NCBI GenBank assembly: GCA_002269645.1
Contig: NIVC01003688.1
Coordinates: 18,725-82,724, forward strand
Direction: 5' to 3'
DNA length: 64,000 bases
Source of the DNA: Macrostomum lignano
Taxonomy: Eukaryota
The position numbers were made by a program, and so were the translations under genes. Every line of letters begins with the position of its first letter. Positions within the stretch are counted from its first letter, which is position 1. Below are positions 1-64,000 of the stretch, in pieces. The notes beneath the pieces are model-generated. The model was not told where the DNA came from and ran no database searches. It saw only the letters and a program-made list of their open reading frames with translations.

Positions 1-569
1 GAGGAAAAATAGCACATGGCAATAAATCAAACTGTTTCAATGTGCTACGAGTGTAATTAAAGAAGGCGACAGTTTCTCAATGCAGCCATCCCGCTGATGA
101 AGTGTCACTAGCTATCGGACGCGCGTACAACTAACGATGAGGCAGCCCGCTCTCTGTTTATGCCGGCGTGTTTCTCATATGTCTCTTACTTCTATTTTCT
201 CCACTTCAGTGACAAGTGCACGAAATTTAGGCAACTGCGCACAGTGAGAAAAAGCCCCAATACCCAGCTGAGATGGCGTGGCTATGGGTAGAGCGCCATC
301 TGTTGCCGGTAGAAACAAGCCAATTCCTATCCCATCTTTCGCTGCCTCTGTTAATTTTCTGCTTTTATGTCTGTGCACTTTTGTCCAGCTTTTACTTCTC
401 CTCTGAAGCTGCTGACAGATTGACAAGTTTGGCGGGGCACTGCAGGATGTGGCGAGAGATTCTTAATGGAGCAGAAAGATTTAGAATCTTTCTCTCAAGT
501 TTTTGGTAGTTTGGGGGCATTTCTCAGGGGCTTTTGTTTGATTTTACTGATGGCCTTACCATCTCTAGG

Positions 570-1853
570 GGCATAGGAGAGGGGAGGCAGAGAGGGTGGC
601 AGAGGAGAGGGCAGGGCAGAGGAGAGGGCAGGCCAGAGGGGAGGGGAGGGCAGAGGGAGGGGAGGGCAGAGGAGAGGGGAGGGCAGAGGAGAGGGGAGGG
701 CAGAGGAGAGGGGAGGGCAGAGGGGAGGGCAGAGGGGAGGGCAGAGGGGATGGGAGGGCAGAGGGCAGGGCAGAGGAGAGGGGAGGGCAGAGAGGAGGGG
801 AGGGCAGAGAGGAGGGGAGGGCAGAGGGGAGGGGAGGGCAGAGGGCAGGGCAGAGGAGAGGGGAGGGCAGAGAGGAGGGGAGGGCAGAGGGAGGGGAGGG
901 CAGAGAGGAGGGGAGGGCAGAGAGGAGGGGAGGGCAGAGGGCAGGGCAGAGGAGAGGGGAGGGCAGAGAGGAGGGGAGGGCAGAGGGCAGGGCAGAGGAG
1001 AGGGGAGGGCAGAGAGGAGGGGAGGGCAGAGGGCAGGGCAGAGGAGAGGGGAGGGCAGAGAGGAGGGTAGGGCAGAAGGGAGGGGAGGGCAGAGAGGAGG
1101 GGAGGGCAGAGAGGAGGGGAGGGCAGAGAGGAGGGGAGGGCAGAGAGGAGGGGAGGGCAGAGAGGAGGGGAGGGCAGAGAGGAGGGGAGGGCAGAGGGTA
1201 GGGGAGGCAGAGAGGAGGAGAGGGCAGAGGGGAGGGGAGGGCAGAGAGGAGGGGAGGGCAGAGAGGAGGGGAGGGCAGAGGGTAGGGGAGGGCAGAGAGG
1301 AGGGGAGGGCAGAGAGGAGGGGAGGGCAGAGAGGAGGGGAGGGCAGAGAGGAGGGGAGGGCAGAGAGGAGGGGAGGGCAGAGAGGAGGGGAGGGCAGAGA
1401 GGAGGGGAGGGCAGAGAGGAGGGGAGGGCAGAGAGGAGGGGAGGGCAGAGAGGAGGGGAGGGCAGAGGGGAGGGAGGGCAGAGAGGAGGGAGGGCAGAGG
1501 GGAGGGCAGAGGGGAGGGCAGAGGGGAGGGAAGAGAGGAGGGGAGGGCAGAGGGGAGGGCAGAGGGAGGGCAGAGGGAGGGCAGAGAGGAGGGGAGGGCA
1601 GAGAGGAGGGGAGGGCAGAGGGGAGGGCAGAGGGGAGGGCAGAGGGGAGGGGAGGGCAGAGAGGAGGGGAGGGCAGAGGGGAGGGCAGAGGGAGGGCAGA
1701 GGGGAGGGGAGGGCAGAGAGGAGGGAGGGCAGAGGGGAGGGCAGAGGGGAGGGCAGAGGGAGGGGAGGGCAGAGAGGAGGGAGGGCAGAGGGGAGGGCAG
1801 AGGGGAGGGCAGAGGGGAGGGCAGAGGGGAGGGGAGGGCAGAGAGGAGGGGAG
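570..1853. repeat. Purine-rich GA tandem repeat (about 18-24 bp units, e.g. GGGGAGGGCAGAGAGGAG)
   Basis: Direct inspection; almost only G/A plus the C of GGGCAGAG. ORFs 495..1937, 534..1070 and 596..1201 are repeat translations. Confidence 0.95.
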
Positions 1854-2391
1854 GCGCTGAACTGTTGCGGACGAAAGCAGAGACAGCAAGGTCAGCTTCA
1901 GAATAATTCGAGTTTCCAGCGCTGTTGCCACGGACACAGCCAGCCAGAAATAAACATCAACCCCCGCCCTTAGGCTAAGCTGATCGCCCAGTAGCCTGTC
2001 ATGAAGCCTGTCATGAGCGCATCCGGTTCATTCATCCTTGACCTGTCTGTCTGGTCCATCTTTTAATATTTGCAGAGTGGTATAAAAGTTATACACAGCG
2101 AATACGGTTAACTATATAATGCTCAAGTCTCTCGTGCACTCTTGAAGATATTTTGAAGCAATGTTGTAAGTGGTAGCGCTTTCATTGCGCATTCAAAATT
2201 TTTATCAGTTAAGCAATTTTCATATTTATAAAGTAGCAGTTTATTATTGAAAAGGAATCTATAGTCATTCTATTGAGTTGATAATGAGTATACTCTCCAT
2301 TGAATGCATGCAAATTAACAATATAGCCCTGACAATAGTGAGTGATAATAAAAAAATCTTCTTCTTAGCTTTAAACTTGCAAGGTCAAATT

Positions 2392-3078
2392 GGGAATCAC
2401 GTGACTGGTTAATCAAGTAACAAATGGGAATCACGTGACTGCAATTCAATCGACAAATGGGAATCACGTGACTAGTTATTCAAGTAACAAATGCAACTCA
2501 CGTGACTGCAATTCAATCGACAAATGGGAATCACGTGACTGGTCAATCAAGTAACAAATGGGAATCACGTGACTGCAATTCAATCGACAGATGGGAATCA
2601 GTGACTGGTTAATCAAGTAACAAATGGGAATCACGTGACTGCAATTCAATCGACAAATGGGAATAACGTGACTAGTTATTCAAGTAACAAATGCAAATCA
2701 CGTGACTAGTTATTCAAGTAACAAATGCAAATCACGTGACTAGTTATTCAAGTAACAAATGCGAATCACGTGACTGCAATTCAATCGACAAATGGGAATC
2801 ACGTGACTAGTTATTCAAGTAACAAATGGGAATCACGTGACTGCAATTCAATCGACAAATGGAATCACGTGACTGGTCAATCAAGTAACAAATGGGAATC
2901 ACGTGACTGCAATTCAATCGACAGATGGGAATCAGTGACTGGTTAATCAAGTAACAAATGGGAATCACGTGACTACAATTCAATCGACAACCAGGAATCA
3001 CGTGACTGGTAATTTAATCGATAACCGTAAATCACGTGACTACTAAATCAACCGACAACCGGGAGTCACGTGACTGGA
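2392..3078. repeat. 33/34-bp minisatellite with alternating unit types, each carrying TCACGTGA
   Basis: Units GGGAATCACGTGACTGGTTAATCAAGTAACAAAT and GGGAATCACGTGACTGCAATTCAATCGACAAAT; about 20 copies. Confidence 0.93.
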
Positions 3079-3612
3079 ATTGAAGCCACTTAGCAAAAAA
3101 TTATCAATCCTCGTATTTATGATTTATTATTTCAGAGTTGTTTAACAAACATAATCAGTCACGAAACCTGCAAAGCACAGAGAAAAATCTTTCGTTCCTT
3201 AATGAGCAAAGCTTTCTGAATCAGCGCCAGCCCATCGAGAAAATGCAAAACTACTATAACTAAAATGACAAGATAATGAGTTTTTATGATTTCAATTTCA
3301 CGATGCATAAAGTTGAAATACAGTTGAAATACAGTCTGTTTAAGTCTAAGCAATACGGGGTTTATAATTAAGTACTAAAAGGACTCATTGTTTCACAAGA
3401 CAAAAATGAATTTTAATTTTTTACGCTCAAAATTTGACTAATAAGCTAGACAATTGATCGACATGAGATTTGCTATGGATTCCTCTTTTCAGAGCGGAAC
3501 TTCAAAGGATAATTAACCGTGTAACTTGAATGCAATGACGGGCGCTGCACCTCTTTCTAGCTGTAGTTCGACATCCAATTAGCAATATTTTTAAGAATGG
3601 CACACACTGATG

Positions 3613-3990
3613 ACTGACACACCCACAGCTTCCTGTGACTGACACACCCCACAGCTTCCTGTGACTGACACACCCCACAGCTTTCTGCGACTGACACACC
3701 CCACAGCTTCCTGTGACTGACACACCCCACAGCTTTCTGCGACTGACACACCCCACAGCTTCCTGTGACCGACACACCCCACAGCTTCCTGACCGACACA
3801 CCCCACAGCTTCCTGATCAACACACCCACAGCTTCCTGACCGACACACCCCACCGCTTCCTGAGCCCGACATATCCCACAGCTTCCTGTGCCCGATACAC
3901 CCCACAGCTTCCTGTGCCCGACACACCCCACAGCTTCCTGACCGACACACCCTACAGCTTCCTGACTGACACACCCCATAGCTTCCTGAC
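3613..3990. repeat. About 26-bp minisatellite GACACACCCCACAGCTTCCTGTGACT
   Basis: Tandem copies visible; degenerate related units recur at about 4520-4645 on the other side of the LINE fragment. Confidence 0.9.
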
Positions 3991-4041
3991 CACCACCACC
4001 ACCACCAACAACAACAACAGCAACAACAACAACAACAACAG

Positions 4042-4074
<33 letters not shown>
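3990..4074. repeat. (CAC)n/(CAA)n microsatellite, probable 3' tail of the adjacent LINE fragment
   Basis: Reads (TTG)n on the minus strand immediately after the end of the RTE-like sequence. Confidence 0.8.
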
Positions 4075-4530
4075 AGTACGCAGCCCCGCATACAGCGTCA
4101 CACTTAGAGCAGGGTGCGTCAGAAAGCGCGCCGCAGAGCCTGAAAGCGGACGAAGTCCGCTCCGCTGTTGGCAGTGTCGGGCGCCCCAGCGTTGCATACA
4201 TTTTAGGAGGCAGTCCACGTATCGACGGGTTCGGGCCTGACCCCGCCTGAACGGGCCCTGCAAGGTGAGCAGCAGGACGTTCTAAACAGGTTGGGGGCAA
4301 GAACACGTGGCCCGCCAGTTGAAGTCGCCGCCGGTGCAGGCTGATGGACGGGTGCTGCAGCTTGGCCGATCGTACAGGGCCTCGGTCCCGACGCTCTCGT
4401 CAGCTCGAAAGGCTGCACGGAGCAGCCCTGAGTGTGAGTCGGCCGGCACAGTCAGCACCTTGGTCATCAGCGTGTTGACAACCAGACCGACGCTCGATGC
4501 CACCTCGACCAGCCTGTCGACACATCCCAG
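4074..4530 (-). mobile_element. 5'-truncated, internally deleted RTE-like non-LTR retrotransposon fragment
   Basis: Across frames: DRLVEVASSVGLVVNTLMTKVL (RT C-terminal GLxIN..KTK motif), HSGLLRAAF, RRRLQLAGHV and LLLTLQGPFRRGQARTRRYVDCLL, resembling RTE ORF2 C-termini; several frameshifts; (TTG)n tail. Confidence 0.72.
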
Positions 4531-4750
4531 ATTCCTGACGGACACACTTCAAATCTACCTGATATACACAAGGTCCTGACCAACACACCTTGGAATTCCT
4601 GACCAACGCATCCTAAAGCTTCTTGAGCAACAAACACACCTTTAGCTTTTAAAAGCAAATCAGAATGAATTTCACAAAACTACTCAACTAAATCTGCCAG
4701 ACAAATCGATTCAAATTACTCTTTGATCATTGAGTAAATTCATCGCAACA

Positions 4751-4866
4751 TTAAAGAGTCGCTTCATCTCCGCTGCCACCGAGAATGGACACAGTCTCGC
4801 TTTGACAAAACTCTTCATTGAATTCGGCGGCTAATGGACTCAGAAATTCTCGTTGTTGTTGCACAG

Positions 4867-4903
<37 letters not shown>

Positions 4904-6048
4904 AAGCAGGCGGCGTTGACGTCTGCGCCTCGGTGAGCTGTTAGCAACCTGAGCAGGCGGCACCCTCGACACCAACGGCAAGGTGTTGCCATCCAGGTAG
5001 CCAGTGAGGGAGTAACTGCCCGAGTTCTGTTGCCGCTCCGACCGGAGGTAGCCTGCGGCCGAGGCCCCGCCCGTCCGGATGCCGAGCAGCTGCTGGAACG
5101 CGCACCGGAACTCTCTCTGATTGAAGCAGTACAGTATGGGATTCAGGCCAGAGTTTAGGTAGCCAATCCAGGTGATCAGGTCACGTGCCAGCTGGCCAGG
5201 CCGCTGCACTGGCTAGCCGTGAACGGGCAGGCAACGTACATGACAAAGAAGGGCAACCAGCAGACGTAGAAACAGCCAAGGATCAGGCCGAGCGTCTTCG
5301 TGGCTTTGGTCTCGTGCCGGATCTGCCGGCAGGCCAGGCCGCCCTGCTGCGCCCTGATGAGCTCGCACTGGTCGGTGGCGATCCGGTGCACCCTGGCGTA
5401 GGCCAGCGTCATCACCAGCAGCGGCAGGAAGAAAGACGTGCTTGCTGACACCACGGCGTAGGAGCGGTTCACCTCCATGCGGCACTGCGGCACCCCGGTG
5501 TCTGACGGTTCGGCCGACGCAGCTTCAACTGGTCGCACCAGGCCGGAGAACACCGGGCCGAAGCTCAGACCGATGCTGACCGTCCAGACCACGCCGACCG
5601 AAGCGACAATTCGTCTGGGCTGTACAATCTGGCGATAGCGCAGCGGCTTGTTGACTGCGATGTACCTGTCGAGACTGATGAGGCACAGGTGCAGGATGCT
5701 GGCCGTGCAGCACATGATGTCGCAGGATTGAAAGAATTTGCAGAATAGGTCGCCAAACGGCCAGCACTTCAGGAACACGTAGGCTGTAGACGAGGTCATC
5801 ACGGTCAGAGCGATAGCAATATCCGCAGTTGCTAAGGACGCCAAGAGATGGAAGCATTTCTGCGAACGCAATCGACGAAATATGGCCACGGAGCAGATGA
5901 CCAGCGAGTTGCCAACCAGGGTCTCAACAATGAGCAGCGTCATGAGCAGCAGGGTCAGCAAGCGAAGCGGCAAGTCCTGGGAAGTCCATAGGAAAGAGAG
6001 GGCGGACTCGGTTGAGGACCCGTTTGAGCAGATCGATAGCGGCGGCAT
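4751..6048 (-). CDS. Intronless biogenic-amine GPCR (octopamine-beta/D1-dopamine-like), frameshifted in ECL3 at about 5185-5200
   Basis: TM1 GN, TM2 LASLATAD, TM3 CDIMCCTASILHLCLISLDRY (aminergic D3.32 and DRY), TM5 SASTSFFLP, TM6 CWLPFF in ORF 5176..6060; TM7 WIGYLNSGLNPILY and a polyQ tail in ORF 4751..5209, a different frame. First ATG at 6048. Confidence 0.9.
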
Positions 6049-6912
6049 CGGCTGTAGCAATTGCTGTGTTGCAGGCTCGATTTGCAGTCAATCGAAAGCA
6101 GAAACCAGCCAGGAGAGAGGATTATTTTCCAGTCTCTCGGATAGGGGATTTGGGAAGCGGACCTCAGTGTCGCTAAGCTGCGAGCCAAGAAATAGCCGCG
6201 GGGGGTTCAATGCTTTCTCTCTGTCCCACTAAACACGAGGGACGGCGACTCAAAAAGGCTTGCCTAGAGGTTCCTCGCCTCACTGCACTGATCGCACTGT
6301 GCTTTAGGGATCTTCTTAGGCGATTTCCCATTGGTTTGTACGGAGAGCTGTTCAAATAGCCGCAGCCAATGATGCTGGTCAAGCTTCATCGCGCTTGCAC
6401 AGTTGCTAAGCTCAAATACTCAACTCCGGCCTTCTATACATACAGTGTACGATATTCTGTGGAATGCAACTGATATTTCTCTGTCGTTAACAATTTTCAT
6501 CTAGTTTAAAAAAAATCGAACCACAAGTAATTAATCCATAGACTTTGGCGAAAATACTGGTATACGAGTATACTCGTATTATCTCATAATCAAGCTGATC
6601 CAACAACATACATTTGTTAATGTCAGACAGTCTACCCGAATTGTCAGACAAACTACAGAATTTAAAAACAGTTTTACGGAATTCTCAGACTACAAATAAT
6701 TTTAAAAAATGCCAGGTGTAATTTATCGCGCACGAGCTGTCATTACTTATAAAGATCTGAAGTACCACTGAAGAAAATTGCGCTTAGACAAAAATGTAGG
6801 AATGACAAGATAGGTCAGAAAAGGAGCCACTTCAGAATTAGACTGTCACCTGATTCAAAAACCTGTAGGACCTGGAGCTAGTTCATAAGAGTGCATCTGC
6901 TCAGTTGCACTG

Positions 6913-7205
<293 letters not shown>

Positions 7206-7741
7206 TTATGAGCAAAAATGAGCCACATTAACTTCCTCAAAATTTTAACGTCGAAAAAGTTAAAGAAAAATATTTTGACTCCTTCCCGGAATTGAACAAA
7301 CTAAAATTCTCATTTCAAAAATTTATTGCCCGAGGCTGAAGATGCTACGAAGTTGGAAGCAGGAACTTTCAGCAAATTGCTTTTTTCCCAGGCAATTTAG
7401 CTGAATGTACGCGTATCTAAAAAAGCAGTTGGGCTTTAATGGATTTTCTTAGAGACGGTGTGGTGATTTGCGGATAATGGCCCCTCAGCCTAGTTTTGCC
7501 TTCTATCTTACGTTGCAAAATCCGATTCTATGAAGTTTTATCTTCCAATTTACTAATTTATTTTTTTTACGACAGTCTGCGGCGCTGAATGCGGGACGGA
7601 AGTTCAGAGATCTGAGCGATAAGATTGGAGCCTCATAAAACTGTTTTTCGGCCTTAGAGTTGCTTACCATCAATGCTAGGCTAATCCTTGTGGAGCTATT
7701 TATAAAATTGCAAATATGCATTTGTCTACATGCAAATAGCT

Positions 7742-7800
7742 AGATAGACAGGCAGATAGACTGATAAGATAGATAGATAGATAGATATAGATAGATAGAT

Positions 7801-7835
<35 letters not shown>

Positions 7836-7848
7836 TAGATAGATAGAT

Positions 7849-7887
<39 letters not shown>

Positions 7888-7900
7888 TAGATAGATAGAT

Positions 7901-7990
<90 letters not shown>

Positions 7991-7991
7991 G

Positions 7992-8028
<37 letters not shown>

Positions 8029-8060
8029 TTAGATAGATAGATAGATAGATAGATAGGTAG
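7742..8060. repeat. (AGAT)n tetranucleotide microsatellite, reverse complement of the 6913-7205 tract
   Basis: Direct inspection. Confidence 0.97.
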
Positions 8061-8683
8061 GTTGAGTGGATAGATGATAGATCAGGTAAGCAAATAGATA
8101 GATAAGTGGGCAGATAGGTAGATTGCCAAGATGCACTGCCACCCTTGTCCTTTAAAGCACAGACTTCAGTCTCAAGGACGAATACAGAATGAGAAAGCTG
8201 AAATTTGATCGCCAATTTGCTCATAAATTAACATTCGCTACAGCCGATCTAAGGCTTCAAAAGAATGCAAATTGCTGCTTTCGGAAACGACAAGCAAAAA
8301 TTAGAAATAAAATCTAAACGAAAAAGACAATTCTTTATAAGAGTATCTCGATTATTCATTCATGCACACCAGCTGTCTGAGGATACGATGTCAATAATTG
8401 TAAAAGAAATATCTATTCAACTTCGTAGACTTTTAAGCATATGCAGTTCATGTGCATCAAGATTGAAATATTATGTAGAGTTGCAAATGAAAGTACAGTG
8501 CATGAGTGCGTGTCATAACTTTGTTGCAGTTACATGTAAGTTAGAAAAACTTGTATGATACAGCTAATTATATAACTAATCCAGCACTTTCAATAATGGT
8601 AGATTGCGTAGTAGGTAAGGGGACTGAAATAATGGCCATGGACACTCGTGATTGTCTATAAGACAAACTACTACGCAACATCA

Positions 8684-9506
8684 TTGTCTATAAGACACAT
8701 AGAGGCCATTATTTCAGCGTGCCGGAAGCGGTCATTATTCCACACTTTTTATCACGCTTCAATTGACTGTTTTGAGAGTTATTTTACACATAGACGACTG
8801 AGATGTGTGTCTTAGTTTGACCATAGACAACACTGTGATGAGTGCTGATTTCGTTTGCGTCTTGCAAGAAATCAGGAAAGCGGGTGTAGTACGAGTGAAA
8901 GCTACTTGTCTCGTCAAACAACTATGGCTGGTGCATCTCGTCAAACAACTATGGCTGGTGCATCTCGTCAAACAACTATGGCTGGTGCATCTCGTCAAAC
9001 AACTATGTCTGGTGCATCTCGTCAAACAACTATGTCTGGTGCATCTCGTCGAACAGCCTCGCTTATTAATTGGAAAAAATCTTGTCGACGACTGAACGAA
9101 CCGTGCGACCTATGCTTCAGTGGAGATGACACAGGAGATGCGGGTGAAGCATGGTGAGTATAATATGTCAACATTGTAAGTAAATTAGTGGCTATACTAA
9201 TGGTTATATAGCAACTGTGAATTTTTTACAATGTTCATTAATCTGCAGGTCGGATGGATTCGGAACGCGCAGTTCACTTCTTTGAGAACTGCCACTTCAA
9301 GAATTGTACGTTTCAGTTTCAGTCTTCTCTTGACTATCCTTTTTCAGTGTATTCCAGAATGTCATGTAAACTGTTTGCGATTATTCCCTTATATCAGTTA
9401 ATAAATGCATAGTTAAACTAATCGTCTATGGTTCAAACGCCTGCTAAGGCTGAAATAATGGCCAGTTGAGTTTGTCATTATGCCAGGCTGTGTCTTATGG
9501 ACAATG
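8684..9506 (+). mobile_element. Non-autonomous repeat with inverted ends and an internal 27-bp tandem array; diverged partial second copy at about 10150-10315
   Basis: CATTGTCTATAAGACAC (8684) versus GTGTCTTATGGACAATG (about 9490-9506); GGCCATTATTTCAGC 8704-8718 versus GCTGAAATAATGGCC 9449-9463; five copies of TCGTCAAACAACTATG(G/T)CTGGTGCATC at 8911-9055; 8856-9105 resembles 10150-10315. No clear TSD. Confidence 0.5.
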
Positions 9507-9589
9507 GTAGATTGTATAGTATGCATCTGAGTTGAATACTATACAAGTGCATTGCTATGCACTTTTGCTGACATTAACACGCGCGTGGG

Positions 9590-10150
9590 ATGCGAAGGCA
9601 ACTTTCACTGAGATTAACTGTGTAGCATTCGAGTCCCCTAAGCTAGACCCTCAGCGCATTGCATTCGAGCTAGCTGCTGACTCTCTGGCCCAGCGGATAC
9701 TCAGGCGGGTCCGGTCAGGCAACTGGAAAAACTGCTCAGAAGCCGAGCTGCCTTTCAAAAAGGTCTCCGAGTGCCTGACAATCGAGGATGGTATGTTGCA
9801 TATGAAGAGGCGTGTCTTCATCCCGCCCCGTTTGCGGTTAAAGGCATTCAATTCGGTCCACGATACTCACTCAGGGGTTTGTACACCAATGTTCAGCTTG
9901 CGCAAAACTAAGACCGCGTCTAATGAAATCACGCGACACCTGGCCCCAAGCCTCGGGCCCGTTCCAAAGGATTCACATCGACTGGGCCTTTGTGCCTGAA
10001 GCAGGAAACGTCCTAATAGTTGTGGATGCTTTCTCCGGATGGATCGAGGCATTCCCTACCAAGGACAGGTCTGCGAACAGTGTCGTGAAGTGCCTCCGAA
10101 CCGTTTTTTGCCGATTTGGTGTTCCAGAGGTAGTTGTATCCGACAACGCG
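9590..10150 (+). mobile_element. Gypsy/Ty3 LTR-retrotransposon pol fragment (integrase HHCC plus start of the catalytic core), truncated
   Basis: RVFIPPRLRLKAFNSVHDTHSG, then a deletion/frameshift to HQCSACAKLRP-RLMKSRDTWPQASGPFQRIHIDWAF...LIVVDAFSGWIEAFP...LRTVFCRFGVPEVVVSDNA; breaks off after SDN. Confidence 0.9.
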
Positions 10151-11132
10151 TCTTGCGTCTTGCGTCTTACAAGAAATCAGGAAAGCGAGTAGAGCGAGAA
10201 AAAGCTATTTGTCTTGTCAAACAACTATGGCTATAGTGCATCTCGTCAAACAGCCGCGCTTATTAATTGGAAAAATCTTCCTGTCGACGACTGAACGAAC
10301 CGTGCGGCGTACCTAGGAAGAAAACGCGACCATGCAGTCTTCAACGCCTCGACGGCTATAAGCGATGCCTCAAAGCGGACAATCGATTCAGTCGAGCAGC
10401 CGACAGTCCCAAAGAATCCCAACTTGGATACTGCGGTACCAAAGAAGCTCATCAGACGAAGCTCATCAGTCGCAAGCCAAGACGTGCATCTTTCAAATGG
10501 TAAGTTCGGCAACTATACTTGAGCACCTGTATTTCTCTTTCATAGAAAACATTCAACATAGAACAACTCCTTTTGCAGTGCCAAATCATCAGGCTAAAGA
10601 CCTAAAGTGTCGAGCATCTTTGGAAACTGCGGCTTTGAGAACTGCATGTTTCACTTTGGGTGACAAATTGATTTTTACATTGTCAAATTTCGACCACAAA
10701 CTGATAAACTGCACTAGCTGTGACATTTTTTGAACTCTTTTCGTGTAGTTGGTACTTTAGCTTTAATGATTTTTCCTTTTTGTTCATTTACTTCTTGTTG
10801 TTCTGTATTTATTAACAAAAATACTGAGCGATGGATTTTTTCAATCCAAATGTCTATGGTACACATCAAAAATGTGGAATAATGACCAAAATATTTTGTT
10901 ATTGCGTCTGGGTAAAAGTATAATTACAATGTCTCCTTATGACACCCCACTGCCTCCCTATGACAATTCACACTCTCTATATGACACCCCTGCTGTTTCT
11001 TTTATAAAATGGTCATGAAAATAAATAAGATAACTATATTGTACCATGACCTTTGTGCCCGCTGGACACTTATTCTTGCCTTTTATAATGCCATGGACTA
11101 CATTTAAGCCCCCTTGCAGGAAAGAAATATCG

Positions 11133-12345
11133 AAATTAGCGGGCAGTTAATGACATTTAACACCCGATTGTCTCTGTCAAACTTACTTTAATGCAAATTA
11201 GCGGGCAGTTAATGACATTTAACACCCGATTGTCTCTGTCAAACTTACTTTAATGCAAATTAGCGGGCAGTTAATAACATTTAACGCCCGATTGTCTCTG
11301 TCAAACTTACTTTAATGCAAATTAGCGGGCAGTTAATGACATTTAACGCCCGATTGTCTCTGTCAAACTTACTTTAATGCAAATTAGCGGGCAGTTAATG
11401 ACATTTACCGCCCGATTGTCTCTGTCAAACTTACTTTAATGCAAATTAGCGGGCAGTTAATGACATTTAACGCCCGATTGTCTCTGTCAAACTTACTTTA
11501 ATGCAAATTAGCGGGCAGTTAATGACATTTACCGCCCGATTGTCTCTGTCAAACTTACTTTAATGCAAATTAGCGGGCAGTTAATGACATTTAACGCCCG
11601 ATTGTCTCTGTCAAACTTACTTTAATGCAAATTAGCGGGCAGTTAATGACATTTAACGCCCGATTGTCTCTGTCAAACTTACTTTAATGCAAATTAGCGG
11701 GCAGTTAATGACATTTACCGCCCGATTGTCTCTGTCAAACTTACTTTAATGCAAATTAGCGGGCAGTTAATGACATTTACCGCCCGATTGTCTCTGTCAA
11801 ACTTACTTTAATGCAAATTAGCGGGCAGTTAATGACATTTAACGCCCGATTGTCTCTGTCAAACTTACTTTAATGCAAATTAGCGGGCAGTTAATGACAT
11901 TTAACGCCCGATTGTCTCTGTCAAACTTACTTTAATGCAAATTAGCGGGCAGTTAATGACATTTACCGCCCGATTGTCTCTGTCAAACTTACTTTAATGC
12001 AAATTAGCGGGCAGTTAATGACATTTAACGCCCGATTGTCTCTGTCAAACTTACTTTAATGCAAATTAGCGGGCAGTTAATGACATTTACCGCCCGATTG
12101 TCTCTGTCAAACTTACTTTAATGCAAATTAGCGGGCAGTTAATGACATTTAACGCCCGATTGTCTCTGTCAAACTTACTTTAATGCAAATTAGCGGGCAG
12201 TTAATGACATTTACCGCCCGATTGTCTCTGTCAAACTTACTTTAATGCAAATTAGCGGGCAGTTAATGACATTTAACGCCCGATTGTCTCTGTCAAACTT
12301 ACTTTAATGCAAATTAGCGGGCAGTTAATGACATTTAACGCCCGA
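11133..12345. repeat. 62-bp minisatellite, about 19.5 near-identical copies
   Basis: Unit AAATTAGCGGGCAGTTAATGACATTTA(A/C)CGCCCGATTGTCTCTGTCAAACTTACTTTAATGC; period 62 checked (11133, 11195, 11257). Confidence 0.97.
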
Positions 12346-12546
12346 ATATTCTGTCCCACTTTGTCAAGGACACAAATGTGTATGGCACAATAATAGTAAT
12401 ACCCATGCTTTAAGGGCGTTAATGGGAAAATCAGAGGGCGCCGTTAGTAATGTTGTTGTTAGTTAACATTAACAGTAATGTAACGTTAGTAATCTTAGTT
12501 AATGTACTATTGACCATAGACTACAGGATTCCTAGTAGACTAAAGG

Positions 12547-13885
12547 CAGGGAAGCCTCTATGGTCGCTGCGCTCCCCAGGAAGGGTCACTCACCCGCCCC
12601 ACCCCACTCCGCTATACGAGTTTAGGGGCATGGCATAGAATGAAATGATGATGCTGCTTATCGATTTCTCGATAAGTATTTACCTTTCGTATTTAAGTAT
12701 CACCTTTCGTATTTCACAGCTTGCTATCTAACTGGAAAAAGAATATTGACAGCAATACTGGATATTTGCAGCAAACTGCTTTTAAACTTTGCTAAAATAA
12801 ATCATGGTATTTAATTTCTGTGCTTCACTCTGTCACCAATCTGCCTCGATATGAGAAGAATCCGGCAGTCTCCATGCACAAATTTCCTTTATCTGCACAG
12901 CCAGAGCTTCTGAAAAATGGATCTGTGGAATTCCCCGAAAGTGGACAGCGGCAGAGTTGGAGAAGTTGCGCAGCGATCCAAAGCACAACTACCGGATCTG
13001 CTGGCTGCTTTTTTCGGAAAGGTTTTTTGTAACCAACTCTCAGGACTCCAAATCCAGCCGTAAACGCTCCGCATTTGCAAATGCAGATGGACAAGCAAAG
13101 TAGCTGAAAAATCGACGGTTGACTTCTGATGCCGTACCCAGCATCTTTTCAAACGCGCCATCCTGCTTGAGTAAAACTGTTCCTGAGGAGCGATCTACCA
13201 CAATGAAATCTGCTCAGACTCGGCGAGAGAGTGCCATGCGTCGCTGCGAGGATGAGGCAGAAACATTCCTCGAAAGCGATGTCATTACGGACTTCCCTGA
13301 TCTACTTGCGTTCGAGCTGCCCGATCATTTGCGCTGTTTTTTAAGCACGCATCCGAGTCTCAGGTAAACATTCTCAACTGCCCGTGTGCCCTCTGCTGAT
13401 AGGATAGAGATCGCAACATCAGTGACAGTAGATGTAACTTTTGGCTTTGAGGTCAGTATTGATGGATCGATGCGGATTGGCTTTGGCCATGATCTGTATC
13501 ACCTAAGGGTTTTCTCGCCATGATAAAATATTTCAATTAACTGTCTCTCTCTCCCAAATTCTTCGACAAATCTTTCCGTGGGTAATCATTCATCTTTTGT
13601 TTCATTGTGTTTGGATGGCCTGAAGGGTTGTAAAGTATCTTTCTCGCACTAACAAAGCGGAAGTTTTTTTGAATAATACAACTTAAGGTTGCAGACCTAA
13701 AGTTCTGAATGTTTTGCGTTGACTAGTGCAAACCGCATCTTTCTATGACTTTTAGTCAAAAAGTTATCAGTCAAAAAATGAAAAAAACGTTGCATTTCCT
13801 ATTCATTCACTGCTTTCCAATTGAGCTTTTACCCCTAAACTAGTGTCCCTTCCTGGGGAGCGCAGCGACCATAGAGGCTTCCCTG
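12547..13885 (+). mobile_element. Internally deleted THAP-encoding DNA transposon (P superfamily-like), 39-bp perfect TIRs, 7-bp TSD
   Basis: TIR CAGGGAAGCCTCTATGGTCGCTGCGCTCCCCAGGAAGGG at 12547-12585, exact reverse complement at 13847-13885; CTAAAGG duplicated at 12540-12546 and 13886-13892. Frameshifted THAP domain: MVFNFCASLC / VSMHKFP / KWICGIPRKW / YRICW / DAVPSIF. Confidence 0.88.
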
Positions 13886-14451
13886 CTAAAGGCTTACAGT
13901 GACATGTATGATAGCAAGTAGTACGCTCGTATGTACGTAGCCGCAGTCAATTTTCATTTTCATTATATTATTGTCTATAAATAACACACTGTAGACAAAA
14001 GCAACACGCTTACGTATATATTGGCGCTTCAATTGTACTTTTAGAAGAAAATCGGCCACTTGAACATGTTGAGCTGTAGATTTTACAATCAACAGAAGCA
14101 ATTACGATTGCGAGGCCAAATCTTAAGGAACGAGTGTACGACATCTATCCCTACGAATTAGTTAGTCCACAAGTATCTCATTCTGGCCAAAACTGCCGTA
14201 TCTAGAGCAAGTCATTTCCTAATTTCCTCATTTGCTTCCCCAAAAAGTGCAATATCTCGCTGGCGTCGAAGGATGCAAATGTTGATAAGTTTCTGCTTCG
14301 GCAGCCAAGAAGATTTATGACTTATGTAGAGTAGCTGCTGTAAACATGCACCACAGTTAACAGCGCTTCTGCCATTAGCAATATTTTGTTACAGCCTGGT
14401 TTTAGTTTCTCTCTATTAAAGTAACAATTCGCCTCATATTTATTAGATTCT

Positions 14452-15385
14452 GCTTCCACTGAATATCGGGAAATAGGGTGACAGCTTCCACTGAATATTG
14501 GGGAATGGGGTGACAGCTTCCACTGAATATTGGGGAATGGGGTGACAGCTTCCACTGAATATTGGGGAATGGGGTGACAGCTTCCACTGAATATTGGGGA
14601 ATGGGGTGACAGCTTCCACTGAATATTGGAGAATGGGGTGACAGCTTCCACTGAATATTGGGGAATGGGGTGACAGCTTCCACTGAATATTGGAGAATGG
14701 GGTGACAGCTTCCACTGAATATTGGGGAATGGGGTGACAGCTTCCACTGAATATTGGAGAATGGGGTGACAGCTTCCACTGAATATTGGGGAATGGGGTG
14801 ACAGCTTCCACTGAATATTGGGGAATGGGGTGACAGCTTCCACTGAATATTGGGGAATGGGGTGACAGCTTCCACTGAATATTGGGGAATGGGGTGACAG
14901 CTTCCACTGAATATTGGGGAATGGGGTGACAGCTTCCACTGAATATTGGGGAATGGGATGACAGCTTCCACTGAATATTGGGGAATGGGATGACAGCTTC
15001 CACTGATTATTGGGGAATGGGGTGACAGCTTCCACTGATTATTGGGGAATGGGATGACAGCTTCCACTGAATATTGGGGAATGGGGTGACAGCTTCCACT
15101 GAATATTGGGGAATGGGGTGACAGCTTCCACTGAATATTGGGGAATGGGATGACAGCTTCCACTGAATATTGGGGAATGGGGTGACAGCTTCCACTGAAT
15201 ATTGGGGAATGGGATGACAGCTTCCACTGAATATTGGGGAATGGGATGACAGCTTCCACTGATTATTGGGGAATGGGTTGACAGCTTCCACTGATTATTG
15301 GGGAATGGGTTGACAGCTTCCACTGATTATTGGGGAATGGGGTGACAGCTTCCACTGAATATTGGGAAATGGAGTGACAGCTTCC
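14452..15385. repeat. 32-bp minisatellite GACAGCTTCCACTGAATATTGGGGAATGGGGT
   Basis: About 29 tandem copies; source of the spurious MEAVTPFPNIQW ORFs. Confidence 0.97.
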
Positions 15386-15859
15386 ATTAAAGATTTTCAA
15401 TTCAAAAAATAAATAAAAAGACAAAGCCCCTGGCCGATAAACTTTATCACACATTGCAACAGATATTAAGAGTCAAAATAATTTGTACCAGTAAATGTAT
15501 ATAGTGTCTTAGGAAATGATTAACTTTGCATAAGCGAAATTAATTTAGGTGTCGTTTTAGTGAGGAGACAAAAAAGTAGTCAAATTAATAAGAAAATACT
15601 ATATTTTATAATACGGTGATATTATTAGTGAAACGTGGATTACGAAATTGCACAGCAAAGCAAATAATAAAGGGGGAAATGCGAATTTTTAATATAACCA
15701 CGACTAAATTAACTTGTATGAATTACCTGATGACACGCTGGTATACAGATGATTTTACTTTAAATATTAGTATACAATATTATACGAGTATGTATGTCGG
15801 CATTTTATATATCTAACGAATTTTCGAAAATCGTCATAGGTAACAGTGTTACTGTTGAT

Positions 15860-16513
15860 CCATTGTCTATGGCTTCTGAGGAGTGACTTATTATTGTCTA
15901 TGGGTTATAAGTGGAGAGTGACTTTCTATTGTCTATGGGTTCTAATTGGAGAGTGACTTTCTATTGTCTATGGGTTCTAATTGGAAAGTTACTTTCTATT
16001 GTCTATGGGTTCTAATTGGAGAGTGACTTTCTATTGTCTATGGGTTCTAATTGGAGAGTGACTTTCTATTATCTATGGGTTCTAATTGGAGAGTGACTTT
16101 CTATTATCTATGGGTTCTAATTGGAGAGTGACTGTCTATTGTCTATAGCTTTTAATTGGAGAGTGACTGTCTATTGTCTATGGCTTTTAATTGGAGAGTG
16201 ACTTTCTATTGTCTATGGCTTTTAATTAGAGAGTGACTGTTTATTGTCTATGCCTTTTAAGTGGAGTGACTGTCTATTGTCTATGGCTTTTAAGTGGAGT
16301 GACTTTCTATTGTCTATGGCTTTTAAGTGGAGAGTGACTGTCTATTGTCTATGGCTTTTAAGTGGAGTGACTTTCTATTGTCTATGGCAACTAAGTGGAG
16401 AGTGACTTTCTTTTGTCTATGGGTTCTAATTGGAGAGTGACTTTCTATTGTCTATGGCTTCTAATTGGAGAGTGACTTTCTATTGTCTATGGGTTCTAAT
16501 TGGAGAGTGACTT
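15860..16513. repeat. About 35-bp minisatellite GGAGAGTGACTTTCTATTGTCTATGGGTTCTAATT
   Basis: Tandem copies just downstream of the ZW10 stop codon. Confidence 0.93.
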
Positions 16514-16605
16514 AGGATTAATCGAAATGGGGTAACAGGTTGCAATGAAGATCAACCGTTACTAATAACCATATTCAAGCATCAGCATGCATGACTATAC
16601 ACACC

Positions 16606-19600
16606 TCAGTTAATCTTAGCTAGCACAGCGGCCCTATCGTCAGTATTAGTAAACAGAGCTTTCACAATGCCCCTAACCTCAGCGTCGCTAAACGCATCGG
16701 CTAGCGGACTTTTACCGTCGCACCACAGGTCGGGAAAAGCGGCTAGCGGAGCAGACAGCATCCGGCCCAGTAGGCAGAACCTCGGCCAGCCGGGAGCGCA
16801 GCGCTCTAACGAAGCCGAACCGTTAGCGGCATCGTTGAACACCTTCGCTAGACGCTCCTGAACCCACTGAAAGATTCTAGCTAGATCATCGGCATCGCGA
16901 CAATCGAAATCTTCTTGAGCAAGGGTGAACGATGTCAGCTGAGCAAGCAGGCAATGGGCCAGTGCGCCTAAAGCTTTGCAGCAAATTTTAGTAGGCAGAA
17001 CAGACCAGACTCTGGCCAGGCATTCCAACTGGTACAGCGACTGGCGGCACAGTCGATTGTTGGCTTCATAGCTGCCGCCAGATGATTGCTGACCGACTGT
17101 CAGTTGACTGGCCGGCTCCAGGATGAGATCGCGCTGCCGGGCCAGCTGGGCCAGGAAAATTCTGGCGCCGTCTGCGCGCAGAGCGGCTGCCGCGTCTACC
17201 AAACATTTTGGCGGCGGATTCGAACCTCGGCCTGATACTAGCGGGCCGACAAATCTGAGGGCAAAGCGATTTTGGGGCTGTTTTCTGTAACTGGTTCTTT
17301 AGGATTCTTTCAAGGGATTATGAGCGATTTTTTAGGAGATTATGAGTGATTCTTTTAAGGGATAATGAGCGCATCTTTCAGGGGATTATAAGCAATTCTT
17401 GTAGAGGATTATGAGCGATTTTTTTAGGGATTATGAGCGACTCTTTCAGGGGATTATGAGTGATTCTTTCAAGGGATTATGAGCGACTCTTTCAGGGGAT
17501 TATGAGTGATTCTTTCAAGGGATTACGAGCGATTCTTTTAGGGGATTATAAGCAATTCTCGCAGTGGATTATGAGCGAGCCTTTTAGAGGATTATGAGCG
17601 ATTCTCTAAGAGGATTTTAAGCAATTCTTGTGGGGGATTATGAGCGATTCTTTCGGAGGATTATGACCGTTTCTTTCAGGGGATAATGAGCGATTACTTC
17701 AGAGGATTATGAGCAGATTTTTTAGAGGATTATGAGCAATTATCTATAGAAGATTCCTGTTAAAGACGTGAAGCTAATATAAGACAAGCAACTAACCTAT
17801 GCTCAATATCCACAGCGCAGTGAGCCAAATAGTGACAATTATTATAATACAGAGCGGCCAGTTGCGGCACAGACGCCAGCTGCTCGGCGTGAATCAGGCT
17901 GGCCGTGTCCCGATAGAGCAGCAGAAGTTTCCGGCAGCACTGGCCAATGCGACAGCGAAGCTCGGCGCTGAACTTGCCGTCAACTGCGCCTTCTCCTCTT
18001 GCTGCTCCGTCGCTCGAGTCGCCGACTCCGTCTCCAGCGGTTGCCGATGCTTCCCGGCAAATCTGGCCAATATATTCCACTAAGTCAATGGCCGACTGGC
18101 TGACCCGACAGGTTGGGAAAGCAAATGTGCGCCTGCGTTTGTTTTGAATCAGTGGAGAGATTATTAAATTTTCTATTTACAATAATAATTACACAGTTTA
18201 CATTTGCTACTGATTTAGTAGTGCAAATAGTGTCGATTTGATATGTTAACTGGAGCGCTTGATGTTTCTTTTATTAAATAATAATTCATTTAACACACTC
18301 ATGAACTAATCAGAAAATCGATGACTCACTCAGCACACTCGATGACCAATCAGAAAATCGATGACTCACTCAGCACACTCGATGACCAATCAGAAAATCG
18401 ATGACTCACTCAGCACACTCGATGACCAATCAGAAAATCGATGACTCACTCAGCACACTCGCTGACCAATCAGAAAATATATGACTCACTCAGCACACTC
18501 GCTGACCAATCAGAGCATCGATGAGACAATCAGCACACTCGCTGACCAATCAGAGAATCGATGACTCACACAGCACACTCGCTGACAAATCAGAGAATCT
18601 ATGACTCACTCAGGACACTCGCTGACCAATCAGAGAATCGCTGACTCACTCAACACACTCGCTGACGAATCAGAGAATCGATGACTCACTCAACACACTC
18701 GCTGACCAATCACAGAATTAATGACTAAATCAGCGCACTCGCTGACCTACCAGAGAATCCCTGACTTACTCAGGACACTCGCTGACTAATCAGGGAATCG
18801 ATTCAGCACACTCGCTGACCAATCAGAGAATTGTTGACTCAATCAGCACACTCTCTGACTAATCAGGGAATCGCTTCAGCACACTCGCTGACCAATCAGA
18901 GAATTGATGACTCACACAGCACACTCGCTGACCAATCAGAGAATTAATGACTCAATCAGCACACTCGCTGACCAATCAGAGAATACTGTACCCCTTCAAA
19001 CAACCAGAACAAACCATAGCTAGTCTTACCTATCAATGTACTTTTCAATCAATTCAACCGCCTCTTTCCCACCACCGATGCAGTCGCCAAAATCGATGGC
19101 ATCCATTCCAGTCTCCGACTGGGCGGCAGCCTCATCAACTAGAGCGCTGTCGGCTAGAGAGCGAGCGGCAATTTCGCGTCCAGCTTCCAAAATAGCGGCA
19201 ATGCGTTTCTCGGCGAATACGACGCCAATTTCGCGAACGAATTCGCCTAAACGACTGACGTTGGGCGACACTAAGCGGCATTCGACAACAAGCTGGTGCT
19301 CGAGGCGCTCCACTGCCGCGGCCGTTTCTCCGTAGGCCTTGGGAGATTTGAGCAGGAGAATAACTAAATATCGGTTTTATGGCATCAATTAAGTGGGAAT
19401 GAAGTTGGGATGGGATCAGTGAAGTTGGATGGGGATCACTGAAGGTGGGATGGGGATCCCTGAATGTGGGGGGATACCCGAATGTGGGATGGGGATCCTT
19501 GGTGGGATGGGGATCCCTGAAGGTGGGGGATCCCCGAATGTGGGATGGGATCATGGAATTTGAGATGGGGGATCCCTGAAGGTGGGGGATCCCCGAATGT

Positions 19601-21206
19601 GGGATGGGATCATGGAATTTGAGATGGGGGATCCCTGAAGGTGGGATGGGATCATGGATTGACATGGAATTTGAGATGGGGATCCCTGAAGGTGCGATGG
19701 GATCATGGAATTTGAGATGGGGATCCCTGAAGGTGGGATGGGATCATGGAATTTGAGATGGGGGATCCCTGAAGGTGGGATGGGATCATGGAATTTGAGA
19801 TAGGGATCCCTGAAGGTGGGATGGTATCATTGAATTTGAGATGAGGATCCCTGAAGGTGGGATGGGATCATGGAATTTGAGATGGGGGATCCCTGAAGGT
19901 GGGATGGGATCATGGAATTTGAGATAGGGATCCCTGAAGGTGGGATGGGATCATGGAGTTTGAGATGGGGATCTCTGAAGGTGGGATGGGATCATGGAAT
20001 TTGAGATTGGGGATCCCTGAAGGTGGGATGGGATCATGGAATTTGAGATAGGGATCCCTGAAGGTGGGATGGGATCATTGAATTTGAGATGGGGATCCCT
20101 GAAGGTGGGATGGGATCATGGAATTTGAGATAGGGATCCCTGAAGGTGGGATGGGATCATGGAGTTTGAGATGGGGATCTCTGAAGGTGGGATGGGATCA
20201 TGGAATTTGAGATTGGGGATCCCTGAAGGTGGGATGGGATCATGGAATTTGAGATAGGGATCCCTGAAGGTGGGATGGGATCATTGAATTTGAGATGGGG
20301 ATCCCTGAAGGTGGGATGGGATCCTTGAATTTGAGATGGGGATCCCTGAAGGTGGGATGGGATCATGGAATTTGAGATGGGGATCCCTGAAGGTGGGATG
20401 GGATCATGGAATTTGAGATGGGGATCCCTGAAGGTGGGATGGGATCATTGAATTTGAGATGGGGATCCCTGAAGGTGGGATGGGGATCACTGAAGTTGGG
20501 ATGGGGAGTGGGGAGATCGATTTACAATATAAAGTGAAGTTTATAGTCCAGAGTACAAATAATTTCGAAAGTAATATTTCATGTTATAAAAGAGATTTAC
20601 CTGCAGTCCAGCCCAGTCCGTAGGCACAGTCTTAGCTAAACAATCTGTAATCAGACGCTCAGCCAGTTGGTTCTCCATCAAAGGTCGCAATCGATCAGCC
20701 AATGTAGTCATTGCTGCTGGCTGTTGGTCAGACTGGCTCTGCTGCTGCTGCTCTTCAGAAGTGTCGGACAGCGGCAGGCTCAGCAGGAACTCGCGCAGCG
20801 TGTCCAGAGTTGGCGACAGACAGGCGCACAGAGCCAATGGTAGCGGCGGCCTACGAGAGCACCGACGCTGACTGTCGCTATCATCGACATCGTTTTTGAC
20901 GTCAGCCTCGCCGTCGGCGGCCTGCTGCTCTTGGCCAGCATCCAGCAGCACCAATTCTAATTGATTTTCAACTGCATTGCATTCCAATACGAGAGATCCG
21001 TCAGATATTACTGGCAGTAGGAAGCGGGACAGCAGGGTGTCGGCTAATTGGGCGTCCACTTTGGAGTGGAACAGCTTGAGAGCCTGAAAAGTGAGGCAAA
21101 GTTTAATCATGATAATGAGATACTCAATACTAAGATTAATGGAAACATTTCAAATAAAACAGGCAGGCAGACAGACAGGAAGGCAGACAGACAAATAGAC
21201 AGATAC

Positions 21207-21265
<59 letters not shown>

Positions 21266-21352
21266 GGCAGGCAGACAGACAGACAGACAGACAAACAAAT
21301 CGACAGATCCACAGACAGACAGACAGGCAGGCAGGCAGACAGACAGGCAGGC

Positions 21353-21393
<41 letters not shown>

Positions 21394-23801
21394 AATCGAC
21401 AGATCCACAGACAGACAGACACACTAATACAGATAGGTAAGGCAAATACTGCTCTGTAGATAGACAGATAGTGACACTAAGATAGATAGAAACACAGGCA
21501 AACCAAACAAGCAGTTAACCCAGACACCGGTGCAGATGGAGAATAGAAGTCAAAAAACGCTACGTAAGGCTTGACAAACCTGAAACGCCCGCACAAGTTT
21601 TGGCGCATTGGCGAGATTTCGGACAGTCAAACTGCAGATCAGCGGTCGCTCCAGCGGCTCTTTGAACACAAAATTATTGGACCACATTGACAAGAAGGCG
21701 TCGTGCAGATTGTGCTTGCACGTTATAAATAGATTGCGTAGCAGGGTGAGAACCTGAAAAGAGTCGGTTGATGCGTGCTTTTGATTTAGACTCAAGACCT
21801 CACATCTACTCAATACCGATTCAGATCTATTTTATCTAGATTCACATCTATCCTATCCACATGTATATTCAGATCTATCCCATCTAGATTCAGATCTATC
21901 CTATCTAGATTCAGATCTATCCCATCTACATGCAGATCTATCCTATCTAGATTCAGATCTATCCCATCTAGATGCAGATCTATCCTATCTAGATGCAGAT
22001 CTATCCTATCTAGATGCAGATCTATCCCATCTAGATTCAGATCTATCCTATCTAGATTTACATCTATCCTATCTAGATTTACACATCCATCCCAGCTAGA
22101 TTTACACATCTATCCCATCTAGATGCAGATCTATTCCATCTAGATTCACATCTATTCCATCTAGATTCAAATTCATTCCATCTAGATTCACATCTATTCC
22201 ATCTAGATTCACATCTATTCCATATAGATTCACATCTATTCCATCTATATTCACATATATCCCATGTAGATTCAGATCTATCCTACCTAGATTGAGATCC
22301 ATCCAATCTAGATTCGCATATATACTATCTAGAATCAGACTTAACCAATATAGATCAGATCTATTACATCTACATTCAAATTTAACGAATCGAGATTCAG
22401 ACCTATCCAATTAACAATTCTGAGCCCACCTGAATATCCTCTTTAACAAGTTGTAAATCGCGACGAAACAGCGCGTCGAGAGCGACAACTTCGTCGATGC
22501 AGTCCAGATATCGGCCCTCTTTAGTGCTCTGCTGCAGGCTGGCCATGCGGCACTGAATGTCGCTAATGACTGACATGGCCTGGTGGACCAGCTCGGCGCT
22601 GCGCAGCTGCTCCAGCACCTTTGGGGAAGGTGGGACAGACGGTTAATAATTGAAGACGGGAACTCCGCGATAACATTGAGAATGAGGATCTGCGATAGCT
22701 TCGGTTTAGAACGGAGGATTTGATGCCACAGTTGGCCCAGCAACTGAGGATCCGGGAGGCTGGCCCAGCAACTGAGGATCTGGAAGGCTGGCCCAGCAAC
22801 TGAGGATCTGGAAGGCTGGCCCAGCAACTGAGGATCTGGGAGGCTGGCCCAGAAACTGACACTCTGGGAGGCTGGCAGCCAAGCAACTGAGGATCTGGGA
22901 GGCTGGCAGCCAAGCAACTGACACTCTGGGGGGCTGGCCCAGCAACTGAGGATCTGGGAGGCTGGCCCAGCAACTGACACTTTGGGGTGCTGGCCCAGCA
23001 ACTGACACTCTGGGGGGGGGCTGGCCCAGCAACTGAGGATCTGGGAGGCTGGCCCAGCAACTGAGGATCTGGGAGGCTGGCCCAGCAACTGAGGATCTGG
23101 GAGGCTGGCAGCCAAGCAACTGAGGATCTGGGAGGCTGGCAGCCAAGCAACTGACACTCTGGGGGGCTGGCCCAGCAACTAAGGATCTGGGAGGCTGGCC
23201 AGCAACTGAGGATCTGGGAGGCTGGCCCAGCAACTGGGGATCTGGGAGGCTGGCCCAGAAACAGATTATCTGGGAGGCTGGCTTAGCAACTGGGGATCTG
23301 GGAGGGCGGCGGTGACCCAGCATCTGGGGATCTGGGAGAAAAAAATTTAAATCTAGCAATCCAATATTTTTATCACAGGTGGCTCACAAACTGAGGATCT
23401 TCAATGGTTATGGGAAGACACTATAAGAATCCTAAGCGTGGTTCAGGCCTTGGCTAAAGTTACTGATTTATCCTACACAGACCAAATAGAGAATCAGTGC
23501 CAATGATGCAACTAGCAGCTCGTAAGTCAGCTATCTTGTTCACCTTAGGATATTCCGCCAATCTCGCGTCCACCTCGGGCAGCACCTCGGACCTGGCCCG
23601 CTCGATAGCCTGGCCTAATCGGGTCTCAAGCTCGGCCACAGCCTGGGCCAGACTGGCCGACTCGCTGCGCGTGGCTTTGAAACAGTCAACAAGGCCAGCA
23701 TCGTTTTCCAGCATGTGCAACATGTCGGCCTTCAAATCGCCAATTGTCACCATCAACGATTTCATGTTGGCAATAATGGCCTCGTCTGATTGCTCGGACA
23801 T
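16606..23801 (-). CDS. ZW10: Centromere/kinetochore protein ZW10 (RZZ/NRZ complex), 7 exons, 798 aa
   Basis: Exons 23801-23544, 22618-22430, 21753-21580, 21083-20601, 19337-19030, 18132-17797, 17254-16606; all GT-AG with consistent phases, 2397 nt total. Motifs LITDCLAKTVP, FPTCRVSQSAIDLV, VPQLAALYYNNCHYLAH, WCDGKSPLADAFSDAEVRGIVKALFTNTDDRAAVLAKIN match the ZW10 family. Confidence 0.93.
17310..17745. repeat. Degenerate about 25-bp minisatellite (GGATTATGAGCGATTCTTT...) in ZW10 intron 6
   Basis: Direct inspection. Confidence 0.85.
18305..18985. repeat. About 40-bp minisatellite in ZW10 intron 5 with CCAAT and TGACTCA motifs
   Basis: Unit CAGCACACTCGCTGACCAATCAGAAAATCGATGACTCACT; about 16 copies. 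Confidence 0.92.
19400..20500. repeat. 39-41-bp minisatellite in ZW10 intron 4
   Basis: Unit GATCCCTGAAGGTGGGATGGGATCATGGAATTTGAGATGGG. Confidence 0.95.
21160..21420. repeat. (CAGA)n microsatellite in ZW10 intron 3
   Basis: Direct inspection. Confidence 0.93.
21818..22375. repeat. 21-bp minisatellite (TCTAGATTCAGATCTATCCCA) in ZW10 intron 2
   Basis: Direct inspection. Confidence 0.9.
22733..23337. repeat. About 28-bp minisatellite (GCTGGCCCAGCAACTGAGGATCTGGGAG) in ZW10 intron 1
   Basis: Direct inspection; source of the LLGQPPRSS ORFs. Confidence 0.93.
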
Positions 23802-23970
23802 TGTGCCAATTTGACAGTTGTCAAATAGGCAGTTCTTGACATGAATTTAAAGGAAAATTTGTATTCCAAGGGTTTTTTAAGCATCGAAATATCAGTGCGA
23901 ATTGGACCTCCAGGGTCCAAATTCAGGATTCCAAATTGATAACTAGGATGCCAATTGGCATAATTTAGAA

Positions 23971-24237
23971 CAGGGGTTGGCATACTTTTTACCTCAAGGG
24001 CCACATAGAGAACCTAGCGCATGACTGCAAGTCAGAGGAGGAGAGAGAGGAGAGGTGAGGGTGAGGGAATTAAAGAGAAGAGAGGAGACAGGAGGGGAGG
24101 AGAAAGAGCTGAGAAGAGTCACAAACCTTGAGCAGGCCAGATTGCTATAATTGTGAAGTTTAAAAGGACCCTGAGGGCCAGATAGAAAAGTTTTGCAGGC
24201 CACATGGGGCTGGCAGACTGGAGTTTGCAAACCCTTG
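23971..24237. mobile_element. Old hAT (Charlie-like) MITE
   Basis: Left end CAGGGGTTGGCATACT...GGGCCACAT; right end GGCCACAT...AGTTTGCAAACCCTTG (3 mismatches to left); flanks ATTTAGAA and GTGCAGAA only partly match. Confidence 0.55.
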
Positions 24238-24302
24238 GTGCAGAAGTTCAAAATCAAAAATAAAAAATCAAAATCTCTACCTAGAATGACATTGGTTATA
24301 AT

Positions 24303-24574
24303 CATACATGCGCAACCTCCAAAATTCGGTCGGCCATGCGACTTAGTTTTAACAAAAATGCGACGTAGTTTTTGGCCAAAAATGCAAAATTAACGCAACT
24401 GTGGGAAAAAGGGAAGGAGTAACTATGACTGTCTTATTAAGTCAAAATGCCTCGTCAGCTACATAGTACTACTACTTTGGTATTTTTTCGGGTGGGCATT
24501 TTTGCGACTTCCTTGGTTGGCCGCCAAATCGGTCGGCCGGATCGGCCGACTTGGCCGACTGTTGCGCATGTATG
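24303..24574. mobile_element. MITE, copy 1 (14-bp TIR CATACATGCGCAAC, 8-bp TSD GTTATAAT)
   Basis: Perfect TIRs; TSD at 24295-24302 and 24575-24582; internal similarity to copy 2. CA...TG ends with an 8-bp TSD fit hAT or P superfamilies. Confidence 0.9.
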
Positions 24575-25849
24575 GTTATAATGAATAATGATGATAATAA
24601 TTCTTCTAAGGTTCCTTTGTAAGGCCAACATTTTAGGCCTAGACTGATTTTTTCAAATAATAATAAAAGTTTGGCTATTTTAGTTTTATTAGGTCTATCA
24701 TTAGATCTATTTTTTAAATACAAGTATATTAGGTTGAGCCACAAGTTTATAGAATTTGAACAATTGGAAACTATAACAAATAGTCTCAAGAACAAACAGT
24801 TTATAGCAATATTATATAGTTACCATTTAAGGCCTTGACCCTCTCCTAACTTGCTTGCAATGCCTTGATACCCTCTTTCCAGAAGCTTGCAAGCCTTGAA
24901 TCTATCTATTTCTACATTGCCTGTTCTAAATGTTGCTTGTTGGCAAATTGCTATCTATTGCAAAAGCTCTAAAAGGACCTAAACGCATGGCAAGAGGTCT
25001 GATAAGCATGGTAGGTGGGGCAAAACATTGAAGCTTAGACTTGTGAGCTTGGCCTAGGTAAGTATTCTTTGTGAAGCTACACATTGTCAAAAAGGAGCTC
25101 CTTGTCATGGTACCCTAGGTAGAGTCTGACCAAGATAAAATTTTTGTTTTCAAGTGAGATTAAGCAAGAATTAAAAAAATTGAGATTGAGAATAAGTTGA
25201 TTGAGAATTGGAGATCTGGCTACAATTGTGAATTTGTATAGGAAGAATAGGCCTAGTACTTATGATAAGATATATAAAACTTAGCCTATATTATAAATAA
25301 GTAGATAATAATAATACAAAAGAAGACTCAAATGTGCCATCATAATAAAATATATGTAGCAATATGCAAAAGTAAGCCATTAACTCTGCCTGTGCCACTG
25401 TATGCCATTGCAAGATAAGATATATAAATAGGTTGAAGGTTGGTAATGGCCTACCAGGTGAGCCATAGGATCATGATTCATGGTATACCTATGCCAAAAC
25501 AAATCCTAGGCCTATCAAAATAGTAATTGTTACGCCATGTGCTGGAATTTTTTTTGCAAAAAGAAAAATTATTGAGATTATGTATTAAGATTAAGATTGT
25601 TTAATTTAAGATTTCTTATGTAATATTAATATATAGCAAATATATAGGCCTAGGCCTAAAAATGTAAGGCCTAAAGTTAAAAGAATTTATTATTAGTTAA
25701 ATCATTTTAATTCTTGTACTGCTACTGCTAGCCACTAGGGCGTAGTAATAATAAATACTAAATAGACATATGGACTAGGCCTATAGCCTGCCTATCTATA
25801 CAGGCCCAGGAGGCAGGAGCTACTGATTCAATTGTCATAAGGCGTATAC

Positions 25850-26133
25850 CATACATGCGCAACCCCCCTGATTTACACTGGCCATGCGACTTACTTTTTG
25901 ACAAAAAATGCGACTTAGGCCTACCTATGAAAGAAACTCTAAGAGCAGCATTAACGCAATTTTGGGTAAACGGCAGGAGTAACTATGACTGTCTTATAAG
26001 GGCTAAATGCCTCGTCATCTAATTAGTACTACGTCTGTATTCTTTGGGGTGGGCATTTTTGCGACTTACCCCTGGTCCACCACAATTTACGGTGGCCAGA
26101 TCGGCCAGGTCGGCCAGCAGTTGCGCATGTATG
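25850..26133. mobile_element. MITE, copy 2 (same TIR, 8-bp TSD GCGTATAC)
   Basis: TSD at 25842-25849 and 26134-26141; same internal blocks (GGCCATGCGACTTA, AACTATGACTGTCTTAT, GGGTGGGCATTTTTGCGACTT). Confidence 0.9.
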
Positions 26134-26859
26134 GCGTATACTATAGGGCCTAGTCTTACAAAACGAGTAGGCCTAGATCAAAAAATTCCAAAAATGCGTG
26201 TAGGGGCGAAAATCAAGCTTAGTGGCGCAAAAAATGCGTATAGGCGTATAGCGGCGAAAAATCAAGCTTAGGCCTTAGGAACTTAGGGCCATTATGGGCG
26301 CAAAAAAGTGTTTGGGGCGAAAAATCAAGTTTAGGGGCGCAAACTTTAGGTTTTTGGAGGCGCAATATGTTCTGTCAGGCTATTTTGTAGAGGGGGGGGC
26401 GAACCTGCGTATCCGCCCCTGCGTATGTAGGGCCTAGGTTAGGCTTACTTAAAAACCTGAAACCTTAAAAAACGTGAGTGATAAATTATTGAATGAAACA
26501 GGTGTGGTGAAGCAAACACGCAAACTTTTGCATTCAAATTTTTTTAGAATCTTCACAGATAATAACAGCTTCTAAAGAAGCTCAGTTGTATGCGCACAGT
26601 AATTAAAGTTTGTCACATGCTTATTCTTTCTATTTTGCTTTAATGTTGTTTTGTTTTATTAGCCCTGTGTTTAATTATTTTCAAAAAAACATTTTCATAC
26701 GGTCGCATTATTTACTACTACTACTGCAATTGGCAAGTACTGCGATATTTTGTGCCGAAGTTGTAACCAAATACATTTCCTATTTAATAGTGAGATAGGC
26801 CTTAATTTAAGCCTATTCTTGTAAACAAAAAGTCAAGTTTTACTGGGAGTGGCAGAACG

Positions 26860-29800
26860 ATGTCATATGCAAAGGGTCGCGTTTTGCACATCAGGAATTT
26901 GTCCAATCGAGCTGTGTAAGTTTTTGTCATGTCATTAAATTAATTGTTGTGCTATGGTAGCCCCTATGGGTTATTATTTAGTTAGGCCTATAATAAACCT
27001 ATAAGTAAGACATTCATTCTCTCTTATGTTGCTTTTTGCAGTGGCAATTGGGCCATTGGCATAAAAAGTCTTTTCACCTAGTTGGATAGGCCTACCAGTC
27101 ATTTTGGTGACAAGTCATTTTGGTGACAGACAATTCGGTGACAAATAGTCATTTTGGTGACAAAGAGTGGTCGTTTCAGTGACAAAGAGTAGACGTTTCA
27201 GTGACAAATAAAGTTTGTTTCATAATATTAGTTTGTAGTTATTTTGTATATCTATAATATACATATACTATATGTATAATTTATAATCTTTGTTAATATC
27301 CATGTATAAGTGTCTAGCTTTTATACAGACCCTTAAAGAGTGGATGTTTCAATGACAAATGAAAGACTTGGTAAGAGATCTTTTTATCAAGTTAGTTTTT
27401 AGCTTGTACAAGCTAGTTTTCAATTATTTTGTGTTTATTTAACAAAGCCCAAAAGGAGCAGATAAGTGGTACATATACATAAAGCACTTGCGATGAAATT
27501 ATAAATACTATAAAGGCTCAAAAGCTCAAAAGGAATGGTATAATGATGGATCCAAATATTCAGATTCGGATTCCGAATCCAAAGAAAAGTCTCACTTTTT
27601 TAGAAATCCGAATGTTTCAGATTTGGAAATTTTATTTTCCGAATTTCCTAATGTGCTTCCAAATATGAAAAAAAAATTCAAAACAAAATTATGCTAATGT
27701 AAAAGAAATACAACTTTTTGAAAAGAAAGTCCATTAAAAAATAGGAATGCAAAAATTAGTATAATATCTTTCATTTTTACAATTGTCTGTTTTTGCAGTA
27801 ACATATATTATAAAAAAGTGTTATTAAGTAAAGTTAATTAACTTCGTAACCTTTGAGGCATTCAACCTAAAGTTGCAGAAACATTTAATCGCAGTAATCA
27901 TTGTTTAAGTGTAATCATTACATTTTTCAAAATGCAAATGCAATGGACTTTATGTGCACTAAATTATACACAGTAACTTAGTTATCATATTAAATTGCAC
28001 AAATATAGCAAGAACGGAGGCAGGACACTAAATTTGACTTTGAGCCTTTACTGGCCAATCGCGCGCTTGCATAGCTCACCGCTTACAAGGCACACTCTAA
28101 AGCATAGCCAGTAACAGTTCAAGCCATGATTCAGCATTTATTGGACTCACCATCAAGCTAAGGCAATGAAATTTAACTGATATAAAGTTACGAATATAAA
28201 GTATTAAGCAAAACAAAAATATACGAGTATTAATACATTGCAATGCAATTACTTTGCTTTACTTAACACCCGCCTCAAGTTGGCACCAATTTAAATTACA
28301 AAATTAAGGTGTACTACACAAACGTAATATCAGTTAGTATTAGTAATTGGAATTAGTTAGATTAGATATATAAGTTTTGAGTTTAAGTCTAGTTTAATTC
28401 AATTCAGATACTAGATAGATATAGTATAAGCCTGAGATTAGATTGAATCTTATCAGTAAATTAATGTATAGCGCTAATACGATTACTAATTAGATGACAA
28501 GGCATTTTTGTCACTAAAAGGTGTCATATTTACTCTCGCTGTGTACCTTTTACTTTTGTCTACATTCAAAAACACATTCAGATATTTGGATTCGGATTCA
28601 GAATTTGTTTGTACATTCGGATTTGGTTTTGGCAACTCTCAAAAATCTACATTTGGTCCATCAATAGAATGTTATATGTACACCACACTCAGAAAGGTGT
28701 ACATTATAGTGGAAAATTCTGGCACATATAAAAAAAATGTGCACAAAGCAGCGTATACAGTGTACAACAAAGGCTTAGCAGAAGTTTTTAGTGCACAGTG
28801 GCATATAGCAAAACCTGATCAGAAAAATTTAGCTTACAATGAATCACTTAAATGTATAATCTGCATATGCAGTGCATAAAATATGCTTTAAGATCAAAGC
28901 ATATTCTGCTTAAAGGAGCAGGATATGAACATAAAGCACTTGCATTGAACTTATATTGTAAAGAAACAAAGCTCAAAAAGAGCAGTACATATACATAAAC
29001 TGATAAAGCACTTGCATTGAAATTATAAATACTATAAAGGCACATAGCTCAAAAGGAGCGGTATATGTACATAAAGTGCTTGCATTGAAATTATAAAGTT
29101 CAGAAGTTTAGAAAGCACTTAGTTAGCTAGATTGTCTATTATCCACTGGCACCTGAAACAGCAGCAGGGGCACGCACAGTCTGCCGCAAGCCCACAGCAA
29201 ATGCATGGCAGTCATATTGCTGTCCTGATACTTGCCCTAGAGCTCAAATATTTGGCCTTGCATGTCTCTGTATTGACGCCTCTGGATGCATTTTAGTGCC
29301 CTCTGTGAGAGCATTTGTGCCTGCAAAGGTGCAGCACTTGAATGAGCAGGTAAAATTGGATATTGCTGCATTGAGCTCAGTGTTGAAGGTGACAGCTTAG
29401 CCAATTCCCATATAATCCTTGACATCTCAATGAATCCCCATGATGTCAAAATGTCCTAATGTTATAGAATCTACTAATATAGAACATTCTTAAAGTTGAT
29501 AAATGCATTATGATAGCTTTTCTCTCATTAGTAATTTTAGTCATAATTTAATTCAACATTTATAATAACTTGTTTTAATGAAGATAAGACTATACATAAT
29601 TTGTGCTAATTAAAAAATAGTTTAACTAAATAAATTTATTTTATAACCTTATTGCTTTCAAATATCAAATTACAGTTTCCAAAAAATTTCCCCTTAATTT
29701 TTGGATTTTGTCATATTTATATTATATATATTGCTACATTTCATACATAATATGAGCCATAAGCCCACAATCCCTAACACTCTTGACTCTACAGACTCAA

Positions 29801-32179
29801 ACTTCTCAGTTTGAGAAGCACTTTCCTTCTAAAGCTTTCGCAAATCTTAATACACCCCTTTATCTATGAGCCACAACATCAATACTCAACTCTTGACTTA
29901 GCAAATGATCAATTAGGTGCATCAAATGGAGTGTTAGGATTTGGGTTATAAATTGCTTTATACTAGATGTCAAAGTTCTGTTACTTTGTGTTTAAATTTC
30001 AAACTTTTCTTATTGTAATTTACATATTTGAAATGATATTTGGCTCAATTTATTTGATATCATTAATCCGCAGGCAAGATGATCTCCGTCGTGCCTTCTC
30101 CAAGTTTGGCTACATCACGGATATAACCATTCCATTGGACTACTACACCGGCCGAATGAAAGGGTATGCATTTGTAGAATATCCTTTTTCTATAAGTTTA
30201 ATTCATTTTTTAGTAATGTACTCGTTTCAGTTCAATAATTTTGCCTGGCTGGTTTACAATATACGCATTTTTATATCTTGTAGGCTCTGCATTGCAGTTG
30301 TCTGTTTTGTTGTAAATTAATAACCTAATCAACTTTAAATATCTGCAGGAAACTATTCTGAAAACCAACCAACCAATCAGTCAATCAGTCCTATCACTAA
30401 GACCTATTCAATCCTGTCTCTGGACTAAAGCCAATGCACACTAACCAGCAACCGGTGTTTCAACACTGAGTTCGACTGACAGCCAGACTGTCAACTGTCA
30501 GCTTGCTTGAAGTTGCAGACACGGCCCTAGCCAAAGCCCTAGTCCTAAAAGCAACTGCTGTCATCCAAGGCCAACAACAGCCAAGCAATTGTGTCTAATC
30601 AGTCAGTCAGTCAGCCAATTTAAATTTCTAAGCGAGGCACTCGTTACCTGTTTTTTGTAAAAGATTTCACTAGCTGGATTTCTAATCTGAGTAGCAAACT
30701 GATAATTTCCCCAGATCGATACATAAAATATCTGTTGGGAAATCCATTGGTTGCTACAGCTGTCTTTGAAATTTAAGCTAGTGAAATTATTTTTTTCTTA
30801 TCTTATTTATACTTCGACGCCCAATCTGCACTACTTACTGATCGGCAGTAGGTAAGCTAGGAAGTTTTTCGTTTTATTTTCTGTGTCAACCTAAAAAAAC
30901 TTGAAAAATTCCTTAACTCGATAAATCTTCTCGTCGTGGGCTTAACCGCGATTCGATTGAATTTAAAAACAATCGTTTACGTTCGACCGCACGAGCGACG
31001 CCCGCGAAGCTATCCGCCGGATGGACCGAACCCAGCTGCTGGGCCGGACTATTGAAATTGAGATTGCCCGCGGCTACAGGCGCACCCCTGCAGAGATGAT
31101 GCGCATACAGAAGGAACGCGACCATATGGATCATCGGCGCGAACGGGACGACCGGGACAGGGACCGTGGTCGCGACCGGGACAGGGACCGAGACCGTAGG
31201 GATCGTAGGGACAGGAGGTGAGAGTTGAGAGTCTTGTCGATTAGAACAGAGGTCGAGAGAGAAATGAAAAGTTAATGCGAAACTTGGGAATGGAGTGGTT
31301 CAGAAGCATAAATCTGTTTATACGAGTATGATAGAAAGTGGTATAATTACAGGTCGAAATTGGTAGAAATACAGGCAGTAATTCGTAAAATTGTAGGTAG
31401 AAATTACTAAAATTACAGGTAAAAGAGGTAAAAATACAGATAGAAAATGGTAGACTAACATGTAAAAAATGGTAGACTAACAGGTAGCAAATGGCAGACT
31501 AACATGTAGAAAATGGTAGACTAACATGTAGAAAATGGTAGACTAACATGTAGAAAATGGTAGACTAACAGGTAGCAAATGGTAGAATTACAGGGAAATG
31601 TGGTAGAATTACAGGTGGGAGAGGTAGAACTACGGGTAGGAAGTGGTAGAAGGAATGTAATTCCCCTTCCAGCACAGCCGCCGACGCACCCCACCCCCCC
31701 CCCTACCTGCGCAGCCGCTCGCCGCGTTCCCGCGTCGCAGCTCCGGGCGCGGCCGTCGATCGTCTCGCTCGCCAGCTGGCAGCGGCAGCCGAGGCGGCGG
31801 AGGCGATGACCGCGAATCTCGGCATCATCGCGGCAGCGACCGTGGCGACCGTGACCGCAGCGACCGCGGCGACCGTGACCGCAGCGACCGCGGCGACCGT
31901 GACCGCAGCGACCGAGACCGCAGCAGACGACGTGACGCCACCGACGAGAACGGAGGCGGCGAAGATAATAGGCGTCGCCGAGCTTCATCGGGCTCTCCGC
32001 CGCCTCAGCATCGCTCGCCATCGCCGATGGCACCGCTGCCGCCAGCTTCAGGCCGCGACAACTACGACGACGAGGACAATGATCGCCGTGGCGCCGCTTC
32101 GATGTCGCGCTCGCCGTCGCACTCTCGTTCGCCGTCTCATTCTCGTTCGCGCTCGCGCTCTCGCTCCGGTTCGCGCTGA
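26860..32179 (+). CDS. SRSF10: SR splicing factor of the SRSF10/SRSF12 type (one RRM plus RD/RS region), 4 exons, 299 aa
   Basis: Exons 26860-26915, 30074-30178, 30981-31217, 31678-32179 (900 nt). MSYAKGRVLHIRNLSNRAV-QDDLRRAFSKFGYITDITIPLDYYTGRMKGYAFVE-FDRTSDAREAIRRMDRTQLLGRTIEIEIARGYRRTPAEM aligns without gaps with the SRSF10 RRM (PLDFYT..RGFAYVQFEDVRDAEDA..LD....GR.IEI.FA.GDRKTP..M); ends SRSPSHSRSRSRSRSGSR. Confidence 0.88.
30179..30980 (+). other. U12-type (minor spliceosome) AT-AC intron
   Basis: 5' end ATATCCTTT at 30179; 3' end TTTAC at 30980; TTCCTTAAC at 30909-30917 and GCTTAAC at about 30940-30946; removal restores GA|G (Glu) and an ungapped RRM. Confidence 0.88.
31395..31630. repeat. 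Degenerate about 22-bp minisatellite (AAAATGGTAGACTAACATGTAG) in SR-gene intron 3
   Basis: Direct inspection. Confidence 0.75.
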
Positions 32180-32309
32180 GTGCCTGGATTCTTCGAACTT
32201 TTGTCGTTTAGTTTGTAACTGACCTGCGGGGCTTGTGGCTGCTTTTACAGGAATTTAAACTGAATTTTTTAATGTTTGCTGTTTATATCTCAAAGTTTTA
32301 TAGTAGGCT

Positions 32310-32850
32310 GTCAGACTGTCAGAGTGAGATTCCAGACGGTCAGTGTGAGATTCCAAACTGTCAGGGTGAGATTCCAAACCGTCAGGGTGAGATTCCAGGC
32401 TGTCAGTGTGAGATTCCAAACTGTCAGGCTGAGATTCCAGACTGTTATCTGTTGAAGTGAGATTCCAAACTGTCAGGGTGAGATTCCAAACTGTTATCTG
32501 TTGAAGTGAGATTCCAAACTGTCAGGGTGAGATTCCAAACTGTCAGGGTGAGATTCCAAACTGTCAGGGTGAGATTCCAAACTGTCAGGGTGAGATTCCA
32601 AACTGTCAGGGTGAGATTCCAAACTGTCAGGGTGAGATTCCAAACTGTCAGGGTGAGATTCCAAACTGTCAGGGTGAGATTCCAAACTGTCAGAGTGAGA
32701 TTCCAAACTGTCAGGGTGAGATTCCAAACTTTCAGGGTGAGATTCCAGACTGTCAGGCTGAGATTCCAGACTGTTAAAGTGAGAATCCAGATTGTCAGAG
32801 TGAGATTCCACTGTCAGATTGAGATTCCACTGTCAGATTGAGATTCCGAA
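32310..32850. repeat. 21-bp minisatellite GTGAGATTCCAAACTGTCAGG just 3' of the SR-gene stop codon
   Basis: Direct inspection; source of the VRVRFQT and SHPDSLE ORFs. Confidence 0.95.
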
Positions 32851-33720
32851 CTGTCTAGAGTAAGATTTCGAACTATCGGGCTTAAGTTTTGAGTCTTAAA
32901 TTTAAAAAACCTTAATACTAATTGTTAAGCCAGAGCCCTGTGTGAACATTGTTTAATAAATACATCAAACTGCTGGCAATGTACTGATTCATTACCTGCA
33001 GACATTCTGCACTAACTAAGCCAACTGGAATGGACATTTTTGTTGTAAAACTTCAAACACCGACTCTGCGTATAGCAACCGAAACGCCACTAATCCGCCG
33101 GTTTTTACCTGCAAGCACTCATTTTGTTCTGTTTTTGTAACTAATTAATAATAGTTCTGTTTGTCATTTTTTGTATCCAAAAACTAGCAAAACGTAAATA
33201 TTGGCCAATATGCGTGTGTCTATAGCTACTATTATTTATTTAGCTGTTGTCATGGCAACAATGAATACCCGCCGGCCTAAGCTTATCGTATGTTGGTCTT
33301 GCGTTGCACAGTTTCACCGGTTTTTATTCACATAATAATAATTAATAATCATATAGTAAGTGCAACCTAGCAGCTAATTATTTATACACTGTGTTCTAAC
33401 GTTCGCTTTCCTTACTCTAGTGTTTTAATCTGATAATTAATGCTCTACTATAAAAATAAACCATCTGTTTTAAAGGAAGAACCAAAAAAGTAATATCTCA
33501 AACACAGTTGTTGGAAATTTTTTAGTAATATTTGATTTTTTTGTTACTTTACTTTAATTAGTGTATATGCGATATATGCGTATTGGTATAAAATATCATT
33601 CGAGGTAAAGTTGTTACGGATTGATACAAAATTCGCAAATTTTACTGCTTAATAAGATATTAGCATAATTTAATATGTCCCTAATCAGATGAGCTGATGC
33701 CAGCTGATTTTTACATATTA

Positions 33721-34585
33721 GGGGACAGGGGTGCTAGAGGAGGACAGAGGTCTAGAGGGGGACAGGGGTGCTAGAGGGTGACAGGGGTGCTAGAGGGTGA
33801 CAGGGGTGCTAGAGGGTGACAGGGTTGCTAGAGGGGGATAGAGGTGCTAGAGGGGGAACAAGGGGTGCTAGAGGAGGACGGGGATGCTAGAGGGGACAGG
33901 GGTGCTAGAGGGGGATAGAGGTGCTAGAGGAGGACAGGGGTGCTAGAGGAGGACGGGGATGCTAGAGGGGACAGGGGTGCTAGAGGGGGATAGAGGTGCT
34001 AGAGGAGGACGGGTGCTAGAGGGGGACAGGGGTGCTAGAGGGGGACAGAGGTCTAGAGGGGGACAGGGGTGCTAGAGGGTGACAGGGGTGCTAGAGGGTG
34101 ACAGGGTTGCTAGAGGGGATAGAGGTGCTAGAGGGGGAACAAGGGGTGCTAGAGGAGGACGGGGATGCTAGAGGGGACAGGGGTGCTAGAGGGGATAGAG
34201 GTGCTAGAGGAGGACGGGTGCTAGAGGGGGACAGGGGTGCTAGAGGGGGACAGAGGTCTAGAGGGGGACAGGGGTGCTAGAGGGTGACAGGGGTGCTAGA
34301 GGGTGACAGGGTTGCTAGAGGGGGATAGAGGTGCTAGAGGGGGAACAAGGGGTGCTAGAGGAGGACGGGGATGCTAGAGGGGACAGGGGTGCTAGAGGGG
34401 GATAGAGGTGCTAGAGGAGGACAGGGGTGCTAGAGGAGGACGGGGATGCTAGAGGGGACAGGGGTGCTAGAGGGGGATAGAGGTGCTAGAGGAGGACGGG
34501 TGCTAGAGGGGGACAGGGGTGCTAGAGGGGGACAGGGGTGCTAGAGGGGGACAGGGGTGCTAGAGGGGGAACAAGGGGTCAGGGG
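33721..34585. repeat. G-rich about 20-bp minisatellite (GGGGACAGGGGTGCTAGAGG) with higher-order repetition
   Basis: The same order of variant units (GTCTAGAG, GGTTGCTAG, GGAACAAG, GGATGCTAG) recurs three times. Confidence 0.92.
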
Positions 34586-34678
34586 GTAGAGACGACACGT
34601 GCTAGGATAGGATGGGATGTCCAGTGCAGTCATGCAGTCAGTTAGCAATAAGTAATACAGCAGCAACATGCTGGAATC

Positions 34679-34856
34679 CTATAGCCAGGTATTTTCATCT
34701 CCCTGAGCCGAATTGGGCACGGGCAGTTGCACGCTTAGACGGAAATCGCACCGGGCGCTTCCGGCTCCGTTCCGGTGTCGACCAGGTTCCGGTGTGGGTG
34801 GCCGAGGTTCACAGCTGATGCTGGGGCTGCTGCTGTAGCAACAGCTGATGGAGCTG
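34679..34856 (-). CDS. Candidate extra terminal exon of the PHLPP-like gene
   Basis: Good acceptor TTCTACCTTCTCAG at 34857; one frame ends ...GDENTWL* (34679), the other ...PGAISV*; possible donor GG|GTAATT near 35180. Which frame is used cannot be resolved. Confidence 0.4.
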
Positions 34857-35173
34857 CTGAGAAGGTAGAAAATTGAATTCTTATTTAGAAGCGCGATATC
34901 TCTAATCATTAAAACTTAATTTTTTGCATTTCCACCAGTTCTCTACTTTAACCGGCCTCTTTAAGCTAATCCAGGACAATCTTGCATTCAATGAATTACA
35001 GTTTTGCTTTTTAAAAAACGCGCCGGGTTTTAAGAACGCGCGCCCCTCATGCTAAAGCCCCTGGTGCGGGCGCCCCTGGCTAAAGCCCCAAAAGGATGCG
35101 CCATCCCCATCAAAATATCCCACAATAGCTAGCTACACCCCTTGCCCTAAGTGAGAATCGAAACGCCATCAAC

Positions 35174-38100
35174 TTAATTACCCCGACTATTAAGCGACTC
35201 CCTCAATTCAAAATCGACAGCGTCGCCCGAAGCCGACTGGCTGCCGGGAATCGACGACCGCCGGCTGTCCAGAGTGGCCGGGTAGCCAACCGACGAGCCG
35301 GCGTCCCAGCGCCAGTCCAGCTCCCAATCGCTGCTGTCGTCTCCGCTGTCTCCACCACCGTCGTAGCGACGCTGCCGATGCTTTGTTTTCCACTCGCTGC
35401 CGATGTCAATGCCGACATCCGAGGCGGTCAGCGAGGCGTGGACATGCCGCAGCAGCAGGCCGGACATGCCGGCGCCGATGCCGCTTCTCTTCGACATCGA
35501 CGGCCGCCGGCGCCGCTGCCAAGTCCACGTCGTCGATCGATCGTCGGGGACAGTGGATCCGCCGTCGCCGCTGAGCGCTTCGGCCAAGTCGGCGTCGAGC
35601 TCCTGGTGCTTCACTTCGCTGGCTAGGCGGTCGCGCATGCCGCAGGCGAGCCGGTCTCTGCGGTCCTCAGACTGGTCCGAGTCGAAGCTGAACACCGAGG
35701 ATGAGGCGGCGAAGTCCTCGTCGGCAAAACTTGGCGCCCTGGCCAGCAGTTCGGGACGGATCTTCACGATTAGGACGCAGATGTTGCCGCTGGAGCCGTG
35801 CGACTGTGGTTGAGTGGAAGAAGGCAGTTAATGTATGATGAAGGATTCTGGTCACAGATTGAGCAGATGTCAAAGTAATCTCCTGGATAGCTGGATCAGC
35901 AGGACGCTACAGTCGGTTTTCTTAAAAATGAGATGAAGGTCGGTGGGGTAATGTGCTCTTTTGGAGGAGGCCGATTTTTTCGACCGAATTAGTCTATGGC
36001 AAAACCTGCTGATCCCTGAGCACGCGCCCGGGTGAGTTGCGCATGCAAGCACACGCTCACACAAGGTGAACACGTTTCTAGAAAAACTTTAGGAAACAGG
36101 TTTTCCAAAAAATACACTAGGATTGTAGCCTGGTAGTTACAGCGTCGGACTCACGACTTGAAGGTCAGGGGTTCGATTCCCGATCTCACTGGAACAATTT
36201 GTGTCCTTGAGCAAGACGCTTAACTCTGCATTTGCTTCAGTTCACCCAGCTGTAAAATGGGTGCCAGCATTAGCTGGGGCAATTGAGGGTGTGTGTGGTG
36301 GGGGGGGGGGGTTTCACAAACACGAAATTTCATCACAACATCGAAAATTCAAATAGCAACCATTTTCACAAGGTCGAAATTTCACAACGTAGAAAACTAC
36401 TGCATAGTTCTTGTTATAATAAGTTTTCGGTGTTGTGAAATTTCGACCTTGTGAAGGCACCCCTGTGTGGCGACCCCCCAGCAGGGACTGGACTGAACAG
36501 CCGTACGCAGCCTTCAGATGCGCCGTGCAATAGCGCATCGGTTGCACATCTGGCCCTATTGGGGCAGGTGTACTAAAAAAATTTCAGCACAAAGTTTTTT
36601 ATAGCTCTATTGATATTCATACTGCTTTTCGTTTGTAAAATTTGGATTCTATGTTAATTTTATATCCCACCTACATGTACTGTGCCTAGCATGATAAAAA
36701 TGGCAGGGCTTGACTCATTGAAAAATATTTTATCATGCTTAGCTTATTGACTGTAACAAAAGTGTAACAAAATGATAATATTGATTCATAGAACCAAAAC
36801 GTAGGATATAAGATTAACATAGAATCATAATTTTCTAATGGAAAAGCTTTATAAATATCTATAGAGCAATAAGAAAGGCAAGTAATACCAAAAGACAAAC
36901 GTTGGGTCTCCCTCCTATCAAAAGCAATAACAATTTTTGTGCTGAAATTTTAGTCCTTGTGTGTACAGCGGCCAGCAGTGTGCACTCTCCGTGGCATTGG
37001 GGTTGGCACCTTGGAGCTAGCGTGTGCGCTCTTAGCTAGATTTTAAACGCACCTGCGCCAAGTCCACCAGCCGTTTTGCCGCAGCCACTGGATGTGCGAC
37101 CTTCAGCACTTCGGCTGCCACCACTTCGTGTCCGACATGCGACCACAGGCCGCGGTTCGCTAGGACGAGGGCGTCGTCCCACTCTGTGAGGTTGAGCTGA
37201 GTCACCTGCGGATCCGGCACCACTACCGGATGAAGGGAGGACCAGCCCAGCATCCTGGTGCACCTGTATGAGGAAGTATTGTGTGTATAATGTACATGTT
37301 TGTGACCAATTAGTGACTTCACAAACTTCTGTAGTTTACTCGTTGGTGAAACTAATAGTTGGTGAACTCACTATAGTTGGTGAACTCACTATAGTTGGTG
37401 AATTCACTGTAGTTAGTGAACTCACTATAGTTGGTGAACTCAATATAGTTAGTGAACTCACTGTAGTTGGTGAACTCACTGTATTTGGTGAACTCACTGT
37501 AGTTGGTGAACTCACTGTATTTGGTGAACTCACTATAGTTGGTGAACTCACTATAGTTGGTGAACTCACTGTAGTTGGTGAACTCACTGTAGTTGGTGAA
37601 CTCACTGTATTTGGTGAACTCACTGTAGTTGGTGAACTCACTGTATTTGGTGAACTCACTATAGTTGGTGAACTCACTATAGTTGGTGAACTCACTGTAG
37701 TTGGTGAAGTCACTGTATTTGGTGAACTCACTATAGTTGGTGAACTCACTATAGTTGGTGAACTCACTGTAGTTGGTGAACTCACTGTATTTGGTGAACT
37801 CACTATAGTTGGTGAACTCACTATAGTTGGTGAACTCACTATAGTTGGTGAACTCACTGTAGTTGGTGAACTCACTGTAGTTGGTGAACTCACTGTAGTT
37901 GGTGAACTCACTGTAGTTGGTGAACTCACTATAGTTGGTGAACTCACTAATAGTTGGTGAACTCACTATATTTGGTGAACTATCTGTAGTTGGTGAACTC
38001 ACTAATAGTTGGTGAACGCTACATAGTTGGTGAACTCACCTGCACTGGCCATTCACGCGGCCATCGTCAGTGACGACACCGCCAGCTTTTGTGACTCTGG

Positions 38101-41100
38101 TTGCTTCGTCACGGTCTCGCTGGGCCAGGAAGCAGCGGGTGAGCCGGCGCCCAACTCCATCTTCAGCTTCCGGATTCCGCGGTCGCTGAACAAGCAGTGC
38201 TTCAACGTCACCTGCATTGGCGGCTGTCACCTGAGGTTTAATGGCAATCGAAGTGAGGCCACGTTGAAAGTACTTTTTGTCCTTGTTTATCTTTTTATTG
38301 GTTTTCTGACTTTATAAGAAATATTTTACGAATTCCATAGGGATTTTGGGTCTTCTACATCGATTATTTTAGAACTTATAGGGATTTTAGGGATTCTTTT
38401 AGGACTTCTATTGGGATTCTTATAGTACTTCTGTAGGGATTCTTTCGGGACTTCTATGGGGATTCCTATGGAACTTAAATGTGGATTCTTTTGGGATTTC
38501 TTTAGGGTGTCCTATGGGACTTCTGTAGGGATTTTTATGAGACTTCTGTAGGCATTCTATTGTGACTTTTTAGGGATTCCTATGGGACTTTTGACTGGAT
38601 TATTGGCTAATTGAAATTTTCTAGGGGTTTTTCAAGACTTCATAACAATTTTATTTGGGACTTTCGAGCAGATTTGGTTCTTTAGCTACCTAATAAAAAT
38701 GTACCATTTTCTTAGAAATCCTCATATTTCTTAGAAACGCCCGCACTCGCCTGCCAGTGCCCCGGCCACCGTTTCAAATGCAGGGCAGCGCAGGCGGCTC
38801 CGCGCCGTCTTCCCAGATTGCGCAGTCGCCGATGGCAGGTCAGCAGCGCGCGACGCAGCGCCGCACCTTCTGGCGAGGCGGCTGGCGCGGCGCCGGAACC
38901 AGCGACAACGCCTCGCAGTTCGGCTTTGAAGGCGCGGCAAAAGTCGGCCTGCAGTCGGCGAGCTATCGCGGCGTCGCCGTCGCCGTCGAACCAAGGACTA
39001 CTTACTTATAAACGATACTTAAGTAGTCCTTGCGTCGAACATGGCAAACAGGCCGCCGTCGGGCGTCGGGTAGGGCATCCGCTTGGCAACTGAGACGCTG
39101 ATGATGGAGCTCGGCCGGGAGCCGGCGACCTCGGCGAGGCCGAATTGGAACGGCCCAACGCTCCTGACGGAGCCAGTCGAGCGGCGTCGCTGCGCCGTTT
39201 GCAACGGCGTCGTCGGCGGAGACAGCAGCATCAGGGTCGACTCGGCCGAGGACGCGTCGACGGTGTGGATCGGGCTGCTGCTCCTGCATCGGCGGGGAGG
39301 GGTACGTGTAGTTCAGACTGCCTTTTTCTTCTATTAGTAGACAACTAAATATTGTAGGTATTGAACAATCTGCTTCAATTCCGATGTATTTTTAACCATT
39401 TTTACACCCAGCAATACCATAGCAACACCATGGCAACACCATAGAAACACCATAGCAACACCACAGCAATACCATAGCAAACACCATAGCAACACCATAG
39501 CAACCATAGCAACAATATAGTAACACCATAGCAACACTATAGCAACACTGTAGCAACAATATAGCAACACCATAGCAACACCATAGCAACAATATAGCAA
39601 CACCATAGCAACCATAGCAACAATATAGTAACACCATAGCAACACTATAGCAACACTGTAGCAACAATATAGCAACACCATAGCAACACCATAGCAGGAC
39701 ATGACTGTAACGAATTTAATTTAATTTTCCGGAGACTTTTAACTATGGCAATTAAAATTTGTTGCTTTCTTTTTCAATTTTCGCTAGTGTTATTTCATTT
39801 TGCTACTATCAGTAATGGAATAAGTATAACTTAGAAGCGAAGGGCAAAAGAGCAGCTCAGAGGTGAACCCGTCTGACTCTTGTCAGTATTGGCGCGCTTG
39901 TATGTTGCTCAGGAGTCTGCGGAATGGGCTGATTGCCGTCATCGCTGGCTGTGTGCATGGGGCGAGTGGAAGTTTAAAGCTTTGTCTAGCAACAAAAAAT
40001 CTCGTTTAATTCTTTGATGCTATGACAGCTAATTTTAGCGACTTTGAGTTTCCTGAGTTTGATAATCATTTTATAGCAATTTCGCCACAAAGGAAATCTG
40101 GATCATAATTTACCTAAATAGGTATTATGCGAATGAAGTTAAAAGGAAATGAAGGATGTTGGATTTATTGAAGGATTCGAATGATTTGATGGATTTTTCT
40201 CTCTGTGTGATATGTCGATCGTAGACTTCTTTCTTTGCTGGAGAACGAAAATAATTGCATTTTTAATAATTCTGACATCTGCTTGATTATCTGCTGTTTC
40301 GAGTTATAGGCCCCGGTTTGCTTGACGTCACGCATATTGGTGTGTTAGACAGGGAATCACCGGTTAGATATCGAATCACCGGTTAGACAGGGGATCATTG
40401 GTTAGACAGCGTAATCATTGGTTAGACAGCGTAATCATTGGTTAGACAGCGTAATTATTGGTTAGAGAGCGTAATTATTGGTTAGACAGGGTAATCATTG
40501 GTTAGACAGGGAATCACCAGTTAGACAGGGAATCACCGATTAGACAAGGAATCACCGGTTAGACAGGGAATCACCGGTCAGACAGGGAATCACCAGTTAG
40601 ACAGGGAATCACCGATTAGACAGGGAATCACCAGTTAGACAGGGAATCACCGATTAGGCAAGGAATCACCGGTTAGACAGGGAATCACCAGTTAGACAGG
40701 GAATCACCGATTAGACAAGGAATCACCGGTTTCAAACATGGAATCACCGGTTAGACAGGGAATTATCGGTTAGACAGGGAATCACCGGTTTCAAACATGG
40801 AATCCTCGATTAGACAGGGAATCACCGGTTTCAAACATGGAATCACCGGTTAGACAGGGAATTATCGGTTAGACAGGGAATCACCGGTTTCAAACATGGA
40901 ATCCTCGATTAGACAGGGAATCACCGGTTAGACAGGGAATCACCGGTTAGACAGGGAATCACCGGTTAGACAGGGAATCACCGGTTAGACAGGGAATCAC
41001 CGGTTAGACAGGGAATCACCGGTTAGACAGGGAATCACCGGTTAGACACGGGAATCTCCGATTAGACAAGGAATCACCGGTTTCAAACATGGAATCACCG

Positions 41101-44100
41101 GTTAGACAGGGAATTATTGGTTAGACAGGGAATCACCGGTTTCAAACATGGAATCCTCGATTAGACAGGGAATCACCGGTTTCAAACATGGAATCACTGG
41201 TTAGACAGGGAATTATCGGTTAGACAGGGAATCACCGGTTTCAAACATGGAATCCTCGATTAGACAGGGAATCACCGGTTAGACAGGGAATCACCGGTTA
41301 GACAGGGAATCACCGGTTAGACAGAGAATCACCGGTTAGACAGGGAATCACCGGTCAGACACGGGAATCTCCGATTAGACATGGGAATCACCGGTCAGAC
41401 ACAGGTCCAACCACAGTTTCCCACCTCACGGAAGCCAGGTCCTGCATAGACATGCCCATCTGCTGGTTGCAGGAGAGGTCCAAGAAGCTGAGCCTGGATT
41501 CCATCAGATTGCGCACAGATCCGCTCAGTGTTGAATTGCAGCCAACGTCAAGAGTTCGCAGTCTGGGCGAGTCGCTGAGGTCCGGCAGTCGCTGCAGGCA
41601 GTTGGAGTGAGCCCTGATCGTAACCAGGCGTTCGAGACGAGACAAAGTCGATGGCAGCGTCTTCAGCTGGTTGCCGGATATGTTCAATTCGCGAAGCTCG
41701 CAAAACTGAAGCATTGTTCTTTGATGATGGGGTACGTTTGAATGCTTTTATTTCGTGGCAAGTACATGCACTGTGAGCGAAGTTAATAAAAAATTCTGAC
41801 AAGAACAAGAACAGAACTTGCTTTGGGTGCTTCTTTTTATGAGACATTACGCGCTCAAAGTTCATCGGGGCAATTCTTTTTAACACCCTTCTAATTCCCA
41901 TCAAGTAAAATTAAAATTTTCTCTCAAACATCAGTCTTATTCCCCTCAAATACTATTTTAATTCGCCTCAAACTCTATTCTAATTCCTCTCCAACACCAT
42001 TCTAATTCCTCTCAAACACCAATTTTAATTCACCTCACATACAATTCTTATTCTCCTCAAGTACCAGTTTAATTCCCTTCAAATACCATTCCAATTGCCT
42101 TCATATACCATTCTAATTCCCCTCAAACAACATTCTAATTCCCTTCAAATACCATTCTAATTCCCCTCAAACAACATTCTAATTCCCTTCAAATACCATT
42201 CTAATTCCCCTCAAACAACATTCTAATTCCCTTCAAATACCATTCTAATTCCCCTCAAAAAACATTCTAATTCCCTTCAAATACCATTCTAATTCCCCTC
42301 AAAAACATTCTAATTCCCCTCAAATGAGACCATTATAATTCTCCTCAAACACCATTCTAATTCCCCTCAAACAGCGTTCTAATTCCCCTTAAATACCATT
42401 ATAATTCTCCTCAAACAGCATTCTAATTCCCCTCAAACAACATTCTAATTCCCCTCAAATCATTATAATTCTCCTCAAACAGCATTCTAATTCCCCTCAA
42501 CTTACCATTCTAATTGCCCTCAAACACGATTCTCATTCTCCCTCAAACAGCAATATAATCCCCCTCAAACACCATTCTAATTCCCCTCAAACACCCTTCT
42601 AATTCCCCTCAAATACCATTCTAATTCCCCTCAAACACAATTCGAATCCCGCGGCACACAATGTACTCAAAAGAAGCCCAGACTCACTCGTCGTTAATCT
42701 CCGTGAGCCGGTTAAACGCTAGCAGCAGAGTCCGCAGGCTGCTCCCAAAGTTCTCCGCAAGGAAGCTGACATCTGCATCGCTGAATTGGTTGAACGAAGC
42801 CGTCAGGACTTGAAGTCGATTGCCGGAATTCCTAAGCGGCAGTTTTGGCAACTCAACGAGCTGATTGTTGGCTAAATTCAACTCAACTAGAGCTGGCGTC
42901 AGGTGGAACAGAGCCGCTGGTAGCCTAGTTAACTGGTTGCTATGGAGACAGAGCTCTAGCAGCTCAGTCAGACCGTTGGCAGCCTCGGCTGGCGCAGCTG
43001 GCAGCTCGGCTATTCGGTTTCGCTCCAGACGGAGGCTCTGCAACTTGACGCAGCGCCAGATGTCGGCTGGCAGTCGGCGAATTTCATTGCCGCCGGCGTG
43101 CAGTCGGAGGAGGCTGGCTCGGCCAGACGGCCACAAACAGTCGGGCAGGCTGTCAAGGCGGTTGTCACTGACGTCGAGGCATTCGAGACGCTTCGGTGGC
43201 GGCGATATTTTTAGGCTTTGCAGCTCTGCGTTGGCGGGGATCGAGACATTGGCTTGGGGAGGTTCTTTGGAAATTGTCGATCAGCTTTGGGGAAATCCAG
43301 TTTCTCTCTAGTAACCTTGAGGAAAGGCAGTCTCTGTTTAGTGACCTTGAGGTAAGCGAATTCCTTTCCAGTGACCTTAAGGAAGGCAGTATCTCTTTAG
43401 TGACTTTGATATGAATAAAAGCCTATTTTTGTCCAGTGACCTTGAGAAAAGCAAGTTTCTCTTCAGTAACCTTGCGGAAAGCGAGTCTCTCTCCAGTGAC
43501 CTTAAGGAAAGACAGTCTCTCTTTAGTGACCTTGAGGAAAGCGAGTCTCTCGAGTAATCTTGCGGAAAGCGAGTCTCTCGATCCAGTGACATTGAAGAGA
43601 GCCAGTTTCTCTCCAGTGACCTTGAGGAAAGCCAGTTTCTCTCCAGTGACCTTGAGGAAAGCCAGTTTCTCTCCAGTGACCTTGAGGAAAGCCAGTTTCT
43701 CTCAAGTGACCTTGAGGAGAGCCAGTTTTTCTCCAGTGACCTTGGGGATAGCCAGTTTCTCTCCAGTGACCTTGAGGAAAGCCAGTTTCTCTCCAGTGAC
43801 CTTGAGGAAAGCCAGTTTCTCTCCAGTGACCTTGAAGAAAGGCAGTCTCTCTCCAGTGACCTTAAGGGAAAGCCTGTTTTTCTCCAATAATTGGGGAAAG
43901 CGAGTCTCTCTCCAGTGACCTTGAGGAAAGCCAGTCTCTTTCTTTCTAAGTGTATTGAATCGTAAAATGTAAGCAACAATAGTGTAATTAAGTATGGCTT
44001 ATAAAAAATACGAGCGTAGTAGCGTTTTAGTCAAAATATATCATTGAGTTAAAATAGTCTATAAAGGATAAAATATAGTTCATAGCTCGCACTAAACAGA

Positions 44101-47100
44101 AAGTACTCAAAACTCACTATTTTCAACCAATAACAGAGTTCTCAGTGCCGTTCCGTTGACGAAAATGTCTGCAAGCCTGTTCCTGTCACAGGACAGGAAT
44201 TCCAGATGGGACAGCGGCTGCAAATCCAGCGTCTCGATCTGGTAAATATAGCGGACGGGGGAGAGGTCGGCTCAAAAATCTAAGCTGACTTTTGAAAATT
44301 CTTTTGAACTGTTTTCTAAAAAAATCTAAAAATTCTTGTCTCTGTATCCAGTTAAATTTAGCACACTAATATATGAGTACTTTCTTGTGAATTCCTGAAT
44401 TTTCATCAACGAAGAAGAGCTTCGACAAAGAAAGTTAATAATATCTATTTTACTATATTTACGCGCTCGCACATTATTTTTCACTTCAAAAAGGTTTTGT
44501 TCCTTTGAATAGTTTGCGAAAAGCAAATAAGTTTCTGTCCTTACAGCTAGGCCAAAAGAAATTTCGTATTTTTAACTGACAGCAATGTACTGACGTAGCA
44601 GATGTAGTTTTATAAAACTTTTTTTGGCCACAAAATCTAGACTAACCAAATCTAATCTAACCCTATCTAATCTGACACACTCTAATCTGACACAATCTAA
44701 TTTAACTGAATCTAATTTCACCCAATCTAATCGAATCAAGTCTAATCTCTCCCTCCAATCTAATCTAACCAAATCTACTATCACCCAATCTAATCTCACC
44801 CAATCTAGTCTAATCAAATCGAATCTAACCAAATCGAATCTAACCGAATATAATCTCACCCAATCTAATCTAACCATATCTAATCAAATCAATTTTAATC
44901 TCTCCCTCCAATCTAATCTAACCAAATCTACTATCACCCAATCTAATATCACCCAATCTAGTCGAATCAAATCTAATCTAACCAAATCTAATCTCACCCA
45001 ATCTAATCTCACCCAATCTATTCTAATCAAATCTAATCTAACCAAATCTTATCTAACCGAATCTAATCTCAACATAATCTAATATAATCCAATTTAATAT
45101 AACAAAATCTAATATAGCCAAATCTAATGTACCGACACCCAATCTAATCTAACATTATCTAATCTACCATGATCTAATCTAACCCCTGTCTAATAAAATC
45201 TCGAATCCCAACAACTAAAGCTCACCAGATTATCCCTGAGATCCAGGTACACAAGGTGCGTGAGTCCGGCCAGTCCCAGACTGATCCCACTGTCAATCGC
45301 AACCAGCCGATTAAAACGCAAATTAATTCGTTTAATCCCTCCAGCGTCCAGGCGTTGAGCCAGAGCATCCGGGATGCTACTGAGCTGGTTGCCAGGCAAA
45401 ATGACGTCACTGTTGCTAGGCAGACAGGCTAATACGGGAGGCAATTCTTCGAACCGATTAAAAGCGATCAGCAGTACGGACAGTTGAGCGAGTGACGTCA
45501 TCGAGTCTGGCAGCTCCGTGAGTCGATTGTTGTACAGGTAGAGGCTCCGAAGTCTGAGCGGTTCAGTGGGAGTTTTATGCACCTAGATAAAGATTTTATT
45601 GCTTGCACTTTGGCAGTGTTTGACTCTGCTGACACTTATAGTTTGACACTTACTGACACTTATAGTTTGACACTGCTGACACTTATAGTTTGACAATGCT
45701 GACACTTATAGTTTGACACTGCTGACACTTATAGTTTGACACTTACTGACACTTATAGTTTGACAATGCTGACAGTTATAGTTTGACACTTACTGACACT
45801 TATAGTTTGACACTGCTGACACTTATAGTTTGACACTGCTGACACTTATAGTTTGACACTGCTGACACTTATAGTTTGACACTGCTGACACTTATAGTTT
45901 GACACTTACTCACACTTATAGTTTGACAATGCTGACACTTATAGTTTGACACTTACTGACACTTATAGTTTGACTCTGCTGACAGTTATAGTTTGACACT
46001 TACTGACACTTATAGTTTGACACTGCTGACACTTATAGTTTGACAATGCTGACACTTATAGTTTGACACTTACTGACACTTATAGTTTGACACTGCTGAC
46101 ACTTATAGTTTGACACTGCTGACACTTATAGTTTGACACTTACTGACACTTATAGTTTGACACTGCTGATACTTATAGTTTGACAATGCTGACACTTATA
46201 GTTTGACACTTACTGACACTTATAGTTTGACACTTACTGACACTTATAGTTTGACACTTACTGACACTTATAGTTTGACACTTACTGACACTTATAGTTT
46301 GACACTGCTGACACTTATAGTTTGACACTTACTGACACTTATAGTTTGACACTTACTGACACTTATGGTTTGACACTGCTGACACTTATAGTTTGACACT
46401 TACTGACACTTATAGTTTGACACTTACTGACACTTATAGTTTGACACTGCTGACACTTATAGTTTGACACTGCTGACACTTATAGTTTGACACTGCTGAC
46501 ACTTATAGTTTGACACTGCTGACACTTATAGTTTGACACTGCTGACACTTATAGTTTGACACTGCTGACACTTATAGTTTGACACTTACTGACACTTATA
46601 GTTTGACACTGCTGACACTTATAGTTTGACACTTACTGACACTTATAGTTTGACACTGCTGACACTTATAGTTTGACACTTACTGACACTTATAGTTTGA
46701 CACTTACTGACACTTATAGTTTGACACTGCTGACACTTATAGTTTGACACTGCTGACACTTATAGTTTGACACTGCTGACACTTATAGTTTGACACTGCT
46801 GACACTTATAGTTTGACACTGCTGAAGCTATAAATGTCCTTCGATACAACTGAAAACCTAGTTCGACACAATCTGACCTTGAGTGAAGAGCTACTGACTT
46901 TAATCTTGAAATATCTTGAAATAATTAGGATAATTTTATAGTCGCTTACTTTATCAGATTGGAAATCTCGTTAGGCAGCGCCGAAATCTGATTGGCTGCT
47001 ATATTTAGCTCAGTTAAAGAGCGCAGCCGGCACAGGCACGCGGGCAAAGTAGTTAGAAAGTTCTCGGACAAATCCAGACTAGTTAAATTTCGGAATCTGA

Positions 47101-50100
47101 AAAATAGATAAGGTACTTATAAAGCAGAGTTAGGGCCAGGGATAGTAAGTCAGGATTTTGTAAAATGTGACTCACATTTGAATGTCCTCCAGGTGGCCAG
47201 ACAATCTGTCTCCCCGCTGTGAAGCTGAAGAATCTGGCGTCATTTTTGATGACTGTAAACAGTTGCGCCTGAGATTGAGGCTCAGTAGGCGGTCGCCCAG
47301 GTGAAACAGGGACTCCGGCATCAGATTCAGCTGCCGATTGGACAGGTCCGCCTTGTCCACAGGCTGGCTGATAGCCTGGGGTGGGGAAGTTTTTGTTGCT
47401 AAGTAAATCGCTGAGGCTGTTAACTGTGGAGAGCTGTTTATAACCCACTGCGGTTATTCTTGAGGGCTGTTTATTACCCACTGTGGTTATTCTTGGGGGC
47501 TGTTTATTACCCACTGCGGTTATTCTTGGGGGCTGTTTATTACCCACTGCGGTTATTCTGGGGGGCTGTTTATTACCCACTGCGGTTATTCTTGGGGGCT
47601 GTTTATTACCCACTGCGGTTATTCTTGGGGGCTGTTTATCACCCACTGCGGTTATTCTGGGGGGCTGTTTATCACCCACTGCGGTTATTCTGAGGGGCTG
47701 TTTATTACCCACTGTGGTTATTCTTGGGGGCTGTTCATCACCCACTGCGGTTATTCTTGGGGGCTGTTTATTACCCACTGCGGTTATTCTGGGGGGCTGT
47801 TTATTACCCACTGCGGTTATTCTTGGGGGCTGTTTATTACCCACTGCGGTTATTCTGGGGGCTGTTTATTACCCACTGCGGTTATTCTGGGGGGCTGTTT
47901 ATTACCCACTGCGGATATTAGGGGGCTGTTTATAACCCACTGCGGTTATTCTTGGGGGCTGTTTATCACCCACTGCGGTTATTCTTGGGGGCTGTTTATC
48001 ACCCACTGCGGTTATTCTGGGGGGCTGTTTATCACCCACTGCGGTTATTCTTGGGGGCTGTTTATTACCCACTGCGGTTATTCTGAGGGGCTGTTTATCA
48101 CCCACTGCGGTTATTCTTGGGGGCTGTTTATTACCCACTGCGGTTATTCTGAGGGGCTGTTTATTACCCACTGTGGTTATTCTTGGGGGCTGTTCATCAC
48201 CCACTGCGGTTATTCTTGGGGGCTGTTTATTACCCACTGCGGTTATTCTGGGGGGCTGTTTATTACCCACTGCGGTTATTCTTGGGGGCTGTTTATTACC
48301 CACTGCGGTTATTCTGAGGGGCTGTTTATCACCCACTGCGGTTATTCTTGGGGGCTGTTTATTACCCACTGCGGTTATTCTTGGGGGCTGTTTATTACCC
48401 ACTGCGGTTATTCTGGGGGGCTGTTTATTACCCACTGCGGATATTAGGGGGCTGTTTATAACCCACTGCGGTTATTCTTGGGGGCTGTTTATCACCCACT
48501 GCGGTTATTCTTGGGGGCTGTTTATCACCCACTGCGGTTATTCTGGGGGGCTGTTTATTACCCACTGCGGTTATTCTTGGGGGCTGTTTATTACCCACTG
48601 CGGTTATTCTGGGGGGTTGTTTATTACCCACTGCGGATATTAGGGGGCTGTTTATAACCCACTGCGGTTATTCTTGGGGGCTGTTTATTACTCACTGCGG
48701 TTATTCTGGGGGGTTGTTTATTACCCACTGCGGATATTAGGGGGCTGTTTATTACCCACTGCGGTTATTCTGGGGGGTTGTTTATTACCCACTGCGGTTA
48801 TTCTGGGGGCCGTTTATTACCCACTGCGGTTATTCTTGGGGGCTGTTTATTACTCACTGCGGTTATTCTGAGGGGCTGTTTATTACCCACTGCGGTTATT
48901 CTGGGGGCTGTTTATTACCCACTGCGGCTATTCTGGGGGGCTGTTTATCACCCACTGCGGTTATTCTTGGGGGCTGTTTATCACCCACTGCGGTTATTCT
49001 TGGGGGCTGTTTATCACCCACTGCGGTTATTCTTGGGGGCTGTTTATCACCCACTGCGGTTATTCTTGGGGGCTGTTTATCACCCACTGCGGTTATTCTT
49101 GGGGGCTGTTTATCACCCACTGCGGTTATTCTTGGGGGCTGTTTATCACCCACTGCGGTTATTCTTGGGGCTGTTTATCACCCACTGTGGTTATTCTGGG
49201 GGGGGCTGTTTATTACCCACTGTGGTTATTCTTGGGGGCTGTTTATTACCCACTGTGGTTATTCTTGGGGGCTGTTTATCACCCACTGCGGTTATTCTTG
49301 GGGGCTGTTTATCACCCACTGCGGTTATTCTTGGGGGCTGTTTATCACCCACTGCGGTTATTCTTGGGGGCTGTTTATCACCCACTGCGGTTATTCTTGG
49401 GGCTGTTTATCACCCACTGTGGTTATTCTGGGGGGGGGCTGTTTATTACCCACTGTGGTTATTCTGGGGGGGGGGGCTGTTTATTACCCACTGTGGTTAT
49501 TCTTGGGGGCTGTTTATTACCCACTGTGGTTATTCTTGGGGGCTGTTTATCACCCACTGCGGTTATTCTTGGGGGCTGTTTATCACCCACTGCGGTTATT
49601 CTTGGGGGCTGTTTATCACCCACTGCGGTTATTCTTGGGGGCTGTTTATCACCCACTGCGGTTATTCTTGGGGCTGTTTATTACCCACTGTGGTTATTCT
49701 GGGGGGGCTGTTTATTACCCACTGTGGTTATTCTGGGGGGGGGGGCTGTTTATTACCCACTGCGGTTATTCTGGGGGGCTGTTTATTACCCACTGTGGTT
49801 ATTCTTGGGGGCTGTTTATCACCCACTGCGGTTATTCTTGGGGGCTGTTTATCACCCACTGCGGTTATTCTTGGGGCTGTTTATTACCCACTGTGGTTAT
49901 TCTGGGGGGGGGCTGTTTATTACCCACTGTGGTTATTCTGGGGGGGGGGCTGTTTATTACCCACTGCGGTTATTCTGGGGGGCTGTTTATTACCCACTGC
50001 GGTTATTCTGGGGGGCTGTTTATTACCCACTGCGGTTATTCTGGGGGGGGCTGTTTATTACCCACTACGGTTATTCTGGGGGGCTGTTTATTACCCACTG

Positions 50101-51499
50101 CGGCTATTCTGGGGGGGGGCTGTTTATTACCCGGTTCTCCTATCGTCTCATCTGTATATAGGCCATTAAAACTTCCTTATCGGTTGATTAAAATTTCTCG
50201 CCAATCTAAAAGTGCACTTAAAGGCTGTTAATAAAAAAAACTGAATATATTTTCCATATCGCTACGTGTATCTCAATTTACTGATGGCCCTGTAATGTCT
50301 CAAATATTTCAAAGATTAGAATGCTGAGATGCCTGAAGCCTGATAAAATTTCCAAAGTTAATTACTCAAGGCAAAATTTCACCGCTAATCCTACACAGGT
50401 CAGCGCAGGATTTTGCAGGCTTCCAAATTCGGATAATGTAATCTGATTTTATGACTGTCTTATTAGAGTTATCCAAGAAGCAGAAAACTGAAGGGCTAAG
50501 TAGTGCTGGTTATTGGCCGCCCACGCTCCATCTCCCCTATCCAACCCGCGCTACCCTTAGCAATTTAAATGCATACGCACAGAGGGACAGCTAGTTTAAT
50601 CAGGGTATAAATTATAGGCTTAAGTTGAGTCAAAGCAGACTCAAAGCCATACTCTACGGATACTCAAATCAGACTCTAAGCCAGACTCTAAGCCACACTT
50701 AAAGCAGACTCAAAGATATACTCAAAGGAAATTCAACGCAGACTCAAAGCAGACTCAAATCCAAACTCAAATCAGACTCAAAACCAGGCTCAAAGCAGAA
50801 TCAAGACAGACTAAAAGCAGACTCAAAGCACACTCAAAGCACACTCAAAGCAGAATCATTCCAAGGCAGACCAAAGCCAGACTTAAAGTAGATTCAAAGC
50901 AGACTCAAAGCAGACTCAAAGCAGTCTCAAAGCAGACTTAAAGCCAGACTTAAAGCCAGGGTCAAAGCAGAAACAAGTCAGACTGAAAGCAGACTCAAAG
51001 CAGACTTAAAGCCAGACTTAAAGCCAGGGTCAAAGCAGAATCAAGTCAGACTGAAAGCAGACTCAAAGCAGACTCAAAGCAGAATCATGTCAAGGCAGAC
51101 CAAAGCCAGACTCAAAGCAGACTCAAAGCAGAATCAAGGCAGACTCAAAGCCAGACTCAAAGCAGATTCAAAGTAGACTCAAAGCAGACTTAAAGCCAGA
51201 CTCAAAGTCAGAATCAAGGCAGACTCAAAGCAGACACCACTCCAGACTTATAAAGAAAACTCATAAAGCAGTACTCGCCAGCTCCAATCGCTGCTGCCAC
51301 TCTCTCATGCTGGCCTGATCATTGAAGGCGAGCTGGGCGCCACATGTCGATCGTGACGATCGATCTCCGCCGCAGCTGCGAACATCCAGACGGTGCGGTG
51401 GTCTCCGATGCCCGCTGCTCTTCTTGCTCGATAGTGTCTGAGTATCGACCCGGCCGCCAGGTGGAAAAATCACCAATTTAATGGCGGTGCCTTCTGTGT
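35174..51499 (-). CDS. PHLPP: PHLPP-like PH domain leucine-rich-repeat PP2C phosphatase (this copy interrupted by a 49-nt insertion at 38984-39040)
   Basis: Exons about 51499-51279 (PH end, LAFNDQASMREWQQRL), 47375-47176, 45553-45226, 44238-44118, 43252(or 43264)-42688, 41718-41425 (LRRs), 39283-38751, 38230-38040, 37263-37053, 35803-35174 (PP2C: GLFAMFDGD, VTAANAGDVEALL, VTDDGRVNG, TRMLGWSSLHPVVVPDP, LANRGLW, AAAKRLVDLAQ-SHGSSGNICVLIV). Phases are consistent given two GC donors and removal of the insertion. Confidence 0.88.
36121..36560 (+). mobile_element. tRNA-derived SINE, copy 1, interrupted by a nested insertion at about 36299-36463
   Basis: A box TAGCCTGGTAG, B box GGTTCGATTCC, core TGTCCTTGAGCAAGACGCTTAAC...CACCCAGCTGTAAAATGGG; 3' part resumes at 36464 and matches copy 2. 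Confidence 0.85.
37355..38039. repeat. 18-bp minisatellite (GGTGAACTCACTRTAGTT) filling a PHLPP intron; each unit reads GTGAGT on the coding strand
   Basis: About 37 copies; the real donor CAG|GTGAGT at 38039 is in register with the array. Confidence 0.95.
38992..39032. mobile_element. 41-bp mini-TIR element or excision footprint (13-bp TIR CAAGGACTACTTA, 8-bp TSD CGTCGAAC)
   Basis: TSD at 38984-38991 and 39033-39040; TIRs at 38992-39004 and 39020-39032; lies inside the PP2C codons for MFDG. Confidence 0.9.
39410..39697. repeat. 11-bp minisatellite (AGCAACACCAT)
   Basis: Direct inspection; same unit inverted at 59500-59672. Confidence 0.9.
40345..41400. repeat. 19-bp minisatellite (GACAGGGAATCACCGGTTA)
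   Basis: Direct inspection. Confidence 0.95.
41895..42645. repeat. About 22-bp minisatellite (TTCTAATTCCCCTCAAACACCA)
   Basis: Direct inspection. Confidence 0.9.
43300..43935. repeat. 30-bp minisatellite (CTCCAGTGACCTTGAGGAAAGCCAGTTTCT)
   Basis: Direct inspection. Confidence 0.92.
44636..45182. repeat. AATCT-based 5/15-bp degenerate repeat
   Basis: Direct inspection. Confidence 0.88.
45615..46825. repeat. 23/24-bp dimorphic minisatellite GACACTTATAGTTTGACACT(GCT|TACT)
   Basis: About 50 copies of two interspersed variants. Confidence 0.97.
47445..50130. repeat. 33-bp minisatellite (GGGGCTGTTTATTACCCACTGCGGTTATTCTTG), about 2.7 kb
   Basis: Direct inspection; source of all the VILGGCLLPT and GNKQPPRITAV ORFs. 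Confidence 0.97.
50635..51250. repeat. 11-bp minisatellite (CAAAGCAGACT)
   Basis: Direct inspection. Confidence 0.9.
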
Positions 51500-51769
51500 C
51501 TGTTTTGAATTTTGTGGTTTTAAAAGTACACACTGTACTGACAATTGCCTTTTATTTGACCTTATTTTCCGGTTTTCATATTGCACGGAGCAAAAGGACT
51601 TGTATCGATGCTATGTATCAATGATCAGTTAACAAATAGGGCTTCTATTTCTTAGAGAAAACAGCTTCCCAACTTTCAGTCTGGAGTTTCTTGAGGATTC
51701 TTTCAATCAGACTCTTAAGGCTTAGTGTGATACGCGGTTTGATTGTAACAGTTGATAAAGAGAAGGGGC

Positions 51770-51912
51770 GCTAGCTACAGAGGGGGGCAGCTACAGCTAG
51801 AGGAGGGGGGCAGCTACAGAGGGGGGCAGCTACAGAGGGGGGCAGCTACAGAGGGGGGCAGCTACAGAGGGGGGCAGCTACAGAGGGGGGCAGCTACAGA
51901 GAGGGGGCACCA
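51770..51912. repeat. 16-bp repeat AGAGGGGGGCAGCTAC
   Basis: Direct inspection. Confidence 0.85.
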
Positions 51913-52289
51913 GCAACAGAGGAGGTTAAAGGAAAAGCAGACTTAAAATATTCATTGGAAAGTCTCCAATCCAGATTATTGCAACTGAAGCTCCATGGTT
52001 AAAGCTGGAGTGCTAAGCTACTCAATTACTGCTTTGAACTGAACATAGAAAAGAATCCCTAACAAGTTTGTCTGAGCAGCTGTGAGCACTCGCCAGCCGG
52101 CAGTATGTAAGGATTCCAGGCGGCGCTGGCAGTGCGTCACAGATTGAGTAGAGGATGAGAAAGCATAGAACTGTAAAAATGCTTCTGACGACTCTGACTT
52201 AATCCGTACAACAAAACAACATAGTCATGCCTAAAGATCACTTTCCTTCACTTTCATAAGTTCAATAGCCAGCACTAAATTACTTTATA

Positions 52290-52505
52290 TCTGAGCGACG
52301 AGCTGTCCGACGTCGATTTGTTGACTGAGTTGGCAGCGTCAGTGTGACGGATCTGGTGACGCAGTGAATTTCTTGCCTGTTTTTGTGCTTGCTTTTTTAA
52401 TTAGTTCATAAATTGATCGATCGATTGATTGATCGATTGATTGATTGATTGATTGACTGACTGATTGATTGACTGACTGATTGATTGATTGATTGATTGA
52501 CTGAC

Positions 52506-52536
<31 letters not shown>

Positions 52537-52677
52537 CTGATTGATTGATTGATTGATTGATTGACTGACTGATTGATTGATTGATTGATTGACTGACTGA
52601 TTGATTGACTGACTGATTGATTGACTGACTGATTGATTGACTGACTGATTAATTGACTGACTGATTGATTGACTGAC

Positions 52678-52708
<31 letters not shown>

Positions 52709-52893
52709 CTGATTGATTGATTGATTGATTAATTGATTGATTGATTGATTGACAGACTGATTGATTGACTGACTGATTGATTGACTGATTGATTGATTGA
52801 TTGATTGACTGACTGATTGATTGACTGACTGATTGATTGACTGACTGATTGATTGACTGACTGATTAATTGACTGACTGATTGATTGACTGAC

Positions 52894-52948
<55 letters not shown>

Positions 52949-52969
52949 CTGACTGATTGATTGACTGAC

Positions 52970-53016
<47 letters not shown>

Positions 53017-53077
53017 GTGACTGATTGACTGATTGATTGATTGATTGGGTGACTGATTGATTGATTGATTGATTGGG

Positions 53078-53108
<31 letters not shown>

Positions 53109-53113
53109 CTGAC

Positions 53114-53156
<43 letters not shown>

Positions 53157-53520
53157 CGAATTTAGTGACGGATCGATTGATAGATTATTTGACAAATTGA
53201 TTGGTTGATTGACTGGTTCATTGATTTATGAATAGATTTGCTACATTGCTTAAGTATCCAACTGAGAATTGTCTTATGCACGCACTCATAACCTGACATC
53301 GCTCAGTCAGTGAAAAGCTCAGTTAAATACCTTTCCCGTGACTTACAATGACTGGCAATTCATTTCCTGTCGACGCATGCAATGCAAAATTGATTAATAA
53401 TAAAGCACTACCTGACTTGTCCATTATTCGGCTTGGGCTCGTCCCCATCTGACTCTTCCGCGATGGCCTCCGACGCGCCCAGAGACAGCAACGAGCCGCC
53501 AAAATGAGTTCCGCCGCCAT
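52290..53520 (-). CDS. Candidate 5' exons of the PHLPP-like gene
   Basis: ATG at 53520 open to a phase-0 donor ATT|GTAAGT (53347); GC-rich segment at about 52285-52377 follows acceptor AAAAACAG and is open in phase 0. No recognisable domain and the link to the PH exon is unresolved. Confidence 0.35.
52425..53157. repeat. (GATT/GACT)n tetranucleotide microsatellite
   Basis: Direct inspection. Confidence 0.97.
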
Positions 53521-54189
53521 TCATGCTTTAGAAATGGACTCAGAAACCGAAACCAGCTGTGCTCAAATCAATGGCTTCAATAGACAGTCCTTAAACTATT
53601 TTATATTGCGCACGAACTAAAAAAATAACACTATTGACAAAAATATTCAAACTTTCCTGCAGTCTCGGCGTGAGAATGACAATTGTTGTTTATAACTCTC
53701 TACTCACCCAACCCCACCCCAGCGCTCGCTTCTCTCGTCTCTCGTCGTTACCTGTGGTTTAATCTCTCATTTCTGCGTGGTTAAAAAGGTCTAGCAAAAC
53801 TTAATCACAGGCCCAACCCCAAGCCACCCGCACCACCACTTGAGCGCGAATAATTAGATGTGCTCAAAGTATATGTAAGCCTTCCAACTGAGCCTTTTGA
53901 TACATTGCACTCGGGAACAGGCAGTGTGTACTGGGATGCTGTTTTACACTGATAGAGCAATTGAGCGCTTTAGCCTCGCCATTCATCAGCTATATTCTGT
54001 TCTGGCGCTGTTTTGCTCCAACGAATGCTTACTTTATTACAGACTGCATATCTTTTCCAACCAGATATCGCTATTGTGTTTTTTGCCATTTGCCACTCAA
54101 AGCCCTGTCAGCTTTCGTGTGACGGATGGCTGCTCGTGCGCTCAGCTGCGCTGCTTCCCTTCATCACTCCGTTCTCTTCCTTGTCTGTC

Positions 54190-54445
54190 CCTCCTCTCAC
54201 CTCTTCCTATCTCTCCCGACATCTCCCTTATCCCTCTTCTCACCTCTTCCTTTCTCTCCCGACATCTCCCTTATCCCTCTTCTCACCTCTTCCTTTCTCT
54301 CCCGACATCTCCCTTATCCCTCTTCTCACCTCTTCCTATCTCTCTCGACATCTCCCTTATCCCTCTTCTCACCTCTTCCTATCTCTCCCGACATCTTCCT
54401 TATCCCTCTTCTCACCTCTTCCTATCTCCTGACATCTCCCTTATC
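54190..54445. repeat. 43-bp pyrimidine-rich tandem repeat
   Basis: CTCTTCTCACCTCTTCCTATCTCTCCCGACATCTCCCTTATCC; period 43 checked (54241, 54284). Confidence 0.9.
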
Positions 54446-55409
54446 CCTATCTCTCTCCTTATCCCTCTCTCATTATCTTTCTCCTTATGTCTCTCCTTAT
54501 TTCTCTCACTGTCTTCTTTCTCCATAATTCTTTTTCATTCTCTAATCATAACCAATAACTACTCCTTAAATTGAAACCCTGCTGCTATTTCGCAAGCCTT
54601 TGTTTTAAGTTTTTTGTTTGAACAAAATCCGCAAACAACCCTATTTAGAATAAAATATACTTTTTGTCAGATTCTTTTTCCGAAAATTTAGACTTTCATT
54701 TAATAACATGAACCTGTTTTTCTTTCGGAAGTGTTAGATTCAAAGATTTAGATTTTTAAAAAGCGACACGAATTTTATTTTGAAGCCCTTCCAAGAAAAC
54801 TAAAGCGATTGAACGATGAATGAAAGATGAGTGTTTGTCTGCAATCAATCAACCCATCACGATTCTATTCATGATGCCGTCTGTTTGATTAATGCACTTT
54901 TCCCATTCTATAATAATACCCAACTCTCCAACTCACATGACAGTCCCTGCTGCCTGAGTCAGATGAAGGTATAGACCTCGTTGAGAATGTATTTTTACTG
55001 CGAGAGGGAACACGGATTAATGGCTGGCTAAGTACCTCCTCTCCCACTGGAGAGTCTTTGTCTCTCTATCTCTGAGATCTCTGACTATAAGCGGTGCAAT
55101 TTTCCAATGAGCTAGCTCTTTCGATTACAATGGAGGGAAGGCGTGCCTGAGAGAGGGAGAGAGAGAGAGAGAGAGAGTCAGGAGGAGGTTACCGCCGTTA
55201 TTAGAGAGCAGTACCCCTCACCTACAGAGTGCTGTCTGCGTAGGCGGGCTGACGACAGGCCTTTTGTTCGATTGATAAAATGATGATGGAACCAGCTGGC
55301 TTTGTTAGTCAGGAGCTTTGCCTAATTGTTATTAAATCCGTGATCTGGCCCTGAGTGTTACGCAGGTGACATGCAACCTGTTAATATTGCAGTTTAGTCC
55401 TGGGTGTTG

Positions 55410-55950
55410 CATACTTGTCACCACTCGGATCAACCAGTGGGTGGCTTCAAAGCACAGGGAGAGGTGGGTGAACGCCCCCGACTGCCGGCAATCCCGCGCG
55501 GCTGTCCCCTGTTCTTCCTCCGCCCTGCGCAGGGCCCTGCTTGGACTCAACCGCAGAGACATCAGGGCGGTGACCATGACCCTCTCGGGTCATGGCTGTT
55601 TTGCCAGGCATCGCCACCTCCAGGGAAAAATCCGCAGTGAGGAATGCCCCATTCTGCCTCTCCGGTGTCGAGAATGCGGAGCACTTTATCTGTGAATGCC
55701 CCGCCTTTACTCAGGACAGGCTCACCTACCTTGGCCCAAACCCGGACCTCTCCGACGTTTTCAGGCCCGAGAATCTCTGCCAGCTCGTCCGCTACCAAAG
55801 GGCTCTCCGGAGGGGCACCACCGGAACTCTCTGCGCGACACCGCAGCACTAGCTGCCCGTGGTCGCCAGGGGTTAGCGAAATGGGCGGCAACGCCGCCTC
55901 GCTGTTTCCGGACGCACGGAGCCCCCGGCAGCTAAGTCAAGTAAGAGTGT
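55410..55950 (+). mobile_element. 3' fragment of an R1/LOA-like non-LTR retrotransposon (post-RT C-terminal zinc-knuckle region)
   Basis: [57 protein letters not shown] (CxxC...HxxxxC) with a 1-nt frameshift at about 55650; 5'-truncated. Confidence 0.78.
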
Positions 55951-56414
55951 TACACACTACACATCGCTAGTATCAGATTAAAATAAAATTTAATTCGGAA
56001 TTCTATTCGGGTATTGATTAGTAAGAAAAATGCAGCGCCCTTTTTTGTTTTAAATAATGCCCGATAAAATCACCGAGTTTGAGCCTCGTAATAAAATTCA
56101 CATCCGAAAAGAGCAATTTCAACAAATGCGACTTCTTTGACTGACAGATTGGCAAATAAAATGGAAATTATTTTTACATTAAGTGGGCATCGTGGGCGCT
56201 CAAAACATCTCGATTTGTTTTTCTTATCGCGTCGAAGTCAATTCGATTCTGATTGGACAACGAATCCCTGCAAAGCTCTCAACCGGTGCATTTGCCCTCC
56301 TCGCACTCCAACCCCCTCCCACTCGCTCGAGTGGGGAAGATAAGAGCCAGAGATCCCCGCCAGTCTGCTCAGACTCGCAATCCCATTCAAACTGATTTCA
56401 ATTGAAAATAGACC

Positions 56415-59400
56415 ATGATGGCAAACGTGTGCAGCAGCTCGGACCAGGCCTCCAGCCCCTTCAAGGAGCCACTGGTGACCCTCGTCGCCGATTGCCAGTG
56501 GCTCGTTGCTAATGGCAACTACAGCGAGAGACTCGGAGCCGCGCATTTCGAATCCTGGCGCGTGCTCAAGCTGCTGCAGTGCGGCCTGAGCGTCTGCGTC
56601 GGTTTCGGCGATTTAATGGCCTTCGTTGTCTACGGAGCGCTGCTCTGGCGCGGTCGGCAACGTCGACGGCGCGGAGCCGGCGTTGGCAGCGACGGCGGAG
56701 CTCGGGTGCAGCTGCTGCTGCTGGTGCTGGCGCTGCTGGAGGCCGCTCTGCAGGTGGCGCTGACGCTGAGCAGGGCGGACGCCATTCTCTCGCGGTCAGC
56801 CTTCGGTGTCGACGGCCAGCCTTGGCAGGCGGCAGCGGCAGCGGCGGCGGAGGCGGAGGCGGAGACGGAGATCGACAATGAAGGAGGAGAGGTCGGTTCG
56901 ACAGTGGAATGGCGAGCGCCGTTTCTGCAGGTAAGCAGGTTGTTTCGGGACTGTGTTGTCATTTTCTCAATGCGAATTTTGCTAATTTTTCTATTGCACC
57001 TGCCCTAGTGGCCAGATGTGCAACCGACAGCTCAGTTGCAGCTATTGCGCGGCGCATCTGAAGGCTGCGTACGGCTGTTCAGTCCAAGGACTGGGGGGTC
57101 GCCACACACACCCTCAATTACCCCAGCTAATGCTGACACCCATTTTCAGCTAAGTGAACTGAAGCAATGCAGAGAGTTAAGTGTCTTGCTCAAGGACACA
57201 ACTTGTTCTGAGTGGGTCAAGAATCGAACCCTTGACCTTCAAGTCGTAAGTCCGACGCTCTAACCACCAGGCTACAACCCCTACGTTGCTAGGTTGCAAC
57301 CTAGTGGTAGGGGTTTGCTATTGGACAAGTTATGCTTTACAAGTTGATTCCCCAAAATCTATTTTTGGTAACCAAATCTGTTCACCAATATTCAGTTTAG
57401 CCCAATTACAAGCATTTAAATTAAAAGTGCATTTAAATAGCAACTCGTGAAATAATGGAAATTCAATAGCGGGGGATACGATCTATGCTGTGAAGAAAGC
57501 ATAGATCTGTAAAAATGGACTACGGGCTAACTGGCTAAATGAAAACTGGCTAAATAATTAAAAAACCATCAAAATAATTTCGCACAAAGCAATGACTGGA
57601 CCTTTTGTCTTGGATTATTTATGAGAAATAAAATAATCCTGATTAAATTTGCTTGGCCGATTCAGAACTGACTCAACTGGCTTCTAGAACTGGCTAGAAC
57701 TGGCTTCCTAGGGCTGCAGAGACCAAAGTAGCTCTGGTTTTAATCACTACTGAGCAATAATTTTCTGGGGTAGTTATCAGCACAGGTAATTATGATCTGG
57801 GGTAGTTATAAGCACACGTAATTATAGTCTGGGGTAGTTATCAGCACAGGTAATTATAGTCTGGGGTAGTTATCAGCACAAGTAATTATGATTTGGGCTA
57901 GTTATCGGCACAGGTAATTATCGTCTGGGGTAGTTATCAGCACAGGTAATTATGACCTGGGGTAGTTATCCGCTCATGTAATTATAGTCTGGGGTAGTTA
58001 TCAGCACAAGTAATTATAGTCTGGGGTAGTTATCGGAGTAATTATGGTCTCATAGGTAATTAACTAAAGACTCAGTTATCAACACAGTTAATTATTTGTA
58101 GTCTCAAGTAGATGCCAGCATAGGTAATTATAATCTCAGATTAAACCACCAACCACTGTTCAGGTTCGCAATCTGGCACCCTACCTGGTTTGGGTGCACC
58201 TGGTCCGCCTATCAGAGCTGGCCGTGGCAGCCCTGTTTCCAGCCCGCAACATCTGGCTGATGCTGGCCGTCTGCGATCGCTGCTGCCTGCTTTGGCGCCG
58301 ATCGTCTGGCGCCCGTCTGTGCTACATCGGCGCCGCGGCTGGCGTCAACCTGGCAGCTTGGCTCGCGGCCGCGGCGGCTTGGCAACTGGCCATGGTCCGG
58401 TTCAGCCTCGTGGCCTGCGAGCAAGGACAACAGCTGGAGCTGCTCAGTCCCGCATATTGGAGCTCGGATTCTGTTGTGAACTACAGCCGAGTTGCCGTGC
58501 CCAGATCTGAGGCATTCACCCAGGTGAGCAGGAGGCTTCGTTTCGTTGCCTGAATATATAAGCGCTGAGTTGCTCTGAGTGGTTCTGAGTTGTTCTGAGT
58601 TGCTCTGAGTTGTTCTGAGTTGTTCTGAGTTGTTCCAAGTCGGTGTTAGTTTTAGATTAGTTAGCTTGTAAAGGCTGTGTGCAGCCTGGCGCACTTTAAG
58701 CGACATTGTCACACAACCGGTGAGAGACATTACTGCCCATTCCGCCGACTCCCCTGAGCAAGGCACACAAGCGCGCGGATACGTACGCAGTCACACGCAC
58801 AGGCACACACTCACACAGGAGTGTACAGCGGCCCTAACTTTATTTATCGTTAGGCATGTACACTTCACTGTGCCTTGGGGTTGGTTCTCAAGGCCGTTAA
58901 TTGCACGAGCAGAGCCAAGCCGAGATTCCAATTCAGCCCCAAATTAATGCGACTGCACTTGGAATCGAGCCTGGGCCGCAGGCACTGTTGGTGAATTGTT
59001 CTGAGTCCGAATCCTGATCTGATCCGTGATCTGTAGGAGTCGAAAAAAAATCGATTCGCTGTTTTGTTTGCGTTTTTGACTCTCCAACTGCAGGGTTGGT
59101 GCTGACAGAAAATCGCTGTTCATCATTCGTTTCTGAATCTTTGCCAATGCCTCTAATTAGTATAGATCTTTGAAGCTTGTATGGGTGATAATCGAAGGTT
59201 GTTTCTTTTTTACTTAAGCTTGCATTGTACCGACAATAGTCAAATAAATAGGCCTGCTCTCTTCATTGCTAGCTCCCATGCCATCCGAAGGATTTGGGAA
59301 GGGTTTGAGCAGGGTTAGCAGGTTTCTGTTTTCATAAGACAGTCGTGAGCCTAAGCGCCAAAAATGAATTAAATGGATTTGAAGTGCAGGAGAGATTGAC

Positions 59401-60554
59401 AAAGCGATTCAATTACTTTGGAGAAAATTAATTGTTGGAAATGGGTGCTGCACTATTTAGTGTAAAAAATAAATGGGTTGAATCTATGTATCGTGTTGCT
59501 TCGGTGTTGCTACGGTATTGCTATAGTGTTGCTATGGTGTTGCTATGGTGTTGCTATGGTGTTGCTATGGTGTTGCTATGGTGTGTCTTCTATGTTGTTG
59601 TGGTGTCGCTATAGTGTTGCTATGGTGTTTCTAAGGTGTTGCAATGGTAATGCTACGGTGTTGCTATGGTGTTGTAATGCGATGGGACGATGTCTTTTCT
59701 GTTCAAGCTTGTAAAATATTTAATTAAATGCTCAATTGGTGTCCAAGGTCATTCATTCTGTTTAAACTCTGCCAAATCGCATTCCAGATCAACCGTCTAA
59801 TCGAGATCTGCCCACCGTCGGGCGCGTTCATTCGAGCGCTGCACTCGGTGTACTACAAACTTACTGTCTACCTGCCCATGCTGGTCATTGCCGCTGGCTG
59901 CGCGTCACCTGGCACCGGGTGCGCGGTCATCGGGTCCGCAGTCGACAACGTCGAGTCCGTCGCCAGCTAGTAGCCATCTCGGCCAGCTTCATCCTGTTGG
60001 AGTCGCCGATGCTGCTGGCTCAGTTAATCTACGAGCTGAAATCTAAGGAGCCAGTGGATCTGATTGGCGAGGACAGCCTGCAGCTGTTCCGCCAGCGGAC
60101 TCGCTTGACGGAAGCTGTTGAGACCCTCTCGGGCCTGCACTCGCTGGTCATTCTCATGCTCTACCTGTTCGCCGATTCGAAATTTCGAGCCGGCGTCTGC
60201 CGGCTGATTGTTGAATGTCGTCGAGGCTGTCGACGACGACTAGCCCCTGCTACAGCTCGTGCCGTGGTCGGTCGGAGCAATGAACGCGAACGTCGACGAG
60301 AACAACCAATTCCGCTGCTGCCTTGCAGCTCTGCGGGCGGAGCTGCTGCTGCCGCCGCTGCTACGGAGACAGCCGATGTCACCGGCATCGTCACCGTCAA
60401 CGTCTCGGCCAATGCTGCCGCCGCCGCTGCCGCAACGACAAGGCTAAAGCCCGACATCAACTCTCGACAATTTTCAGCGACAGCAGCGCAATGTCGCGTA
60501 ACGAGACCTGGCACAAGAGCAGCAGCAGCGATGGCAGCGTGGGTTTTAATTTAG
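56415..60554 (+). CDS. Divergent rhodopsin-class (peptide/orphan) GPCR, 3 exons, 1-nt frameshift at about 59903
   Basis: Exons 56415-56930, 58164-58523, 59788-60554, all phase-0 GT-AG. Seven hydrophobic segments; TM3 ARNIWLMLAVCDRC; TM5 LTVYLPMLVIAAGC; basic ICL3 RVRSRQRRVRRQL; TM6 ISASFILLESPMLL; TM7 LHSLVILMLYLFADSKFR. The last exon is 767 nt, one base short of frame. Confidence 0.8.
57010..57285 (-). mobile_element. tRNA-derived SINE, copy 2 (uninterrupted), in GPCR intron 1
   Basis: Minus strand GGGGTTGTAGCCTGGTGGTTAGAGCGTCGGACTTACGACTTGAAGGTCAAGGGTTCGATT...TGTCCTTGAGCAAGACACTTAAC...; high similarity to 36121-36560. Confidence 0.87.
57765..58130. repeat. 32-bp minisatellite (CTGGGGTAGTTATCAGCACAGGTAATTATAGT)
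   Basis: Direct inspection. Confidence 0.9.
59500..59672. repeat. 11-bp minisatellite (GTTGCTATGGT), reverse complement of the 39410-39697 array
   Basis: Direct inspection. Confidence 0.85.
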
Positions 60555-61790
60555 TTTAGGGATCAATTAAGAAGATTATGTTTGTTTGACGCGCATGCCT
60601 GACGTTGCAGTATCTGAGCGAATGAATTATCTTTGAATGCTGTCCGTCAGCACACGGCAATTGACCCCAAAAACGTCTATGTACCGCCGTCACTGCACTC
60701 TGTCAATGCTCTGTCCGTTTCCGTTACAGCAATCTCCGTGTTTCTTCTTGTAAATTGTTACAAGAAGTAATTTGCATCATTAAATATAACTTTACTGGCG
60801 TCACCTATCCTACCTGTCGTTTGTCCTATTCCTATTTAAAACAGTTACGAGTACTTTGGTGTAACAATTTTTACCAGCATCTGAAAATTGGTCGATCTTT
60901 GATTGGCTTGTCATTTTTCTATACTTTATATATTGTTTTAATGAATTAGTTTTATGAATGCCTCGCATAATTGTTTCTGTATAATATTTTTCCTTAGAAG
61001 GAAACAATTATCATTGCTTATATAATTTTATATTGTATGCACTAACAAACAGATCTAGACGTGCGAAAGCAAGAAGCGACAGAATTTGAATCCGTTCGAT
61101 GCTAATTTTGTTTTACTTGCCAGTGTATATGCTGTAACTATTGATAATTGTAAAAATATATGACTTATTATTTCGTCTCTACATGTCAACAATTTCAAAA
61201 TTAGTTATGGCAACCAATAGATAACTAAAGATAAATAACTAGAAAAAGTAATTAGCTTAACTAAAACAAAATGCCTCACTTGTGCTTGTAAACGCGATTT
61301 TAAATTATAACTTTACGTTGTATTTCTGTGCAAAAAATGTTTTTTTATTTGCGAATTCTTAGAGGGTATTTTTATGCCTAGAATTTAAAAATAATCATCG
61401 TTCTGTAAGTGTAATTGTTAAAACAATGTTTACTAAAATCGATAGCTAAATAAATTCTTTATACAAGCATTCTATAGCATTACCAAGTGTTGATAATACA
61501 TTAATATACAAAATACTATACTTTAAAATATACAAAATTTAAAAACTGCTTTTTTCTTCCCTCATCTCATCCTTAATTATGCACGGCCATCGAAATTTCA
61601 GAGCCTCGAGCAAAATCTACAGTGAAAAAATGCCTTGTAAATATGGCCCTTCAAAAAAAGAATTAGTCACGCTGACTTTTGAATTGATCGAGAAATGTGG
61701 AATTAGAAGTGAGCAAATGCAATCGGAAATAAATAATTTGGGTAATGAAAATTGAGAATTGGAATTGGGAATGATTAAGTAAGCAAACAT

Positions 61791-61958
61791 CAGGGGCGTA
61801 GCCAAGGGGGGATCAGCCGGCTGATCCAGGCCAAATGCCTCAGCACCCCCCTCCCCCGTCGCAGAGGCCTAGCACCCCCTGCCATCGGTTGCCGCTATGA
61901 GAGCCTGTGACTGTGACCCCCCCCCCCCCCCCAGAAGGAAATCCTGGCTACGCCACTG
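61791..61958. mobile_element. 168-bp hAT-type MITE
   Basis: Ends CAGGGGCGTAGCCA and TGGCTACGCCACTG (1 mismatch); flanks GCAAACAT (61783-61790) and GTAAACAT (61959-61966), 7/8 identical. Confidence 0.8.
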
Positions 61959-62787
61959 GTAAACATTAGGGAATTTGAGATTGGGACTTTTAGGCGTAAG
62001 TTCAATAAGAAATAGGGAATTACTTGTTTAAAGAGTCCTTTGCAGTTAATAATTAAGTTAGCTCGGCCTCGTACTTGTAAAAAGGTTGCACAGTTTTTTT
62101 CAATTCATGACCTAAATAAGTAGCTATAGTTTTGTTTAAAGCTTAAAAACAGTCATCGAAAGCAAACACGTGATCACAGGAGCTCTAATTATGAAAGAGC
62201 TAGGACCTCGAGCAAAACATTGCATGCAGACACTCATGTCAAGCGATTCTAATCTGAAGCCACTAATCGCCAGTGAGAGAATTAAAGCAAAGACTGTGAG
62301 AATTGTCCAGGATCCCTTACCCCATTTACAGCCTGTAGGCTGTAAAACGAGAATTATCTATAATTATAATTAACAGATGGGGGAGGCGTGGCTAGTTGAG
62401 TTGTTTGCGTCACAGCTTTAGCTATGCGCTTGAAGCGGTAATTATAGCTCTGTAATTTGTGAGCTTTCAGCTTTGCGTTGATGAAATATTTCGAAACACA
62501 ATTATTGATCTTATCAATGCATCTCTAATTGTTTAAGTTTAATTAGCTAATTACATATAACGTATGACATTTTGTGGGTTCGAGTAATTAATTATAATAA
62601 TAATTTATCATAAATCTAGTGAACTATTTTGTAGATTTATGATAAATAAATCAAGCAAGAGAAAGCTAACGCTTTGGGTACATAATTCGCGCCCTGCTTA
62701 AAAAGCTTGAAGCAATTTTGAATTCTCCTTCAGCAAGTTCTTCTCTCGTACATTACCAATTATTATGTACCACAGACACACAAACGA

Positions 62788-63312
62788 TGAAGAGAGAGGA
62801 GAGAGGAGAGAGGAGAGAGAGAAGAGAGGAGAGAGGTGAGAAGAGGAGAGAGAGAGATGAAGAGGAAAGGAGAGGGGAGAGAGAAAGAGGAGAGGAGAGA
62901 GGAGAGGGGAGAGAGGAGAGGAGAGGAGAGAGGAGAGAGGAGAGGGGTGAGAGGAGAGGAGAGGAGAGGGGAGAGGAGGGGGAGAAGAGAGAGGAGAGGA
63001 GAGGAGAGAGGAGAGGAGAGCTGAGAGAGGAGAGGGGAGAGGAGAGAGGAGAGGGGTGAGAGGAGAAGAGATCTGAGAGAGGAGAGGAGAGCGGAGAGGG
63101 GAGAGGGAGAGGAAAGAGTAGAGGAGAGGAGAGGAGAGGAGGAGAGGAGAGAGGAGAGGAGAGCTGAGAGAAGAGAGGGAGAGGAGAGAGGAGAGGGGTG
63201 AGAGGAGAAGAGATCTGAGAGAGGAGAGGAGAGAGAGAGAGAGGAGAGAGGAGAGAGGAGAAAGGAGGAATAGAGAGGGGAGAGGAGATGAGAGAAAGAG
63301 GAGAGAGGAGAG
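62788..63312. repeat. (GAGAG/GGAGA)n polypurine tract
   Basis: Direct inspection. Confidence 0.95.
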
Positions 63313-64000
63313 GAAAACTATCTTTGTTGTCTTACTCGTGACCTGGTAAAAATTGCTGTATCATACCCTGGTATATATTGGTCTTCTAAACAATTCCCTG
63401 TGCTATTTTTTCATCTTTAACAAAGTACAAGCGTATCTATAGGTATTGCATGTGGATTGGAAAGCAAGATTGAGCAAGATTGAGTGCTGGAAAAGAACTC
63501 ATGACACAAATTATCCGGCAACTCAAGAATTCTTTCATTCTATAACTACGAAGGATTACAGAGCTGATATGAACCGTCATGGATTCGGGCTGCACGTAAT
63601 GAAGACCTGACAAAATCGATATATCTCAAGACCGGAAGCTGCAAGATCCCTAGTCCAAAGCCATTTAATCACGTGCGATTATATATAATCCATATTTCAC
63701 AAGCTCCCTTGATCTAAAAAGACAAATTGACGCAATACATGTACATGTTATAAAGTCTTTTGCGAATGATACAAATGAGGCTAACTGCAGTTAACAAAAA
63801 TCTTATCTTCATCTAACAAATTAATAGTTCACAGCTCCTTTCGAATTTCAGTGTTTCGTTGGTTGCATTCTACATGTATGTTCCTGACAAACAAATCCAA
63901 ACTTAATAAAATATTTGTTGAAAATTTACAATAACCACGTTCTCTAAAATTTATATGTAAAAATGCGCAAGCAAAAAACAAATTGTATAACAATCTGGCA

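Follow-up and report, generated by a model that had tools for sequence, protein, structure and literature searches.

Evidence for a U12-dependent AT-AC intron in the RRM of an SRSF10/SRSF12-family gene of the flatworm Macrostomum lignano

In vertebrates, SRSF10 carries an AT-AC intron of the U12 type that runs from exon 2 to exon 4, and nested within it are an intron of the U2 type, a poison exon (exon 3) that bears a poly(A) site, and an enhancer rich in GA (PMC7244321). Minor introns have also been reported in Schistosoma (PMC10639083), and a literature search found no published statement linking M. lignano with the minor spliceosome. Here, we analysed a 64-kb stretch of DNA (64,000 nt, hereafter the window) in which an SRSF10-like gene, possibly from a flatworm, had been predicted from the bare sequence to be interrupted by an intron of this kind. 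The gene resembles vertebrate SRSF10 (Meinke et al. 2020, PMC7244321) in that an AT-AC intron starts from exon 2 and productive mRNA requires, or here would require, the minor spliceosome, the two genes being compared at the level of exons. The protein context is also alike, AYVQ/FEDV in SRSF10-type proteins and AFVE/FDRT in the window gene (a slash marks a splice boundary throughout). In the vertebrate gene the nested elements, with an SRSF10-dependent enhancer and a competing major 5′ site, make up an autoregulatory module; no internal exon/enhancer block of that style is conserved between the introns of two M. lignano paralogs, which have the 5′ splice site alone in common.

The four-exon model, on the + strand from 26860 to 32179 (Table 1), encodes 299 aa, with the RRM at the N terminus and a tail rich in RD/RS. 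Exon 1 was not detected by motif scans and was found only by means of a database protein, UniProt A0A1I8JAK0 (242 aa), which is 99% identical over the aligned part in an exhaustive HMMER search. This near-identical protein belongs to Macrostomum lignano, so the suspected flatworm origin proved right. When the AT-AC intron is spliced out, the product contains one RRM at its N terminus, in which RNP2 and RNP1 are both present (Pfam RRM_1, 70 bits, E = 1.6e-19, positions 2-69 of 70), and the end of exon 3 together with exon 4 supplies a C-terminal Arg/Ser-rich domain, RD- and RS-rich, with the terminus ...SRSPSHSRSRSRSRSGSR. Two acceptors 5 nt apart are available to exon 4: CACAG/ at 31677 preserves the frame of the RS domain and CAG/ at 31672 breaks it. 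Between the window and the UniProt protein there is an apparent one-C difference in a C-run near 31725-31735, which may stem from a variant allele or copy or from a mistake in the assembly. Two minisatellites accompany this part of the locus, a 22-nt unit in 14.7 copies within intron 3 (31332-31651) and a 21-nt unit in 26 copies directly beyond the 3′ end of the gene (32315-32874).

Table 1. Features of the window gene and of its AT-AC intron, followed by the corresponding introns in related loci; distances run from the branch site to the 3′ end of the intron
Feature	Position	Strand	Description
Exon 1	26860-26915	+	ATG to GCTGT; encodes MSYAKGRVLHIRNLSNRA(V) with the RNP2 motif; matches residues 1-19 of the database M. 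lignano protein at 100%
Exon 1 donor	directly 3′ of 26915	+	GTAAGT
Intron 1	26916-30073	+	ordinary GT-AG, GTAAGT...CCGCAG
Exon 2	30074-30178	+	(V)QDDLRRAFSKFGYITDITIPLDYYTGRMKGYAFV + GA; terminates within RNP1
AT-AC intron	30179-30980	+	probable U12 type, 802 nt, phase 2
5′ splice site of U12 type	30179-30187	+	ATATCCTTT; fits consensus /[AG]TATCCTTT; RTATCCTT occurs nowhere else in the window (both strands)
U12 3′-end look-alike inside intron	30794-30812	+	TTTCTTATC; AC 11 nt 3′ of its branch A, then TTCGACG
U12 branch-site box	30909-30917	+	TTCCTTAAC; perfect match to TCCTTAAC; branch A at 30916
Predicted hairpin 1	30933-30952	+	7-bp stem; its loop, GCUUAA, holds the second candidate for a branch box, G-CTTAAC (30940-30946), at 35 nt from the 3′ end
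Predicted hairpin 2	30954-30975	+	CGAUUG/CAAUCG (here the slash separates the strands), 6-bp stem, 10-nt loop
3′ terminal AC	30979-30980	+	exon sequence GTTCGA next
Exon 3	30981-31217	+	(E)FDRTSDAREAIRRMDRTQLLGRTIEIEIARGYRRTPAEMM..., then RD-rich stretch; donor AG/GTGAGA
Intron 3	31218-31677	+	GT-AG; contains the 22-nt minisatellite; acceptor CACAG/ at 31677
Exon 4	31678-32179	+	RS/RD-rich C-terminal domain; TGA stop 32177-32179
Intron, M. lignano window gene			802 nt; best branch box TTCCTTAAC; 64 nt
Intron, M. lignano paralog			1682 / 1753 nt; best branch box GTCTTTAAC; 52 nt
Intron, Schistosoma mansoni			535 nt; best branch box GTCCTTAAC; 12 nt
Intron, Echinostoma caproni	L007 2934-3477		544 nt; best branch box TTCCTTGAC; 13 nt; read through in the database model
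Intron, Taenia solium	L004 1783-1868		86 nt; best branch box TTCCATTAC; 11 nt; read through in the database model
Intron, Priapulus caudatus			1859 nt; best branch box GTCCTTGAC; 13 nt
Intron, Rhopilema esculentum			1597 nt; best branch box TGTCTTAAC; 10 nt

The closest named relative of the full-length model is an SR factor of S. mansoni, with 56% identity, followed in order by SRSF10/FUSIP1 of molluscs, Priapulus and Rhopilema, by SRSF12 of Taenia and Peromyscus, and by the plant proteins SCL30/33; in the alignment, a motif RG.R.TP..M located after the RRM is common to the window protein and its SRSF10/12 relatives. Judged by these closest named relatives and by the motif, the gene would encode an SR protein of the SRSF10/SRSF12 (FUSIP1) subfamily, to which the plant SCL proteins are also akin, and the SRSF10-like label that it had initially received is in line with this placement. 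Matches in the PDB were generic RRMs only and thus uninformative on the family. One of the PDB entries, 2cqc, is titled 'Arginine/serine-rich splicing factor 10', but by older gene names this is presumably TRA2B and not SRSF10. A word-indexed protein search with a 90-aa RRM query gave 0 matches despite the presence of the 99%-identical protein in the collection, which the full-length query matched and the exhaustive HMMER search recovered; negatives of the word-indexed search with a short query are hence unreliable.

The boundaries of the intron fall within this RRM. Exon 2 ends with ...GCATTTGTAGA (AAA GGG TAT GCA TTT GTA GA) at 30178, which gives the boundary GTAGA/ATATCCTTTT, and the intron ends with ...CAATCGTTTAC (CGTTTAC) at 30980, after which exon 3 opens with G TTC GAC CGC ACG AGC GAC GCC at 30981. 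Joining 30178 to 30981 yields in frame ...GRMKGYAFVE/FDRTSDAREAIRRM..., that is, ...DYYTGRMKGYAFVE/FDRTSDAREAIRRMDRTQLLGRTIEIEIARGYRRTPAEMM, and places the interruption directly after the RNP1 core (GYAFV-E/F). The original prediction had placed the intron within 30170-30990, with its start after GTA GA, TTCCTTAAC at 30909 and the end at TTTAC/GTTCGAC, all of which were reproduced; its expectation that splicing would give an RRM of the FVE-FDRTSDA type was borne out by the in-frame join and the complete RRM_1 domain, and the two motifs that it took as defining a U12 intron, the 5′ splice site and the branch box, are both perfect. By shuffling, about 1.5 chance occurrences of RTATCCTTT would be expected on both strands of the window. 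ATATCCTT occurs once on the two strands, on the exact base and strand at which the RRM homology breaks, and neither the window nor the paralog loci contain a further RTATCCTT beyond the 5′ splice sites of the AT-AC introns. The exact TTCCTTAAC is likewise present in a single copy in 128 kb (both strands of the window), and this copy falls in the final 75 nt of that intron. We conclude with high confidence that 30179-30980 is a U12-dependent AT-AC intron that splits, in phase 2, the RRM of the putative M. lignano ortholog of SRSF10/SRSF12. Rare AT-AC introns of the U2 type do exist, and removal by the major spliceosome would account for the same ends, but the full U12 consensus ATATCCTTT, the perfect U12 branch box and the absence of a pyrimidine tract (pyrimidine fraction of 0.51 over the last 37 nt examined, with an A-rich run) make this scarcely credible. 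A Rfam gathering scan of the 64-kb window was empty for minor snRNA genes, a result that says little at 64 kb.

Could a conventional intron rebuild the domain? AG dinucleotides are absent from 30865-30994, including all 116 nt 5′ of exon 3, and a GT-AG intron therefore cannot rebuild RNP1. In-frame GT/GC-AG combinations (24 of 24) use acceptors inside exon 3 (30995, 31009, 31035), and each of them deletes RNP1 or inserts junk, in accordance with the earlier claim that no GT-AG alternative restores the RRM. The RRM_1 score, 70 bits with the AT-AC junction, is 36 bits with the best GT-AG junction, which is that of the database model: A0A1I8JAK0 joins 30163 to 30996 (donor AGG/GTATGC at 30164, acceptor CACGAG/ at 30995) and is devoid of the 10 residues YAFVEFDRTS, RNP1 included. 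We found no transcript or transcript-based protein of the window gene, and the sole database protein uses this GT-AG pair. If the true mRNA had exactly this UniProt structure, with GTATGC serving as a passable U2 donor, the protein would lose RNP1 and half of its RRM score, the acceptor would lie in coding sequence that is GC-rich and has no pyrimidine tract, and the 10 residues and AT-AC ends would nonetheless be kept in the paralog and in every ortholog; we regard this as very improbable. A0A1I8JAK0 is mis-spliced via a GT-AG pair located within coding sequence.

The AT-AC reading is reinforced by related loci. An M. lignano paralog, PAA65139.1, represented by two 97%-identical copies (L001, L002), has 60% identity in the aligned region and shows the junction GTG CA/ATATCCTTTT ... 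TTTCAC/T TAC AAT with codon and phase unchanged; the CDS annotated for it crosses this junction. The GenBank annotation of the paralog derives from mapped transcripts only (BLAT of a de novo transcriptome, STAR/StringTie/TACO and TransDecoder; PMC5730564). Since this annotation is transcript-only, M. lignano probably removes an AT-AC intron at this place. Orthologous loci were compared in five species, S. mansoni, E. caproni, T. solium, Priapulus caudatus and Rhopilema esculentum. All present xxA/ATATCCTTTT...AC/GTTYGA in the same codon and in phase 2, like the window gene, and ATATCCTTTT is identical in 7 of 7 related loci. Because the intron is shared by flatworms, Priapulus and Rhopilema, it dates back at least to the ancestor of cnidarians and bilaterians. 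The SRSF10 minor intron thus predates the cnidarian-bilaterian split and persists in both free-living and parasitic flatworms. These results agree with two further suppositions of the original prediction: that the intron is ancient, the same AT-AC intron being found in the paralog, in three parasitic flatworms, in a priapulid and in a cnidarian, and that M. lignano has a working minor spliceosome, to which the conservation of the intron and the AT-AC junction in the transcript-only annotation of the paralog point indirectly.

The assemblies of M. lignano are highly redundant (PMC5730564), which raises the question of whether the window copy is, in a partly polyploid genome, a decaying duplicate or pseudogene that inherited its intron signals and lost expression. 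The 1-nt difference in the C-run of exon 4 from the UniProt model, which requires a shifted acceptor, would fit such decay. However, the four exons are open, the splice signals intact and the RRM complete, and the acceptor at 31677 solves the exon 4 difference in frame, so we hold a pseudogene to be quite improbable.

Why has this intron been missed in database models? The proteins of Taenia solium (P0199) and Echinostoma caproni (P0173) show 'EYPF' after RNP1, which is GA-ATATCCTTT translated; that is, both models read through the AT-AC intron and acquire junk insertions in the RRM. The models of M. lignano, Taenia and Echinostoma are wrong because the predictors disregarded AT-AC ends. This is what had been anticipated of predictors limited to GT-AG, and it affects three models: A0A1I8JAK0, the Taenia solium 'SRSF12' and the Echinostoma caproni protein. 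For annotation, the value of the present analysis lies in the correction of the model of an SRSF10/12 gene.

The position of the branch site is less straightforward. In U12-type introns, the branch site lies 10-20 nt from the 3′ splice site, with an optimum at 11-13 nt (PMC8199999). The window gene has no box at such a distance: its perfect box, already described as unusually far from the AC, is 64 nt away when counted from the branch A, and the alternative GCTTAAC proposed about 35 nt upstream corresponds to GGGCTTAAC, a 6/9 match located 35 nt from the 3′ end. In the orthologs of the five species, the distance from branch box to 3′ end is 10-13 nt, as against 64 and 52 nt in the two M. lignano paralogs, which have predicted hairpins in the spacer. 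This distant box in both paralogs is a small anomaly to the U12 distance rule and the sole unusual point of the intron. The paralog introns share only the 5′ splice site, and the long spacing is consequently either a legacy of an old duplication or the result of two separate origins, which speaks for its being tolerated or used.

One way to explain these distances is that the intron, still of the U12 type, branches at a proximal degenerate site, either GCUUAAC at -35 or an unrecognisable site nearer the AC, and that the distal box is unused or serves an unproductive pathway only. GGGCTTAAC lies within the region that intronIC scans for branch sites, GCUUAAC is displayed in the loop of predicted hairpin 1, and the known distance constraint prefers the nearer site (PMC8199999). 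Against this, 35 nt is likewise more than is usual, no similar proximal motif occurs in the last 50 nt of the paralog intron, and a perfect 9-mer, expected well below once per 128 kb, is unlikely to persist unused; a proximal branch is possible but doubtful. We favour the use of the distal box, with a spacer that is predicted to be structured. When the spacers, fixed in advance as the sequence from the branch box to the 3′ end, were folded and compared with 200 shuffles, the window spacer gave -14.8 kcal/mol (z -2.28, 8 of 200 shuffles as good) and the paralog spacer -12.7 kcal/mol (z -3.43, 0 of 200). The hairpins of both spacers were retained when folded in larger context; the excised hairpins on their own reach a z of about -3.5, a post hoc value that is to be discounted. 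With the helices collapsed, the effective distance shrinks to some 22-24 nt for the window gene and 17-19 nt for the paralog, values that come from two sequences without covariation and, for the paralog, from a box (7/9 matches) that alone is not significant.

In yeast, distant branch points of U2-type introns are bridged by RNA structure. The likeness is that a hairpin located in the interval from branch point to 3′ splice site would cut the effective distance; the difference is that the yeast mechanism belongs to the major spliceosome, whereas in M. lignano the structure is predicted only. We know of no described case of a structure-bridged distant branch point for U12-type introns. We tentatively raise the idea that the minor spliceosome of Macrostomum relies on a branch site that is 50-65 nt away from the 3′ splice site, by means of a relaxed distance rule or of spacer hairpins. 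If true, this would be a U12-type counterpart of the structure-bridged distant branch points. It would also have a practical consequence: intronIC scans for branch sites from -55 to -5 (PMC7367187) and, with this limit, would miss the perfect box of the window gene, so standard U12 classifiers with such a scan would under-call minor introns in the Macrostomum lineage.

A model of how the intron may be removed can be outlined. U11 would pair with ATATCCTTT and U12 with the branch box, which in both paralogs would be the distal one, brought by the spacer hairpins to the effective distances given above. U4atac/U6atac.U5 would then perform catalysis and ligate 30178 to 30981. The output of functional splicing factor would depend on how active the minor spliceosome is, as with any essential U12 intron.

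The look-alike 3′ end inside the intron (Table 1) is followed, 37 nt further, by a good U2 donor, CAGTAG/GTAAGC at 30849/30850, whose use would lead to an in-frame stop. The look-alike and the GTAAGC, spanning 30794-30855, may be a decoy, a poison or unproductive element, or the product of chance. We considered 30794-30812 as a duplication of the 3′ splice region, and the comparison detected no duplication. Upstream of exon 1, a dispersed repeat is present in two copies (24290-24590 and 25830-26140) with the common strings CATGCGCAACC...GGCCATGCGACTTA...AAAATGCGAC...GGAGTAACTATGACTGTCTTAT. The window is also rich in minisatellite arrays, for example at 500-1900, 14300-15260, 37270-38000 and 47080-50230. 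Other likely genes lie on the - strand: a rhodopsin-type GPCR-like ORF in two frames at 4751-6060, split near 5176-5209; a leucine-rich-repeat exon set at 42684-45582; and, at 23460-23801, a coiled-coil-like ORF of 113 aa that has its start turned towards the SRSF10-like gene.
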